Origin: Thermoanaerobaculia bacterium | Lineage (GTDB): Bacteria > Acidobacteriota > Thermoanaerobaculia > Gp7-AA8 | Length of the DNA: 60,237 nt | Assembly (NCBI GenBank): GCA_051305935.1 | Contig: JBPPMG010000108.1 | Location: forward strand, 1-60,237 | Reading direction: 5' to 3' | Shown here: one piece after another, positions 1 to 60,237 of the stretch | Layout of the letters: every line of letters begins with the position of its first letter | Position numbering within the stretch: position 1 is the first letter of the stretch | Position numbers and translations under genes: made by a program | Notes under the pieces: model-generated | Told to the model about the DNA's origin: nothing | What the model saw: only the letters and a program-made list of their open reading frames with translations | Database searches by the model: none

Positions 1-684
1 CGCGAGTTCGGCGTCGGGGCGAACGTCGGGAAGCCGCAGGTTGCATATCGCGAGGCGATCACGCGCGCGGCCGACGCCGACGGCAAGTTCGGTCGTCAGT
101 CGGGCGGCAAGGGTCAGTACGGTCACGTCAAGATGCGCTTCGAGCCGATCACGGACGGCAGCAAGGACTTCGAGTTCGTCAACGACATCGTCGGCGGCTC
201 GATCCCCCGCGAGTTCATCAAGCCGGTCGAGCAGGGCATCAAGGAAGCGATGGAAAAGGGCATCCTCGCCGGATACCCGATGACGGGCGTCCGCGCGATT
301 CTCTACGACGGCTCGTACCACGACGTCGATTCGTCAGAGATGGCATTCAAGATCGCCGGCTCGCTCGCCTTCCAGGAAGGCGCGAAGAAGGCCAATCCGG
401 TCCTGCTCGAGCCGATGATGGACGTCGAAGCGGTCACTCCTGAGGAGTACTCGGGCGACGTAATGGGCGACCTGAGCCGCCGGCGTGGAAAGATCCAGCA
501 GATGGAAGACCGAGGCGGCGCGAAGGCGATTCGCGCGTTCGTTCCGCTGTCGGAGATGTTTGGATACGCGACGCAGCTCCGCTCGATGTCCCAGGGCCGC
601 GCGAGCTACACGATGCAGTTCTCCAGCTACGAGGCCGCGCCGAAGTCCGTGGCCGAGGAAGTCATCGCAAAGGTTGCAGGATAG
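1..684 (+). CDS. fusA: Elongation factor G, C-terminal part (5' end lies outside the window)
   Basis: Frame 1 is open from base 1 ([20 protein letters not shown]...). The C-terminus ...[29 protein letters not shown] is typical EF-G domain V. It lies directly upstream of tuf. Confidence 0.95.
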
Positions 685-746
685 CCGGAGGCTCCGGCAC
701 GACTCATTACGTCTGAGAACGGAATAGAAACCAGGAGGTTCCAGCA

Positions 747-1940
<1,194 letters not shown>

Positions 1941-1952
1941 TTGTTTCTCGAA

Positions 1953-1983
1953 GGCCGGGCGAGGCGTGAAGCTTCGCCCGGCC
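1953..1983 (+). promoter_or_regulatory. 10-bp GC-rich hairpin between tuf and rpsJ (attenuator or processing hairpin; no T-tract)
   Basis: GGCCGGGCGA (1953-1962) pairs with TCGCCCGGCC (1974-1983). It lies in the 87-nt tuf-rpsJ spacer. Confidence 0.35.
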
Positions 1984-2027
1984 GACGCAGTATCGAGGCA
2001 GAAAGAAGAAGGGCCAGTAGGAAGATC

Positions 2028-2342
<315 letters not shown>

Positions 2343-2426
2343 CGAGGAAGGCCGTGAGACCGGAGCAAGTCGCAGCGCCCCTGGCGATGCGGAACTCCGT
2401 GAGCCCTCAGGCTCCGAGGTGAACGA

Positions 2427-3065
2427 ATGATTCATGGACTGATTGGCAAGAAGGTAGGCATGACACAGGTCTTCGCGGAGGACGGTTCGATCGTCCCCGT
2501 GACGGTGATCCAGGCCGGACCGTGTCTTGTCCTGCAGAAGAAGACGGCCGAAAAGGATGGCTACGACGCCGTTCAGGTCGGCCTGGTCGAGAAGATGTCC
2601 TACCGCGCGGTGACGTCGCCGATGCGGGGACACTTCGAGAAAGCCGGCGCGAACCCGTGCCGGACTCTCGTCGAGTTCCCCTACGACGGCGAAGCCAACG
2701 TGGGCGACCGCATCGCGGTCGACATCTTCAAGCCGGGAGACTCGATCGACGTCGTCGGCCGCTCGAAGGGCAAAGGCTTCCAGGGCGTCGTCAAGCGCCA
2801 CGGATTCCGCGGTGGCCGCGAGTCGCACGGCTCGATGTTCCATCGCGCGCCCGGTTCGATCGGCCAGTCGGCATTCCCTTCGCGCGTCATGAAGGGAATG
2901 CGAATGGGCGGTCGCATGGGCGGCGGCCAGGTCACGGTCAAGAATCTGCGCATTGCGAAGATCGATGCCGAGAACAACCTGATCTACATCCGGGGCGCAG
3001 TTCCGGGCGGTCGGAATTCGGTGGTCGTTCTGAGCTTCGCCCAGAACGGAAGGCGGGGTGAGTAG
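2427..3065 (+). CDS. rplC: 50S ribosomal protein L3
   Basis: [16 protein letters not shown]...[13 protein letters not shown]. Position is conserved in the S10 operon. Confidence 0.96.
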
Positions 3066-3067
3066 CC

Positions 3068-3694
3068 ATGCCGACAATTGACATCAAGGATTCGAAGAAC
3101 CAGAAGATCGGCTCGGTCGAGCTCCCGGGAGAGGTCTTTGCCTATCCGTTCAAGGAGCATCTCGTCCACGAGGCGGTGCGGAACTACCGCGCCTCGCTCC
3201 GCGCCGGCACGCACAAGACCAAGGTCCGCAGTGAAGTCTCGGGTTCGGGCAAGAAGCCGTTCAAGCAGAAGGGCACGGGGCGCGCACGCCAGGGTGGCGC
3301 GCGTCCTCCGATCCACCGCCACGGCGGCACGTCGTTCGGTCCGGTTCCGCGTGACTACTCCTACAAGATGAACGTTCGCGAGAAGAAGGCGGCCCTCAAG
3401 GCGGCACTCTCGCGGAAGCTGCGCGACAAGAAGCTGATGGTGGTCGATCGGTTCGACCTCGACCAGCCGAAGACCAAGCTGCTTGCCGATCGCATCAGCG
3501 CCCTCGGCGTCGACGGCAAGGTGTTGCTCGTCGATTTCGCCGAGAATGTGAATCTCCACCTCGCGTCGCGGAACAATCCCAAACTCCAGATGTCCGACCC
3601 GCTGAAGGTGAACGTGTACGACGTGGTGAACAACCGCTACATCGTGATCACGCAGGCATCGCTCCAGAAGCTCGTGGAGGTGCTTCAGGGATGA
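3068..3694 (+). CDS. rplD: 50S ribosomal protein L4
   Basis: ...[16 protein letters not shown]... L4 signature. It starts 2 nt after the rplC stop. Confidence 0.95.
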
Positions 3695-3987
3695 ATCTCG
3701 AACACTACCGCATCATCGTCCGTCCCCTGATCACCGAGAAGAGCACGCTCCAGAAGGAGACGGGGAACATCATCGCGTTCGAGGTAGCCTCGAAGGCGAA
3801 CAAGATCGAAGTTCGTCGCGCAGTCGAGGCGCTCTTCAACGTGAAAGTCGAAGAGGTCCGGCTGTTCAACGTCCGCGGCAAGCTCAAGAGGCTCGGCCGC
3901 AACATCGGACGCAGGTCCGACTGGCGCAAGGCGTATGTGCGCCTGAAGGCCGGCGAGAAGGCCCCGGAGTTCTTCGAGGGCGTCTAG
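3691..3987 (+). CDS. rplW: 50S ribosomal protein L23
   Basis: 98 aa ([11 protein letters not shown]...). Its ATG overlaps the rplD stop. Confidence 0.94.
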
Positions 3988-4045
3988 TCCGGACGAGGGT
4001 GGCGCGATGGCGCTACCCGTTAACGAGGCGAAAAACGAGGAAACT

Positions 4046-4870
<825 letters not shown>

Positions 4871-4888
4871 CGGGGAGACACGAGAGAA

Positions 4889-5194
4889 ATGGCACGTTCA
4901 ATCAAGAAGGGCCCGTTCGTCGACGACCACCTCCTGAAGAAGGTCGAGGACATGAACCGCCAGCGCGAGAAGAGGGTCATCAAGACCTGGTCGCGCCGCT
5001 CCACGGTCACCCCCGAGATGGTCGGACTGACCGTCGCCGTGCACAACGGCAACAAGTTCATCCCGATTTACTTGTCGGAGAACATGGTCGGCCACAAGCT
5101 CGGCGAGTTCGCGCTGACCCGGACGTTCAAGGGACACAGCGGCAAGAAGGTCGAGAAGAGCGCGAAGCCGGCCTCGGCGCCGTCGGCGAAGTAA
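4889..5194 (+). CDS. rpsS: 30S ribosomal protein S19
   Basis: [19 protein letters not shown]...VAVHNGNKF. Confidence 0.95.
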
Positions 5195-5225
5195 GCGGCC
5201 GGACAAAGACCGACTGGAGAACGCG

Positions 5226-5699
5226 ATGGAAACGAAAGCAACACTCAAATACCTCAAGGCATCGGCGCAGAAGGTGCGCCTGATCGCGGACCAGGTTCGC
5301 GGTCGCAGGGTCGAAGAGGCGTATCAGATCCTGCGGTTCACGAAGAAGCTCGCGGCGAAGGATCTCGAGAAACTCCTTCGTTCGGCCGTCGCGAATGCGG
5401 AGAACTCGGACTCGGCACCGAATGTGGATGACCTCGTGGTCTCGCAGATCTACGTGAACGAAGGGCCGACCGAGAAGCGGATTCAGCCTGCCTCGATGGG
5501 GCGCGCGTTCCGGATCCTCAAGCGTCAGTCGCACGTGACGATTCATGTTTCAGACGACGTCGAGCCGGTCAACAAACGAGCCGGCGGAGCGGCAACGAAG
5601 CGCGCGGCGAAGGCGCCGGGCAAGAGTGCGGGCAAGGCTCCGGCAAAGGGCCGCGCGACCGCCGCGAAGAAGACGACGTCCACCCGGGCGCAGAAATAA
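5226..5699 (+). CDS. rplV: 50S ribosomal protein L22 with a Lys/Ala-rich C-terminal tail
   Basis: The L22 core (KASAQKVRLIADQVRG...) is followed by ...KRAAKAPGKSAGKAPAKGRATAAKKTTS. Confidence 0.93.
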   Translation: METKATLKYLKASAQKVRLIADQVRGRRVEEAYQILRFTKKLAAKDLEKLLRSAVANAENSDSAPNVDDLVVSQIYVNEGPTEKRIQPASMGRAFRILKRQSHVTIHVSDDVEPVNKRAGGAATKRAAKAPGKSAGKAPAKGRATAAKKTTSTRAQK

Positions 5700-5711
5700 C
5701 GGAGGCAGACT

Positions 5712-6365
5712 TTGGGTCAAAAGGTTCATCCTTACGGGTTCCGTCTCGGATTCAACAAGACGTGGCATTCTCGCTGGTTCGCGGGCCGCACCTACGCGTC
5801 CATGCTCCATCGCGATCTGAAGCTGCGCGAAGACCTCAAAAAGCGCCTTTCGCATGCTGGCGTGTCGGAGATCGACATCGAGCGCACGGCGAACAAGATG
5901 CGGATCAACATCCACACCTCGCGCCCGGGCATCATCATCGGTCGCAAGGGTGCGGAGGTCGATAAGCTTCGTGACGAGCTCCAGAAAATGGTGGATGGCG
6001 AGGTCTACATCAACATCCAGGAAGTGACCCGTCCCGAGCTCGACGCCCAGCTGGTGGCGGAGAACATCGCCGGGCAGCTGGTGCGCCGCGTCGCGTTCCG
6101 TCGCGCCATGAAGAAGGCGATGGAGAGCACGTTCCGCTTCGGCGGCAAGGGAATCAAGGTTCGCGTAAGCGGCCGCCTCAACGGCGCCGAGATCGCGCGC
6201 AGCGAGTGGTACCAGGACGGACGCCTCCCCCTTCACACCCTGAAGGCCGACATCGATTATGGCGAGACGACCGCGCGCACGACGTACGGAGCCATCGGCA
6301 TCAAGGTGTGGCTGTTCAAAGGCGAAATGAGCAAGGCACGCAGCCGCCGGAAGGTAGCGATCTAG
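5712..6365 (+). CDS. rpsC: 30S ribosomal protein S3
   Basis: TTG start. [17 protein letters not shown]...; KH and S3-C regions are recognisable. Confidence 0.95.
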
Positions 6366-6401
6366 GCTTCCCGCGGGGAGCCCGGTCAGGAGAAACGCAT
6401 C

Positions 6402-6827
6402 ATGTTGATGCCCAAGAAGGTGAAGTTCAGGAAACAGCAGCGCGGACGGCGCTCGGGCCTCGCGACGCGCGGCGCGAAAGTGTCGTTCGGCGACTACGGG
6501 CTGATGGCGCTCGAGGACGGCTGGGTAACCGCCCGTCAGATCGAAGCTGCCCGTATCGCGATGACGCGCTACATCAAGCGTGGTGGAAAGATCTGGATCC
6601 GGGTCTTCCCCGACAAGCCGATCACGAAGAAGCCCCTCGAGACTCGTATGGGCAAGGGCAAGGGTCCCCCGGAGGAATGGGTGGTCGTCATCAAGCCGGC
6701 GCGCATCCTCTACGAGATGGAAGGCGTGACGCGCGAGATCGCCGAGGCTGCGTTCCGGCTCGCGGCGCACAAGCTGCCGATCAAGACGCGATTCGTGACC
6801 AGGCAGGAAATGGAGATTGGAGTATGA
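6402..6827 (+). CDS. rplP: 50S ribosomal protein L16
   Basis: [16 protein letters not shown]...RMGKGKG. Confidence 0.95.
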
Positions 6828-7030
6828 GCAAGCGCGTGGTTCTGAAGGACAAGAGCGACGCCGAGCTCCTCACGTTGGAGCGGGATCTCGTCCAGCAGCA
6901 GTACAAGTTCCGTTTCCAGAAGGCCACCGGCTCGATGGAGAAATCGGCGAAGGCAAAGGACGTGCGCCGCGACATCGCGCGCATCAAGACGATCCTCCGC
7001 GAGCGCGAGCTGCAGAAGGCCGCGAAGTAG
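6824..7030 (+). CDS. rpmC: 50S ribosomal protein L29
   Basis: [22 protein letters not shown]... The ATG at 6824 overlaps the rplP stop (ATGA). It is the in-frame tail of track ORF 6206-7030. Confidence 0.9.
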
Positions 7031-7049
7031 CAGAGGGAGAGAAGCGACG

Positions 7050-7334
7050 ATGGCGAACAACGCAGAAATGAACGAGACCAAGGCGGCCGGCCGGCGCATG
7101 ACGAAAGTCGGCGTGGTCGTGTCAAACAAGATGGAAAAGTCCGTGGTCGTGTCGGTGGAGAACACCGTCATGAGCGGGATGTACCAGAAGTACGTCAAGC
7201 GCACGAGCAGGTTCATGGCGCACTGCGAGAACAACGACGTGAACGTGGGCGACCGCGTTCTGATCGAGGAGACGCGCCCGCTTTCGAAGAGGAAGCGCTG
7301 GAACGTCAAAGAAGTGATCACGCGCGCCAACTAG
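7050..7334 (+). CDS. rpsQ: 30S ribosomal protein S17
   Basis: ...RRMTKVGVVVSNKMEKSVVVSVE...YKRTSRFMAHCENN. Confidence 0.93.
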   Translation: MANNAEMNETKAAGRRMTKVGVVVSNKMEKSVVVSVENTVMSGMYQKYVKRTSRFMAHCENNDVNVGDRVLIEETRPLSKRKRWNVKEVITRAN

Positions 7335-7373
7335 GCCGCGGATCGACTGATAGCGGGTCGCGAGGAGCTAGCC

Positions 7374-7745
7374 ATGATTCAGATGCGTACCATTCTCAAT
7401 GTCGCCGACAATACGGGCGCGAAGAAGATCGCCTGTATCAAGATGATCGGCGGATCGACCAAGGGCAAGTACGCCCGGATCGGCGACGTGATCACCGCGT
7501 CGGTCAAGGAAGCGTCTCCGGACGGAACGGTCAAGAAGGGCGCGGTCGTCAAGGCGGTCATCGTCCGCACGGTCAAGGAAACGCGCCGTCGCGACGGGTC
7601 GTACATCAAGTTCGACGACAACGCCGCGGTTCTGATCAAGGACGACAACGAGCCGGTCGGAACGCGCGTGTTCGGCCCCGTCGCCCGCGAATTGCGCGAG
7701 CGGAAGTTCATGAAGATCATCTCGCTCGCCCCCGAGGTCATCTGA
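7374..7745 (+). CDS. rplN: 50S ribosomal protein L14
   Basis: [18 protein letters not shown]... Confidence 0.96.
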
Positions 7746-7753
7746 GGTAAACC

Positions 7754-8113
7754 ATGTATAAGACGACCAAACTGAAAGACACCCCGACGACCTCGAAGGT
7801 TCACGTCAAGAAGAACGACGAAGTGCTCGTGATCGCGGGCAAGGACCGGGGCAAGCGCGGCAAGGTTCTGCGCGTGATCCCGACCAAGAGCGCCGCGGTA
7901 GTCGAGCGCGTGAACTTCATCAAGAAGCACACGCGGGCGAATCCCCAGCGCAACATCAAGGGCGGGATTCTCGAGCGCGAAGCGCCGATCAAGCTCTCGA
8001 ATCTCCAGGTGATCTGCCCGAGCTGCTCGGAGCCGGCGCGCACGGGGCGCAAGGCGACCGACAAGGGCTCGGTTCGGGTCTGCCAGAAGTGCAAGACGGA
8101 GTTCAGCAACTAA
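7754..8113 (+). CDS. rplX: 50S ribosomal protein L24 (C-terminal CxxC...CxxC)
   Basis: KVHVKKNDEVLVIAGKDRGKRGKV (KOW motif). The C-terminus reads CPSC...CQKC. Confidence 0.93.
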   Translation: MYKTTKLKDTPTTSKVHVKKNDEVLVIAGKDRGKRGKVLRVIPTKSAAVVERVNFIKKHTRANPQRNIKGGILEREAPIKLSNLQVICPSCSEPARTGRKATDKGSVRVCQKCKTEFSN

Positions 8114-8168
8114 AGGCGCGAGGAGCGCCGACTGATCCTACTCGCGGATCGACAACGAGGAAACACGA

Positions 8169-8711
8169 ATGGCAAGACTCAAAGAGTTCTACACCAAAGA
8201 GGTCGCGGAGAAGGTCCAGAAGGAATTCGGGATCAAGAATCCGATGGCCGTACCGCGCATCGAAAAGATCGTGCTCAACATGGGCCTGGGCGAAGCCGTC
8301 CAGAACGCCAAGATCATGGACGGGGCCGTCGAAGAGCTTTCGGCGATCGCCGGCCAGCGCGCCGTCGTCACGAAGGCGAAGAAGTCGATCGCGAACTTCA
8401 AGCTTCGTGAGGGCGTCCCCATCGGCGCTCGCGTGACGCTGCGCGGCATCCGGATGTACGAGTTTCTCGATCGCCTCATGAACATCGCGCTACCGCGCGT
8501 CCGCGATTTTCGCGGCGTTCCGACAAAGGCGTTCGACGGCCGCGGCAACTACACGCTCGGCGTCCGCGATCACCTGATCTTCCCCGAGATCGACTACTCG
8601 AAAGTCGAGAAGTCGAAGGGGATGAACATCACCATCGTCACCAGTGCCAGCAACGACGAACAGGCCCGCGCGCTCCTTCGGGAGCTCGGGATGCCGTTCG
8701 TTGGACGCTGA
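8169..8711 (+). CDS. rplE: 50S ribosomal protein L5
   Basis: [12 protein letters not shown]...[15 protein letters not shown]... Confidence 0.95.
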
Positions 8712-8743
8712 GCCGAAGATAGTCGCGAGGAGCGAAGAATCAA

Positions 8744-8929
8744 ATGGCTAAGACTTCGATGATCGTCAAGGCGCTGAGGCAGCCGAAGTTTTCCTCTCGG
8801 ACCGTCCGCCGTTGTAAAACGTGCGGCCGTCCGCGCGGGGTCCTGCGCAAGTTCCAGCTGTGCAGGATCTGCTTCCGCAAAATGGCGCTCGAGGGCTATC
8901 TCCCGGGCGTGACGAAGGCGAGCTGGTAA
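8744..8929 (+). CDS. rpsN: 30S ribosomal protein S14, short zinc-binding type (type Z)
   Basis: 61 aa with CKTCGRPRG...CRICFR (four Cys). Position is conserved in the spc operon. Confidence 0.93.
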
Positions 8930-8983
8930 AGACGCAAACCCATGGCCACGACGGTACTGCCGTCTGGCGGAGGAATACGAGAG

Positions 8984-9382
8984 ATGTCGATGACCGATCC
9001 CATTGCGGACATGCTTTCCCGGATCCGAAACGCGATCCAGTCCCGTCACGACCGTGTGGACGTTCCCGCGTCCAAGCTGAAGGTCGAGATTGCCCGGATC
9101 CTCAAGGAGCAGGGCTTCATCAGCAATTACAAGAAGATCGACGAGGGTCTGCAGGGAACCATCCGGATCTCCCTGAAGTACGCCCCCGACGGCGAGCCCG
9201 TGATCCACGGAATCGAGCGCATCTCGCGTCCCGGCCGCAGGGTCTACCGGGCCAAGACCGAGATTCCGCGCCCGCTCGGCGGCCTCGGCCTGTCGATCGT
9301 CTCGACGTCTCGCGGAGTTCTCTCCGGCGACGAGGCCGCGAAGACCGGCATCGGCGGCGAAGTGCTCTGTCAGGTCTGGTAG
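8984..9382 (+). CDS. rpsH: 30S ribosomal protein S8
   Basis: MSMTDPIADMLSRIRNA... I chose the internal ATG at 8984 in track ORF 8942-9382. Confidence 0.93.
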   Translation: MSMTDPIADMLSRIRNAIQSRHDRVDVPASKLKVEIARILKEQGFISNYKKIDEGLQGTIRISLKYAPDGEPVIHGIERISRPGRRVYRAKTEIPRPLGGLGLSIVSTSRGVLSGDEAAKTGIGGEVLCQVW

Positions 9383-9391
9383 GAGGAACCG

Positions 9392-9952
9392 ATGTCCCGC
9401 GTAGGTAAGAAGCCGATCAGTCTGCCCAAGGGGGTCGAGGTTCGCCTCGATGGCGCAGAGATCGTCGTCAAGGGTCCCAAGGGCCAGGTAACGACCCCGA
9501 TCGTCGAGGGAATCTCGATGAACGTCGACAACGGAACGATCACGCTCGCCCGCAAGGACGAGCAGCGCCAGTCGCGCGCGAACCATGGCCTCGTCCGGGC
9601 GCTGCTCGCGAACGGCATCAAGGGTGTCTCGGAAGGTTTCCGCCGCGAGCTCGAGGTGATTGGCGTTGGCTATCGCGCCGAGGTCAAGGGGCGCGAGGTC
9701 GTGTTCCAGCTCGGCTACTCGCACCCGATCAACTTCAAGATTCCCGAGGGGATCGACATCTCGATCGAGAAGGCGAAGGTCGGAAGCAACGCCCAGGTGC
9801 AGGTGAACATCACCGGCGTCGACAAACAGAAGGTGGGGCAGACGGCCGCAGAGATCCGTTCGCTCCGCCAGCCCGACCCGTACAAGGGCAAGGGCATCAA
9901 GTACATGGAAGAAGTCATCCGTCGCAAGGCCGGCAAGGCCGCAGGCAAGTAA
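9392..9952 (+). CDS. rplF: 50S ribosomal protein L6
   Basis: MSRVGKKPISLPKGVEV... Confidence 0.95.
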   Translation: MSRVGKKPISLPKGVEVRLDGAEIVVKGPKGQVTTPIVEGISMNVDNGTITLARKDEQRQSRANHGLVRALLANGIKGVSEGFRRELEVIGVGYRAEVKGREVVFQLGYSHPINFKIPEGIDISIEKAKVGSNAQVQVNITGVDKQKVGQTAAEIRSLRQPDPYKGKGIKYMEEVIRRKAGKAAGK

Positions 9953-9998
9953 CGCGCGGAGATGAAACGAGGCCGGCTACTCGCGTCGGCCGGAGGAA

Positions 9999-10370
9999 AT
10001 GAAGATGGATCGCGCCAAGGCAAGAGTGGAATCGAGAGGCCGCATCCGCGAACGGATTCGCGGGAAGGTCGCGGGGAGCGCGGAGCGTCCGCGTCTCGCG
10101 GTGTTCAAGAGCCTGAAGTACATCTACGTGCAGGTCATCGACGACTCGACGGGGCGCACGATCGCGTCGGCGTCGAGCCTGGAGAAGGATCTCCGCACGA
10201 AGGTGAGCGGCTCGAACAAGGGTGCGGCAGCCGCGGTGGGCGAGCTCATCGCGGAGCGTGTGAAGGAAAAGGGGTTGTCGAAGGTCGTTTTCGATCGCGG
10301 CGGCTACCAGTACCACGGCAACGTCAAGGCGCTCGCCGAGGCGGCGCGCTCGAAGGGTTTGGTTTTTTAG
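9999..10370 (+). CDS. rplR: 50S ribosomal protein L18
   Basis: ...[20 protein letters not shown]...[20 protein letters not shown]. Confidence 0.93.
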
Positions 10371-10412
10371 CTGTCTGGCTCGCGCCAGGCTGAGCAGGGA
10401 TTCGGAGGCAAC

Positions 10413-10967
10413 GTGCGTCAAGGTCAGTCAAGCCGTGGAATGGATCGTCGTGATGCCGAACGAAGCGAGTCGGGTCTGATCGACAAGGTCGTTCACATCA
10501 ATCGCGTCACGAAGGTCGTCAAGGGCGGCAAGAACTTCAGCTTCAGCGCGCTCGTGGTCGTGGGCGACGGTCAGGGCCGGGTTGGTTACGGCTCGGGCAA
10601 GGCGAAGGAAGTTCCCGCGGCGATCAAGAAGGGAATCGAGATCGCGAAGCGGAACATGATTCCGGTGTCGCTGGACGGGACGACGATTCCGCACGCGACC
10701 ATCGGCCGCTACGGCGCAGGGCGCGTGCTTCTCAAGCCGGCGTCCGAAGGCACGGGAGTCATTGCGGGCGGACCAGTTCGCGCGATCCTCGAGTCGGCCG
10801 GAATTCAGAACATCCTGACCAAGTCGCTCGGAACGGCGAATCCGCAGAACGTCGTGAAAGCGACGTTCGAGGCGCTTCGCCAGCTCCGGAGCCGCGCGCA
10901 GTTCGAAGCGCTTCGCGGCCAGGTCGGTGCCGCCGAGGCGGCCGAACCCACCAACGAGGCTGAATGA
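10413..10967 (+). CDS. rpsE: 30S ribosomal protein S5
   Basis: GTG start. ...[35 protein letters not shown]... Confidence 0.93.
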
Positions 10968-11164
10968 TGAGCAAGCAGGACAACGCACAAAAGCTGAAGA
11001 TCGAGCAGGTCGGCAGCGGCATCGGCTGCACGCGCGACATGCGCGAGACGCTGCGGGCGCTCGGCCTGAAAAAGATGCACCAGGTGGTCGAGCGCATCGA
11101 CACACCCGCAACGCGCGGCATGATCGCGAAGATCCCGCACCTCGTGCGCGTGATCGAGCAGTGA
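10964..11164 (+). CDS. rpmD: 50S ribosomal protein L30
   Basis: 66 aa. ...[25 protein letters not shown]... It overlaps the rpsE stop. Confidence 0.9.
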
Positions 11165-11216
11165 CGAGTCGGGAGCGGCGCGCCGTTCCCGCACCAAGCG
11201 ACGAGAGAGGTCGACG

Positions 11217-11660
11217 ATGGAACTGAACACTCTGAAACCGAAAAAAGGATCGCGCCACGCGCGGAAGCGTGTGGGTCGCGGTCAGGGCTCGGGCCACGGA
11301 AAGATGTCGAGCCGAGGCGAGAAGGGGCAGAAGTCTCGCTCTGGATACTCGCGTATGCTCGGCTTCGAGGGCGGTCAGATGCCGCTCCACCGCCGCGTGC
11401 CGAAGCGCGGATTCACCAACATCTTCAAGGTCGAATACTCTGTGGTGAACGTTGCAGACCTCGAGAAGGCGTTCGAGCAGGGCGCGACCGTCGACGTCGA
11501 CGCGCTCCGCAAGGTGGGCCTCATCCGCGGGCGCAAGCGGGTGAAGATCCTCGGCAACGGTGACATCAAGAAGAAGTTCACGGTCCACGCGAGCAAGTTC
11601 TCCGATAGCGCGAGGACGAAGATCGAGGCCGCGGGCGGAACCTGCCAGGAGATCCAGTGA
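11217..11660 (+). CDS. rplO: 50S ribosomal protein L15
   Basis: MELNTLKPKKGSRHARKRVGRGQGSGHGK... Confidence 0.94.
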   Translation: MELNTLKPKKGSRHARKRVGRGQGSGHGKMSSRGEKGQKSRSGYSRMLGFEGGQMPLHRRVPKRGFTNIFKVEYSVVNVADLEKAFEQGATVDVDALRKVGLIRGRKRVKILGNGDIKKKFTVHASKFSDSARTKIEAAGGTCQEIQ

Positions 11661-13063
11661 ACGTAGTCGACACATTTCGGAACATCTTCGCGATTCCCGA
11701 CCTGCGGAAGAGGATTCTCTTCACGCTGGGGATGCTGGCCATCTATCGCCTCGGCTCGCACGTTCCGACGCCCGGCATCGACCCGGTGGCTCTTCAGGAG
11801 TTCTTCGGTGCGATGCAGACGGGAGTGTTCGGCTTTCTGAACCTCTTCTCGGGTGGAGCGCTGAGCCGGTTGTCCGTCTTCGCGCTCGGCATCATGCCGT
11901 ACATCTCGGCGTCGATTATTCTCCAGCTCCTCACGGTCGTCTGGCCCTACCTCGAGAAACTCTCGAAGGAAGGGGAGCTCGGCCGCCGCAAGATCAATCA
12001 GTACACACGTTACGGCACGATCATCCTCGCGGTGATCCAGTCGCTCGGCATGGCTTTCTGGCTTCGAGCGCAGACCTCGCCGGGCGGTGCGCCGCTGGTG
12101 CCGGCCGCGGTCCAGGACTCCCTCTGGGGCTTCGGCTTTCCGCTGATGACCGTCCTGACGCTGACGACCGGAACGATCTTCGTGATGTGGCTGGGCGAGC
12201 AGATCTCGGAGCGCGGCATCGGCAACGGCATTTCGCTCATCATCTTCGCCGGCATCGTGGTCGGTCTTCCCGAGGCAACGATGGGTCTCATCGAAGACCT
12301 CCGGACGGGAGAGCGCAACATCTTCTCCATCCTGCTGCTGGTCGGCTTCATGATCGGCGTCGTCGCGTTCGTGGTCTTCATGGAGCGCGCGCAGCGACGC
12401 ATTCCGGTGCAGTACGCCAAGCGCGTCGTGGGCCGGAAGGTCTACGGAGGCGCGAGCACGTATCTGCCGCTTCGCGTGAACACGGCAGGGGTCATCCCGG
12501 TGATCTTCGCCTCCTCGGTTCTCGTGTTCCCGCAGACGATCGCGCAGATGATCCAGCAGCCGTGGGCCCAGGCGATCGCCAAGCAGATCGGCATGGGCGA
12601 ACCGCTCTACTATCTGCTTCAGATTCTGGGCATCATCTTCTTCTCGTTCTTCTATACGTCGATCGTCTTCAATCCGGTCGACGTGTCGGACAACATGCGG
12701 AAGTACGGCGGCTTCATTCCGGGAATTCGCCCCGGAAAGAAGACGGCGGACTACATCGACCGGGTCCTCACGAGGATCACGGCGGTTGGCTCGCTCTATC
12801 TTGCCGCGGTCTGCGTGCTGCCCGAGTTTCTGATCACCGGCTTTCACGTCGCGCAGCTTCCGTTCGTCGGTGGCTCGCTCGACCGCGCGCTTCCGACATG
12901 GGTCACCGCGGGAATGGGATTCCAGTTCTACTTCGGAGGAACCTCGTTGCTCATCGTGGTCGGCGTCGCGATGGACACGCTCCAGCAGATCGAGTCCCAG
13001 CTCGTGATGCGTCACTACGACGGGTTCATGAAGGGAGCACGCCTCCGCGGTCGTCGCGGTTGA
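11657..13063 (+). CDS. secY: Preprotein translocase subunit SecY
   Basis: 468 aa with about 10 hydrophobic segments. ...GIMPYISASIILQLL...; the GTG start overlaps the rplO stop. Confidence 0.96.
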   Translation: MNVVDTFRNIFAIPDLRKRILFTLGMLAIYRLGSHVPTPGIDPVALQEFFGAMQTGVFGFLNLFSGGALSRLSVFALGIMPYISASIILQLLTVVWPYLEKLSKEGELGRRKINQYTRYGTIILAVIQSLGMAFWLRAQTSPGGAPLVPAAVQDSLWGFGFPLMTVLTLTTGTIFVMWLGEQISERGIGNGISLIIFAGIVVGLPEATMGLIEDLRTGERNIFSILLLVGFMIGVVAFVVFMERAQRRIPVQYAKRVVGRKVYGGASTYLPLRVNTAGVIPVIFASSVLVFPQTIAQMIQQPWAQAIAKQIGMGEPLYYLLQILGIIFFSFFYTSIVFNPVDVSDNMRKYGGFIPGIRPGKKTADYIDRVLTRITAVGSLYLAAVCVLPEFLITGFHVAQLPFVGGSLDRALPTWVTAGMGFQFYFGGTSLLIVVGVAMDTLQQIESQLVMRHYDGFMKGARLRGRRG

Positions 13064-13082
13064 GCGTGGGAGGAATCGATTC

Positions 13083-13727
13083 GTGCGAGTAATCCTCGTC
13101 GGCCCGCCGGGAAGCGGCAAAGGGACACAGGCCAAGCAGGTGTCCGAACGCTTCGGCATTCCGCACATCTCCACCGGGGACATTCTCCGGGAGGCGGTGC
13201 GGAACCGGTCGGCGCTCGGGCTCCAGGCGGAGCCGATCATGGCCGCCGGGGGGCTCGTGCCGGATGACCTGATGATCGGGTTGATCCGCGAGCGTCTGGC
13301 GAAGCCGGACGCGACGAAGGGATTCTTACTCGACGGCTTTCCCCGGACGGTCGTGCAGGCCGAGAAGCTCGACGGAATTCTGGTGGGGAATGAGGATGTG
13401 GACCTCTCGGTTGTTGTTTTGCTGGTCCCGGATGCCCTGATCGTCAACCGCATCACGCTCCGGCGTTCGTGCGGGGCGTGCGGGGCGGTTTACCATCTCG
13501 AGAATCTTCCACCGAAGGCGGCGGGCGTGTGTGACAAGTGCGGAGCTGCCCTCGTGGGGCGGCAGGACGACAACGAAGAAGCGGTGGTCAAGCGCCTCGC
13601 GGCGTACCACGCGCAGACGGCACCGGTGGCGGAGTATTACCGGGCCAAGGGTCAGCTGAAGGAAGTCGACGGCAACGCTGCCGTCGACGTGGTCTTTGAA
13701 CGAGTGATGCGATCCCTGGGCGCATGA
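13083..13727 (+). CDS. adk: Adenylate kinase (Zn-lid type)
   Basis: VGPPGSGKGTQA P-loop, and a lid with CGACG...CDKCG. Confidence 0.95.
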   Translation: MRVILVGPPGSGKGTQAKQVSERFGIPHISTGDILREAVRNRSALGLQAEPIMAAGGLVPDDLMIGLIRERLAKPDATKGFLLDGFPRTVVQAEKLDGILVGNEDVDLSVVVLLVPDALIVNRITLRRSCGACGAVYHLENLPPKAAGVCDKCGAALVGRQDDNEEAVVKRLAAYHAQTAPVAEYYRAKGQLKEVDGNAAVDVVFERVMRSLGA

Positions 13728-14536
13728 GAGGGCCGATACTCAAATCTGCTGACGAGCTCGAGATCATGGATCGCGCCAACCGCGCGGTCCTCGAGATCCT
13801 CGAGATCATGAGGCAGATGATCCGGCCCGGAGCCACTACGGCTCAACTCAATGCGGTCGCCGAGGAAGAGCTCGCGAAGAGGGGGGCAAAGAGCCCCTTC
13901 AAAGGGTATGCCCCGATGGGGCTTCCGCCTTACCCGGCGGTCGTCTGCACGTCGGTGAACGACGTGATCGTTCATGGCATCCCGAATCGCGAGCGACTTC
14001 GTGAGGGCGACATCGTCGGAATCGACTTCGGTACGATCCTCGACGGCTTCGTGGGCGACGGTGCGATCACCGTGGCCGTGGGCGAGGTCAGCGAGGAAAC
14101 GGGCAAGCTGATTCAGACGACGAAGGAATGCCTCGACCTCGCGATTGCCGAGATGAGGCCGGGCAACCGGCTCGGCGATATCGGGGCCGCGGTTCAGGAG
14201 CACGCCGAGGCAAACGGGTTTCATGTCATCCGCAGCTTTGTGGGGCACGGAATCGGGCGGCGGATGCACGAAGAGCCGCAGGTGCACAACTTCGGCGTAC
14301 GCGGCAGGGGTCTCGAGTTGAAGGAAGGAATGGTGCTCGCGGTGGAGCCGATGGTCTGCACGATCGGCGAGAGGCTGCAGCAGAAGCTCGAGAAGTCGCG
14401 CGACGGGATGGTGCAGGACGTTCGGACCGATCGGGACGGATGGACGGCACGAACACTCGACGGGGCGCTGGCGGCGCACTTCGAGAACTCGATCGCAATC
14501 ACCGCCGACGGCCCAAGGGTCCTCGGTTTGCAGTGA
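13724..14536 (+). CDS. map: Methionine aminopeptidase type I
   Basis: ...VCTSVNDVIVHGIP...DIVGIDFG...GHGIGRRMHEEP... metal-ligand pattern. It overlaps the adk stop. Confidence 0.95.
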   Translation: MRGPILKSADELEIMDRANRAVLEILEIMRQMIRPGATTAQLNAVAEEELAKRGAKSPFKGYAPMGLPPYPAVVCTSVNDVIVHGIPNRERLREGDIVGIDFGTILDGFVGDGAITVAVGEVSEETGKLIQTTKECLDLAIAEMRPGNRLGDIGAAVQEHAEANGFHVIRSFVGHGIGRRMHEEPQVHNFGVRGRGLELKEGMVLAVEPMVCTIGERLQQKLEKSRDGMVQDVRTDRDGWTARTLDGALAAHFENSIAITADGPRVLGLQ

Positions 14537-14589
14537 GTAAAATGCGCGCTCTCCGGAGCGCGGCGCAGTAGGGTGAGTTTTGGAGAGGT

Positions 14590-14808
14590 ATGGCGAAGGA
14601 AGACGCGATTGAAGTGATGGCAACGGTCCTCGAGACCCTGCCAAACGCGATGTTTCAGGTGGAGCTCGAGAACAAACACAAGGTTCTGGCTCACATCTCG
14701 GGAAAGATGAGAAAGCATTTCATCCGCATCCTTCCCGGGGACAAGGTACTCGTCGAGTTGTCGCCGTACGATCTGACCCGTGGAAGAATCGTTTACCGAT
14801 ACAAGTAG
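14590..14808 (+). CDS. infA: Translation initiation factor IF-1
   Basis: 72 aa. [41 protein letters not shown]... Confidence 0.96.
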
Positions 14809-14819
14809 CCGAGGCAATC

Positions 14820-14933
14820 ATGAAGGTTCGTTCATCAGTCAAAAGAATTTGTCCCAAGTGCAAGCTCGTCCGCCGCGAGGGAGTCATTCGCATCATCTGC
14901 GAGATTCCCAAGCACAAACAGCGGCAGGGATAG
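14820..14933 (+). CDS. rpmJ: 50S ribosomal protein L36
   Basis: My own translation: [37 protein letters not shown] (37 aa). It falls below the track's size cut-off. Confidence 0.92.
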
Positions 14934-14978
14934 AGCCCTCGCACAGCGAAGGCATCGAGTCATAGCGGAGGATTTTTC

Positions 14979-15362
14979 GTGGCACGTATTTCTGGTATTG
15001 ACCTTCCCCTGAACAAGCGCGTGGAAATCGGCCTGACCTATATTTTCGGGATCGGGCGCACGCGGTCGAACAAGATCCTCGCGCAGGCAGCGGTGGATCC
15101 CAACACGCGCGTGAAAGACCTGACCGAAGACGACGTCCGCAAGATCCGCCAGGTCATTCAGGACCAGGGCGAGGTCGAAGGCGATCTCCGGAAGAATGTC
15201 GGACTCGACATCAAGCGGCTGGTCGAGATCGGCTGCTACCGCGGAGTCCGCCATCGCCGGGGCCTCCCGGTGCACGGCCAGCGCACGCACACGAACGCAC
15301 GCACGCGGAAGGGCCCCCGCAAGGGCGCCGTCGCGGGCAAGAAGAAGGCGACGAAGAAGTAA
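14979..15362 (+). CDS. rpsM: 30S ribosomal protein S13
   Basis: GTG start. [25 protein letters not shown]... Confidence 0.95.
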
Positions 15363-15390
15363 TTCGGGTTAGCACGAGGAACGAGAAGCT

Positions 15391-15807
15391 ATGGCAAAAC
15401 CAGCACCGAAGACCGGAACCGGCGCACGCCGCGCGGGCGGCAAGAAGAAGGAAAAGAAGAACGTCCCGCACGGGTTGGCGGCGATTTCCGCGTCCTTCAA
15501 CAACACGATCGTCGCGATCACCGACCCGGTGGGAAATCTCCTCTCGTGGTCGAGCGCGGGCCGGATCGGGTTCAAGGGATCGCGAAAGGGAACGCCCTTT
15601 GCCGCGCAGATGGCCGCGCAGAACGCGGCTCAGCTTGCGTCCGAGCACGGCGTCCGCTCCGTCGACGTCCGGGTCAAGGGACCTGGCGCCGGACGCGAGT
15701 CGGCGATCCGCGCGCTCGCGGCGAGCGGCATCGACATCAAGACGATCAAAGACGTCACCCCGATTCCGCACAACGGATGCCGGCCGCCGAAGCGCCGCCG
15801 CGTCTGA
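15391..15807 (+). CDS. rpsK: 30S ribosomal protein S11
   Basis: ...[18 protein letters not shown]...[16 protein letters not shown]. Confidence 0.95.
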
Positions 15808-15831
15808 CCTCTGCGAGAGATTGCTCACGGT

Positions 15832-15864
15832 GAGAGCCGCCGCGGCATGGCCGCGGTGACTCTC
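15832..15864 (+). promoter_or_regulatory. Long hairpin in the 153-nt rpsK-rpsD spacer (possible internal attenuator or S4 regulatory leader element)
   Basis: CCGCGGC-ATG-GCCGCGG core stem, extended by GAGAG/CTCTC. A TTTTT run lies about 15 nt downstream. Confidence 0.3.
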
Positions 15865-15960
15865 TCTCGTGCGCGCTTTTTCATTCAGTTGAATCAACGG
15901 TGAGTCGGTAGCTTCCGGCCACCACGGACCGACAGAAACGAACGATCAGGAGGAAGTAAA

Positions 15961-16587
15961 GTGGCTCGTTATACGGATCCCGTCTGCAGACTCTGCCGCC
16001 GCGAGGGGCTCAAGCTGTTCCTCAAGGGCGACCGGTGCTTCAAGGACAAGTGCGCGATCGAACGCCGCGCCTACGCCCCCGGCCAGCATGGCCGTCGCCG
16101 CTCCAAGGTTCTCGGCTACGGCCTGCAGCTCCGCGAGAAGCAGAAGGTCAAGCGGATTTACGGCCTGCTCGAGAAGCAGTTCCGTCTCTACTTCAAGCGT
16201 GCCGACCAGGCGCGCGGGGTCACCGGCGAGAACCTCCTCCGCCAGCTCGAGCTGCGACTCGACAACGTCGTCTATGCGCTCGGGTTTGCTGCATCTCGCG
16301 CCCAGGCGCGTCAGCTCGTCCGGCACGGCCACATCGAGGTCAACGGGCGCAAGCTCAACATCCCTTCGTACCAGGCTCGCAAGAACGACGCGATCCAGGT
16401 CCGCGAAAAGAGCCGCAAGAACGACCAGGTCCGTCTGGCGATCGAAACGGCCAGCGGACGTGGGATCCCTGCCTGGCTCGAGCTCCAGCCTGAGCAGTTC
16501 CGTGGCATGGTGCGTGATCTTCCGAAGCGCGAAGACATCCGCCTGCCGATCCAGGAACAGCTCATCGTCGAGCTCTACTCGAAGTAA
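15961..16587 (+). CDS. rpsD: 30S ribosomal protein S4
   Basis: GTG start. [25 protein letters not shown]... Confidence 0.95.
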
Positions 16588-16673
16588 CCGCCCGGAAAAC
16601 AGCTCTTCAGCTCGCCGGCACGTGGCCGGCGGACTGTGCGGGCCACCCAACGAATGTCGAGGAGGCCGTCCCT

Positions 16674-17669
16674 ATGTGGTCAGATTTTCAGAAACCCAAA
16701 AAGCTCGAGCATGACGTCGAGACCCTGACGCCGCACTACGGCAGGTTCGTCGCCCAGCCCTTCGAGCGCGGCTTTGGTACGACGATCGGCAATGCGCTGC
16801 GTCGCGTCCTGTTGTCGTCGATCGAAGGGGCCGCGGTCACCGCGGTCCGCGTCGAGAATGTGCTCCATGAGTTCTCATCCCTCCAGGGCGTCGTCGAAGA
16901 CATGACCGACGTCGTTCTCAATCTCAAGCAAATCCCCTTCCGCATTCACAGCCGCGGATCGAAGACCCTGTTCCTCGAGAAGAAGGGCCCCGGCATCGTC
17001 ACCGCCGCTGACATCCAGCGCGAGGCCGACGTCGAGATCCTCGACCCGAAAGCGCACATCGCGACCCTGTCCAAGGAAGGCTCGCTCAAGATGGAGATCC
17101 GCCTCAAGGTCGGACGCGGCTACGTCGCGGCCGATCGGAACGCCGATCCCGATCTGCCGCTCGGCTACATCCCGGTCGACTCGATCCACTCGCCCGTCCG
17201 TCGCGTGAACTATCACATCGAAGGCGCGCGCGTGGGCAACGTCACCGACTACGATCGTCTCGTGCTCGAGATCTGGACGAACGGCGCCGTCGCCCCGCAG
17301 GAAGCGCTCTCGCTCGCCTCGGGACTGATCGCCGATCACCTCTCGATCTTCAGCGAGTTCGAGACCTCGGTCCAGGAAGACGAGATCTCGGCCGAGCCGG
17401 ATGTCGATCCGAAGCTCATGGAGATGCTCTCGAAGCCGATCGAGGAGCTCGACCTCTCCGTCCGTTCGGCAAACTGCCTCAAGAATGCGAACATCCGCAC
17501 GCTCGGCGATCTCGTCCAGCGCTCGGAGCGCGAGATGCTCTCGACGAAGAACTTCGGCCGCAAGTCACTCGACGAGATCAAGGACGTGCTGAGCCAGCTC
17601 GGCCTGTCCTTCGGGATGTCGATTCGCGGCGGCGAGAAGCGCGGCGAGCCCGTTCACTCCGCGGAGTGA
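16674..17669 (+). CDS. rpoA: DNA-directed RNA polymerase subunit alpha
   Basis: 331 aa with an N-terminal assembly domain and the C-terminal motif ...[24 protein letters not shown]... Confidence 0.96.
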
Positions 17670-17704
17670 ACCGAGCCCGGCCCCACTGAGGAGAGGCGAG
17701 AACC

Positions 17705-18271
17705 ATGAGACACGGAATGACACACAATCGGCTTGGACGAAACAGCAGCCACCGCAAGGCGCTGTTCCGCAACCAGCTCGCTTCGCTCATCGAGAGCGAG
17801 CGCATCGTCACTACACTGGTCAAGGCGAAGGAACTTCGCCCAATCGCCGAGAAGTTCGTCACGCTCGGCAAGAAGGGCACCCTTCACGCGCGCCGCACCG
17901 CGGGCCGCGCCATCGCCAGCGACACGCTCCTGAAGAAGCTCTTCGAGGACATCGCTCCGCGCATGGCGGATCGCGCCGGCGGTTACACGAGGATCGTCAA
18001 GCTCGGACCCCGCCGCGGTGACGGCGCCGAAATGGCAATCCTCGAATTCGTCGACTTCAAGTTCGAGGTGAAGCTGCCCGAAACGCCTGCGAGCAGGAAG
18101 GCGGCGGCGGCGAAGAAGGCGAAGGAAGCGGAGCCCGCCTCCGAGGCGAAAGCCGAAAAGGCGGAGAAGAAGCCGGCGAAGAAGAAGGCTGCACCAAAGA
18201 AAGACGCCGGTGAGGCCGCGGACAAGAAGAAAGCAGCTCCGAAGAAAGCCGCGAAGAAGAAGGCAGAGTAA
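17705..18271 (+). CDS. rplQ: 50S ribosomal protein L17 with a long Lys/Ala/Pro/Glu-rich tail
   Basis: MRHGMTHNRLGRNSSHRKAL... core, then about 65 aa of AAKKAKEAEP...KKAAKKKAE. Confidence 0.94.
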   Translation: MRHGMTHNRLGRNSSHRKALFRNQLASLIESERIVTTLVKAKELRPIAEKFVTLGKKGTLHARRTAGRAIASDTLLKKLFEDIAPRMADRAGGYTRIVKLGPRRGDGAEMAILEFVDFKFEVKLPETPASRKAAAAKKAKEAEPASEAKAEKAEKKPAKKKAAPKKDAGEAADKKKAAPKKAAKKKAE

Positions 18272-18301
18272 TCGCTGCTTCGAAACGCTGATGGACCCCG
18301 A

Positions 18302-18333
18302 GGGCCCGCCGCAAGGCGGGCCCTTTGTCATTT
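18302..18333. terminator. Rho-independent-type terminator between convergent rplQ and the isochorismatase-family gene
   Basis: GGGCCCGCC-GCAA-GGCGGGCCC perfect 9-bp stem followed by TTTGTCATTT. Confidence 0.7.
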
Positions 18334-18882
18334 CACCAGTCTCGAAATTGCGCGGAATTCGTCCGTTCCCGCCGCGACGGTCATCTCGAACAAGGCCATC
18401 TCCGTCGTCGTCAGCCGCGCGCCGTCGTAAAGCATCCGATCGATCGCGAGGTCGCGATTGCGCTCGGTGCGCGACGAGGTCGCATCCGCGGCGACAAAGA
18501 CTTCGAAGCCTGCAGCGAGCAGATCGCCGCAGGTCTGGTAGACGCAGACGTGCGCCTCGACCCCACAGAGAATGACCTGCCTGCGCCCCGAACCTCGCAG
18601 CGCAGTGGAGAACTCGTCCGCCCCGAAGCTCGAGAAACACATCTTCTGGATCGGCGCCGCAACGCCCGTGTCACCCATCGCCTCTCGCACCGCGATCGTC
18701 GTCGGGCCGATTCCTTTTGGATACTGCTCGGTCACGACGATCGGCACGCCCAGGACGTGGCAGCCGCGAATCAGCCTCACGACGTTCGCATCGACCGCGG
18801 CGGCCTCGTGGATGACTGACATCAGTCGCTCCTGGACGTCGATCACAGCGAGCACGGCACCATTTCGATCGAGTCTGTTCAT
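18328..18882 (-). CDS. Isochorismatase-family cysteine hydrolase
   Basis: 184 aa. ...AVLAVIDVQERL...ILCGVEAHVCVYQT... matches the family's catalytic Cys context. Confidence 0.85.
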   Translation of the reverse strand: MNRLDRNGAVLAVIDVQERLMSVIHEAAAVDANVVRLIRGCHVLGVPIVVTEQYPKGIGPTTIAVREAMGDTGVAAPIQKMCFSSFGADEFSTALRGSGRRQVILCGVEAHVCVYQTCGDLLAAGFEVFVAADATSSRTERNRDLAIDRMLYDGARLTTTEMALFEMTVAAGTDEFRAISRLVK

Positions 18883-19874
18883 CGGCTCTCCCTCCTGGAG
18901 TTCGCGGGTCGGGCCTTCACGGCGGCGACCAGGTGTTTTGGGGTTCCTCCGCGCAGGGCCAGAACGACATCCCGCGCGACCTTGCGCGCCATTTCGTTTC
19001 GCGTCTCTTCCGTCGCCGAGCCAATGTGTGGCAACAGGACGACGTTCGCCATCCGGAGGAGCCGGGGATTGATCTTCGGCTCGTTCTCGAATACGTCGAG
19101 CGCCGCCCCGCGGAGGTGATGCGAGTCGAGGGCGTCGGCCAGCGCTTCCTCGTCGATGACCGCTCCGCGCGAGGTGTTGATGAGAAAGCTTCCCTTCCTC
19201 ATCATGGCCAGCGCCTTCGCGTCGAGCATCCCGTGCGTCTCCTCGGTAAGCGGTGTGTGGACCGTGACCACGTGGCTCGTTTTCAACAGAGTCTCGAACG
19301 TCACGCGCGCGACACTGAGCTCGAGCTGAGGCGTCGGATCGAAGCTTCGAGTGTGGCAGACGATTTCCATGCCGAACGCGATCGCGCGCGCGGCGACCGC
19401 CTGTCCGATTCGGCCCATGCCGATGATCCCGAGCCGCTTTCCCTGGAGCGACGTTCCGAGCAACAGCGCTGGATCCCAGCGCTCGAACCTGCCTTCACGA
19501 ACGAAGTGATCTCCTTCGACGACACGCCGAGTCACCGCGAGAATCAAGGCCAGTGTCAGGTCAGCTGTCGCGTCAGTCAGAACTCCAGGAGTGTTCGTCA
19601 CGAAGATCCCGCGCCGTTTCGCCGCGGCTACGTCGATGTTGTTCGTGCCGACCGCGTAGTTCGCGACGATCTTCAGGCTGGGGCAGGCTCGCAGGACACG
19701 CGAGGTGATCGGATCGGACAGCATCGTGACGGCTGCGTTTGCGCCACGAAGGAGCTCGATCATTTCGCGCTCCGTCCGTGATGCGGAAGCCGGAACGACG
19801 ACGACCTCTCCTTCCTTTCTCAGAAGCGTGAGCCCTGCCCGCGGGATCTCACCGGTAACGATGATTCGATTCAT
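18879..19874 (-). CDS. D-isomer-specific 2-hydroxyacid dehydrogenase (glyoxylate / hydroxypyruvate reductase-like)
   Basis: MNRIIVTGE... I chose the ATG at 19874 inside track ORF 18879-20156. NAD motif GIIGMGRIGQAV and ...LLPHIGSAT... Its stop overlaps the downstream gene's start. Confidence 0.88.
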   Translation of the reverse strand: MNRIIVTGEIPRAGLTLLRKEGEVVVVPASASRTEREMIELLRGANAAVTMLSDPITSRVLRACPSLKIVANYAVGTNNIDVAAAKRRGIFVTNTPGVLTDATADLTLALILAVTRRVVEGDHFVREGRFERWDPALLLGTSLQGKRLGIIGMGRIGQAVAARAIAFGMEIVCHTRSFDPTPQLELSVARVTFETLLKTSHVVTVHTPLTEETHGMLDAKALAMMRKGSFLINTSRGAVIDEEALADALDSHHLRGAALDVFENEPKINPRLLRMANVVLLPHIGSATEETRNEMARKVARDVVLALRGGTPKHLVAAVKARPANSRRESR

Positions 19875-19891
19875 CGTGTGCTCCCCCGGCC

Positions 19892-22396
19892 TCACTGTTG
19901 CTTGAGCGCCAAAGCGAGGAGGTCCTCCTCGAGCAGGCCTACGGGCCGCTCGACGATCCGCCCCAGCTCGACACCGTCTCGGACGTAGAGAATCGTCGAC
20001 ACCTTCTCGAGCCCTCGCCCTTCGACGAGGCCGGCTGGCAGCTGCTTCGTCCGGTCGACGCTCACGAGCCGAAGAGGCAGCGCAACTCCCGCGACCTCGA
20101 GCGCATCGAGGATCCGGAGCAACTTCGGGATCTCGCGCTGGCTGTCGTCGCACCACGTTCCGAGAAATACCTCGAGCCGGTCTTCGGGCTGGATCACCGA
20201 TGCGAGATACGAGAGCGTATCGAGGTCAGGCTCGTACGCCTCCTTTCGCACACGGTACTCGGGGACGATCGCGAGGAGCCGCTCGGCGGTCGTTTCACCG
20301 ATTACGGTTGGCAGGGTGGTCTGGCTCACGGCCGCGATGCCCGCGGCATCGAGGCGCTTCGCGTCGATGAGAATCGTGTCGACGCGTTCGCCTCGCTCCA
20401 CGAGGTCGGCAACGCCTCCCATTCCGGCGACGACGTGGCCGAACACGGTGTAGCCGCCATCGAGATGGGGCTGCGGAGAATGGGTCACGAAGAACTGCGA
20501 GCCTCCGGTGTCGAGGCCCGAGAGCGCCATCCCGAGCGCACCGCGCGAGTAACGTGCCTCGTTGATCTCGTCCCGAATCGCGTAACCGGGCCCGCCGCTC
20601 ATGTCGTTCCTCGGGTCGCCTCCCTGCAGGACGAAGTTGGGAACGACGCGCATGAACGTGGTCCCGTCGAAGTACTTCCTCTGCGCGAGCCCGGCGAAAT
20701 TCCACGTGGTCATCGGCGCCTCGCGCGTGAAGAGCACGAGATCGATATCGCCGCGCGCCATTCGAATCGTGGCGGAGTGAGGCTGCGCCGCCCAGCGGGC
20801 AATCTCTTCGTAGTCGGATAGAGGCCTTTCGATCGCGAGCGGCGTGTACTGGTAGCGAATCCTCGCGACACGCTCGAGACTCTCCGCCGCAATCCTTCGG
20901 ACGACCGGATCGTTGTCCTTCAGGAGAGACGCGAGCCAGGTCTCGCGGCTAGGGTCCTCGATCGACGCGATGAGCTCGACAGCCGCAAGGCGCGCATCGT
21001 TGTGGAGCTCGGCATGTGATGTCTGTTCGATTCCGACGAGTCGGTCGCGCGAGACGAGTGACTTGTAGGGATCCGCCGAAAGGCGCGCAAGCGCCGAAGC
21101 GCGAACGACTAGGTCGGCGTCGTCGAGCGCGGCGAGGAGAAGTTTCGTGTCGGACTCCGCGGGCCGCTCCGGGATGGCATTGACGACCGACGCGCGGACG
21201 AGCGCCTCCGAAGATGAAGCGAGACGCGCGCGAATCGCGGCCCCCGCTGCGTGGGACGACGTGCCTTCCAGGATGCGGGCACGGACCCACGGCGACTCGT
21301 GCTCGACCAGCTTCGACGTCTCATCGACGAGACCGGCTCGCGCGAGGGCCAGTGCCGCCTGCTCCCGGAGCCAGCGCTCGCCACCGTTGACGAAGGCGAC
21401 GAGCCGCTCCCTCGCGCCGACGTCCGACTGCGCGAAGCGGCCGAGGAGCTCGACTGCCGTCGCACGCGTTCCGGGATCGGGATCGGACGTCAGCTCGATC
21501 AGGCGTCTCCCTGCCGAGGCTGCGACCTCCGACGTTAGGCGCTCCGGAGTCTTGTCGACGACCTGCCCGATCGAGCGTGCGGCGTTCGTCCTCACCCAGG
21601 GATGAGGATCCTCGAGGGCGTCGGAAAGTGCCCGGAGCGAATCGCCCGAGGCGATCAGCCCGAGGGCTCTCGCAGCGTAGGCGCGAACCAGCGCGTCGCC
21701 GTCGGCGAGCAGGAACTCGAGCTTCCGGCGCGCTGGAGCGAATGCCCTCCGGCTGAGCGCGTAGCAGGCTTCGACGCGGACGGTGGGCTCGGGACTCTCG
21801 AGAAGCATGGCCGCCGTCGCCGACGCCTCGTCAGTGCCGAATCGGAAGAGGTAGCGAATCGAGACGGCGCGAACCTCGAGCGGATACTCCGTCGAGGTCA
21901 GAACCTGGAATCGGTCGAACGGAACCGACGCTGCGATTTTCGACAACGCTTCGGCCGCGGTCGCCGCGACGGCCGGCTCCGTGTCCGCGGTGAGTGTGAA
22001 GAGCGCGTCGACGGAGGAGGGATCACCGATCTCACCCATAGCGAACGCGGCGCTTCTTCGCACGTTGGCAGCCGGATCGGTTGCGAGCTCGGCGAGTTGC
22101 ATGAGGCCGGCCATCGTCTCGCCCGGATCGCGCCGGCCATTTTCGTTCGCGTCATCGAACGTGGCCGTGCCGATCCTTCCGAGCGCACGCGCGATTCGTT
22201 CGCGTCTCGCGGCATCGGGGTGCCGCGACCACTCCCGCGCGACAGCGCGATCGTACTCGCGCCGGTCTTCGAGCCGGAGGATGATCGCTTCGTCGGCGAG
22301 CCCGTTGCCCGTCGCGGGAGCTTTGGTGGCCGGTTGCGGTACGGACGTCGAGCAGGCGGCCAGAAGGAGTGTCGAAGCGAAGAGCAGTCGTCTCAT
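19892..22396 (-). CDS. Lipoprotein: HEAT-repeat region + cyclophilin-type peptidyl-prolyl isomerase + thioredoxin-like C-terminal domain
   Basis: I chose the start MRRLLFASTLLLAAC (lipobox). Repeated ...D.D..VR..AA.AL... HEAT-like units. Cyclophilin core FMRVVPNFVLQGGDP...GGSQFFVT. The C-terminus contains ...LGTWCDDSQREIPKL... Confidence 0.8.
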   Translation of the reverse strand: MRRLLFASTLLLAACSTSVPQPATKAPATGNGLADEAIILRLEDRREYDRAVAREWSRHPDAARRERIARALGRIGTATFDDANENGRRDPGETMAGLMQLAELATDPAANVRRSAAFAMGEIGDPSSVDALFTLTADTEPAVAATAAEALSKIAASVPFDRFQVLTSTEYPLEVRAVSIRYLFRFGTDEASATAAMLLESPEPTVRVEACYALSRRAFAPARRKLEFLLADGDALVRAYAARALGLIASGDSLRALSDALEDPHPWVRTNAARSIGQVVDKTPERLTSEVAASAGRRLIELTSDPDPGTRATAVELLGRFAQSDVGARERLVAFVNGGERWLREQAALALARAGLVDETSKLVEHESPWVRARILEGTSSHAAGAAIRARLASSSEALVRASVVNAIPERPAESDTKLLLAALDDADLVVRASALARLSADPYKSLVSRDRLVGIEQTSHAELHNDARLAAVELIASIEDPSRETWLASLLKDNDPVVRRIAAESLERVARIRYQYTPLAIERPLSDYEEIARWAAQPHSATIRMARGDIDLVLFTREAPMTTWNFAGLAQRKYFDGTTFMRVVPNFVLQGGDPRNDMSGGPGYAIRDEINEARYSRGALGMALSGLDTGGSQFFVTHSPQPHLDGGYTVFGHVVAGMGGVADLVERGERVDTILIDAKRLDAAGIAAVSQTTLPTVIGETTAERLLAIVPEYRVRKEAYEPDLDTLSYLASVIQPEDRLEVFLGTWCDDSQREIPKLLRILDALEVAGVALPLRLVSVDRTKQLPAGLVEGRGLEKVSTILYVRDGVELGRIVERPVGLLEEDLLALALKQQ

Positions 22397-22442
22397 CGGA
22401 ACCCTCGTTCGAACGGCGGGAATCATGATAGCCGCGACCGTG

Positions 22443-23027
22443 TCAGCCGCGCGCTCCACCCTTGCTGTTCGGCAAGGGCTGATCGACGCCTCCGGAGACG
22501 CCACCTGAGACGATGAACGCCATCACCCGTCCCGGATCAGCGGTTACAGGCTTCACGCTATCCCGGGGAACCACGACGAGGTTGCCGGCGAAATTGTAGG
22601 ACTGCGGGAAGTAGACGGCGACTTTGCCTTCCGCGCCCATCGATTCCAGATCGTCGCACGTGATGAAGCCGAGAGCCTCGACGCTCGGAGGCCCCCCAAG
22701 GGTGACGAGTACCGGGCGGTTGAACCGCTTCCGATCACCAACGAACGCCTCGATGAGGTCCTTGATCGACGTGTAAAGGATCTTCACCAGGGGCGCGCGC
22801 CTGAAGATGGCGTCGGGAATCGCGAGCAGACGCGCGACGACCCAGTTCGACGCGAGCACGCCGACGAGCACGATTGCAGCGAACGTCACGAGCACGCCGA
22901 GCCCGGGGAAGGGGAGCGCGATGAGCCGGTCGATCCAGACGAACGTCTGGTAGAGGATGTAGACCGTAACAACACTCGGTATGACGATGGCGAGGCCCCT
23001 GAGGAAGTTCTTGGCGATGAAGTTCAT
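22443..23027 (-). CDS. DUF502-family membrane protein
   Basis: MNFIAKNFLRGLAIVIPSVVTVYILY... with two TM segments. ATG at 23027 inside the longer track ORF. Confidence 0.75.
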   Translation of the reverse strand: MNFIAKNFLRGLAIVIPSVVTVYILYQTFVWIDRLIALPFPGLGVLVTFAAIVLVGVLASNWVVARLLAIPDAIFRRAPLVKILYTSIKDLIEAFVGDRKRFNRPVLVTLGGPPSVEALGFITCDDLESMGAEGKVAVYFPQSYNFAGNLVVVPRDSVKPVTADPGRVMAFIVSGGVSGGVDQPLPNSKGGARG

Positions 23028-23157
23028 CCGTCTCCGTCCCGGCAAATTGTCCGCGACGATTATCTCAGTCCCGGCCCTTCCGCGGGGCAGCTGCTTGCCG
23101 CGCGCCCCGTGCATCTGCTAGAAGCGATCCGGGCGCCGCGGGGCGTCCGGGAGGCGA

Positions 23158-23334
23158 ATGGTGGATCCGATATTTCTCGTGCTTGTGGTCGCGACGCTCC
23201 TGATCGGTGTTCTCTGCTGGGTCTGGATGAAGAACTCCCGGGCCTCGCAGACGAGGATGGAGGCGATGCATCAGAAAACCATCGCGCTCCTCGAGGAGCA
23301 GACCGCACTTCTCCGCCGGATTGCGGAGAAATAG
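23158..23334 (+). CDS. Small single-pass membrane protein (58 aa), hypothetical
   Basis: My own translation: MVDPIFLVLVVATLLIGVLCWVWMKNSRASQTRMEAMHQKTIALLEEQTALLRRIAEK*. It is not in the track (under 60 aa) and fills the gap upstream of rfbB. Confidence 0.4.
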   Translation: MVDPIFLVLVVATLLIGVLCWVWMKNSRASQTRMEAMHQKTIALLEEQTALLRRIAEK

Positions 23335-23379
23335 CCCCTCGGGGCGAGGGGTTAGAGGGGCCTGAATTAGGAAACGATT

Positions 23380-24408
23380 ATGAGATATCTCGTCACGGGC
23401 GGAGCCGGTTTCATCGGCTCGAACTTCATCCGATACATCTTCAACAAGTACGGCGCCGACGCTCAGGTCGTCAACCTGGACAAGCTGACCTATGCCGGGA
23501 TTCGCGAGAACCTGGCCGAGTTCGAGGGGCGTCCGAACTACCGCTTTCTGCAGGGCGACATCGCGGAGCCTGCCGACGTCGCGAAGGCGTACGAAGGCAT
23601 CGACGGCGCGGGAATCGACGTCGTGGTCAACTTCGCGGCCGAGACGCACGTCGACCGATCCCTGATGGAAGCCGGCAGTTTCATCCGGACCGACGTCCAC
23701 GGCGTTCTCGTCCTTCTCGAGGAAGCGCGCAAGCACGCGCTTCGCCTGAAGAAGTTCATCCAGATCTCGACTGACGAGGTCTACGGTTCGATCGAGTCGG
23801 GTTCTTTTCACGAAACCGATCCGCTCAGCCCGCGGAACCCGTACTCCGCGTCGAAGGCCGGCGGTGACCGGATGGCGTACGCGTACTCGGAGACCTACGG
23901 GCTTCCGGTCGTCGTCACCCGCGCCTCGAACAACTACGGTCCGTTCCAGTACCCCGAGAAGCTGATACCGCTCTTCGTGACCAACGCGATCGACGATCAG
24001 CCGCTGCCGCTCTACGGCGACGGAAAGAACGTGCGCGACTGGCTCTACGTCGAGGACCACTGCGCCGCGGTCGATTTCCTGATCGAGCACGGGCAGAAGG
24101 GCGAGATCTACAACATCGGCGGCGGCAACGAGATCGAAAACGTCGAGATCACCCACCGGATCCTCGAGCTCACGGGCAAGCCGAAGAGCCTGATCAAGCC
24201 GGTCGCCGACCGCCAGGGACACGACCGCCGCTACTCGCTCGACACGACGAAACTCGAGAAGCTCGGGTTCCGCACGAACGCGACGTTCGACGAAGCGATC
24301 GTCCGAACCGTCGACTGGTACAAGTCGAACGAGGCCTGGTGGCGCGCGATCAAGGAAAAGAGCGCCGAGTTCAAGCGCTACTACGAGCAGCAGTACGGCA
24401 AGCGTTAG
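23380..24408 (+). CDS. rfbB: dTDP-glucose 4,6-dehydratase
   Basis: MRYLVTGGAGFIGSNF...SASKAGGD...DGKNVRDWLYVEDH... is a classic RmlB pattern. Confidence 0.93.
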   Translation: MRYLVTGGAGFIGSNFIRYIFNKYGADAQVVNLDKLTYAGIRENLAEFEGRPNYRFLQGDIAEPADVAKAYEGIDGAGIDVVVNFAAETHVDRSLMEAGSFIRTDVHGVLVLLEEARKHALRLKKFIQISTDEVYGSIESGSFHETDPLSPRNPYSASKAGGDRMAYAYSETYGLPVVVTRASNNYGPFQYPEKLIPLFVTNAIDDQPLPLYGDGKNVRDWLYVEDHCAAVDFLIEHGQKGEIYNIGGGNEIENVEITHRILELTGKPKSLIKPVADRQGHDRRYSLDTTKLEKLGFRTNATFDEAIVRTVDWYKSNEAWWRAIKEKSAEFKRYYEQQYGKR

Positions 24409-24424
24409 GCCGCAGGCAATTCGT

Positions 24425-24448
24425 GGCGGCACATTTCGATGTGCCGCC
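24425..24448. terminator. 10-bp perfect hairpin between convergent rfbB and the DUF4112 gene
   Basis: GGCGGCACAT-TTCG-ATGTGCCGCC. There is no clear T-tract on either side. Confidence 0.45.
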
Positions 24449-24501
24449 CCCTCGATCCCGTCGAGATGGAGACCGGACATCGGAATGTCCAGTCGAAGCG
24501 A

Positions 24502-25023
24502 TCATCCGACCGCGCCAAACAGGTAGGTGGCAGCCTGCCATATGATCCAGGCGACGCCGACGACCGCGGCGAGGCCGGTGCCCATCACGATCGCGACGAG
24601 CCCCGCGACAACGAATCCGATCTCCGCGTAACTCCGTGGGGGGCGCGTCGCGTCGCGGTGCTCGAGCAGGATCTTCACGTTCCCGACGTTCTGTTTGAAC
24701 AACGCGTCGAAGATGTCGCCGACCACGGGAATCGCTCCGACCACGAGGTCGACGAGCACGTTCGCCAGCATCAGTCCGACCTTCCGTTTCGGGACGCGGT
24801 GCCGGACGGCGCCTGCCAGAATCCAGGCCGACATCGCTGCTGCGGCGAGATCTCCGACCCACGGAACGAGGCCCAGGGCCGCGTCGAGCCCGACGCGCTG
24901 GCGGGTTCCCGGGATTGCGACCGCCTCGTCCAGGAGAGTCGCGACACGGCGCAACGCCTCGAGGTCGGGCGTCAAGGGCCGCTCGGGAGCGAGAACCTCT
25001 GGGATAATGACCTTGTCAGCCAC
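24502..25023 (-). CDS. DUF4112-family membrane protein
   Basis: The C-terminal 173 aa of track ORF 24502-26535: ...GLDAALGLVPWVGDLAAAAMSAWIL...VVGAIPVVGDIFDALFKQN... GTG start at 25023. The rest of that ORF is antisense to the YihY gene. Confidence 0.65.
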   Translation of the reverse strand: MADKVIIPEVLAPERPLTPDLEALRRVATLLDEAVAIPGTRQRVGLDAALGLVPWVGDLAAAAMSAWILAGAVRHRVPKRKVGLMLANVLVDLVVGAIPVVGDIFDALFKQNVGNVKILLEHRDATRPPRSYAEIGFVVAGLVAIVMGTGLAAVVGVAWIIWQAATYLFGAVG

Positions 25024-25068
25024 GTGCGAGTAGATTATGCATGCAGAAGCAGGAGTTCCGGGATCGCG

Positions 25069-26469
25069 ATGACCACGAGCGAGGATAAGCAGCCCGAGGC
25101 GGAGGATTCGAACCGATTCGAGGCCGTTGGCAACGGCTCTCCACGGCCGGACCCCTGCCTTGCTGTGGAAGCCCGGCCGAAGGGGGACTTCGCGATGGCG
25201 CTCCTCTTCGTTCGAGAAGTCGGTCGCGGCTTCCTGCGCACCGGGGCGACAGGCCGCGCGGCGGCGCTCGCCTACACGACACTGTTGTCGCTCATTCCGC
25301 TGACGGTGGCGCTCTGGAGCGTCGGGCGCGTTTTTTTTGTGCGAGAGTTCCCTAACATGCAGGCGCACCTCGACACGGTGCTCAATGTCGTGGTGCCGTA
25401 TCAGTCGTCGCAGATCACGGCACAACTGGTCCGGGCGACGGAGAACGCCTCGGCGCTGCCGACGGTCGGCCTGGTGGTCTTCATCCTCATCGCCTTCAAG
25501 CTCTTCGGCACGGTCGAGACGATCGTGAACATGAGCTGGCGCATCGAAAAAGCGCGGACGATTCGCCAGAAGTTTCGCGCCTTCACGATGCTGTTCTTCT
25601 GGGGCCCGCTGGTGATCGGTCTCTCGTTCGCAGCGACCTCGCTCTTCGAGCGCAGCCCGAGGATAGGGCCGTTCTTCCAGCAGGACCTCGTGCAGTGGGC
25701 GCTGCCGCTCCTCGTGTTTTTTCTCGCGTTCACGATGCTCTTCTGGCTCGTGCCCGCGACGCGTGTGCGGATTCGCTCCGCCGCGATCGGCGCCGCGGTG
25801 ACCACCGCGGCGTTCGAGTTCGTCAGGTTCGCTCTCGCCATCTACGTGGCCTGGCTCTATCGCGGGACGTTCGATCTGGTCTACGGCACGATCGGCCTCA
25901 TCGTGATGTTTCTCATCGCGCTCGAACTGACGTGGCTCGTGATCCTCCTCGGGGTGGAAGTGAGCTACGTTCACCAGAATCTCGACGAGATCGCACGCGC
26001 TGCGGAGATCGGCGCGGACCACGCGCCGTCGTTCGACCTCTACTTCGGGCTTCTCGCGCTCGTGGAGGTCTGCCTCGCGCATGGCAGGCGGGAGCAGGCA
26101 CCACGCACGGCCGAACTCTCGAGGCACGTGTCGGCGCCGCCCGACCAGACCCTCGAACTGCTCGAGCGACTGGAACGGAAACGGTTCGTCGCGCGTTCCG
26201 GCGGCGACGACGAGCGCTGGGTGCCGGCATGCGATCCCGATTCCGTGGCGATTCACGAGGTCGTCGAAGCGCTCGAGGAGGGAGGCCGTCGCCGTGTTCC
26301 TCGCGCGCTCCCTCGGCCCGACTGTGCCGGCGAACGCGCGGTGGCCTCGCTTCTCGCCACGCTCGACGCAGGGCTCGTCGCCGCCGCGGGCGAGAGAACG
26401 CTCGGACAGCTCGTGGACGAAGTGACGGCGAAGCCTCCGGCTGACGGAATCATCGCAAACGAGCAGTGA
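25069..26469 (+). CDS. YihY/BrkB-family inner-membrane protein with an extra ~170-aa C-terminal winged-helix-like domain
   Basis: MTTSEDK... I chose the ATG at 25069. ...AAALAYTTLLSLIPL... plus six hydrophobic segments. The C-terminal ...APRTAELSRHVSAPPDQTLELLERLERKRFV... looks wHTH-like. Confidence 0.8.
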   Translation: MTTSEDKQPEAEDSNRFEAVGNGSPRPDPCLAVEARPKGDFAMALLFVREVGRGFLRTGATGRAAALAYTTLLSLIPLTVALWSVGRVFFVREFPNMQAHLDTVLNVVVPYQSSQITAQLVRATENASALPTVGLVVFILIAFKLFGTVETIVNMSWRIEKARTIRQKFRAFTMLFFWGPLVIGLSFAATSLFERSPRIGPFFQQDLVQWALPLLVFFLAFTMLFWLVPATRVRIRSAAIGAAVTTAAFEFVRFALAIYVAWLYRGTFDLVYGTIGLIVMFLIALELTWLVILLGVEVSYVHQNLDEIARAAEIGADHAPSFDLYFGLLALVEVCLAHGRREQAPRTAELSRHVSAPPDQTLELLERLERKRFVARSGGDDERWVPACDPDSVAIHEVVEALEEGGRRRVPRALPRPDCAGERAVASLLATLDAGLVAAAGERTLGQLVDEVTAKPPADGIIANEQ

Positions 26470-26548
26470 TTCGACCGTCGCCTCAGCGGAGCTGAGGCTC
26501 CAGGAAAGATCGCGCGCCCGAGCGGAAGGAGTCACGAAGAGGGCCGGC

Positions 26549-28351
26549 TCAGAATCCGCCGGACATGTACTTCCACTGCACGATCTTGTCGTTGATCTCG
26601 CGTAGTCTGCGGCTGATCATCCGGCAAAGAAGGTTGAGGAACTGCAGCGACGCGTGGGGATCCATCGAGAGGATCTCGTTGAGCGTCGCACGATCGATCG
26701 AGAGCACGGTCGCATCAGACTCGTGTGCCTTCGCGTCGGCAGAACGCGGGTGATCGTCGATGAGCGCCATCTCGCCGAAGAAGTCTCCGCGATCGAGCAC
26801 CGCCAGCGCCTCTTCACCCACTCCCGGGATGAACTTCGAGATGCGGACGCGCCCGTTGAGAACGATGTAGAGCTTGTCGCCCCGGTCGCCCTCACGGAAG
26901 ATCGTCGATCCGCCGCGGAAGCGCTCCTCGGCCGAGAAGGTCGCGAGCAGCTTCATTTCCGCCGCCGAGAGGCCGCGCTCGCGGAAGAGGTCGACCTTCT
27001 CTTCGGATCGGACCTCGACCTTTTCGCTCTCGCGAACGGCTTCCGCCTTCTTGCGACCGGAGCCCTTCTTCGCATCTTCCTGGAAGAAGCTCTTGAGCTG
27101 TTCGTTCGCGTCGCGAACCTTTTCGGTAAGCGAGCGCCAGAACGCCCAGTGGAGCCCGACGGCGAGCTCCTTGTCGGTTTCCATCGCCTGGTCGATCGCG
27201 CTGAAGGAGAAGGTGTAGCACTCGGTGGTGTCGATCGCCATCGCGTCGGAGGAGCGCACGCTCCGATCGATGAAATTCATCTCTCCGACGATCTGGTCGG
27301 GGAGGATCGTCGCCAGGATCTGCGGCCCGAACGGCGTGTCCTTCCGGATCTCGATGGCCCCGCCGCGCACGACGTAGAAGTCCATCGAGCGGTCGTTCTC
27401 GCGGAAAAGCGCCTCGCCTTGCGGAAGCTTCTCGACTCTCACGAACTTCGAAAGCCTGAAGATCTGCTCGTCCTTCATGTGCAGGAAGACGGAGAGTCGT
27501 CGCAGCTCGGAGGAGAGATGGATGAGGTTCTCTCTCTTCTCGGCGTCGCGGTGGATCTTCTCGTTGATCCGCTTGATCTCCTTGCGGCTCTCGAGTTTGA
27601 AGACGTTTTCCTTCTTGAGCTCCAGCCGCTCGGTGGCGAGCTGGAGGTTCTCGACGCGGCGCTTGATCACGGCATTCAGCGCCTTGCTGTCGAGGTTGAG
27701 GATCTTTTTGAGGGTGTTGATCATCCGCCGGATCGGCTCGCTCTCCTCGCCCTTCTGGTCGGTCGAGAGGAGGAACGCGTCGACGAAGTCGCCAAGCGAG
27801 CCTTCGAAGTTCTTGAGCTCGAACTCGATGCGCCCGCTGAGCTCGGCCAGCTCGCGGCCGAACGGGTTGAGCCGCCGCGCGGTGCGGATCTCTTCGAGGG
27901 CGGGGTCCCACTCGGCCTGCGAGAAGTAGAGCCGCGCGAGGATCTCGAACGGGCGATAGCTGTTGGGGGTCTTGAGCTTTGCGATCTCGAGCAGCTCGAT
28001 CGCCTTGGCGGTCTGGTCCTTCGCGATGTAGTACTGGGCGAGGCCCGAGTACTGCGAGGCGTCGGCCTCGTCGCGAGAGCGCTCGGCCGTGACTTCCCTG
28101 CGGGCAGTCTCGAGCCGGGCAGACTCGGCTGCCGTTTTCAGGTCGGAAGCGCGGGCGAGGTTGATCTTGATCGAGATGGAGCCGGGCGTGAGTTTCGACG
28201 CCATCTCGAAGAGGTGAATCGCCTCGTCGTACATCCCCTGGTCGGTGTAGCGCTGCGCGAGTGTCGCGAGCTGCTCTGCATCGATGGGGGTCGAGGGTTC
28301 TGTCTTCAGATCTGCGAAGCGAGCGCGCGAGCCTTGCGGACGATCCTGCAT
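26549..28351 (-). CDS. TPR + coiled-coil + two cyclic-nucleotide-binding (CAP-effector) domains protein
   Basis: I chose the start MQDRPQG at 28351. Two cNMP-type segments: ...GEALFRENDRSMDFYVVRGGAIEI...IVGEMNFID... and ...GSTIFREGDRGDKLYIVLNGRVRI...FFGEMALID... Confidence 0.85.
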   Translation of the reverse strand: MQDRPQGSRARFADLKTEPSTPIDAEQLATLAQRYTDQGMYDEAIHLFEMASKLTPGSISIKINLARASDLKTAAESARLETARREVTAERSRDEADASQYSGLAQYYIAKDQTAKAIELLEIAKLKTPNSYRPFEILARLYFSQAEWDPALEEIRTARRLNPFGRELAELSGRIEFELKNFEGSLGDFVDAFLLSTDQKGEESEPIRRMINTLKKILNLDSKALNAVIKRRVENLQLATERLELKKENVFKLESRKEIKRINEKIHRDAEKRENLIHLSSELRRLSVFLHMKDEQIFRLSKFVRVEKLPQGEALFRENDRSMDFYVVRGGAIEIRKDTPFGPQILATILPDQIVGEMNFIDRSVRSSDAMAIDTTECYTFSFSAIDQAMETDKELAVGLHWAFWRSLTEKVRDANEQLKSFFQEDAKKGSGRKKAEAVRESEKVEVRSEEKVDLFRERGLSAAEMKLLATFSAEERFRGGSTIFREGDRGDKLYIVLNGRVRISKFIPGVGEEALAVLDRGDFFGEMALIDDHPRSADAKAHESDATVLSIDRATLNEILSMDPHASLQFLNLLCRMISRRLREINDKIVQWKYMSGGF

Positions 28352-28411
28352 CGGAATGGCTATTATAGTACCAGCGCCTCCGGCCGATTCGGTGTGAGGC
28401 AGGCGAGCCGA

Positions 28412-29548
28412 ATGCGCATCCGATCCCTGTTGCTTTCCGCCGCCATTACGACCTTCGTCGTGTCCGGGGCGCTCGCCGAGGAGCCTCCGTCGGCGGGCTT
28501 TCGGCTCGCAGCGCCGGGGTGGGTCTTCGAATTTCCGCGGGATCATGGCGCGCACGACGAATTCCGTACCGAGTGGTGGTACTTCACCGGGCATCTGCGC
28601 TCCGGCTCCGGCCGCAGATACGGTTTCGAGGTGACGTTCTTTCGCGTTGGCGCCGGCGAGACACCTGTTACTCCCGGTGAGGGCGCTACGACATGGGATC
28701 TGCGAAACATCTCGCTCGCTCATTTCGCAGTGACCGACGTCGAGTCTCGCGAGTTTCGCTACTACGAGAAACTGAACCGCTCGACACAGTTTCTCGCGGA
28801 CGCGAGACCGGGCCTGCTCCACGTCTTCAACGAAGGCTGGTCGGTGACGACGGGCGCGGATGGATCGTGGCGGCTCGTCGCGCGCGAGGGAACCGACGCG
28901 ATCGACGTGACTCTCCGCGCGCAGAAGGCCCCTGCGATCCACGGCCGCGACGGCATCAGTGTCAAGGCGACCGGGGTGGGACACGCTTCGCATTACTACT
29001 CGATGACGCGCCTCGCCGCCGAGGGAACGATCTCGACGAAAGGACGCCGCGAGGCGGTCGGCGGGCAGGCGTGGATGGACCACGAGTTCGGGAGCGCGAT
29101 GCTTCGCGAGCACCAGGCTGGCTGGGACTGGTTCTCCCTGCAGTTCGACAACACGACCGAGTTGATGCTCTACGTCATCCGCAAGCGCGACGGCGCGCCC
29201 GACGAGACGTCATCGGGATCGATCATCCTTGCCGACGGCCAGGTCATCCACCTCGAGCGCGACGATTTTTCCGCAAAGGCGCTGGGACGGTGGAAGAGCC
29301 CGAAGAGCGGCGCGACGTACCCGATGGGCTGGCGCATCCGGGTCCCGAAGTTCGGCATCGAGCTCGAGCTTCGTGAGCTGCTGAAGTCGCAGGAGCTCGT
29401 CACCTCGAAATCGACGCAGGTGACCTACTGGGAAGGCGCCGTCGACGTGACGGGACGGTCCGGAGGAACTCTCGTCCGCGGCGAGGGCTACGTCGAGATG
29501 ACCGGCTACGACCGACCGTTCAGCGACCCAGCAGCTGGATCGCGTTGA
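28412..29548 (+). CDS. Secreted CrtC/AttH-like (hydroxyneurosporene-synthase / lipocalin-like) protein
   Basis: MRIRSLLLSAAITTFVVSGALA signal peptide. ...FPRDHGAHDEFRTEWWYFTGHL...AWMDHEFGS...WDWFSLQ... is the family pattern. Confidence 0.75.
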   Translation: MRIRSLLLSAAITTFVVSGALAEEPPSAGFRLAAPGWVFEFPRDHGAHDEFRTEWWYFTGHLRSGSGRRYGFEVTFFRVGAGETPVTPGEGATTWDLRNISLAHFAVTDVESREFRYYEKLNRSTQFLADARPGLLHVFNEGWSVTTGADGSWRLVAREGTDAIDVTLRAQKAPAIHGRDGISVKATGVGHASHYYSMTRLAAEGTISTKGRREAVGGQAWMDHEFGSAMLREHQAGWDWFSLQFDNTTELMLYVIRKRDGAPDETSSGSIILADGQVIHLERDDFSAKALGRWKSPKSGATYPMGWRIRVPKFGIELELRELLKSQELVTSKSTQVTYWEGAVDVTGRSGGTLVRGEGYVEMTGYDRPFSDPAAGSR

Positions 29549-31757
29549 TCAGACGGCTGCCCGCGGAACGACCCTTGGGAACGAGTGCCGCGATCGTCGT
29601 CTGGAGCGAGTCGCGGTCGTCGCGAGAGAGGTCTTTCGACGTCATCACGAGGATCGGGATCGCCTCGGTGGCGGGATCCTGCTTGAGCCGCTCGGCGACT
29701 TCGAATCCAGACATCCCCGGCATCACGAGATCGAGCACGACGACATCGGGAACGTCGTTTCGAATCGCTTCCAGCCCTTCCTCCCCGGACGAGGCCCAGC
29801 GAACTTCATACCCGAGCTCGCGGAGCTCCTCCTCGAGGATCTCGCGAAAGGCCGCGTCGTCGTCGATCACGAGAAGCCGCGGCTTTCCGCGCCTGGCCAC
29901 CGATGTGCTGACCTGACGGATCCGGTCGACCAGCCGTCGCCGGTCCACCGGCTTCACGAAGTAGTCGTGCGCGCCGAGCGCGAAGCCGAGCTCGCGATTG
30001 TCGATCATCGAGATCACGACGACCGGGATGTCCTTCGTGACGTCATCCGCCTTCAGCCGCTTGAGCACTTCCCATCCGTCGACGCCGGGAAGGACCAGGT
30101 CGAGCGTGATCGCGACCGGCTTGACGAGCCGGGCGAGCCGCAGGGCCTCGTCTCCGTGACGTGCCCTAACGGGAACGTACGATGCCGATTCGAGGTGGCG
30201 GGCGAGCGAGCTGTACGCCACGGAGTCGTCCTCGATGACCAGCACCCGCTCGCCCGTGGCGTCGCTCGGAATGTACGGCGCATCCTCGGGGTGCTCGTCG
30301 ACCGGTTCGGAACCGGGGTAGCGAACCGGAAGCGTCACGGTGAAGGTCGCTCCTCGTCCGGTGTCACTCTCGAGTGCGATCGTGCCGCCAAGCAGCTCGC
30401 AGAATCGCTTGACGAGCGCGAGCCCCAGGCCCGTTCCACCGAACTCTTTGCGCGAGCCGGAATCGAGCTGCCGGAACTCCTGAAAGACCGCTTCGTGATT
30501 TTCGGGTGCGATGCCGATGCCGGTGTCGATCACCGCGATGCTCACCGTCTGCACGTCGTTGGAGCTCGTCGGCTGCACGAGGCGAATGCGGACGGTCACC
30601 GTGGCGTGCGAAGGAGAGAACTTCACCGCGTTCGAGACCAGGTTGTAGAGGATCTGCTTGAACTTCGCGAGGTCGGTCTCGATCGGCGGCAGTCCGTCGG
30701 GCGCGTCGAGCACGATGGTGATCTCGCTCTTTTCGGCCTGCCCGCGCATCACGTTGCACACGCCATCGGCCGCCGCGGGGAGCGCGAACTGCTCCGGATA
30801 GACCTCCATCCTGCCCGCCTCGACCTTCGAGAGATCGAGGACGTCGTTGATGATGCCGAGCAGGTGCTGGCCCGAAGCGAGGATGTGCTGGATGAAGTTC
30901 TGGTACTTGGGCTCGATTCGTGACTCGAGCCGTTCCGCGAGAATCTCGGAGAAGCCGATGATCGCGTTCATCGGCGTGCGGAGCTCGTGGCTCATGTTCG
31001 CCAGGAACTGGCTCTTGAGCTGGTCGGCCTCGCGGATCTTCCTGTTCGCTTCGACCAGCTCGCGCGACTTGATGTTGAGCTCGTCGGTGAGTCGTGTCAG
31101 CTCCTCGACGCGCCGGCGATCTTCCTCGCGCAACTGGCGGATCTGCAGCCGCTTTTCCCGCAGGATCGAGATCCCGCGGAAGAAGAAGATCGACGCGAAG
31201 TAGAGGAAGCCGATATGGAAGAGCGCCTTCATGAAGCCGGGGTCGAAAGGGCGCGCCGAGCCGCTGAGCACGACCGCGCCGATGTAACCCGCCGCGTTCA
31301 CGGTCGCGATGATGTACGCCGAGGCGCGTCCACCGAGGAAGGCGGCCGCCGCGGTGTTCGCCAGGTAGAAGAGAAACCAGGGACTCTCGGCGCCGCCTGA
31401 GATGTAGACACCCCAGGTGACGAGGAACGCGTCGATCCACAAGCTGACCCAGCCAAGCTCGGTTCCTGCGACCTGGCCGAGACCGCGCTCGTAGAGAAAC
31501 CAGATGACCAGCGCCGACACGATGCCGGTCGCCATCAGCATCAGACCGGCGGCAACGCTCGCCTTCATGACTCCGGCGAGAATCGCTCCGTAGCCGATGA
31601 GGAACGACGACGCGTAGACGAGCACACGGCTCTTCTGCATCGCGACGTGAAATCGCAGCAGACCTTCCGTGTCTGACGACGGATTCGTCACCGAAGGGTG
31701 GAGCACGCTTCTCTCATCCTCACGAGTTTCGTGATTATACGTTCGGCGGAGAAACAC
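29520..31757 (-). CDS. Hybrid sensor histidine kinase (multi-TM N-terminus, HisKA/HATPase, two receiver domains)
   Basis: H-box ...FLANMSHELRTPMNAI..., G-boxes ...DTGIGI...GGTGLGL..., then two receivers (...VLVIEDD...DLVLPG...; ...LLVIDDD...DLVMPG...). An alternative start is the ATG at 31640. Confidence 0.9.
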   Translation of the reverse strand: MFLRRTYNHETREDERSVLHPSVTNPSSDTEGLLRFHVAMQKSRVLVYASSFLIGYGAILAGVMKASVAAGLMLMATGIVSALVIWFLYERGLGQVAGTELGWVSLWIDAFLVTWGVYISGGAESPWFLFYLANTAAAAFLGGRASAYIIATVNAAGYIGAVVLSGSARPFDPGFMKALFHIGFLYFASIFFFRGISILREKRLQIRQLREEDRRRVEELTRLTDELNIKSRELVEANRKIREADQLKSQFLANMSHELRTPMNAIIGFSEILAERLESRIEPKYQNFIQHILASGQHLLGIINDVLDLSKVEAGRMEVYPEQFALPAAADGVCNVMRGQAEKSEITIVLDAPDGLPPIETDLAKFKQILYNLVSNAVKFSPSHATVTVRIRLVQPTSSNDVQTVSIAVIDTGIGIAPENHEAVFQEFRQLDSGSRKEFGGTGLGLALVKRFCELLGGTIALESDTGRGATFTVTLPVRYPGSEPVDEHPEDAPYIPSDATGERVLVIEDDSVAYSSLARHLESASYVPVRARHGDEALRLARLVKPVAITLDLVLPGVDGWEVLKRLKADDVTKDIPVVVISMIDNRELGFALGAHDYFVKPVDRRRLVDRIRQVSTSVARRGKPRLLVIDDDAAFREILEEELRELGYEVRWASSGEEGLEAIRNDVPDVVVLDLVMPGMSGFEVAERLKQDPATEAIPILVMTSKDLSRDDRDSLQTTIAALVPKGRSAGSRLINAIQLLGR

Positions 31758-31832
31758 AAACGTCCGTGTTTCATGGGACAGTCGGCAACTGCGGTCGTGG
31801 GGATGGAGCTCGTTCCGGCCTGAGCGATCGAC

Positions 31833-34442
31833 TCACTCGCTCTTGAGCGCCTGGGAGAGGCCGATGCGCGAGGCGAGCCCCGATGGTGCGAGCCCGGCGA
31901 GCATCGTCGCGAGGAAGGTGATCGCGATCGACACGGCGACGATACCGAACGGGGGGGCGAACTCGATCGTCCATCCGAACGACTGGCGATTGATCACGAA
32001 GATGAGGATGAGCGCGAGTACCCAGCCAGTCGCGAGCCCGAGTGCGCTGGAGGCGAGGCCCACGATCGCCGACTCGAGTGTCAGCATCGATGTGATCTGC
32101 CAGCGGGAGACGCCCATCACGCGCACGAGCGCGATCTCTGCGCGACGCTCGATGATCAGCGCCGAGAGCGTGTTGACGATGCCGAGCACTGCGACGACGA
32201 GCGCGACGCCGAGCAGCGCCCAGGTCACGAGAAAGGTCTGGTCGAAGATCCGCATCACCTCGGTGCGGATCGCCGCGTTGGTGACCGTGAAGACGCGGAA
32301 CCGCTTGCCGAGGCGCCGCTCGATCTCACGACGAGCTGTCTCCAACTCCGCGCCGTCGCGAAGAAAGACAGCGATCGTGTTGATCGACGTGTCGTGAAAC
32401 TTCTCGAGCCAGAGCGCGCGGTCCATCACGACGACGCCGCGATCGTTCGAGTAGTCGCGGTAGATCCCGGTGACCGGGAAGGAGTGCATCCCTTCGGCAG
32501 TCGGCAGCTCGATCGTGCTGCCGACATCGAGGTCGAACTTGAAGGCGAGCGTCTCGGAGACGAGCACGCCGCCGCCTTCGATCGCGCCGCGGAGCGCCCG
32601 CTCCTGCGAGCGGGGACGCACCATCGGGAGGTCGGAGTGTGCGATTGTCGTCGCGAAGTCGCCGCTGCCCACGAGGATGCTCGTCTCCCGCCAAACGATC
32701 TCCCGTCCCCGGAAGCGGTCGTATGCTGCGATCACCCCGATCTCGTCGAGCGCCGCGGAGATCTCCGGCGGGAAGACGGCGATCTGGGCGTTCGAAAGCC
32801 CCTTCGCCGGTCGCAGCCAGAGATCCGACTTCACCGTCTGCGCAACCCACGCGTCGACCGTTTCGCGAAAGCTCCCGACCATCACCGCGACTGCGACCAT
32901 CATGCTGATCGCGGTCGAGAGGGCCGCGGTCGCGATCGATACGCGGCGCAACGATGCCGGCAACGACGCGCCCGCGAGATCTCCGGAGACGCCGAAGAGC
33001 CGTTGCATCAAGGGACGAAGGCCGGCGGCGACGAACCGGAGCGCCCAGGGACAGAGAAGCGACATCCCGGCGATCACGAGCAACACGGCGAGGTACCCGC
33101 CCACCGAGATTCCGCCGACCGGTGGAAGCAGCGTCGAGAGGCCGGCGAGGACGAAGCACGCTCCGGAACCGAGTGCGAGCCTGCGCGAGGCCGAGCCGGT
33201 GAGACGCTGGTAGATGCCGGGGCGGACCAGCGCGAGCGGAGGCGTTCCCGCGGCTTCGAGCGCGGGTTGCAGGGATGCCGCGAGCGATGCGAGCGTTCCG
33301 ATGCTCATGGCCACGAGAGCGAGCCCCGGAGTGAGCGCGACGTCGCCGGGAGCGCTGGCCGACGCGACGTAGAGCGCGTTGACCGTCGCGCCGATCACAC
33401 CGAGGATGGAGCGGGCGAGCGCGACGCCGAGCCCGAGCCCGAGCGCCGAGCCGGCGAGCCCGAACCCGAGTCCTTCGGCAAGGAACGCACCGAGCAGTTG
33501 AGCTCGCGTCACGCCGAGCGTCCGCAGGATTCCAATGTCGCGGCGACGCCGCAGGATCGAGATCAGCACGGTGTTGTAGACGAGGAAGATCCCGACGAGA
33601 AGTGCCACGGCGGCGAGCGCGAAGAGATTCACGCGAAACGCGCGGAGCATTTTGTCGACCCGCTCGTTTCGGCGCGACGGCTTTTCGAGTCGCGCCTGCG
33701 TCGGAAGTGCGGCTCGGATCGAATCGAGCACGCCCGTTTCCCCTTCGGGGACGAGGAGGTCGACACGGTTGACGAGCCCCCGCATGTCGAACGCCTGCTG
33801 CGCCGTCGCGATGTCGACGATCGCGATCGATCCGTTGAATGCGGTCGCGGGGCCCGACGGCTCGAGGATGCCGCGAACGACGAGACGCGTGCGGCGCCCC
33901 AGGACCTCGAGCTCGAGCGGGCTGCCGATCGCGAGCCCGTGTTCGGTCGCGAACGATTGCGGGACGACGGCCGAGTCGGGCTCGAACAGGCCAAAGAACG
34001 ACGCGGCAGAGTCGCTCACGCCTGCAGATGATTCGGCAGCCGATTCGTCGCGGGCGATGCGCGCGTAGCGATAGTCGCGAAAGTGAAGGTCGGAGAGCAG
34101 GTCGACGCCGAGCACGCGAATCGGGACTCCCGCGGGTTCGAGCGTGCCCTCGAGATCGATCACCGGAGCGAAGCGTCCGCCTGAAGTCCAGAGCGGTTGC
34201 AGCGCGAGCAGCAGCCGCTCGTCGAGCGGCGCCGCCTCGGCGACGATCTGCCAGTTTGCCCGTCCCGCGACCGCGTCGACCGAGCCTTCGAAGCTGCGAA
34301 TTGCACTGTCGTTCGAGAGCTGGATCGCCACGAGGACGCCGACGCCGACCGCGATGCCGAGGATCGTGAGCGTCGCGCGAAGCGTCTCACGGACGAGTGG
34401 TCGCACGACGAGCGCGAGAACGACTCGAAGGAAGCCGCTCAT
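31833..34442 (-). CDS. ABC transporter permease with two FtsX domains (MacB/YbbP-like)
   Basis: 869 aa with two copies of the 4-TM FtsX-type module separated by large extracytoplasmic regions. Its start overlaps the ATPase stop (ATGA). Confidence 0.88.
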   Translation of the reverse strand: MSGFLRVVLALVVRPLVRETLRATLTILGIAVGVGVLVAIQLSNDSAIRSFEGSVDAVAGRANWQIVAEAAPLDERLLLALQPLWTSGGRFAPVIDLEGTLEPAGVPIRVLGVDLLSDLHFRDYRYARIARDESAAESSAGVSDSAASFFGLFEPDSAVVPQSFATEHGLAIGSPLELEVLGRRTRLVVRGILEPSGPATAFNGSIAIVDIATAQQAFDMRGLVNRVDLLVPEGETGVLDSIRAALPTQARLEKPSRRNERVDKMLRAFRVNLFALAAVALLVGIFLVYNTVLISILRRRRDIGILRTLGVTRAQLLGAFLAEGLGFGLAGSALGLGLGVALARSILGVIGATVNALYVASASAPGDVALTPGLALVAMSIGTLASLAASLQPALEAAGTPPLALVRPGIYQRLTGSASRRLALGSGACFVLAGLSTLLPPVGGISVGGYLAVLLVIAGMSLLCPWALRFVAAGLRPLMQRLFGVSGDLAGASLPASLRRVSIATAALSTAISMMVAVAVMVGSFRETVDAWVAQTVKSDLWLRPAKGLSNAQIAVFPPEISAALDEIGVIAAYDRFRGREIVWRETSILVGSGDFATTIAHSDLPMVRPRSQERALRGAIEGGGVLVSETLAFKFDLDVGSTIELPTAEGMHSFPVTGIYRDYSNDRGVVVMDRALWLEKFHDTSINTIAVFLRDGAELETARREIERRLGKRFRVFTVTNAAIRTEVMRIFDQTFLVTWALLGVALVVAVLGIVNTLSALIIERRAEIALVRVMGVSRWQITSMLTLESAIVGLASSALGLATGWVLALILIFVINRQSFGWTIEFAPPFGIVAVSIAITFLATMLAGLAPSGLASRIGLSQALKSE

Positions 34443-35137
34443 GGATTTCGCGCCTCGCGCGAGATCCTGCCGTCGGTCACGCGCACGGTCGACGAAGCGA
34501 ACGACGCCGCGTGATCCGAGTGCGTCGCCATGACGATCGTCGGCTCGTCCAGCCGGTGGATCTCGCGGAGGAGCTCGAGAATCGTCTCGCCCGTGCGGCT
34601 GTCGAGGTTGCCGGTTGGTTCGTCGGCGAGCACGACCGGCGGGCGATGCACGATCGCGCGGCCGATCGCGACGCGCTGCATCTCGCCTCCCGAAAGCTCG
34701 CTCGGGTAGTGCCTGGCGCGATGCGCGAGCCCGACGCGCTGGAGCACTTCCTCGACGCGTGCCGCGCGCGCCTTCGGATCGGTGCCGAGCAGGTCGAGCG
34801 GGAACCGGACGTTTTCACGAACGGTCAGCGTCGGGATGAGGTTGAAGAACTGAAAGACGAAGCCGATGCGCTCGCGCCTGACGAGCGTCAGCGCCGCGTC
34901 GCTCATGCGGGTGATCTCAACGTCGCCGAGAAGCACGCGGCCGGACGTCGCGCGGTCGATCGCTCCCGCGATGTGGAGGAGCGTCGACTTGCCGCTACCC
35001 GAAGCGCCCATGATCGCGGTGAAGGAACCGGCCTCGAGCTCGAGGGAGACGTCGTCGAGCGCCACCACGCCGACACCTTCGTCCTCGCTCCCGCCGTAGC
35101 GATGGCTGACGTTTTCGAATCGAATCGGGATTCCCAT
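34439..35137 (-). CDS. ABC transporter ATP-binding protein (MacB/LolD-like)
   Basis: MGIPIRFENV... I chose the ATG at 35137. Walker A GASGSGKST, signature LSGGEMQR, Walker B VVLADEPT. Confidence 0.93.
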   Translation of the reverse strand: MGIPIRFENVSHRYGGSEDEGVGVVALDDVSLELEAGSFTAIMGASGSGKSTLLHIAGAIDRATSGRVLLGDVEITRMSDAALTLVRRERIGFVFQFFNLIPTLTVRENVRFPLDLLGTDPKARAARVEEVLQRVGLAHRARHYPSELSGGEMQRVAIGRAIVHRPPVVLADEPTGNLDSRTGETILELLREIHRLDEPTIVMATHSDHAASFASSTVRVTDGRISREARNP

Positions 35138-35306
35138 CGTGCCTCGGGCTCGCCTCCAGCGGCTGAGGCCAGTATCCTCGCCGCCGCCGCACGAAACAAC
35201 GTATCGGGCCGGCGGAATAGCCAGAGGGCCGCAGACGTCGCACAATGGAGAGGAGCGCGGCGGATCAGGCCTTCTGACCCGCTCGCGCCAACGTGGAGGA
35301 TTTTCG

Positions 35307-36602
35307 ATGCGATCGCTCCGTTACCTGGCACTCGTTCTCCTGGTTGCCGTTTCGATTCCGGCGTCGGCGGACATCCTGAAGGTCACGATCGACGGAGTGA
35401 TCCACCCGATCACCGAGGAGGTCATCGAGCGCGCGATCCGCGAGGCGGAAGCGAATGGCGACAGCGCGCTGCTCATCGTGCTGCGTACGCCGGGAGGACT
35501 CGAGACCTCGATGCGGAAGATGATCGAGAAGATCGTCGCGTCGACGGTGCCGGTGATCGTCTACGTGTCGCCGGGAGGCAGCCGCGCGGCGTCGGCGGGA
35601 TTCTTCCTGCTCGTTTCTGCCGACGTGGCCGCGATGGCTCCCGGAACGAACACCGGGGCCGCGCATCCGGTCGTGATCGGTCAGGAAAAGGTCGACGAGA
35701 TCATGAACGCGAAGATGACGAACGACTCCGCTGCGTTCATGAGATCGATCGTCGCGAAGCGCGGGCGCAACGTCGAGCTCGCCGAGAAGGCTGTGCGCGA
35801 GTCGGTTTCGTTCACGGAACAGGAGGCGCTCGACGCGAATCTCATCGACATCGTCGCGAAAGACGAGGCCGACCTGCTGGCACGGCTCGAGGGACGCTCG
35901 ATCACCCGTTTCAACGGCGAGACGCAGGTGCTGAAGCTCGCCGGTCAGCCGGTTCGCGAGCGTGTCATGACGCTGCGCCAGCGCCTGATGAACTGGATGA
36001 TGGACCCGAACATCGCGTTCCTTCTCCTCTCGCTGGGAGCGCTCGCTCTCTATGCCGAGTTCAATAATCCCGGCGCGATTCTTCCTGGCGTCGTCGGGCT
36101 GATCCTCATCCTGCTCGCGGTCTTTGCGCTCAATCTGCTGCCGACGCGCTTCGCGGCGCTCACGCTGATCGGAATCGCCTTCGTGTTCTTCGCGCTGGAG
36201 GCGAAGTACACGAGCTACGGGGTACTCGGCGCGGGCGGGGTCGTCTGCATGACGCTCGGCGCCGTGCTGCTGGTCGACGGCCCGATCCCGGAGATGCGCG
36301 TTCAGTGGCTGACCGCGCTGGCGGTGAGCGTCCCATTCGGCGTGATCGCGGTGTTCCTGATGACGATCGCGATGCGCGCGATGAAGGCGAAAGTCGTGAC
36401 TGGAGAACAAGGGCTCGTCGGCGAGATCGGCGTGGCGAAGACCGCGCTCGCACCGGAGGGCAGGATCTTCGTCCGCGGCGAGATCTGGAACGCCGTGTCG
36501 ACGGCACCTGTCGCCGTCGGCGACGAGGTGCTCGTCGAGTCGGTCGACGGCCTCACGCTCGCCGTGAGGCCGTCTGCGAGTGTCACTCCAACTGCCGAGT
36601 AG
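35307..36602 (+). CDS. NfeD-family membrane-bound ClpP-class serine protease
   Basis: MRSLRYLALVLLVAVSIPASA signal. ...SPGGSRAASAGFFLL... serine protease core, TM block, and a C-terminal OB-like ...GRIFVRGEIWNAVS... Confidence 0.85.
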   Translation: MRSLRYLALVLLVAVSIPASADILKVTIDGVIHPITEEVIERAIREAEANGDSALLIVLRTPGGLETSMRKMIEKIVASTVPVIVYVSPGGSRAASAGFFLLVSADVAAMAPGTNTGAAHPVVIGQEKVDEIMNAKMTNDSAAFMRSIVAKRGRNVELAEKAVRESVSFTEQEALDANLIDIVAKDEADLLARLEGRSITRFNGETQVLKLAGQPVRERVMTLRQRLMNWMMDPNIAFLLLSLGALALYAEFNNPGAILPGVVGLILILLAVFALNLLPTRFAALTLIGIAFVFFALEAKYTSYGVLGAGGVVCMTLGAVLLVDGPIPEMRVQWLTALAVSVPFGVIAVFLMTIAMRAMKAKVVTGEQGLVGEIGVAKTALAPEGRIFVRGEIWNAVSTAPVAVGDEVLVESVDGLTLAVRPSASVTPTAE

Positions 36603-36611
36603 CCTGAACCC

Positions 36612-37427
36612 CTAATCCGTCTTCGGTGGCGAGGCGGGAGGCCGAATGTTTGGTCCACTCGACTTGATCATCTCCTCGCTCCACTTCTGCAGTCCGACCA
36701 GGATGTCGACCGGAAGCGGGAAGACGATGGTCGTGTTCTTCTCGGCGCCGATTTCTCCCAAGGTCTGCAGGTAGCGGAGCTGGAGGGCAATTGGCTCCGC
36801 GGAAATGACTGCGGCGGCTTCGGCCAACTGCTTGCTTGCCTGGAACTCGCCTTCGGCATGGATGATTTTCGAGCGCTTTTCCCGCTCGGCCTCGGCCTGC
36901 TTGGCCATCGCGCGGAGCATCGACTCCGGCAGGTCGACCTGCTTGACCTCGACGTTGATCACCTTGACGCCCCAGGGTGCGGTGTGCGCGTCGAGGATCT
37001 CCTGGATCCGGAGGTTGAGCTTCTCGCGCTTCGAGAGGAGCTCGTCGAGCTCCACTTCGCCGAGCACGGAGCGAAGCGTCGTCTGCGCGAATTGCGAGGT
37101 CTGGTAGACGTAGTTCGAGACTTCGACGACCGCCTTGTTGGCGTCGATCACGCGCAGGAAGATGACGGCGTTGACCTTCAGCGTCACGTTGTCGCGCGTG
37201 ATGATGTCCTGAGGGGGAACCTCGAACGCTTCCTGGCGCAGGGAAATGCGGACCATCCGGTCGATGGGGCGGAAGACGAAGACGAGCCCCGGACCCTTGG
37301 CACTGGACAGAAGGCGTCCGAGCCGGAAGATGACGCCCCGCTCGTATTCGGCGAGGATCTTGATCGAGCTGATGAGATAGATCGCGAGAACGCCGGCCGC
37401 GATCACTGAGCATCCGATGCCTTCCAC
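36612..37427 (-). CDS. SPFH/band-7 (stomatin-like) protein
   Basis: ...[16 protein letters not shown]...[18 protein letters not shown]... I prefer the GTG at 37427, preceded by AAGGGGG-N6. The upstream ATG at 37508 is an alternative. Confidence 0.88.
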
Positions 37428-37625
37428 AATGCGCCCCCTTTCGATGTCGGGCCCGATTGTATCCCCGGAACCGACATCCCCGAAAACGTGAGCGGGGTCA
37501 CGCCGCAAGCCCCGCGTCGTACTACAATGCGGGGCAACCTAAATCGAGGTCTCGGAAAATGTGTCGGGATGGTGGCGCGTCTGCGATCGCCTGGCGGATT
37601 CGACGAGCCGCCACGAGGATGACGG

Positions 37626-38639
37626 ATGTCTGACAGGATGGCTCCGGCTCCGTTCGCCGAGCGTGCCGAACGTTTTCTTCTGCTTCCGCCGCAGGAGGCG
37701 GAGTTCGGCGCGCTGCGCGCGTACATTGGGGATATTTCGGTCAGCGGCGTGCGCCTGCGCCACGGTGAGCCGACGGAGGCGGGCCGGAAGGCCAAGCTTC
37801 GCTTCCGACTGGACGGGGCCGTTTCGTCGATCAGCATCGAGGGCGAGGTCGTCTGGACGCAGTCGTCGCTCTCCGCCGACCTGAACCAGCGCCACGTCTC
37901 CGGCGTTCGCTTTCATGCCGACACCGAGCTCGTCGAGCGGGTGGTCGACCGGCTCTCGAAGAGCGGACGCTGCCATCGCGTACAGGAACGACGCCTCTCG
38001 GACCGCTTCCTGCTCGAGCACGCGCTCGACGGCGAGTTTGGAGCTGTCGGCGCGGTTCGGGTCCTCGATCTCGCGAGCAAGGGAGCCCGCTTCGAGACGC
38101 CTAACCGTGTCGACGTCGGCCTGAGCGGAACGTTTCGCTTTCCGATTCCGAAGTCGGCGTTCGAGGTGCGCGCGGTCGCAGAGACGGTCTGGTGCCGTGT
38201 CCGGGCGCTCTGGGGCCCCCAGGAGTATCGATACCACGTGGGAATCCGGATCACGGAGCGGCCCGAGCTCCTCCGCCTCGCGATCGGCCAGCTCACCGAG
38301 CTGAAGCTCGCGATCAAGGACACGCATTCGCTGAAGCTGAAGCTGAAGATTGCGAAAGCCGAAGAGGTCGGGCCCGCGGTCGAGGTCGACACGCTCGAGG
38401 ACTCGCTCCCCGGCTCGGAGTACTTCCAGTTGATCCAGTCGGCGCGCGCGCTGCTGTCGATCCAGACGGAGGACTCGCGCTACTGGCACGAGCTCGCCGT
38501 CGCGACTGCCGCAACCGAGGACATCCGCTCCATGACGGGGCCGATCACGGGGAAGCTCGAACAGGTTGCGGTCTGGGAGTATCTCGACCGGACGATCGAT
38601 CCGTCGATCATCGCGCTCGCATTCGAGCGCAATGACTGA
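37626..38639 (+). CDS. Tandem PilZ-domain protein (putative c-di-GMP receptor) with an unknown C-terminal domain
   Basis: First module ...GDISVSGVRL... Second module has RRLSDR ... LDLASKGARF, matching RRxxxR / D-x-(S/A)-x-x-G. Confidence 0.65.
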   Translation: MSDRMAPAPFAERAERFLLLPPQEAEFGALRAYIGDISVSGVRLRHGEPTEAGRKAKLRFRLDGAVSSISIEGEVVWTQSSLSADLNQRHVSGVRFHADTELVERVVDRLSKSGRCHRVQERRLSDRFLLEHALDGEFGAVGAVRVLDLASKGARFETPNRVDVGLSGTFRFPIPKSAFEVRAVAETVWCRVRALWGPQEYRYHVGIRITERPELLRLAIGQLTELKLAIKDTHSLKLKLKIAKAEEVGPAVEVDTLEDSLPGSEYFQLIQSARALLSIQTEDSRYWHELAVATAATEDIRSMTGPITGKLEQVAVWEYLDRTIDPSIIALAFERND

Positions 38640-38651
38640 CTCTCGCGGCGC

Positions 38652-39476
38652 TCAGCGCACGAGTTGCTGGCCGTAGAGAACCGCGGCCGGGGCGCTGACC
38701 GCCACTCGATCGAGAGGGATGATCCCCTTCCTCGCGAGGACCACGACGCTCGAGCCCATGTGAAACGTCCCGAGCCGGTCTCCAGCCTGGCGGAGAACCG
38801 GTGACGGATAGTCTCTCCAGCGGACCTGGGTGTCCCTCGGGCGCGCGTTCGTCACGAAGCTGTCGTAGGTCACCGTCATCCGGCCGACGTTCGTCGCGCC
38901 GATCATCACCACGGCGATGAGGCCGAATCGGCTCTTCAGATAGGTCACGACACGCTCGTTCACGGCGAAAAGCTCGTCGATGTTCGCCATCGACCAGTCG
39001 TTGACCGGCCAGAGATACCCCGGAATGACGACGCTGCGGACGACGTGCCCGCGCACGGGCGAGTGAATGTGGTGGTAGTCGCGCGGAGAAAGATAGAAGT
39101 TGAAGTACGTGCCGCCGTCGAAGGAATCGGCGATGCCGTCCCCCCCGAGAAACGAGCGGAGGGAGTAGTCCTTTCCCTTGATCTGCTCGATGCGGCCGTT
39201 CTCGATCGTGCCGAAATTGCGAAGCAGCGCGTCGACGGGGCTGACGAAGTCGCCTTCCACGGGACGGAGCCCCGGCTTGAGGTCGCGGGTGAAGAGCTCG
39301 CCGATCGTCGGATACGCTTCGATCGGCCGCGCAGCAGCATCCAGGTCGATGCCGAATTTCGATGCGAACTTGCGGACGCTCCACGGCCCGAGCGGACCGG
39401 GAAGTCGCGTGTACATCAGCCAGCCCGCGGCGTGGCTCAGGTGTGATTTCGGAATCCAGCGGAGGAGCTTGAACAT
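38652..39476 (-). CDS. psd: Phosphatidylserine decarboxylase proenzyme (short type)
   Basis: MFKLLRWIPK... I chose the ATG at 39476. ...YLSPRDYHHIHSP... and the self-cleavage context FHMGSSVV. Confidence 0.88.
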   Translation of the reverse strand: MFKLLRWIPKSHLSHAAGWLMYTRLPGPLGPWSVRKFASKFGIDLDAAARPIEAYPTIGELFTRDLKPGLRPVEGDFVSPVDALLRNFGTIENGRIEQIKGKDYSLRSFLGGDGIADSFDGGTYFNFYLSPRDYHHIHSPVRGHVVRSVVIPGYLWPVNDWSMANIDELFAVNERVVTYLKSRFGLIAVVMIGATNVGRMTVTYDSFVTNARPRDTQVRWRDYPSPVLRQAGDRLGTFHMGSSVVVLARKGIIPLDRVAVSAPAAVLYGQQLVR

Positions 39477-39529
39477 GCCGGGAGGATCATCGCACAGGTG
39501 TGGTCCGCCCGGGCTCGGGTGCCGCGTAC

Positions 39530-39934
39530 CTATTCCGCCGTGACGCGCAGCGTGACCGCGGACTCGCTGATCGACACGATCTCGAACGATGCCCCGATGA
39601 TGGCAAGCGAGGGCGCAGTGAGCTCGCCGAGCGTGAATCGCTTCGACTCCTTCGTGCCTGCCACGTCGCGGTCGACCGTCAACTCCGCCGCGAGCTCGCC
39701 CTGCCAGATGCACTTCGCGTTGGAGGGGCACCGCGAGTCATTGATTCCCTCGAGGCGAGCCTTGTACTTCGAGTCGCCGAGAGTAAAGCGCACGGTGTCG
39801 CGCTTCGTTTCGAGCGTGATCTCGACGGGCCCCTTAGGCGAGCTCGCGATCGCGACTGGCGTGGCACTGACGCAGCCGAAGCCTGCCACGAGCTGAAGGA
39901 TGGAGAGTGAAAGTGCGATTGCGAGCGATTTCAT
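39530..39934 (-). CDS. Small lipoprotein, unknown function
   Basis: MKSLAIALSLSILQLVAGFGC lipobox, 134 aa. It is the C-terminal part of track ORF 39530-40972. Its start overlaps the upstream gene's stop. Confidence 0.6.
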   Translation of the reverse strand: MKSLAIALSLSILQLVAGFGCVSATPVAIASSPKGPVEITLETKRDTVRFTLGDSKYKARLEGINDSRCPSNAKCIWQGELAAELTVDRDVAGTKESKRFTLGELTAPSLAIIGASFEIVSISESAVTLRVTAE

Positions 39935-40596
39935 CGAGGCCCTCCGACGATGCCCTTCGCTGAATTCTGACACAGCTCGGCGATGCCGGCCGCAAAGTCG
40001 CGTTTTCCGCCTCGGGAAGGATGCCGCACCCGAGTGTGCTCGATCCCGAGCGAGCTGAGCGAATCGCGGGCACGGTTGCCGACCGCGACGACCGTCGTTA
40101 CATCGAACATGCCGATCAGAGCGACCAGAAACCCCTGGCCGATCTCCAGCTCCAGAGCGGTGGGCGGACGGTTCGAACGCGGCTCGCCCGGCCGATGGGG
40201 GTGGAAAGGGAACGCATTCCAGAGAAGCGGCGTCGGATCGACGGTCGCGATCGTTGCCCAGACGATCGTCGCGCTCGCTTCGGTCGACGTTCGCTCGCCC
40301 CGTGTGGCCCTCCGGTAGTTGCGCGTCGATCCGAAGAGTCCAGGCGGCTCGACTCCTCGGAGCATCAGCGTCTCGCTCATGAACGGGATGCCGGTCAAAC
40401 GGCAGCCGCGGTGGCTCGGCGCCTCGCCGACGAGGATCGTCGTGGGGCGCCGGCGCCGCATTTGCGCGAGGTAAAGGGAGAGGTTCTCGCGGCGCGTGGC
40501 GGCGCCTCGCGAGCGGCCCGCGTACTGATTGTGCGCGTGCGCAGGCACGGCGCAGCGAGAGAGCACATCGACGTATTCGGAGATTGCTTTCGTCAT
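39931..40596 (-). CDS. Uracil-DNA glycosylase superfamily protein
   Basis: ...ILVGEAPSHRGCRLTGIPF... (GEAP motif A context) and ...VRHPSRGG... (motif B). I prefer the ATG at 40596 over the TTG at 40617. Confidence 0.75.
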   Translation of the reverse strand: MTKAISEYVDVLSRCAVPAHAHNQYAGRSRGAATRRENLSLYLAQMRRRRPTTILVGEAPSHRGCRLTGIPFMSETLMLRGVEPPGLFGSTRNYRRATRGERTSTEASATIVWATIATVDPTPLLWNAFPFHPHRPGEPRSNRPPTALELEIGQGFLVALIGMFDVTTVVAVGNRARDSLSSLGIEHTRVRHPSRGGKRDFAAGIAELCQNSAKGIVGGPR

Positions 40597-40613
40597 GGAA
40601 GCCGGATGCCCGA

Positions 40614-41078
40614 TCAACGCGGCTCCGGCGCGCGGTGCGCCGGCCTGCGCACCATGGGGATCGCGTCGTTGAGGATCCAGAGCGGCCCGACGAGCAGGTG
40701 AACGAGATTATTGAAGAACGCCGGCTGTCGCTTCTCGTACACGCTGTGACCGACGAACTGCAGAATCCAGCCGGCGACGAAGAGAACCCACAGGAACGGA
40801 AGCGGAAGCGGTTTCGCGCCGATATACAGAAGGGCGGAGACGATGACCATCGGGATCGCGAGCTTCCATTCGAGCGCCAGATAGAAGACGCCGGCGGCCG
40901 CGATGAGAAGCGTGCCCAGGTCGAGCGGCACGGGGCTGTCGACGGGAATTCGGACGAGCGCGAGCAGCCCAAGAAGAGAGAACATGATCATCGGAATCCC
41001 GAGGCGATGGCATGCCTTGTTCCCGCGAGTCTGGTGGTGCTCGGCGTAGTCGGCGAACATCGATTCAATCGCGCGCAT
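40614..41078 (-). CDS. DUF962 (Mpo1-like) membrane protein
   Basis: ...YAEHHQTRGNKACHRLGIP...QFVGHSVYEKRQPAFF... I prefer the ATG at 41078 (GGGAG RBS). A TAGAAT -10-like box overlaps the upstream ATG at 41111. Confidence 0.75.
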   Translation of the reverse strand: MRAIESMFADYAEHHQTRGNKACHRLGIPMIMFSLLGLLALVRIPVDSPVPLDLGTLLIAAAGVFYLALEWKLAIPMVIVSALLYIGAKPLPLPFLWVLFVAGWILQFVGHSVYEKRQPAFFNNLVHLLVGPLWILNDAIPMVRRPAHRAPEPR

Positions 41079-41223
41079 GGTTGGTGCTCCCGTGTCGGGG
41101 TAAGGGTTCATTCTACGACGGACGGCGCGTGTGAATGAGTCGAGGATTCGGATTCATGCCCGCATGGTGCGCCGACCCGGATTTCCAGCGGCGCTACGCG
41201 GCATCGTTGCGTAGGTCGCGATT

Positions 41224-41244
41224 CCCCCGGTCTTCGACCGGGGG
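41224..41244. repeat. CCCCC-N-GGGGG hairpin (REP-like), similar to the hairpins at 44.78 and 44.93 kb
   Basis: CCCCCGGTC-TTC-GACCGGGGG is a perfect 9-bp stem. Confidence 0.6.
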
Positions 41245-41299
41245 CTAAACTCGACCGTCGCTACGCGACGCCCCAATGCTCCAGCCTTTCAAGACCGCC

Positions 41300-41348
41300 T
41301 AACAACTAACAACTAACAACTAACAACTAACAACTAACAACTAACAAC
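41300..41348. repeat. Perfect heptanucleotide microsatellite (TAACAAC)x7
   Basis: Counted directly: seven uninterrupted TAACAAC units. The repeat ends 8 bp from the stop of the B2-like gene and lies about 220 bp upstream of the DUF962 gene. Confidence 0.98.
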
Positions 41349-41356
41349 TCCCCTCC

Positions 41357-41815
41357 TCACTCCGCCGTCCACATCGCGACGCCGGCTTCGCTGATCGAGA
41401 GCGGGGGATAGCGATCGGCGACATCGGCGGAGTCGTTGTAGGGAACGGCGTCGATCTCGATCCAGGCATGTCCGAGAAGCTTGGGGCCTTCCTTTCGCGC
41501 CCCGATCCGGAGGTGCGGCGCGAGCCTTCGGCGCTCGAGCATCCGCTTGAGCGCGAGCGCCTTCGGGAGGCAGTTGAGTCGAAACAGATGGTGGTTGGCG
41601 GCCAGGAGGAACATCTCCAGCAACTGCGGCGGGAGATCGTGTTCGTCGCGGTGCTCCGGGGCTTTCCGGTCGAGCGCTCCGCGAACGGCTTTCGCAGCGT
41701 CGAGCGACAGCAGGGTGCGGGCGCGGGCGAGCTCGATCCAGGCCTCGGCGACAAGGAGCCAGTCGCGCGGCGACAGGGTCGCGGCTCGGCGGAGTTTCTC
41801 GCTCAGTCTTCCCAC
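41357..41815 (-). CDS. Lasso-peptide-biosynthesis B2-like transglutaminase-fold cysteine peptidase (Transglut_core3-like), orphan
   Basis: 152 aa. N-terminal ...LSPRDWLLVAEAWIELARARTLL..., then ...NCLPKALALKRMLERRRLAPHLRIGARKEGPKLLGHAWIEIDAVPYND..., giving the Cys...His...Asp arrangement typical of McjB-C/B2 proteins. Confidence 0.7.
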   Translation of the reverse strand: MGRLSEKLRRAATLSPRDWLLVAEAWIELARARTLLSLDAAKAVRGALDRKAPEHRDEHDLPPQLLEMFLLAANHHLFRLNCLPKALALKRMLERRRLAPHLRIGARKEGPKLLGHAWIEIDAVPYNDSADVADRYPPLSISEAGVAMWTAE

Positions 41816-41836
41816 TGCGTTCCCGGGTTCCAGTCT

Positions 41837-43381
41837 CTATACGCCGCTCGAGGTGTCGACGACGGCAATCTGCTCCAACTCTCGCGATCCTTGTGTGGCA
41901 AGACGGCCGCCGAGCTCGGTGAGGAAGCGCAGGTGTCTGGCCGTGTCGTCGGAGAAGTGGGCGTGATGCGTCCGCCATCCCCAGTTACCGCTCGCCACTC
42001 CAGGACGGTTCATCCTTCCTTCGCTCCCGAGGCCGAACACGTCCTGCGCAGGAGCGATCGCCCATTTTGCGACCGATGTGATCGCGGCCCGAATCATCGA
42101 CCAGTGTGCGGCGCGCTCGTCGCCCCCGATGTAGTCGAGTGCCCGGCGCTTCTCCCAGTCGGGCGCAGCGCGGAACCAGCCGAGCGTCGTGTCGTTGTCG
42201 TGTGTGCCGGTGTAGACGATCGAGTCGACGCTGTGGTTGTGCGGCGCGTAGGGATTGTCGAGGTCGCCGAACGCGAACTGCAGGATCTTCATCCCGGGCA
42301 GACGAAGCTGGTGGCGAAGTTTCTCCACGTCGGCCGTGATCACTCCCAGGTCCTCGGCGACGAGCGGAAGATCGCCGAGAGCGTTTCGGATGGCGTCGAA
42401 GAGTGGCTTTCCCGGCCCGCGCTTCCAGCGGCCGTTCATCGCGGTCGGCTCTCCCGCGCGCACTTCCCAGTAGCCGGCGAAGCCGCGGAAGTGGTCGAGG
42501 CGGATGTAGTCCGCGATGCGAAGGTTCGCCTTCACGCGGGAGATCCACCAGGCGTAGCCCTCCTGCTTCATCACGTTCCAGCGATAAATCGGGTTTCCCC
42601 AGAGCTGTCCGGTGGCGCTGAAGTAGTCGGGCGGGACTCCGGCGACGACCGTCGGCCTTCCCGCGTCATCGAGCCAGAAGAGATGCTGATTCGCCCAGAC
42701 GTCGGCGCTGTCGAAGGCAACGTAGATGGGCACGTCGCCGATGATCGAGATTCCCTTCGCGTGCGCATCCTGTCGGATCCTTTGCCACTGTCGGAAGAAG
42801 AGCCATTGCTCGAACTCGCCGTAAGCGAGCTCGTCGGCCAGCTCGCCGCGTGCACGATCGAGCGCTTCGGGCTGGCGCGTCGCGAGATCGCGGTCCCAGG
42901 CCGCCCATTCGCGTCCGCCGAAGCGATCCTTGAGCGCACGGAAGAGTGTCCAGTCGCGGAGCCACGATGCCTCTTCGGCACGGAAGGCGTCGAACTCCTG
43001 GCGCAGCGGCGAGTCGCCGTACGTGCGAAACCTTTCCCACGCCATGCGCAGCAACCCTTGCTTCTGCGCGACTGCACGGCCGAAGTCGACGTGGTCTTCG
43101 GGGAGATGCGGCGGATTGTCGACCACGGAGGCGTCGAGCAGGCCGTCTTCGACGAGTCGCCGAGGCGAGATCAGGGTCGCGTTGCCCGCGAACGAGGAAA
43201 GTGCGCCGTACGGGGAGTTCCCCATGCCGGTGGGCCCGAGGGGGAGAATCTGCCAGAGCGTCTGGCCTGCCTGCTCGAGCCAGCGCAGGAAACCGAGCGC
43301 TTCGTCGCCGAGGTCACCGATTCCCCACGGGCCTGGCAGCGACGTCGGATGAAGAATCAGGCCTGATTTTCGTGGATTCAT
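41837..43381 (-). CDS. malQ: 4-alpha-glucanotransferase (amylomaltase)
   Basis: MNPRKSGLILHPTSLPGPWGIGDLG...DHFRGF...GTHDNDT... GH77 signatures. Confidence 0.93.
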   Translation of the reverse strand: MNPRKSGLILHPTSLPGPWGIGDLGDEALGFLRWLEQAGQTLWQILPLGPTGMGNSPYGALSSFAGNATLISPRRLVEDGLLDASVVDNPPHLPEDHVDFGRAVAQKQGLLRMAWERFRTYGDSPLRQEFDAFRAEEASWLRDWTLFRALKDRFGGREWAAWDRDLATRQPEALDRARGELADELAYGEFEQWLFFRQWQRIRQDAHAKGISIIGDVPIYVAFDSADVWANQHLFWLDDAGRPTVVAGVPPDYFSATGQLWGNPIYRWNVMKQEGYAWWISRVKANLRIADYIRLDHFRGFAGYWEVRAGEPTAMNGRWKRGPGKPLFDAIRNALGDLPLVAEDLGVITADVEKLRHQLRLPGMKILQFAFGDLDNPYAPHNHSVDSIVYTGTHDNDTTLGWFRAAPDWEKRRALDYIGGDERAAHWSMIRAAITSVAKWAIAPAQDVFGLGSEGRMNRPGVASGNWGWRTHHAHFSDDTARHLRFLTELGGRLATQGSRELEQIAVVDTSSGV

Positions 43382-43515
43382 CGCACGCCTCCCGCGGATC
43401 TGTTCGCTCGATTCTCTGCGAGTACCTGGCAGGGCGCAAGCACTCGGTAGCGCTCGCGGTACCTTGCTTTCCGCTACAATCGGGCGCGCCGCGGCGCGCC
43501 GCGGAGTTTCGAGAC

Positions 43516-44682
43516 ATGGCGAAGAAGCGCATCGGAATTCTCACCGGCGGAGGCGACGTGCCAGGTGTGAATGCCGCGATCAAGTCGATCGTGCATCGAC
43601 TCGAACTCCACGGGCACGAAGCGGTCGGCCTGCGGCGCGGATGGGCGGCGCTCATCAACGTGACCGCGGAGGATGACGACCTTGCACGCCGCCGCTGGGT
43701 CGCGCCGCTCACGGCGCAGACGACCCGCAGCATCGACCGGACACTCGGAACCGTCCTCCACACCTCGCGCGTCAATCCCTCGATCGTGAAGCCGGGACGG
43801 GTCCCGGAGCACCTCGCGGGCGAGGCGCCGATCGGAGAGAAGGGGACGATCGACCTGACCGCTGCTGCGGCGCGCGCGGTCGCGCTGCTCGAGCTCGACG
43901 GGCTGATCGCCATCGGCGGCGACGGAACGCTCTCGTTCGCGCGCCGTCTCGCCGACGAAGGGATTCCACTCGTCGCGATGCCGAAGACGATGGACAACGA
44001 CGTCTTCGGCACCGACTACTGCCTCGGGTTCTCGTCCTCTGTGACCCGCGCCGTGCAGTTCATCCAGGACCTCAAGAGCGCCGCCGAGTCGCACGAGCGA
44101 TTTCTCATCTGCGAGCTCTTCGGGCGTTACTCGGGAGAGACGAGCCTGCTCACGTCGTATCTGGCCGGCACCGATCGCGCCCTGATCGCGGAGGTTCCTT
44201 TCGACTGGAACCACCTGTTCGACCTGCTCTCTCGCGACCGGATGGACAACCCGAGCGGGTTCGCAGTGCTGGCCGTGTCCGAGGGCGCGTGCCCGATCGG
44301 CGGACGGCCGACGGGCTTCGGCCGGGTCGATGACTTCGGCAACCCCACGCTCGGTGGCATCGGCCAGGAGATCTCGGATTACTTCGAGCAGCGGACGGGC
44401 GAGCGCGTGATCTATCAGCGCATCGCCTACCTGATGCGCTCCGGTCCGCCCGACTCCGTCGACCAGCTCGTCGCGAACACCTACGGAGTGCTGGCCGCCG
44501 ACATGGCGCACGCGGGAGATTTCGGAAAGATGGTTGCCGTCCATGGCGGCCGCTACACCGCGGTGCCGCTCAGGATCACGGGAGAAGGCCGGAAGCGGGT
44601 CGACGTCGCAAAGTTCTACGACGCCGGTTCCTACAAGCCGAAGCTCTCGAACGTCCTCGGGCTGCCGATGTTCCTGCACTGA
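43516..44682 (+). CDS. 6-phosphofructokinase family protein (phosphoryl donor not determinable by eye)
   Basis: MAKKRIGILTGGGDVPGVNAAIKS...IGGDGTLS...PKTMDNDV... I chose the ATG at 43516 inside track ORF 42946-44682. Confidence 0.88.
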   Translation: MAKKRIGILTGGGDVPGVNAAIKSIVHRLELHGHEAVGLRRGWAALINVTAEDDDLARRRWVAPLTAQTTRSIDRTLGTVLHTSRVNPSIVKPGRVPEHLAGEAPIGEKGTIDLTAAAARAVALLELDGLIAIGGDGTLSFARRLADEGIPLVAMPKTMDNDVFGTDYCLGFSSSVTRAVQFIQDLKSAAESHERFLICELFGRYSGETSLLTSYLAGTDRALIAEVPFDWNHLFDLLSRDRMDNPSGFAVLAVSEGACPIGGRPTGFGRVDDFGNPTLGGIGQEISDYFEQRTGERVIYQRIAYLMRSGPPDSVDQLVANTYGVLAADMAHAGDFGKMVAVHGGRYTAVPLRITGEGRKRVDVAKFYDAGSYKPKLSNVLGLPMFLH

Positions 44683-44765
44683 GGGTGAGCGGAGTGGCTC
44701 TGAGCGGAATCAAGACGGCCATAGGAGTCCGATCAGAGGAAAGCCCGGAGGCGGCGCGGAGCGCC

Positions 44766-44798
44766 GCAGGATCGGTAGCCCCCGACTTCAGTCGGGGG
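44766..44798 (+). repeat. REP-like element, copy 1 (contains the CCCCCGAC-TTCA-GTCGGGGG hairpin)
   Basis: GCAGGATCGGTAGCCCCCGACTTCAGTCGGGGG. Its near-identical inverted partner is at 44920-44952. Confidence 0.75.
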
Positions 44799-44919
44799 GG
44801 CGATGCGGAAGAACGAACAAGGCGCCGCGGAGCGCCGCCGGAATTCGCGCGTCGATTGGGCACGCGGCGCCAGGATCCTGCGCCGCTCGGCGGCGCTGCG
44901 TATTGGGGTCGCGCCCATT

Positions 44920-44952
44920 CCCCCAGCTGAAGCTGGGGGCTACCGATCCTGC
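44920..44952 (-). repeat. REP-like element, copy 2 (inverted)
   Basis: The reverse complement reads GCAGGATCGGTAGCCCCCAGCTTCAGCTGGGGG, matching copy 1 at 30 of 33 positions by eye. Confidence 0.75.
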
Positions 44953-45063
44953 GCCGCTGACGCGGCGGAGTGACCCGCGAGGAAGTCTACGGGCGGGTTC
45001 GCTTTACGCGTCCCTGGCTCAGCGCAGCTCGGCCGACATGACGGCGCGAACGCTTGTTCATTG

Positions 45064-45129
45064 GAAGCGAAGCGAGGAATCTGCGAAAGGATCGATTTTA
45101 ATCGTTTTGCAGATTCCTCGCTTCGCTCG
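45064..45129. terminator. Long hairpin (19-bp perfect stem, AT-rich 24-nt loop) between convergent PFK and GH57 genes
   Basis: AGCGAAGCGAGGAATCTGC (45066-45084) pairs with GCAGATTCCTCGCTTCGCT (45109-45127). The loop holds a CGATT/AATCG mini-stem. Confidence 0.55.
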
Positions 45130-45155
45130 GAATGACGGCGTTCGCCGCCTCGCGC

Positions 45156-47624
45156 CTAACGGTCCGCGTGAGCTGCCGCTTTGTCCTGCACCGTCCCCGC
45201 GTTCTCGATGAGCGCCATCTGCATCGAGAGCATCGGGCCGAGGGCGTGGAAGATCTCGATCCAGCGCGCGTGCTCCTCGCCGTTGCCGCGGGCGTTCGCG
45301 CGGGTCTGTCCGACCATGCGGTAGTAGGCGTTCTGCGCCCTGCCGAGGTCGATCTCGAACGGGAGCGAGTGCGCGAGGTCGACGACCGCGTGCAGCGCCT
45401 CGAGAGCCGCTAGCTCCTCGGGGTCTGCCGCGAATCGCGACACGGCGCGATCGAGCGTCTGCTTTAGCGAATAGGCCAGCGAGGCGTTGTCTAGCGAGAC
45501 CTGCTCGCTTCGCGCCTGCGCGAGCAGGCTCTCCACGAGCGGCCGCGGAGCATCGTCACGCTCCAGCGCGCGGCGAAGTCGCAGGTTCAGGTCGGCCTCC
45601 GCTGCAGCGTAGAGGACCTTCGGCAGCGGCACCGAAAGGTCGGAGTGGAGCTTGACGAGCGGCACGTAGCGGTCGTGGAGCGCGCGGAATGCCGCTTCGG
45701 CCTCGGAGAGCGCGGCAGTCCAGATCAGCGACAGGATGCTTCGCTGCTCGTCGCGAAAAAGAGATCGAATCGAGAACGGCAGCGACTCGAAGTTGCGATC
45801 GAGGAGCCGGACCACGGCCGCGAAGTCGTTGCGCAGTTCCGGGTCGGCGAGCTCCTCGCGGAGCTTGTCGTAGTCCTCGTCCGCGACGAGTACACGCGAC
45901 CCGCCGGTCAGCTTCACGTCGCCGAGGTAGAGGACGCCGAACATGACTTGCTGGGTCTCGTGCGTGACGCGCGAGCGGATGCGCAGCTTTCCCGCCGAGA
46001 CCTTCGCCGATCCTGCCTCGAAGATCTGAAGGTCCTCGCGCTCGATGTCGTAGCAGTAGATGTGCGTTCGCGCGGGAAACGGCTCGAAGAGCGAGGCGAT
46101 CGCGTAGTGCGCGGCGACACCCGCGAACTCGACCGTCGCGGGACGGACGTGGCGCTCGTAGACGTCGCGTGCGGTCCCCTGAGCTGGAAGATTGCTCTTC
46201 GCCGCGGAGAGGCGTTCGAGGAACGCGGCCTCGAGCTCGACGCCGAAACAGGCCTTCGCGAGCTGCAGGACGCGCCCCGCGTAGCGGAGAATCTGCTGCG
46301 TCTCGATTCCACTCACGTCGTTGAAGAACCATCCGCAGCTCGTGTACATGAGCATCGCGTTGCGCTGGAGCTCGAGGAGCTCGAGGGTTCGGACGCGCTG
46401 GGCGGGCGTGAGATCGGGATGGCCGAGCTGACGAAGCAGGCGCTCGAAGCTCTCCTCGCCGGGCTCGAGGACGATGTCGATGTAGTGGTTGCGCGCCCGC
46501 CACGGATGGCCGAACAGCTCGCGCCCCTCGTTCTCGAATCGGGGCGAGACCTGGTCGCGGAGCCAGTCGAGCGCGTCGCGAAGGGGCGCCCGCCACTGCT
46601 GGTTCCAGCCGAACGGTGCGCCCGTGCTGCAGCCGCAGTCAGCGCGCCAGCGGGAGACGCCGTGCGGGCAGCTCCACGACGTGTCTTCGTGGATCTGAAC
46701 TTCCTGCGTCGGCGGGAAGAGCGCGAGAAACTCGCCGTAGTTCGTCAGTCGCGCGAGATCGTGCTTCTCGATGTAGTCGAGCGCGTAGGCGAGCGCCATG
46801 TCGCCTTTCGGATGATGGTGGCCGTAGGTCTCGCCGTCGGTGGCGATGTGGACGAGCTGCGCGCGCTTGCGTGTCGCGGAAAAGGCGCCGACGAGACGGT
46901 CGGCGAGGTACTCGCCCTTGTGGAGCAGCCGCTCGAACGCGACGCCGCGCGAGATCGGTCCGTCGTAGAAGAAGAGCGCGAGCGTCCGTCCCGAAGGCAG
47001 TGCCACGCGGTACGGCATCGACGGGTCGATCTTCGCCCCGCTGACGTCGTTCCAGACCTTGTCGCCGATTGCCCGCACGGCCTTCGCCTGGTGCGGGGCA
47101 AGGACGGTGAACAGGATCCCATGCTCGGCGAGCAGGTCGAGCGAGTCGAGATCGACTGCCGTCTCGGGCAGCCACATCCCTTCCGGCCTGCGGCCGAAGC
47201 GACGCTCGAAGTCGCGGATTCCCCATAGAATCTGCGTTTCCTTGTCGCGGCGGTTCGCCAGCGGCATGATCAGGTGGTTGTAAGCCTGTGCGAGCGCGGA
47301 ACCGTGGCCGGAAAAGCGCGCGCGGCTCGCGACGTCCGCCGCAAGAATGTCGGCATACGTTTCGGGCGACTTCCGCTCGAGCCACGACAGAAGCGTCGCT
47401 CCGAAGTTGAAGCTGATCCGCGCGTAGTTGTTCTCGATCTTCACGATGCGGTCGGCGTCGTCCAGGATGCGCGACGATGCGTTCGGCGCGTAGCACTCGG
47501 CCGTGATCCGCTCGTTCCAGTCGTGGTAGGGAGCCGCGGAATCCTGGAGCTCGATCTCTTCGAGCCAGGGGTTCTCTCGCGGCGGTTGGTAGAAATGTCC
47601 GTGAATGCAGATGTATCGGTCCAT
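45156..47624 (-). CDS. Glycoside hydrolase family 57 protein (alpha-glucan-acting) with a long C-terminal helical domain
   Basis: MDRYICIHGHFYQPPRENPW...ETAV...ATDGETYGHH... GH57 hallmarks. I chose the ATG at 47624 inside track ORF 45156-47744. Confidence 0.88.
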   Translation of the reverse strand: MDRYICIHGHFYQPPRENPWLEEIELQDSAAPYHDWNERITAECYAPNASSRILDDADRIVKIENNYARISFNFGATLLSWLERKSPETYADILAADVASRARFSGHGSALAQAYNHLIMPLANRRDKETQILWGIRDFERRFGRRPEGMWLPETAVDLDSLDLLAEHGILFTVLAPHQAKAVRAIGDKVWNDVSGAKIDPSMPYRVALPSGRTLALFFYDGPISRGVAFERLLHKGEYLADRLVGAFSATRKRAQLVHIATDGETYGHHHPKGDMALAYALDYIEKHDLARLTNYGEFLALFPPTQEVQIHEDTSWSCPHGVSRWRADCGCSTGAPFGWNQQWRAPLRDALDWLRDQVSPRFENEGRELFGHPWRARNHYIDIVLEPGEESFERLLRQLGHPDLTPAQRVRTLELLELQRNAMLMYTSCGWFFNDVSGIETQQILRYAGRVLQLAKACFGVELEAAFLERLSAAKSNLPAQGTARDVYERHVRPATVEFAGVAAHYAIASLFEPFPARTHIYCYDIEREDLQIFEAGSAKVSAGKLRIRSRVTHETQQVMFGVLYLGDVKLTGGSRVLVADEDYDKLREELADPELRNDFAAVVRLLDRNFESLPFSIRSLFRDEQRSILSLIWTAALSEAEAAFRALHDRYVPLVKLHSDLSVPLPKVLYAAAEADLNLRLRRALERDDAPRPLVESLLAQARSEQVSLDNASLAYSLKQTLDRAVSRFAADPEELAALEALHAVVDLAHSLPFEIDLGRAQNAYYRMVGQTRANARGNGEEHARWIEIFHALGPMLSMQMALIENAGTVQDKAAAHADR

Positions 47625-47637
47625 TGGGCGGGAGAGG

Positions 47638-50025
47638 TTACTGCTTCTCGTTCGTGAATTCGAGCACGGCGCGCACGCGAACTCTGACGCCGTCCTTGGT
47701 GGCGGGCAGGTAGCGGCTCGCCGCGGTGGCCTGAATCGCGGCATTGTCGATCACCTCGTCGCCGCTCGACTCGAGGACCTGCATCTGCTCCGGCGAACCG
47801 TCGATGCCTACGATGAGGCCAATCGTGGCAGACCCGCGAGTCCGCTTCAGACGCTCCTTGAAGGACAGGCGGAGCGGCTGTTTGGAAACGAGCTTCGCAT
47901 CGACGACTCCGGGGCCGAGCTCGACGAGTGCTCCTTCGACGACCGGTGGAGGCGGCTCCGGTTCGGGCTCGACGGTCTCCGTCGGAGGAGGTGGTGGAGG
48001 GGGCGCCGACTCACGCTTCCTCACCGGAGTGGGCTTCGGCTTCTCGGGCTCGGGAGGGCCCTGGGTCGTGAGCGCAGTCTCGGTCGCGGCGGTGTCGGAA
48101 GCGGCGGTGTCGACCGCGGGAGGAACGCTTGCCGAAGGCAGCGTCTCGATGATCTGGATCTCGCCCGTCGTGGTTGCCGATGTGGCGGTCGTGTCGGTCG
48201 ATACCGGTGTCGAAATCGTCGGCACCTTCGAGCCAGCGACGTATTTGGCGTAGAGCTTCCACGCGGCGTACCCGGCAACTGACAGTGCGGCGAGCGCAAG
48301 AAGCGCAACGACCGCGATGATCGCGATCGTTTTCGTGCTCACGCCCGCCTTCGGCTTCGCCGGAACGGGAGCCTGAACGGGCGGCGCCGCGGGGCGTGGG
48401 GCCGGAGCGGGAGGCGGAGCGGCAGTTCGACCTTTCGATGGCGGCGGCGGAGGAACAACCGGAGGCGGCTTCACCGGCGGGGGAGGTGAAGGCGCCGGCA
48501 GCGGCTGGGCCGTGGCGACGGTAGGAATCTCGTCCTGGTCGACCCGTGTCAGTGGAGGCGGCGGAACCGGCGACTTCGGCTGCGGGATCGGCTCGGTGAC
48601 TGTGGGCGCCTGCGATTGCTGCCATTTCTGGAACGGCATCGTCTCCGCAGATTCTTCTTCGTGAGGCCGGCCGCCTGCGGGGGGAGCCGGCGCTCGTGGG
48701 GGCTCAGGCTGTTCCGGGGACGCGGACACTCCCATCAACTGGTCGCGCAGGTCGCGGGACATCTGCGGGATCGCCTCGGTTCGCTCGATTGGCTCGCTCG
48801 ACGCGGGTGTTTCTGCAACCGTTGGCCGAATCTCCTCGTCGTCGTCCCTGAGGTCGTCGAGCGACATTTCGACCGTGCCGCGCCGCACGGGTTTCGATTC
48901 TGCTTCCGCTGCCTTTCTCTCGGCTTCGAGCTCGGCAAGGGAGATCTCCACCGTGCCTTCTCGCTTCGGAGGAAGGGGCAGGCCTGCGGCCTTGTAGAGC
49001 TCCCGGTCGCGGGTGATGCGGGAGAGCGTGCCTTCCGTATCGTAGTTCGGGCGCGCGGCGATCTGGTTTCCAAGCTCGCGAATCGCGTCGGTGGCCGAGG
49101 GAAAGCGCTCGTCGCGGTCGCGGCGCAGGAGGCGAAGGATGATCCCTTCCACGTTCGGGTCCATGACGATCGACGCGTCGCGGGGCGGCACCTGGGTGAT
49201 CTCCGTGGTGAGGCGCTTGATCACCGAGGCGGCAGGAGTGGAGCCCGCGAACGGCACGTCGCCGGAAACCATCTCGTAGAGCACGATGCCGAGGGAGTAG
49301 AGGTCGCTTCTCTGGTCGATCGGATCGGGATCCTGCGTGTTCACCTGTTCCGGCGACGCGTAACGGGCCTTGCCGACGAAGAAGCCGGTCGAGGTGAGAC
49401 CTTCGCCGTCGAGCGCCTTCGCGATCCCGAGGTCGATGAGCTTCACGACCGTCTCGCCCGATGCGTTCTGGGTGAGCATGACGTTGTCGGACGCGACGTC
49501 GCGGTGGACGATGCCGCCCGCGTGAATCGCCTCGAGCGCGAGCAGCGCCTGTTCGGCGATCCGGAGGACCTGCGCAATCTCGAACCGGCCGCCGGCGCGG
49601 ATGTGCTCGGCGACCGTCATGCCGTCGACGTACTCGTTCACCATGTAGAACGACCCGTCCTCGAGCTGGGCGAAGTCGAACAGCGACGCGAGATTCGGGT
49701 GGTTGATCGAGGCGGCGAGCCGCGCCTCGCGAATGAACCGCTTCGTTCCCGTGTCGTCCTCGCGCGCGCTCGGCTTGCGGATCTTGACGACGCGGAAGTC
49801 GCCGAGGTGTACGTGACGGACCTTGTAGAGCTCGCCCATGCCGCCCGTCGGCAGGATCGCGACCACTTCGTACCGCCCGTCGATGACGTCACCGATCTGG
49901 AAGCGGGTTCGCGACGCGACGCTCGCTCGCGTCTCGTCCACAGGGGGAGGCGCGCCACACTTCGGGCAGCGATCCGCATTCCTGGGGACCGGCTCACCGC
50001 AGCGTCGGCATCGAATTTCGGCCAT
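47638..50025 (-). CDS. Ser/Thr protein kinase: N-terminal zinc ribbon, kinase domain, Pro-rich linker, one TM segment, TonB-C-like domain
   Basis: MAEIRCRRCGEPVPRNADRCPKCG. Kinase motifs: ...YKVRH...VKI..., HRDVASDNVM, DLGIAK, SPEQ. TM segment IAIIAVVALLALAALSVAGYAAW. C-terminus ...GSATIGLIVGIDGSPEQMQVLESSGDEVIDNAAIQA... Confidence 0.88.
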   Translation of the reverse strand: MAEIRCRRCGEPVPRNADRCPKCGAPPPVDETRASVASRTRFQIGDVIDGRYEVVAILPTGGMGELYKVRHVHLGDFRVVKIRKPSAREDDTGTKRFIREARLAASINHPNLASLFDFAQLEDGSFYMVNEYVDGMTVAEHIRAGGRFEIAQVLRIAEQALLALEAIHAGGIVHRDVASDNVMLTQNASGETVVKLIDLGIAKALDGEGLTSTGFFVGKARYASPEQVNTQDPDPIDQRSDLYSLGIVLYEMVSGDVPFAGSTPAASVIKRLTTEITQVPPRDASIVMDPNVEGIILRLLRRDRDERFPSATDAIRELGNQIAARPNYDTEGTLSRITRDRELYKAAGLPLPPKREGTVEISLAELEAERKAAEAESKPVRRGTVEMSLDDLRDDDEEIRPTVAETPASSEPIERTEAIPQMSRDLRDQLMGVSASPEQPEPPRAPAPPAGGRPHEEESAETMPFQKWQQSQAPTVTEPIPQPKSPVPPPPLTRVDQDEIPTVATAQPLPAPSPPPPVKPPPVVPPPPPSKGRTAAPPPAPAPRPAAPPVQAPVPAKPKAGVSTKTIAIIAVVALLALAALSVAGYAAWKLYAKYVAGSKVPTISTPVSTDTTATSATTTGEIQIIETLPSASVPPAVDTAASDTAATETALTTQGPPEPEKPKPTPVRKRESAPPPPPPPTETVEPEPEPPPPVVEGALVELGPGVVDAKLVSKQPLRLSFKERLKRTRGSATIGLIVGIDGSPEQMQVLESSGDEVIDNAAIQATAASRYLPATKDGVRVRVRAVLEFTNEKQ

Positions 50026-50281
50026 GAAGAGTCCCAAGAGTATAGCCGGTGAATGGCTTCGCACGAGGTTCCCGATTGACATTCGAGGAGAGACTCCTCG
50101 GCTTGACCCGTCTCCCGATTCCACATAAAAGGTGTATGACGGCTGCATCGGTGCGATAGGCTCCGACCACGAGTTTCGTGGTCGAGAGAGCCCCCTCGCC
50201 CGAGAGCCGTGATGAAGCCGCGCCTGCGGCGGGTCCCGGATCGGGTCGCCCGACCGCGCGTGGCGCGCGACAGGAAAGACA

Positions 50282-52669
50282 ATGGCCAAGGACAAAGGCA
50301 GGAAGAAGAACTCGAAAGAATCGAAGCGCGAGCAGTTGCTCGACCGGGAGATCGCGATCCCCGAGGCAGAAGCTGCAGAGTCGGACTCGGCGCTCGCCCC
50401 GCCCGACGCGCAGCCGGACACCGCCGCGAAGGCTGAGCCCGAGCTCAAGGTCACGCTCGGAAGCATGGATCCAGCCGCGGCCGCCGAACTTCACGCGCTC
50501 GAGGCGACGCTGCCTTCCGTGAAGGTGACCTCGAAGCTCGCGAAGCGGAAGGCAGTCGCAAAAACGAAGTCCGAATCGAAGAAGATCGCAACGCCAGTTA
50601 GAAAACCAGCAGCCGTGAATGCGAAGAAGAAGGCGACCGCAAAAGTGCAGATGAATGTCGAAGCGCCTCCGCTCGAGCTCGAAGAGCAGGACATCTACTT
50701 TTTCCACGAAGGGACGCACCGGCGGCTTCACGAAAAGCTCGGCGCGCACACCACGAAGAAGGACGGCGTTCCAGGTGTCCGGTTCGCCGTCTGGGCGCCG
50801 AACGCGCGCGAGGTCTCGGTCGTAGGGGATTTCAACGACTGGAACGGGGCGAGCCACCCGCTCTTGCCGCACGGATCGTCCGGTATCTGGGAAGGTTTCA
50901 TCCCCGGGATCGGCAAGGGCTACGTTTACAAGTACCACGTGGTCTCCGGGCATCGCGACTACACGAGCGACCGCGCCGATCCATTCGGGTTCATGCACGA
51001 AAACCCGCCCGACACCGCCTCGGTCGTCTGGGACCTCGACTACCAGTGGAACGACGCCGAGTGGATGGCGAGGCGCGCCGAGGCGGAGCCGCTCAACGAG
51101 CCGATGTCGATCTACGAGATCCATCTCGGATCGTGGCGGCGCGTTCCGGAGGAAGGCGAGCGGTTCCTGACCTACCGCGAGCTGGCCGAGACACTTCCGG
51201 CTTACCTGAACACGATGGGCTTCACGCACGTCGAAATGATGCCGGTGATGGAGCATCCGTTCTACGGCTCGTGGGGCTACCAGGCGACCGGTTTCTTCGC
51301 GGCGACGAGCCGCTTCGGAACTCCGCAGGACCTGATGTATCTCATCGACCGACTGCACCAGGCAGGGATCGGAGTGATCCTCGACTGGGTGCCGTCGCAC
51401 TTCCCGACGGACGGGCACGCGCTGGCCTACTTCGACGGCACGCACCTGTTCGAGCCGTCCGATCCGCGCCGCGGCTTCCATCCCGACTGGAAGAGCATGA
51501 TCTTCGACTACGGCCGGCCCGAGGTCTGCTCGTTCCTGACGAGCAGCGCGATCCACTGGCTCGAGAACTTCCACGCCGACGTTCTGCGCGTCGACGCGGT
51601 GGCGTCGATGCTCTATCTCGACTACTCGCGTCCCGCGGGGCAGTGGATCCCCAACAAGTACGGCGGCCGTGAGTACCTCGAGGCGATCGCGTTTCTCCGG
51701 AAACTGAACGAAGCGGTCTACGCCGAGATCCCCGGCGCGCAGACGATCGCCGAGGAATCGACGGCGTGGCCGCACGTGTCGAAGCCGACTTACGTCGGCG
51801 GGCTCGGATTCGGCTTCAAGTGGGACATGGGCTGGATGCACGACACGCTCAAGTACATGGCGGAAGACCCGATCGCCCGCAAGTACCACCACAGCAAGCT
51901 GACCTTCAGGCAGATCTACGCGACGAGCGAGAACTTCGTGCTTTCGCTCTCGCACGACGAGGTCGTGCACATGAAGGGCTCGCTCCTCGGCAAGATGCCG
52001 GGCGACAAATGGAAGAAGCTCGCGAACCTGCGGCTGCTCTACTCGTGGATGTACGCACAGACGGGCAAGAAGCTGCTCTTCATGGGGAGCGAGATCGCGC
52101 AGTCGCGCGAGTGGAACCACGACGAGAGCCTCGACTGGCATCTGCTCGAGGATCCGGGTCACGCCGGCGTGCAGCGGTTCGTACAGGATCTCAACGCGCT
52201 CTACCGCGCGCAGCCCGCGCTCTGGGAGCTCGATACGCTTCCGCAGGGTTTCGAGTGGATCGACTGCAACGACTGGGAACAGAGCATCGTGGCGGTGCTG
52301 CGCCGCGGGGAGACGCAGGGCGAGGAGATCATCGCGGTGCTCAACTTCACGCCGGTCGTCCGCTACGACTACCGGGTCGGCGCGCCGCGTGCCGGAACCT
52401 GGAGCGAGATCCTCAACAGCGACGCCGACACCTACGGCGGCAGCGGCATCGGGAACATGGGGTCGGTCGTCGCGGTCGAGCAGGCGCACCACGGGCGGCC
52501 CGCGTCGATGAGCGTGACGCTTCCGCCTCTCGGCGCCGTGTTCTTCCGAAATTTCGAGCCGATGCCGGACGATGAGCGAGGCCCGTTCGGGCCCTCGTCG
52601 GAAGGCGGGTCGGATCCTTCGGCGAGGCCGGCGAAGAAAGCGGCGAAGAAGCCCACGAAGAGAAAGTAG
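50282..52669 (+). CDS. glgB: 1,4-alpha-glucan branching enzyme with Lys-rich N- and C-terminal extensions
   Basis: GH13 core: ...VRFAVWAPNA...GVILDWVPSHF...LRVDAVASMLY...IAEESTAW...LSHDEV... The conserved core begins near the ATG at 50651. The upstream 123 codons look coding. Confidence 0.9.
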   Translation: MAKDKGRKKNSKESKREQLLDREIAIPEAEAAESDSALAPPDAQPDTAAKAEPELKVTLGSMDPAAAAELHALEATLPSVKVTSKLAKRKAVAKTKSESKKIATPVRKPAAVNAKKKATAKVQMNVEAPPLELEEQDIYFFHEGTHRRLHEKLGAHTTKKDGVPGVRFAVWAPNAREVSVVGDFNDWNGASHPLLPHGSSGIWEGFIPGIGKGYVYKYHVVSGHRDYTSDRADPFGFMHENPPDTASVVWDLDYQWNDAEWMARRAEAEPLNEPMSIYEIHLGSWRRVPEEGERFLTYRELAETLPAYLNTMGFTHVEMMPVMEHPFYGSWGYQATGFFAATSRFGTPQDLMYLIDRLHQAGIGVILDWVPSHFPTDGHALAYFDGTHLFEPSDPRRGFHPDWKSMIFDYGRPEVCSFLTSSAIHWLENFHADVLRVDAVASMLYLDYSRPAGQWIPNKYGGREYLEAIAFLRKLNEAVYAEIPGAQTIAEESTAWPHVSKPTYVGGLGFGFKWDMGWMHDTLKYMAEDPIARKYHHSKLTFRQIYATSENFVLSLSHDEVVHMKGSLLGKMPGDKWKKLANLRLLYSWMYAQTGKKLLFMGSEIAQSREWNHDESLDWHLLEDPGHAGVQRFVQDLNALYRAQPALWELDTLPQGFEWIDCNDWEQSIVAVLRRGETQGEEIIAVLNFTPVVRYDYRVGAPRAGTWSEILNSDADTYGGSGIGNMGSVVAVEQAHHGRPASMSVTLPPLGAVFFRNFEPMPDDERGPFGPSSEGGSDPSARPAKKAAKKPTKRK

Positions 52670-52697
52670 GAGGCGACACGTGAAGGGAGAGCTCGTG

Positions 52698-53168
52698 ATG
52701 GCAGTCGACGCCGGGAACTTCAAGAAGGCGATGAGCCGCTGGGCGAGCGGAATCACCGTGGTGACCGCGGAGCACAACGGCGTGCGCCACGGAATGACGG
52801 TGAGCTCGTTCGCTTCCGTATCGCTCGACCCGCCGCTCGTACTGATCTGTATCGGCAAGGCGGCGCCGACACATGACACGATCAGGAAAGGGGAACGATT
52901 CGTGGTCAACGTTCTCGCCGACTCCCAGGAAGAGATCTCGATGCGCTTCGCGACGAAGCACGACGACCGATTCGCGGGAGTCGCGGTGCACACCGGCCAG
53001 CTCGGTGTGCCGATCATCGAAGGCTGCCTCGCGGCGATCGAGTGCAGGCTGCACGCGACGTTGCCGGGCGGCGACCACACGATCTATGTCGGCGAGGTGG
53101 TTCACGCCGACATTGCCGAAGGCTCGCCGCTGCTCTACTTTCAGGGCGGCCATCGGAAGATGGGGTAG
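52698..53168 (+). CDS. Flavin reductase-like (FMN-binding split-barrel) protein
   Basis: MAVDAGNFKKAMSRWASGITVVTAEHNGVRHGMTVSSFASVSLDPPLVLICI... I chose the ATG at 52698 inside track ORF 52572-53168. Confidence 0.85.
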   Translation: MAVDAGNFKKAMSRWASGITVVTAEHNGVRHGMTVSSFASVSLDPPLVLICIGKAAPTHDTIRKGERFVVNVLADSQEEISMRFATKHDDRFAGVAVHTGQLGVPIIEGCLAAIECRLHATLPGGDHTIYVGEVVHADIAEGSPLLYFQGGHRKMG

Positions 53169-53299
53169 CGCAAAGAGTTAGGCTCTCCCCAGCTCCACCG
53201 GTTCTACCTAATGTAGAAATTTTGACATCGCGCCGTAACCGAGGGAACCTCGGTGGATGAGGGAGATGACGTTCGCGCCGCGAGTTCCGGATCAACGCC

Positions 53300-53356
53300 C
53301 CGTGTTACACGGAACCGCGATTCGTCCCAACACCGACCCCGACCTGTGTTACACAG
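53300..53356. promoter_or_regulatory. Pair of 13-bp palindromes CYGTGTTACACRG (putative operator pair)
   Basis: CCGTGTTACACGG (53300-53312) and CTGTGTTACACAG (53344-53356). Centres are 44 bp apart, about 150-200 bp upstream of the first cassette ORF. Confidence 0.45.
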
Positions 53357-53506
53357 AACACGGTAGCGGCCGCGAAGCATGAGAAACTGCCAGAAGTCAT
53401 GAGACACGAATCACATCGTGCGAAGTCCCACCGGCGGGCCGTTCCGCAAAGGGTCGCGACTCTTAGTCCGGATAATCGGGTTGGTGAGTTAGCCGCCTAG
53501 AGAGAC

Positions 53507-54817
53507 ATGATGTCCGCCGAAAACGAGGCACAACCACCGGAAGAGCCCAAACCCAAACCACCGGGACCGCGAAAGCACTTTTCTCACGCACTGGAACGCT
53601 TTGTCACAAATGTGGATAGTCTCGCGACAACGTTGCCGCTGGCGATGTCAGCAATCCAGGCTGCACAGAAGGCGTCAGGCGAAACGCTAAAGCAGTTCAT
53701 CGACCAATACGCGACTACCGAGGAGCGCGGACGCGAACTATTGGTTAAGGTGGCCCCGGACCATTGGCTGCGGTTCAACAAGTTGTCGGGACGTCGCCGG
53801 AAGTTCGCGATGGCCTCCCGCACGGTGCCCAGCAGTTATCTTGTGTCGCTCGTCAGCCAGTTCGACGCCTTCATCGGCGACCTCATTCGCGCGCTATTCG
53901 CAGCCAAGCCAGACACGCTGAACGTGTCGGAGAAGGCGCTCACGTTTAGCCAGCTCGCGGAATTCAAGACCATCGATGAAGCACGTGACTTCATCCTGGA
54001 AAAGGAAATCGAGGGTGTCCTCCGAAAGAGCCATCAGGAGCAATTCGAGTGGCTTGAGGGAAGATTTGGATTGCCCCTGCGGAAGGGTCTAGATTCGTGG
54101 CCCCGCTTCATCGAGCTAACCGAGAGACGAAATCTTCTCGTCCACACGGGTGGCGTGGTTTCGTCGCAGTACCTGCAAGTATGTAAGGCCGCCGGTGTCG
54201 CTCTGGAGAAGGACGCGGCGGTCGGGAAAACTCTGAAAGTGTCGCGTGGATATTTTGATGCGGCGTATGAGATCACATTCGAGATAGCAGTCAAACTCGC
54301 CCACGTTCTCTGGCGCAAGGTTCTTCCCGAGGAGCGAAGAGATGCCGACGAGAATCTCAGCAGAATTTGCTACGAACTGCTTGAGGACGCGCGTTACAAA
54401 CTCGCGCGTGAACTCCTCGACTTCGCCACCTGCGTCCTGAAGCAGCACTCGACCGACGAGGTGCGACGGCGGCTCGTCGTAAATCACGCCCAGGCCTACA
54501 AATGGTTGGGCAATCTGGAGAAAGCCCTCGAAATCATGTCGGGGGAGGATTGGACAGCTACCTCCGACATGTTCAAGCTCGCGGACGCCGTGATTCGCGA
54601 CGACTTCGAGCTGGCGGCGAAGTTCATGGAGCGCATCGGTAAGTCGACAGAGCGTACCGAATATCGCGACTGGCCGTTGTTCATGGAGTTCCGCAAGACT
54701 GATGTCTTCCTAAGAACGTACGAGCAGGTCTTCGGCGAAGCTTTCACCGTGTTTCCTGCCGACGACCAGAGAATTTCAGCCTCACCGGGTCAAGGCGGTG
54801 ACGAAGGCAGCGGCTAA
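53507..54817 (+). CDS. Cassette 1: HEPN-motif (RNxxxH) protein with a C-terminal TPR-like helical region, unknown function
   Basis: 436 aa, all-helical by eye. ...FIELTERRNLLVHTGGV... matches the Rx4-6H HEPN motif. The TAA stop lies inside the RYYYAAC-like box of attC-like site 1. Confidence 0.8.
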   Translation: MMSAENEAQPPEEPKPKPPGPRKHFSHALERFVTNVDSLATTLPLAMSAIQAAQKASGETLKQFIDQYATTEERGRELLVKVAPDHWLRFNKLSGRRRKFAMASRTVPSSYLVSLVSQFDAFIGDLIRALFAAKPDTLNVSEKALTFSQLAEFKTIDEARDFILEKEIEGVLRKSHQEQFEWLEGRFGLPLRKGLDSWPRFIELTERRNLLVHTGGVVSSQYLQVCKAAGVALEKDAAVGKTLKVSRGYFDAAYEITFEIAVKLAHVLWRKVLPEERRDADENLSRICYELLEDARYKLARELLDFATCVLKQHSTDEVRRRLVVNHAQAYKWLGNLEKALEIMSGEDWTATSDMFKLADAVIRDDFELAAKFMERIGKSTERTEYRDWPLFMEFRKTDVFLRTYEQVFGEAFTVFPADDQRISASPGQGGDEGSG

Positions 54818-54912
54818 CTCAGCTCAAGCGGATTTCAACGCGCCACTCAAAGTTTGGTAGGCTGTTGAAGTGGCGTCGGCGCATTGAAACCGCTTAAAGC
54901 GAGGCGTTAGGC
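54812..54912 (+). repeat. attC-like site 1
   Basis: GGCTAAC ... GCGGATTTCAACGCGCC / GGCGCATTGAAACCGC ... GTTAGGC. The next ATG lies 15 nt downstream. Confidence 0.6.
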
Positions 54913-54927
54913 CGCTGAAGATCGACC

Positions 54928-55650
54928 ATGCAAGCATCTGCGAACCTACGTACTACACAGGCCGTTCTCGTGACGGCGGAGGACGTTTCGTCCTTGTCCC
55001 GAGCAATCGCGAAACACCTTCCACCTCTCACGGCCGAAGCTGAATGCACCGACGGTCTGACACGGCGGTTTCAAACCGTCGAAGAACTAGTGGAATACGA
55101 CAACTCGCCGTCGCGCGCAGTAGAATCGCTAACGCTCGAGAGTAGATCCGTGGATTACAACACCTCGCTCTCGTTGAGCCTTGAATCGACTGTCATTTCG
55201 AATATCCGTTATTCAGTGCGTGGCGAAGAGGAAGTCGTGCTGGCCCTCAAGTCGGCACTTGAGGGATTCCTCTCCGCGACTCGACCCTCATATTGGTTGT
55301 TTTGTAAGCTCAGCGTCTCGATGGTTTCGGCCACTCTCCTGGCGCTCGTTCTAATCAGCATTGTCGTGCGAAACTTCACGGAATTGGTGAGCCCACTCGG
55401 CAAGACTCCCGGATGGTCCGGTGTTGGGCTTGTCGTTGTAATCATGGTCACAGCCTCCACCATCATGCCGCTACTGCTGCAGAGCTGGACCGATCGACTT
55501 CGAAAGTATCTCTTTCCCACGTCCCACTTTGCATGGCAGCAGGGGGCGAAGCGCGCCAAGCATCTCTCGTTCGTCCGGAGTGTCGTGCTCCTGGGCTTCA
55601 CTGTCGGTGTTTTCGCTAGTCTGGTCGCGACATGGCTGGCGCGAGCATGA
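54928..55650 (+). CDS. Cassette 2: hypothetical protein with an N-terminal soluble domain and three C-terminal TM segments
   Basis: 240 aa. Hydrophobic segments: LSVSMVSATLLALVLISIVV, GVGLVVVIMVTASTIMPLLL, VVLLGFTVGVFASLVATWL. I recognise no family. Confidence 0.7.
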   Translation: MQASANLRTTQAVLVTAEDVSSLSRAIAKHLPPLTAEAECTDGLTRRFQTVEELVEYDNSPSRAVESLTLESRSVDYNTSLSLSLESTVISNIRYSVRGEEEVVLALKSALEGFLSATRPSYWLFCKLSVSMVSATLLALVLISIVVRNFTELVSPLGKTPGWSGVGLVVVIMVTASTIMPLLLQSWTDRLRKYLFPTSHFAWQQGAKRAKHLSFVRSVVLLGFTVGVFASLVATWLARA

Positions 55651-55666
55651 CGCAGGACGGATCGCG

Positions 55667-55770
55667 GTCTAACTCGTCGTTGCTGCGGATTTCAACGCGC
55701 CGCTCAAACGTTTGGCAACCTGTGCGTGCTCCGCGGGCGCGTTGAAACCGCTCAGCAGTAACCGTTAGGC
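55667..55770 (+). repeat. attC-like site 2
   Basis: GTCTAAC (perfect RYYYAAC) ... GCGGATTTCAACGCGCC / GGCGCGTTGAAACCGC ... GTTAGGC (perfect GTTRRRY). Confidence 0.65.
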
Positions 55771-55924
55771 GGCGTTGCTCCGTGACCTTCGACGATGTCA
55801 TAGCCGTTGGGCCACCGAAGCCCATGACGTCGCGTTCCAGTTTCTTCGCGAAACCTCGAAAACAAGCGCCTCGCTGGCTCGATCGCGGGTTCCACTGTTG
55901 GGTGCACCTTTGATGTGAGACTTG

Positions 55925-56965
55925 CTAAGCTGACGTGGCGAGTACTGCGGCATCCTTGCCGCGCTCCGGCCATCCTGCTAGCTCGAGCTGCCGATATCGC
56001 TCGACGGACTGTTCGCCTAAAGCGCTTAACAGGCCCTTCGCTACGCCTTCGACGACGGGGACGACAACAGAGTTCCCGAACTGTTTGTACGCCTGCGTGT
56101 CCGATACGACGATCCGAAAGTTATCTGGGTAGCCCATCAGGCGCGCACACTCTCGCGGGGTTAGGCGCCGTGGGTTCTTGCCGCGCTGAGAGATTAGGAT
56201 TTCGGATCCGTCCTTGTAGTAACGCGCGCTGAGTGTCCGAGTCGTGCCACCAGGATCGGCTAGCCCGAAGCCGAAACCGTTGCCGGCTTCCTGGTGTTTG
56301 CGGGCATAAGCCTGCAAGTACTCCCACAGCTTGTCACTCAAGGTGTACTTTGGGTCGACTCTTCGTTCCAAGATGTCGCGAAGTATCGGAGGTTTCCGCC
56401 TCGGCCGGGGCTGAGGCCAGTGCATATCGTGCGACTCACGAAACCCGACGATGAAGATCCGTTCGCGATGCTGCGGTACGAAATGCTGGGCGTCGATGAT
56501 TCTGTAGTGGACGTCGTAACCAAGTTCTTGCGTCAACGTCTGCAGGATCACTTCGAATGTCCGGCCTCCATCATGAGAGCGGAGGTTTCGGACGTTCTCC
56601 AGGATGAACGCCTGAGGGCGGTGAGCGTGGATGATTCTGACTATCTCGAAGAACAGCGTGCCCTGAGTTCGGTCAGCGAAGCCGTGAGGACGCCCCAAGC
56701 TATTCTTCTTCGACACGCCGGAGATCGAGAAGGGCTGGCAGGGAAATCCGGCGGTGAGAATGTCGTGCTCCGGGATATCAGCTGCCGTGACGGCGCGGAT
56801 ATCACCAACCGGCTCGTCGCCGAAATTCGCCTGATAGGTTTGCCTGGCAAACCGATCCCAGTCCGACGAAAATACACAGCGCCCCCCCAGGCGATCGAAG
56901 GCGAGGCGAAACCCCCCGATGCCAGAGAATAGGTCGATGAAGCGAAATTTGTCGCGCTCAAGCAT
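55925..56965 (-). CDS. dcm: Cassette 3: DNA (cytosine-5)-methyltransferase
   Basis: Motifs FSGIGG (I), GFPCQPFS (IV), ENV (VI), QHRERIF (VIII), GNSVVVPV (X). Confidence 0.93.
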
Positions 56966-57053
56966 GTCTCTGAGCAGAATACCTCGGAGTTCCGCGAAAT
57001 CCCAGGGCTGATTCGATCATCCGCTAAACTCTACTCACGGTAGAATTTGGCCC

Positions 57054-57467
57054 GTGGTCGACGTCCTTTCCCCGGCACAGCGCCGGAAGAACATGCAGAG
57101 AATCCGCTCCAAGGATACCGAGCCGGAGTTGCGCGTTCGCCGGCTGATTCACTCTCTCGGCTACCGTTTCCGATTGCACGGAAAAGGGCTTCCCGGGCGA
57201 CCCGACTTAGTCTTTCGAAGTCGGCAAAAGGTCATCTTCGTCCATGGTTGCTACTGGCACGTGCATCAATGTCCCCTCGGAAGGGTATGCCCGGCGACGA
57301 ACGCCGAATTTTGGCGTGAGAAGCGGAAATCGAATGTGACACGCGATGACCGAAACCTCTCCGCACTCCAAGAATGCGGATGGTCGGCACTCGTGATCTG
57401 GCAATGTCAGCTGTCGGATTCAACGGAGTTGGAGAATCGGATCCGCGAATTCCTGGAGGCACGATAG
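57054..57467 (+). CDS. vsr: Cassette 3: very-short-patch repair endonuclease
   Basis: GTG start. ...SKDTEPELRVRR...GRPDLVFRSRQKVIFVHGCYWHVH... Vsr hallmarks. Confidence 0.92.
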   Translation: MVDVLSPAQRRKNMQRIRSKDTEPELRVRRLIHSLGYRFRLHGKGLPGRPDLVFRSRQKVIFVHGCYWHVHQCPLGRVCPATNAEFWREKRKSNVTRDDRNLSALQECGWSALVIWQCQLSDSTELENRIREFLEAR

Positions 57468-58685
57468 GTGGCAATCTCGCTTGCATCCCTTTTCGCCGCC
57501 GTTGCTGATAAGACCCTGGCCCTCGTAGACCTACCAGAGGTCGGCTCGCATCAACACGAACTCAACGGCTCTTCTCATCTGCGTGACTTCTTTGGCACGG
57601 ACGAGACGGTACGCGGCGAAGTTCGCTGGCACTACTTTGCCGAGGATCAGCCACCGCTACACGATACCGGCTCATTCACCTTCTATGACTCGCGTGCCAA
57701 GAGTGCCGATCGAACTGGACGCTCCGAGTGGAGGATGTACTACACGGGAGATTTCCTGTCCGTTGCGTCGCCCGGCGATCTGCTGGTTCTCGCCCGCACG
57801 CTCCTCGGCGAGGTTCACGCGCTGGTTGTCCAAACTCAATCGAGTTGGGCCCGCGCGGTCGGCACGCTGTTCGGACTCGATTCAGGCACTCCACACTTTC
57901 GAATCTCCGCCAGTGACGAACTCGATCAAAAGACGTTCGAGTTTGTTTCCTCGCGAATCGTCGAGGAGCTCGAGCTGGATTTCGAACCACCGAGCGCCCC
58001 GGACTACGAGTCAATCGCTGCCCGCGAACTAGGGCGGGCCCGGAACGAAGGAAGGGATTTTCCAACGACAAGACGAATGGGTGATGTGTCGCGGGAGACC
58101 GTGATGACGGATACGGGCGACGTCGACGCCACGTTGTTGAGGTGGCTCGAGACCGAGGAGCGGATATTTCGTGCGATGGAACGTGAAATCGTCGAAGTAA
58201 AACTGCGGGCAGGATTCGCTTCCGTGGACGAATTCATCTCTTACTCACTTTCGGTTCAGAACCGCCGGAAGAGTCGCATGGGGCTAGCCCTTCAGAACCA
58301 CCTGGCAGAGCTCTTTCGGATTCATCGTGTACGCTTCTCAGCTCAGGCGTTCACGGAGAATCGAAAGAAGCCAGATTTTCTGTTCCCCGGAGCAGCGGAG
58401 TACCACGACCCGACTTTTGACTCAGCGCGGCTCACGATGTTGGCCGCCAAGTCAACATGCAAGGACCGCTGGCCGCAGGTTTTGACTGAGGCATCAAGAA
58501 TCCAAGAAAAGCATCTCTGCACAATCGAGCCCGCTATATCCGAGTCCCAGACTGATGAAATGCAGCGCCAAGGAGTGATCCTCGTGATTCCAGAGGGCCT
58601 GCAAAGGACGTTCTCAGCGAAACAGTGCAAGGGCCTACTGAGTCTCTCCGGCTTCGTCGATCTGGTTCGAGCCCGCGATGCCTGA
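57468..58685 (+). CDS. Cassette 3: type II restriction endonuclease with an EcoRII-C-like catalytic domain
   Basis: 405 aa. The GTG start immediately follows the vsr stop. C-terminal half: ...GFASVDEFISYSLSVQNRRKSRMG...NRKKPDFLFPG...LAAKSTCKDRWPQVL... This matches my recollection of the EcoRII catalytic domain, and the dcm+vsr context fits. Confidence 0.7.
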   Translation: MAISLASLFAAVADKTLALVDLPEVGSHQHELNGSSHLRDFFGTDETVRGEVRWHYFAEDQPPLHDTGSFTFYDSRAKSADRTGRSEWRMYYTGDFLSVASPGDLLVLARTLLGEVHALVVQTQSSWARAVGTLFGLDSGTPHFRISASDELDQKTFEFVSSRIVEELELDFEPPSAPDYESIAARELGRARNEGRDFPTTRRMGDVSRETVMTDTGDVDATLLRWLETEERIFRAMEREIVEVKLRAGFASVDEFISYSLSVQNRRKSRMGLALQNHLAELFRIHRVRFSAQAFTENRKKPDFLFPGAAEYHDPTFDSARLTMLAAKSTCKDRWPQVLTEASRIQEKHLCTIEPAISESQTDEMQRQGVILVIPEGLQRTFSAKQCKGLLSLSGFVDLVRARDA

Positions 58686-58727
58686 AACGTGAGGGATACG
58701 TCGAGAGGCGCGCAGTCGCGCCGTCCA

Positions 58728-58831
58728 GGCTAGCTTTTCGCTTCGGCCCATTGCTACGCGCTGGGCAGAGTGTTGGTAACTTGTTTGGGCAGCGCGGGCG
58801 CGTAGCAGCCGCTGGGTTCGGTACGTTAGGG
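58728..58831 (+). repeat. attC-like site 3 (most degenerate copy)
   Basis: GGCTAGC ... TTGCTACGCGC / GCGCGTAGCAG ... GTTAGGG. Same length class and position (3' of the ORF block) as the other sites. Confidence 0.45.
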
Positions 58832-58876
58832 CGCCCGGGGATCGGCGAAGCGGGCGATCCTTGTTATGATGGTCGC

Positions 58877-59524
58877 ATGAGCATCGACATGTTCATTCCC
58901 GTCTCTCTGGCCGTTATCACGGTTGCGATCGGGTATCTCGGAGTCCATCTCACGCTACATCCGTTACCCGTCGAGGACCCGGCGCTTCGAAGGGCGCAGA
59001 TGCGGTACAAGGTGTCCTTCGTCGTTCTTTCGCTCGTCGGCGTTGCGCTGATCGGTTGGCAGGCCGCCAGAAGCCAGGTTACTCCGTCGGTATGGCATCG
59101 ACCAATCACGGCTGAAGAGTCGAAGGCCTTCGTGACGACTCTAAGTCGGGAACCCCACTCACCGAGCGTGCGCATAGGCTGTGCGGCCAACGACGAGGCG
59201 GCTTGCGTGCTGGCATCCCAGTTGATCGTGCAATTTCAAACGGCTGGGTGGAAGGTTGAGAAGCTACCGGCGGAGAGACTAATGCTTCCTCGAGCTCTCC
59301 TGGGTGTGGCCGTGTTCGCGCACGGTACCGGTGTTGCGGATCCCTCGAACTCCCGGTCCGGTCTTTGGGTAGCTCACACGCCCACGCTCACGACCCTTAG
59401 CGACGCATTGAGGGAACTTGGCATCAACGCACAGGTCACAGCGGACGCCGCCATGCCAGATGGAGTCTTCGGAATTTACTGCGGCCCGGACCCCGGCCCG
59501 AGAACGCCGTATTACGCGGAATGA
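58877..59524 (+). CDS. Cassette 4: hypothetical membrane protein (two N-terminal TM segments plus a soluble domain)
   Basis: MSIDMFIPVSLAVITVAIGYLGVHL... I chose the ATG at 58877 because the upstream part of track ORF 58625-59524 runs through attC-like site 3. Confidence 0.6.
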   Translation: MSIDMFIPVSLAVITVAIGYLGVHLTLHPLPVEDPALRRAQMRYKVSFVVLSLVGVALIGWQAARSQVTPSVWHRPITAEESKAFVTTLSREPHSPSVRIGCAANDEAACVLASQLIVQFQTAGWKVEKLPAERLMLPRALLGVAVFAHGTGVADPSNSRSGLWVAHTPTLTTLSDALRELGINAQVTADAAMPDGVFGIYCGPDPGPRTPYYAE

Positions 59525-59552
59525 GTTTGCTTGTTGTTCGTCCGAAACTGCG

Positions 59553-59655
59553 GCCTAACGATGGCATGCACCGGGCCAAAACGCGCAACTCAAAGTTTCG
59601 AAGGCTGGTATGATAGCGCGTGCGCGTTTTGGCCGGTGAGCGCATGCGGTTCGGC
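59553..59655 (+). repeat. attC-like site 4
   Basis: GCCTAAC (perfect RYYYAAC) ... GCATGCACCGGGCCAAAACGCGCA / TGCGCGTTTTGGCCGGTGAGCGCATGC ... GTTCGGC. Confidence 0.55.
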
Positions 59656-59739
59656 GGTTCGGAAACGTGTGCCATGCCGACGACACCCGTGGACAGAACT
59701 AGCGGTACTGCCTAGGCTGACTCTCGAAATGGGGATGTA

Positions 59740-60222
59740 ATGAGCACTCGCTATCGCGAACTTGCGGGCGTTGCCGCAAAGGTGCATCTCTCGCTAATTC
59801 TAACTTCGGCTGCCCTTCTTGCCGCGCACACCACAATCGCACCGCGGAGTATTGACAAGGCGCTGCTCGAGCTTCAGTCCATACGTGACGTCATGACGCG
59901 GGTGGCAACGCATGACTTCCAGCCAGACGTACAGGTCTGGTTGGATCACGCCACCCCCAGCAAGCTGGCCGGGCGCTGGAGCTTCGCGTGGCAGTGGGAG
60001 GCGAACGGGATTTACGTCGGGCAGCGCTTCTCTTATGACGGAAGACCCTTTCTGGTAACGCTGGCCGGGTCCGGTACTCCAGTGGCGGTACGTTTCCCAG
60101 GCGCACCTGTCGGCGATCTCCCTAAAATCCCCCCATCCGATCACCTAATTTTCCCCCCTCTCGACAGCGGCAACCCGGAGAGGGGGATTCCATGCAGAAC
60201 GAGGTTGAATCCGACATCCTGA
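59740..60222 (+). CDS. Cassette 5: hypothetical protein with an N-terminal hydrophobic segment
   Basis: 160 aa. GGGGA RBS 7 nt upstream. ...VHLSLILTSAALLAAHTTIA... I recognise no family. Confidence 0.55.
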   Translation: MSTRYRELAGVAAKVHLSLILTSAALLAAHTTIAPRSIDKALLELQSIRDVMTRVATHDFQPDVQVWLDHATPSKLAGRWSFAWQWEANGIYVGQRFSYDGRPFLVTLAGSGTPVAVRFPGAPVGDLPKIPPSDHLIFPPLDSGNPERGIPCRTRLNPTS

Positions 60223-60237
60223 TCGCGACGGCAGACA

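What the first reader, a model, noticed from the sequence alone, without database searches (positions are those of the whole stretch)
54812..59655. Array of four ~100-bp attC-like recombination sites: an integrase-less integron cassette array (CALIN-type) next to core metabolism genes
Imperfect palindromes of 101-104 bp sit just 3' of successive ORF blocks, all in the same orientation: 54812-54912, 55667-55770, 58728-58831 and 59553-59655. Each begins with an RYYYAAC-type box (GGCTAAC, GTCTAAC, GGCTAGC, GCCTAAC). Each ends with the inverse GTTRRRY-type box (GTTAGGC, GTTAGGC, GTTAGGG, GTTCGGC). The inner arms pair with conserved bulges: GCGGATTTCAACGCGCC versus GGCGCRTTGAAACCGC leaves one unpaired base in both site 1 and site 2. 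In site 1 the ORF's TAA stop lies inside the RYYYAAC box, and the next ATG is 15 nt after GTTAGGC. That tight, promoterless packing is expected of gene cassettes. With this orientation, intI/attI should lie to the left, but glgB and a flavin reductase are there instead. The array runs off the right end of the window.
Basis: partly seen in the sequence, partly recalled or inferred. Interest (0 to 1): 0.8.

Follow-up and report, generated by a model that had tools for sequence, protein, structure and literature searches.

The report
Decayed integron cassette array, integrase deleted
The four 100-bp palindromes are genuine integron attC recombination sites: this is the tail of a chromosomal integron in an uncultured Thermoanaerobaculia bacterium that has lost its integrase gene, which is a known kind of element, not a new one.

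Summary
Two covariance models score them at 59-103 bits, and nothing else in the 60-kb contig exceeds 18 bits.

They are attC sites. About 120 sites of the same family occur in metagenomic and MAG contigs as dense same-strand arrays (median spacing 591 bp). The family shows the canonical attC layout: 7-nt R box, 5-nt spacer, bulges at positions 16 and 23 separated by a 6-bp stem. 97% of stem positions pair, with heavy compensatory change. The TTRRRY of each site matches the next site's R'' in 82 of 93 junctions, so crossover is at G|TT. In Thermoanaerobaculia MAG locus L116 the family lies directly behind an intact, co-directional integron integrase gene and its attI.

The window has no integrase. 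Its 320-bp head (53169-53488) keeps the conserved element and start codon that precede intI in L116 and L114. It also holds a core site, GTTAGCC (53488), that matches attC1 perfectly. Close relatives lack the whole element. The three junctions between cassettes are all mismatched (P about 0.002), which suggests erosion.

Verdict: a CALIN-type integron remnant, a new member of a known kind, of modest interest.

The parts
52680..53168 (+). Flavin reductase gene. It is the last conserved chromosomal gene before the element and is context only. The start may be GTG 52680; the mechanical ORF starts at 52572.
   Evidence: Pfam Flavin_Reduct, E 7.5e-49. NCBIfam HpaC-like. Homology with relatives L002 and L003 ends at 53166-53169.
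53169..53488 (+). Head of the element: a relic of the integron platform with intI deleted, followed by an attI-like region.
   Evidence: Absent from relatives L002 and L003. It contains the conserved intI-upstream element and the core site listed below. No integrase-like coding sequence remains.
53204..53254 (+). Conserved intI-upstream element: CTAC-N5-GTAGA, TTGACA, then the palindrome CCGAGGGAACCTCGG.
   Evidence: It aligns with the sequence immediately upstream of the intact intI start in L116, of the intI pseudogene in L114, and of the array head in L105.
53257..53382 (+). 41-codon ORF whose ATG aligns with the intI start codon of L116 and L114. It is probably a meaningless relic left by deletion of intI.
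   Evidence: Alignment A5. ORF list. No similarity to integrases beyond the first few codons.
53296..53359 (+). Two direct repeats 44 bp apart, each an internal palindrome (CCGTGTTACACGG and CTGTGTTACACAG). They may be integrase-binding or regulatory repeats of attI. Unproven.
   Evidence: Repeat family D4. A TGTTAC motif also occurs in the attI regions of L110, L114 and L116. The resemblance to the attI1 direct repeats is from memory only.
53488..53494 (+). GTTAGCC core site. Likely the attI crossover point and the 5' boundary of cassette 1 (G|TTAGCC).
   Evidence: It is the exact complement of the R'' of attC1 (GGCTAAC) and lies 13 nt before the ATG at 53507. The rule that TTRRRY matches the next R'' holds in 82 of 93 junctions in reference arrays, including attI to the first attC in L116.
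53489..54906 (+). Cassette 1: a 436-aa protein of unknown function (ORF 53507-54817).
   Evidence: No Pfam or NCBIfam family. At least 990 homologues. The 66%-identical homologue P0002 is the first gene after an intI relic in L110.
54812..54912 (+). attC site 1
   Evidence: 103.3 bits (model R1) and 86.1 bits (model R2). Bottom-strand fold z -3.4.
54907..55764 (+). Cassette 2: a 240-aa protein of unknown function with a hydrophobic C-terminal half (ORF 54928-55650).
   Evidence: ORF list and translation. No family hits.
55667..55770 (+). attC site 2
   Evidence: 100 bits (R1) and 83.5 bits (R2). Fold z -3.2.
55765..58825 (+). Cassette 3 (3.06 kb, three genes): an EcoRII-like type II restriction-modification system. 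It comprises a C5 cytosine methyltransferase (55925-56965, minus strand), a Vsr mismatch endonuclease (57054-57467) and an EcoRII-C endonuclease (57468-58685).
   Evidence: Pfam DNA_methylase 4.7e-92, Vsr 1.9e-31, EcoRII-C 5.1e-65. PADLOC MTase_II, Vsr and REase_II. No attC inside the cassette.
58728..58831 (+). attC site 3, the most degenerate. Its R'' is GGCTAGC and the 6-bp stem has two mispairs.
   Evidence: 94.5 bits (R1) but only 58.6 bits with R2. Fold z -0.9.
58826..59649 (+). Cassette 4: a 215-aa protein of unknown function (ORF 58877-59524).
   Evidence: ORF list and translation. Only a sub-threshold NnrU hit.
59553..59655 (+). attC site 4
   Evidence: 101 bits (R1) and 87.1 bits (R2). 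Fold z -3.4.
59650..60237 (+). Cassette 5, cut by the end of the contig. It holds the mechanical ORF 59740-60222 and a 77-nt repeated element at 60108-60184.
   Evidence: ORF list. The window is the whole contig. The 77-nt segment is 97% identical to L099:491-567, in the opposite orientation.

Best explanation
The region from 53169 to the contig end is the remnant of a chromosomal integron of the type found in Thermoanaerobaculia. That type is laid out as intI, then attI, then cassettes, all on one strand.

How the system works. This is established integron biology, inferred here and not assayed. Each cassette is a promoterless unit that ends in an attC site. The bottom strand of attC folds into a hairpin with an R box, an unpaired spacer, an L box and extrahelical bases. 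The integron integrase binds this hairpin and cuts between G and TT of the 3' core, so cassettes can be excised as circles and inserted at attI.

What happened in this genome. The integrase gene has been deleted. What is left is:
- its upstream element and start codon (53204-53259);
- an attI-like stretch ending in GTTAGCC (53488);
- at least five cassettes, namely three single genes of unknown function, one three-gene EcoRII-like restriction-modification system and one cassette cut by the contig end.

Without an integrase next to it, the array is now a static block that IntegronFinder's classification would call a CALIN. Its core sites have begun to drift. Cassettes could move again only if an integrase encoded elsewhere in the genome acted on them.

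Shown: site identity, family structure, crossover position, linkage of the family to intI, absence of intI on this contig, absence of the element in relatives.
Inferred: the deletion history, present inactivity, and how the cassettes are expressed.
For: 1. Sites. Only the four sites in 60 kb match the models: R1 94-103 bits and R2 59-87 bits.

2. Family. A metagenome pattern scan gave 28 loci, 26 of which hold CM-confirmed sites. These hold 99 same-strand sites with a median spacing of 591 bp. The longest ORF in a cassette is co-oriented with the array in 60 of 75 cassettes, and its stop often lies inside R''.

3. Structure. Across 95 sites, 97.4% of cells are paired, against 27-37% in slid controls. 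15 of 23 pairs show compensatory change. The column census gives R'' at 1-7, a 5-nt spacer, a bulge at position 16, a 6-bp stem, a bulge at position 23 (bottom-strand T in 94 of 95), and a 3' spacer of 6-7 nt. This matches the published attC geometry (PMC5027507).

4. Crossover. The TTRRRY of site n matches the R'' of site n+1 perfectly in 64 of 72 junctions. The mean is 0.18 mismatches, against 0.97 for a site's own R'' and 0.96 +/- 0.04 for random pairing. L114 gives 11 of 13 and L116 gives 7 of 8 including attI.

5. Cassette mobility. A 288-bp cassette is 97% identical in two arrays whose flanks are only 54% and 43% identical. The homology begins at about G|TTAGGC and ends at G|TTAG.

6. 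Link to the integrase.
- L116: an intact 329-aa 'integron integrase [Thermoanaerobaculia bacterium]' on the + strand, then an attI core GTTAGGC, then 8 family attC sites.
- L114: an intI pseudogene 59-70% identical to IntI1, including the WVFP...DPRSG...RRHH stretch I take to be integron-specific, followed by 13-14 family sites.
- L110 and L115: intI C-terminal relics with family sites downstream.

7. Relic. The element at 53204-53254 and the ATG at 53257 align with the region just upstream of intI and with its start codon in L116 and L114. GTTAGCC at 53488 is the exact complement of the R'' of attC1.

8. No integrase. tblastn with IntI1 and XerD gave no hit with E below 0.2. An HMM of integrase C-termini found nothing in the six-frame translation, while the controls scored 128, 74 and 61 bits.

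9. Acquired block. GC falls from about 64% to 57-59% at about 54 kb. Relatives L002 and L003 go from the flavin reductase straight to a convergent gene and moaA.

10. Erosion. All three junctions between cassettes in the window are mismatched, against 88% perfect in reference arrays (P about 0.002). Each site departs from the family consensus at the L box, the spacer or a bulge.
Against: - The IntegronFinder attC model and the intI_Cterm profile could not be run. My models derive from the window's own sites. R2 was trained on sites that R1 had found, so it is not fully independent.
- The head shares only about 50 nt plus the start codon with reference platforms. Its attI-like part has no detectable homology to the attI of L116 or L114, so the attI assignment rests mainly on the single GTTAGCC match.
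- L105 carries the same upstream element in front of a non-integrase small ORF, so the element is not strictly tied to intI.
- The right end of the array lies off the contig, and the rest of the MAG was not available. An integrase may exist elsewhere in the genome.
- The base at bulge position 16 differs from the usual one. It is bottom-strand C in about 80% of family sites, where a G is usual.
- 'Erosion' rests on three junctions and on qualitative departures from the consensus.
Confidence: 0.85

Rival explanations
1. The array never had a platform here. Cassettes were inserted by an integrase acting in trans at a secondary genomic ('attG', 5'-GWT-3') site just after the flavin reductase stop codon, and further cassettes were then added.
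For: - GTTAGGC lies at 53177-53183, 8 nt after the stop codon.
- Relatives lack the array, and homology ends at the stop codon.
- Insertion at genomic GWT sites has been demonstrated and proposed as a source of small CALINs and single-attC SALINs (bioRxiv 10.1101/2022.09.11.507474).
Against: - The 320-bp head carries the element and start codon that precede intI in L116 and L114. A bare cassette insertion would not bring these in.
- GTTAGGC at 53177 mismatches the R'' of attC1, whereas GTTAGCC at 53488 matches it perfectly and sits at the usual 13 nt from the ATG.
- No attC-like site lies between 53177 and 53488.
Confidence: 0.08
2. This is still a functional integron. The integrase lies off this contig, either beyond the right end after a rearrangement or elsewhere in the genome. 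It keeps the array active, and the mismatched cores are normal variation.
For: - The contig ends inside cassette 5.
- About half of CALINs lie in genomes that encode IntI (PMC4889954).
- Full-length integron integrases exist in Thermoanaerobaculia MAGs.
Against: - In every reference locus of this family, intI lies immediately upstream of the array and on the same strand (L110, L114, L115, L116). In the window that position holds a 230-bp relic.
- Junction complementarity is 0 of 3 between cassettes, against 88% in reference arrays.
- Whether the genome encodes IntI elsewhere could not be tested.
Confidence: 0.05
3. The palindromes are ordinary intergenic repeats (REP/BIME-like or MITE-like) or transcription terminators between genes, unrelated to integrons.
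For: They are about 100-bp imperfect palindromes located just after ORFs. No Rfam family matches.
Against: - There are no copies in the other 53 kb of the contig or in 1.32 Mb of control loci.
- The sites are strictly co-oriented and spaced one ORF apart.
- The bulges are conserved and asymmetric, at positions 16 and 23.
- Core hexamers pair with the next site, not with their own site.
- The family is physically linked to intI.
- No T-tract terminators were found in the array.
Confidence: 0.02

Closest known systems
CALIN (cluster of attC sites lacking an integron integrase), as defined by IntegronFinder (Cury et al. 2016, PMC4889954)
   Same: Four attC sites on one strand, less than 4 kb apart (spacings 855, 3061 and 825 bp). 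No integrase is detectable within 53 kb to the left. The cassettes mostly encode proteins of unknown function.
   Different: Most CALINs (95%) have no recognisable intI pseudogene nearby. This one also has no integrase-coding remnant, but it keeps the non-coding upstream element and start codon of intI plus an attI-like core. Profile searches for intI pseudogenes would miss such a relic. The right side cannot be checked.
Complete chromosomal integrons of Thermoanaerobaculia, e.g. L116 (GCA_054337595.1, contig JBTESY010000093.1; integrase P0241)
   Same: The same attC family (41-74 bits with model R2), the same conserved element upstream of the intI start, cassettes on the same strand as that element, and a GTTAGSC core 13-17 nt before the first cassette ATG.
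   Different: L116 has an intact 329-aa intI and perfectly complementary junctions (7 of 8). The window has no intI, and only its head junction is perfect (1 of 4). The attI-like sequences are not alignable, and the chromosomal location differs (ClpB/Vgb_lyase against glgB/flavin reductase).
Canonical attC sites of mobile integrons and Vibrio cholerae repeats (Nivina et al. 2016, PMC5027507)
   Same: RYYYAAC and GTTRRRY boxes, an unpaired spacer of 5 nt (5' arm) and 6-7 nt (3' arm), extrahelical bases at positions 16 and 23 separated by a 6-bp stem, a conserved bottom-strand T at position 23, a variable terminal loop, and conservation of structure more than of sequence.
   Different: The base at position 16 is bottom-strand C in about 80% of family sites, where G is usual. 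The sites are long (101-105 nt) and alike in sequence, as in sedentary chromosomal integrons. The integrase of this family is co-directional with the cassettes, unlike class 1, where it is divergent (class 1 arrangement from my own knowledge).
Taxon-specific attC types, including an Acidobacteria model (Ghaly et al. 2021, PMC8352920)
   Same: A chromosomal attC family with conserved sequence and structure, found in a member of the Acidobacteriota.
   Different: I could not obtain that model, so I do not know whether it covers this family.
Cassette insertion at genomic attG sites, giving SALIN elements (bioRxiv 10.1101/2022.09.11.507474)
   Same: Cassettes lie next to core genes with no integrase. 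A GTT-containing core lies close to the junction.
   Different: The head carries sequence from the integron platform, which an attG insertion would not bring in.

Membership tests
attC recombination site | 5' RYYYAAC (R'') and 3' GTTRRRY (R') boxes with the conserved AAC/GTT triplets | tested here: met
   Sites 1 and 2 fit fully. Site 3 has R'' GGCTAGC and R' GTTAGGG. Site 4 has R' GTTCGGC, a variant also seen in the intact L116 array. Across 98 family sites, GCCTAAC and GTTAGGC dominate.
attC recombination site | Imperfect hairpin with an R box, an unpaired central spacer of 5-6 nt, an L box and a variable terminal structure, conserved in structure more than in sequence | tested here: met
   97.4% of cells paired against 27-37% in slid controls. 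15 of 23 pairs have compensatory changes. The spacer is 5 nt on the 5' arm and 6-7 nt on the 3' arm, and the loop is about 33 nt. The window sites fold this way, but site 1 has a 3-nt spacer.
attC recombination site | Extrahelical bases on the R''/L'' arm at position 16 and position 23/24, separated by a 6-bp stem, with a conserved bottom-strand T at the distal one (PMC5027507) | tested here: met
   The family has bulges at positions 16 and 23 with a 6-bp stem between them. Position 23 is bottom-strand T in 94 of 95 sites. Position 16 is bottom-strand C in 76 and G in 19, which departs from the usual G. In the window, the position-23 bulge is kept in all four sites (T, T, T, C). The position-16 bulge is altered in sites 1, 2 and 4.
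attC recombination site | Crossover between G and TT of R', so that the TTRRRY after each site belongs to the next cassette | tested here: met
   In the family, 82 of 93 junctions are perfectly complementary to the next R'', against random-level matching to a site's own R''. A shared 288-bp cassette is bounded at about G|TT. In the window only the head junction is perfect (1 of 4).
attC recombination site | Hit to the IntegronFinder attC covariance model | not testable with these tools
   The model is not available here, and Rfam has no matching family.
attC recombination site | Recombined by an integron integrase as a folded bottom strand | not testable with these tools
   This needs a recombination assay.
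Complete integron | An intI gene (a tyrosine recombinase with the integron-specific extra domain) adjacent to the array | tested here: not met
   tblastn with IntI1 and XerD gave no hit with E below 0.2. An integrase C-terminus HMM found nothing in the six-frame translation of the whole contig, while the controls scored 128, 74 and 61 bits.
Complete integron | An attI site ending in GTTRRRY at the head of the array | tested here: inconclusive
   GTTAGCC at 53488 matches the R'' of attC1 and is correctly spaced from the ATG. TGTTAC-containing repeats lie upstream. There is no sequence homology to the attI of L116 or L114.
CALIN | At least two attC sites on the same strand, less than 4 kb apart | tested here: met
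   Four sites on the + strand with spacings of 855, 3061 and 825 bp. The criterion is from PMC4889954.
CALIN | No integron integrase in the neighbourhood of the cluster | tested here: inconclusive
   Met for the 53 kb to the left. The right side is beyond the contig end.
REP / MITE-type dispersed repeat | Many dispersed copies in ordinary intergenic regions, in either orientation | tested here: not met
   No further copies in the window or in 1.32 Mb of control loci. Elsewhere the element occurs only in co-oriented tandem arrays.

The most novel reading that the evidence does not exclude
Thermoanaerobaculia integrons may be a distinct and themselves mobile lineage. Their features are:
- a co-directional intI;
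- a conserved palindromic element at the intI start, possibly a regulatory operator;
- attC sites with bottom-strand C instead of G at extrahelical position 16.

The platform sits at a different chromosomal locus in each genome examined. In two of four cases a GTTRRRY core lies at the left junction, next to the stop codon of a housekeeping gene. In the window, the relic intI promoter and start codon may now point into the array and drive the cassettes, including the restriction-modification system.
Probability: 0.15. Interest if true: 0.5.

Novelty: new member of a known kind. Interest (0 to 1): 0.3.

Why it matters
- It adds a documented integron remnant and a large, homogeneous attC family (about 120 sites gathered here) for Thermoanaerobaculia, an uncultured acidobacterial class.
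- It shows that an apparently integrase-less array can still carry a non-coding platform relic (the intI upstream element, its start codon and an attI-like core). Profile searches for intI pseudogenes would miss this. That bears on the open question of where CALINs come from: here, integrase deletion is favoured over insertion at a secondary site.
- It gives another case of a complete restriction-modification defence system carried as a multi-gene cassette.
- None of this changes how integrons are understood.

Tried and rejected
- Rfam, at gathering and E-value thresholds: no family matches.
- Exact-protein look-ups of window proteins, to extend the contig: these found only a 1.6-kb Logan contig carrying the same Dcm and Vsr genes. 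The window turned out to be the whole contig.
- Looking for intI on the short metagenomic array contigs: none found. The large ORF next to an attC in L082 is an IS30-like transposase, and the one in L094 is a PDZ protein.
- GTTAGGC at 53177 as the left cassette boundary: rejected in favour of GTTAGCC at 53488. The first mismatches the R'' of attC1; the second matches it perfectly and sits 13 nt from the ATG.
- Site 4's R' (GTTCGGC) as a defect: rejected. That hexamer belongs to the next cassette, and the same variant occurs in the intact L116 array.
- Contexts of other homologues of the 436-aa protein (L111-L113): isolated genes with no family attC, so uninformative.
- Sigma-70 promoter and terminator scan of the array: nothing above the shuffled expectation.
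- RNA folds of the 77-nt repeat and of the head element: not significant.
- Querying the protein database with the short intI relic: it returned only short fragments. A query with the L114 pseudo-IntI was needed to reach full-length integrases.
- Cluster member lists: they did not show whether the window's own MAG encodes an integrase.

Full report
**1. The observation**

- 54812-54912
- 55667-55770
- 58728-58831
- 59553-59655

Each begins with an RYYYAAC-like box and ends with a GTTRRRY-like box. The stop codon of ORF 53507-54817 lies inside the first box, and the next ATG is 15 nt after GTTAGGC.

Folded as single-stranded DNA, the bottom strands of sites 1, 2 and 4 form hairpins with outer-box pairing, an internal unpaired spacer, a long stem and one bulge on the 3' arm (z about -3.3). 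Site 3 folds poorly (z -0.9).

Aligned, the four sites support 23 base pairs, 8 of them with compensatory changes. A covariance model built from them (R1) finds only these four in the window with filters off (94-103 bits; next best 17.9 bits). It finds nothing in 1.32 Mb of control DNA from 80 other genomes.

**2. Genomic setting**

The window is a complete 60,237-bp contig of a Thermoanaerobaculia (Acidobacteriota) MAG. To the left lie glgB (50282-52669) and a flavin reductase gene ending at 53168. GC content falls from about 64% to 57-59% over the array.

The two closest genomes available have glgB proteins 94% (L002) and 79% (L003) identical to the window's. Their DNA is homologous to the window up to the flavin reductase stop codon and no further. 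In both, the flavin reductase is followed by a hairpin, a convergent gene and moaA, with no cassettes. The element is therefore a lineage-specific block.

**3. The same element elsewhere**

One metagenome scan with a pattern from the conserved inner stem and loop returned 28 contigs. R1 found 99 strong sites on 26 of them. Within each contig the sites always share one strand, and the median spacing is 591 bp. Examples are 9 sites in 5.6 kb (L090) and 8 sites in 4.2 kb (L100).

The longest ORF between neighbouring sites is co-oriented with the sites in 60 of 75 cassettes. ORFs typically fill the interval, and the stop codon often lies inside the R'' box.

**4. Structure**

Across 95 family sites, 97.4% of cells form standard pairs, against 27-37% when the partners are slid. 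15 of 23 pairs show changes on both sides.

The column census shows the following layout:
- a 7-nt R'' box;
- a 5-nt spacer;
- three further covarying pairs;
- a bulged base at position 16;
- a 6-bp stem;
- a bulged base at position 23 (A on the top strand, hence T on the bottom strand, in 94 of 95 sites);
- a 12-bp stem and a loop of about 33 nt;
- a 3' spacer of 6-7 nt, then R'.

This matches the published geometry of attC sites: extrahelical bases at position 16 and at 23/24, a 6-bp stem between them, a conserved distal T, and a spacer of 5-6 nt (PMC5027507). The one departure is the base at position 16. It is C on the bottom strand in about 80% of sites, where G is usual.

**5. Crossover point and cassette mobility**

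If cassettes recombine between G and TT of R', the TTRRRY after each site belongs to the next cassette. It should then pair with the next site's R'' and not with its own.

- In the metagenomic arrays this holds perfectly in 64 of 72 junctions. The mean is 0.18 mismatches, against 0.97 for a site's own R'' and 0.96 +/- 0.04 for random pairing.
- Of 30 junctions with a non-majority hexamer, 27 match the next site and 3 match their own.
- L114 gives 11 of 13. L116 gives 7 of 8, including the junction from attI to the first attC.
- A 288-bp cassette is 97% identical in two different arrays (L090 and L100), whose flanks are only 54% and 43% identical. The homology begins at about G|TTAGGC and ends at G|TTAG.

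**6. Link to an integron integrase**

Following a homologue of the cassette-1 protein led to L110. There a 73-codon ORF just upstream ends in [30 protein letters not shown], an IntI-type C-terminus, and family attC sites lie downstream.

Relatives of that fragment led to two more loci:
- L114 has an intI pseudogene that matches IntI1 residues 15-90 (59% identity) and 226-330 (69.5% identity), with residues 91-225 deleted. It is followed on the same strand by 13-14 family attC sites.
- L115 has a C-terminal relic and one family site.

Querying with the L114 pseudo-protein gave full-length 'integron integrase [Thermoanaerobaculia bacterium]' proteins.

One of these, P0241, lies on contig L116 of a Thermoanaerobaculia MAG. 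The order there, all on the + strand, is:
- intact intI (329 aa, 10001-10990);
- an attI core GTTAGGC at 11147;
- 8 family attC sites from 11581 to 18252.

So this attC family belongs to integrons in which intI is co-directional with the cassettes. A model built only from the metagenomic sites (R2) scores the window sites 87.1, 86.1, 83.5 and 58.6 bits, and nothing else in the window exceeds 15 bits.

**7. What lies between the flavin reductase gene and cassette 1**

No tyrosine recombinase is detectable anywhere on the contig.
The typed IntI1 is validated by its 59-70% identity hits in L114.
- An HMM built from 120 integrase C-terminal fragments found nothing in the six-frame translation. It scored the controls at 128 bits (IntI1), 74 bits (the L110 relic) and 61 bits (XerD).

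The 320-bp head is nevertheless not anonymous. Positions 53204-53254 (CTAC-N5-GTAGA, TTGACA, CCGAGGGAACCTCGG) and the ATG at 53257 align with three other sequences: the stretch immediately upstream of the intact intI in L116 together with its start codon, the same stretch at the intI pseudogene in L114, and the head of array L105.

Further on, GTTAGCC at 53488-53494 is the exact complement of the R'' of attC1 (GGCTAAC). It lies 13 nt before the cassette-1 ATG, the spacing seen at other junctions. I take it as the attI crossover point.

Two palindromic direct repeats containing TGTTAC (53296-53359) recall the TGTTAC motifs in the attI regions of L110, L114 and L116. Apart from those motifs, the attI-like part of the head does not align with them.

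The simplest reading is that intI has been deleted, leaving its upstream element, its start codon and attI.

**8. State of the array**

The head junction is perfect, but the three junctions between cassettes carry 1, 2 and 1 mismatches. In reference arrays 88% of junctions are perfect, so P is about 0.002.

Each window site also departs from the family consensus at a functionally relevant point:
- site 1 has a 3-nt spacer and a 1x2 internal loop;
- site 2 has lost the position-16 bulge;
- site 3 has AGC in R'' and two mispairs;
- site 4 has C instead of T at position 23.

This fits drift after loss of the integrase, but the sample is small.

**9. Cassette content**

- Cassette 1 encodes a 436-aa protein from a large family with no known domain (at least 990 homologues).
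- Cassettes 2, 4 and 5 encode proteins of unknown function.
- Cassette 3 (3.06 kb) is a complete EcoRII-like type II restriction-modification system: a C5 methyltransferase on the opposite strand, Vsr, and an EcoRII-C endonuclease.

**10. Comparison with what is known, and verdict**

The element meets the operational definition of a CALIN: at least two attC sites on one strand, less than 4 kb apart, with no integrase nearby (PMC4889954). attC types specific to Acidobacteria have already been modelled (PMC8352920).

The alternative origin, insertion of cassettes at a secondary genomic 'attG' site (bioRxiv 10.1101/2022.09.11.507474), is disfavoured by the platform relic. A dispersed-repeat explanation is contradicted on every test.

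The finding is a new member of a known kind and deserves modest interest.

**11. Limits**

- The IntegronFinder models were not available.
- The array runs off the contig.
- The rest of the MAG could not be searched for an integrase.
- No function has been tested.

Noticed in passing
window 60108-60184: A 77-nt segment is 97% identical to L099:491-567, but in the opposite orientation relative to the attC sites. The flanks are unrelated. It lies 53 nt from the contig end, inside the mechanical ORF 59740-60222. It may be the end of a repeated or mobile element that broke the assembly. Its folds are not significant.
   Followed up: partly
window 53507-54817 (cassette 1 protein, P0001): The 436-aa protein belongs to a large family (at least 990 homologues at 45-66% identity) with no Pfam or NCBIfam domain. 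Its only hit is a weak PADLOC HEPN-like one (E 0.0025). A homologue is the first gene after an intI relic in L110. Others are isolated accessory genes in Acidobacteria genomes, with variable neighbours.
   Followed up: partly
window 53177-53183; L116 9707-9713: A GTTRRRY core lies at the left junction in both loci. In the window, GTTAGGC is 8 nt after the flavin reductase stop codon. In L116, GTTAGGG overlaps the stop codon of the Vgb_lyase gene, followed by a Clp C-terminal fragment. L114 and L105 lack such a core, so this may be coincidence or a junction signature.
   Followed up: partly
window 53296-53315 and 53340-53359: Two direct repeats 44 bp apart are each an internal palindrome, and a compensatory change keeps the second one palindromic (CCGTGTTACACGG and CTGTGTTACACAG). 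The head of L105 instead has three ATCTG-N4-CAGAT palindromes before its GTTAGGC core. Both look like operator-type sites of unknown function.
   Followed up: partly
L116, L114, L110, L105 and the window: Integrons of this attC family sit at a different chromosomal locus in each contig: ClpB/Vgb_lyase, sigma-70 genes, nuoF, a membrane-protein gene, and glgB/flavin reductase. Three of the five integrase loci seen carry truncated or internally deleted intI.
   Followed up: no
L082 792-1859: An IS30-like transposase (HTH_38 plus rve domains) lies 21 nt from a family attC site.
   Followed up: no
L105 about 1290-1440 (minus strand); L114 about 8640-8760: Long, near-perfect inverted repeats (about 32-bp arms) lie just upstream of the conserved intI-upstream element. 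The L114 repeat gives weak covariance-model hits on both strands.
   Followed up: no
window 45045-45146: A locally low-GC (0.52) stretch gives weak hits (11-12 bits) to both attC models on both strands, which suggests an unrelated intergenic palindrome.
   Followed up: no
L001 (Logan SRR22508407): A 1.6-kb contig from an independent sequencing run encodes an identical Dcm methyltransferase next to a Vsr gene, so the same or a very similar restriction-modification cassette is present in another sample.
   Followed up: no
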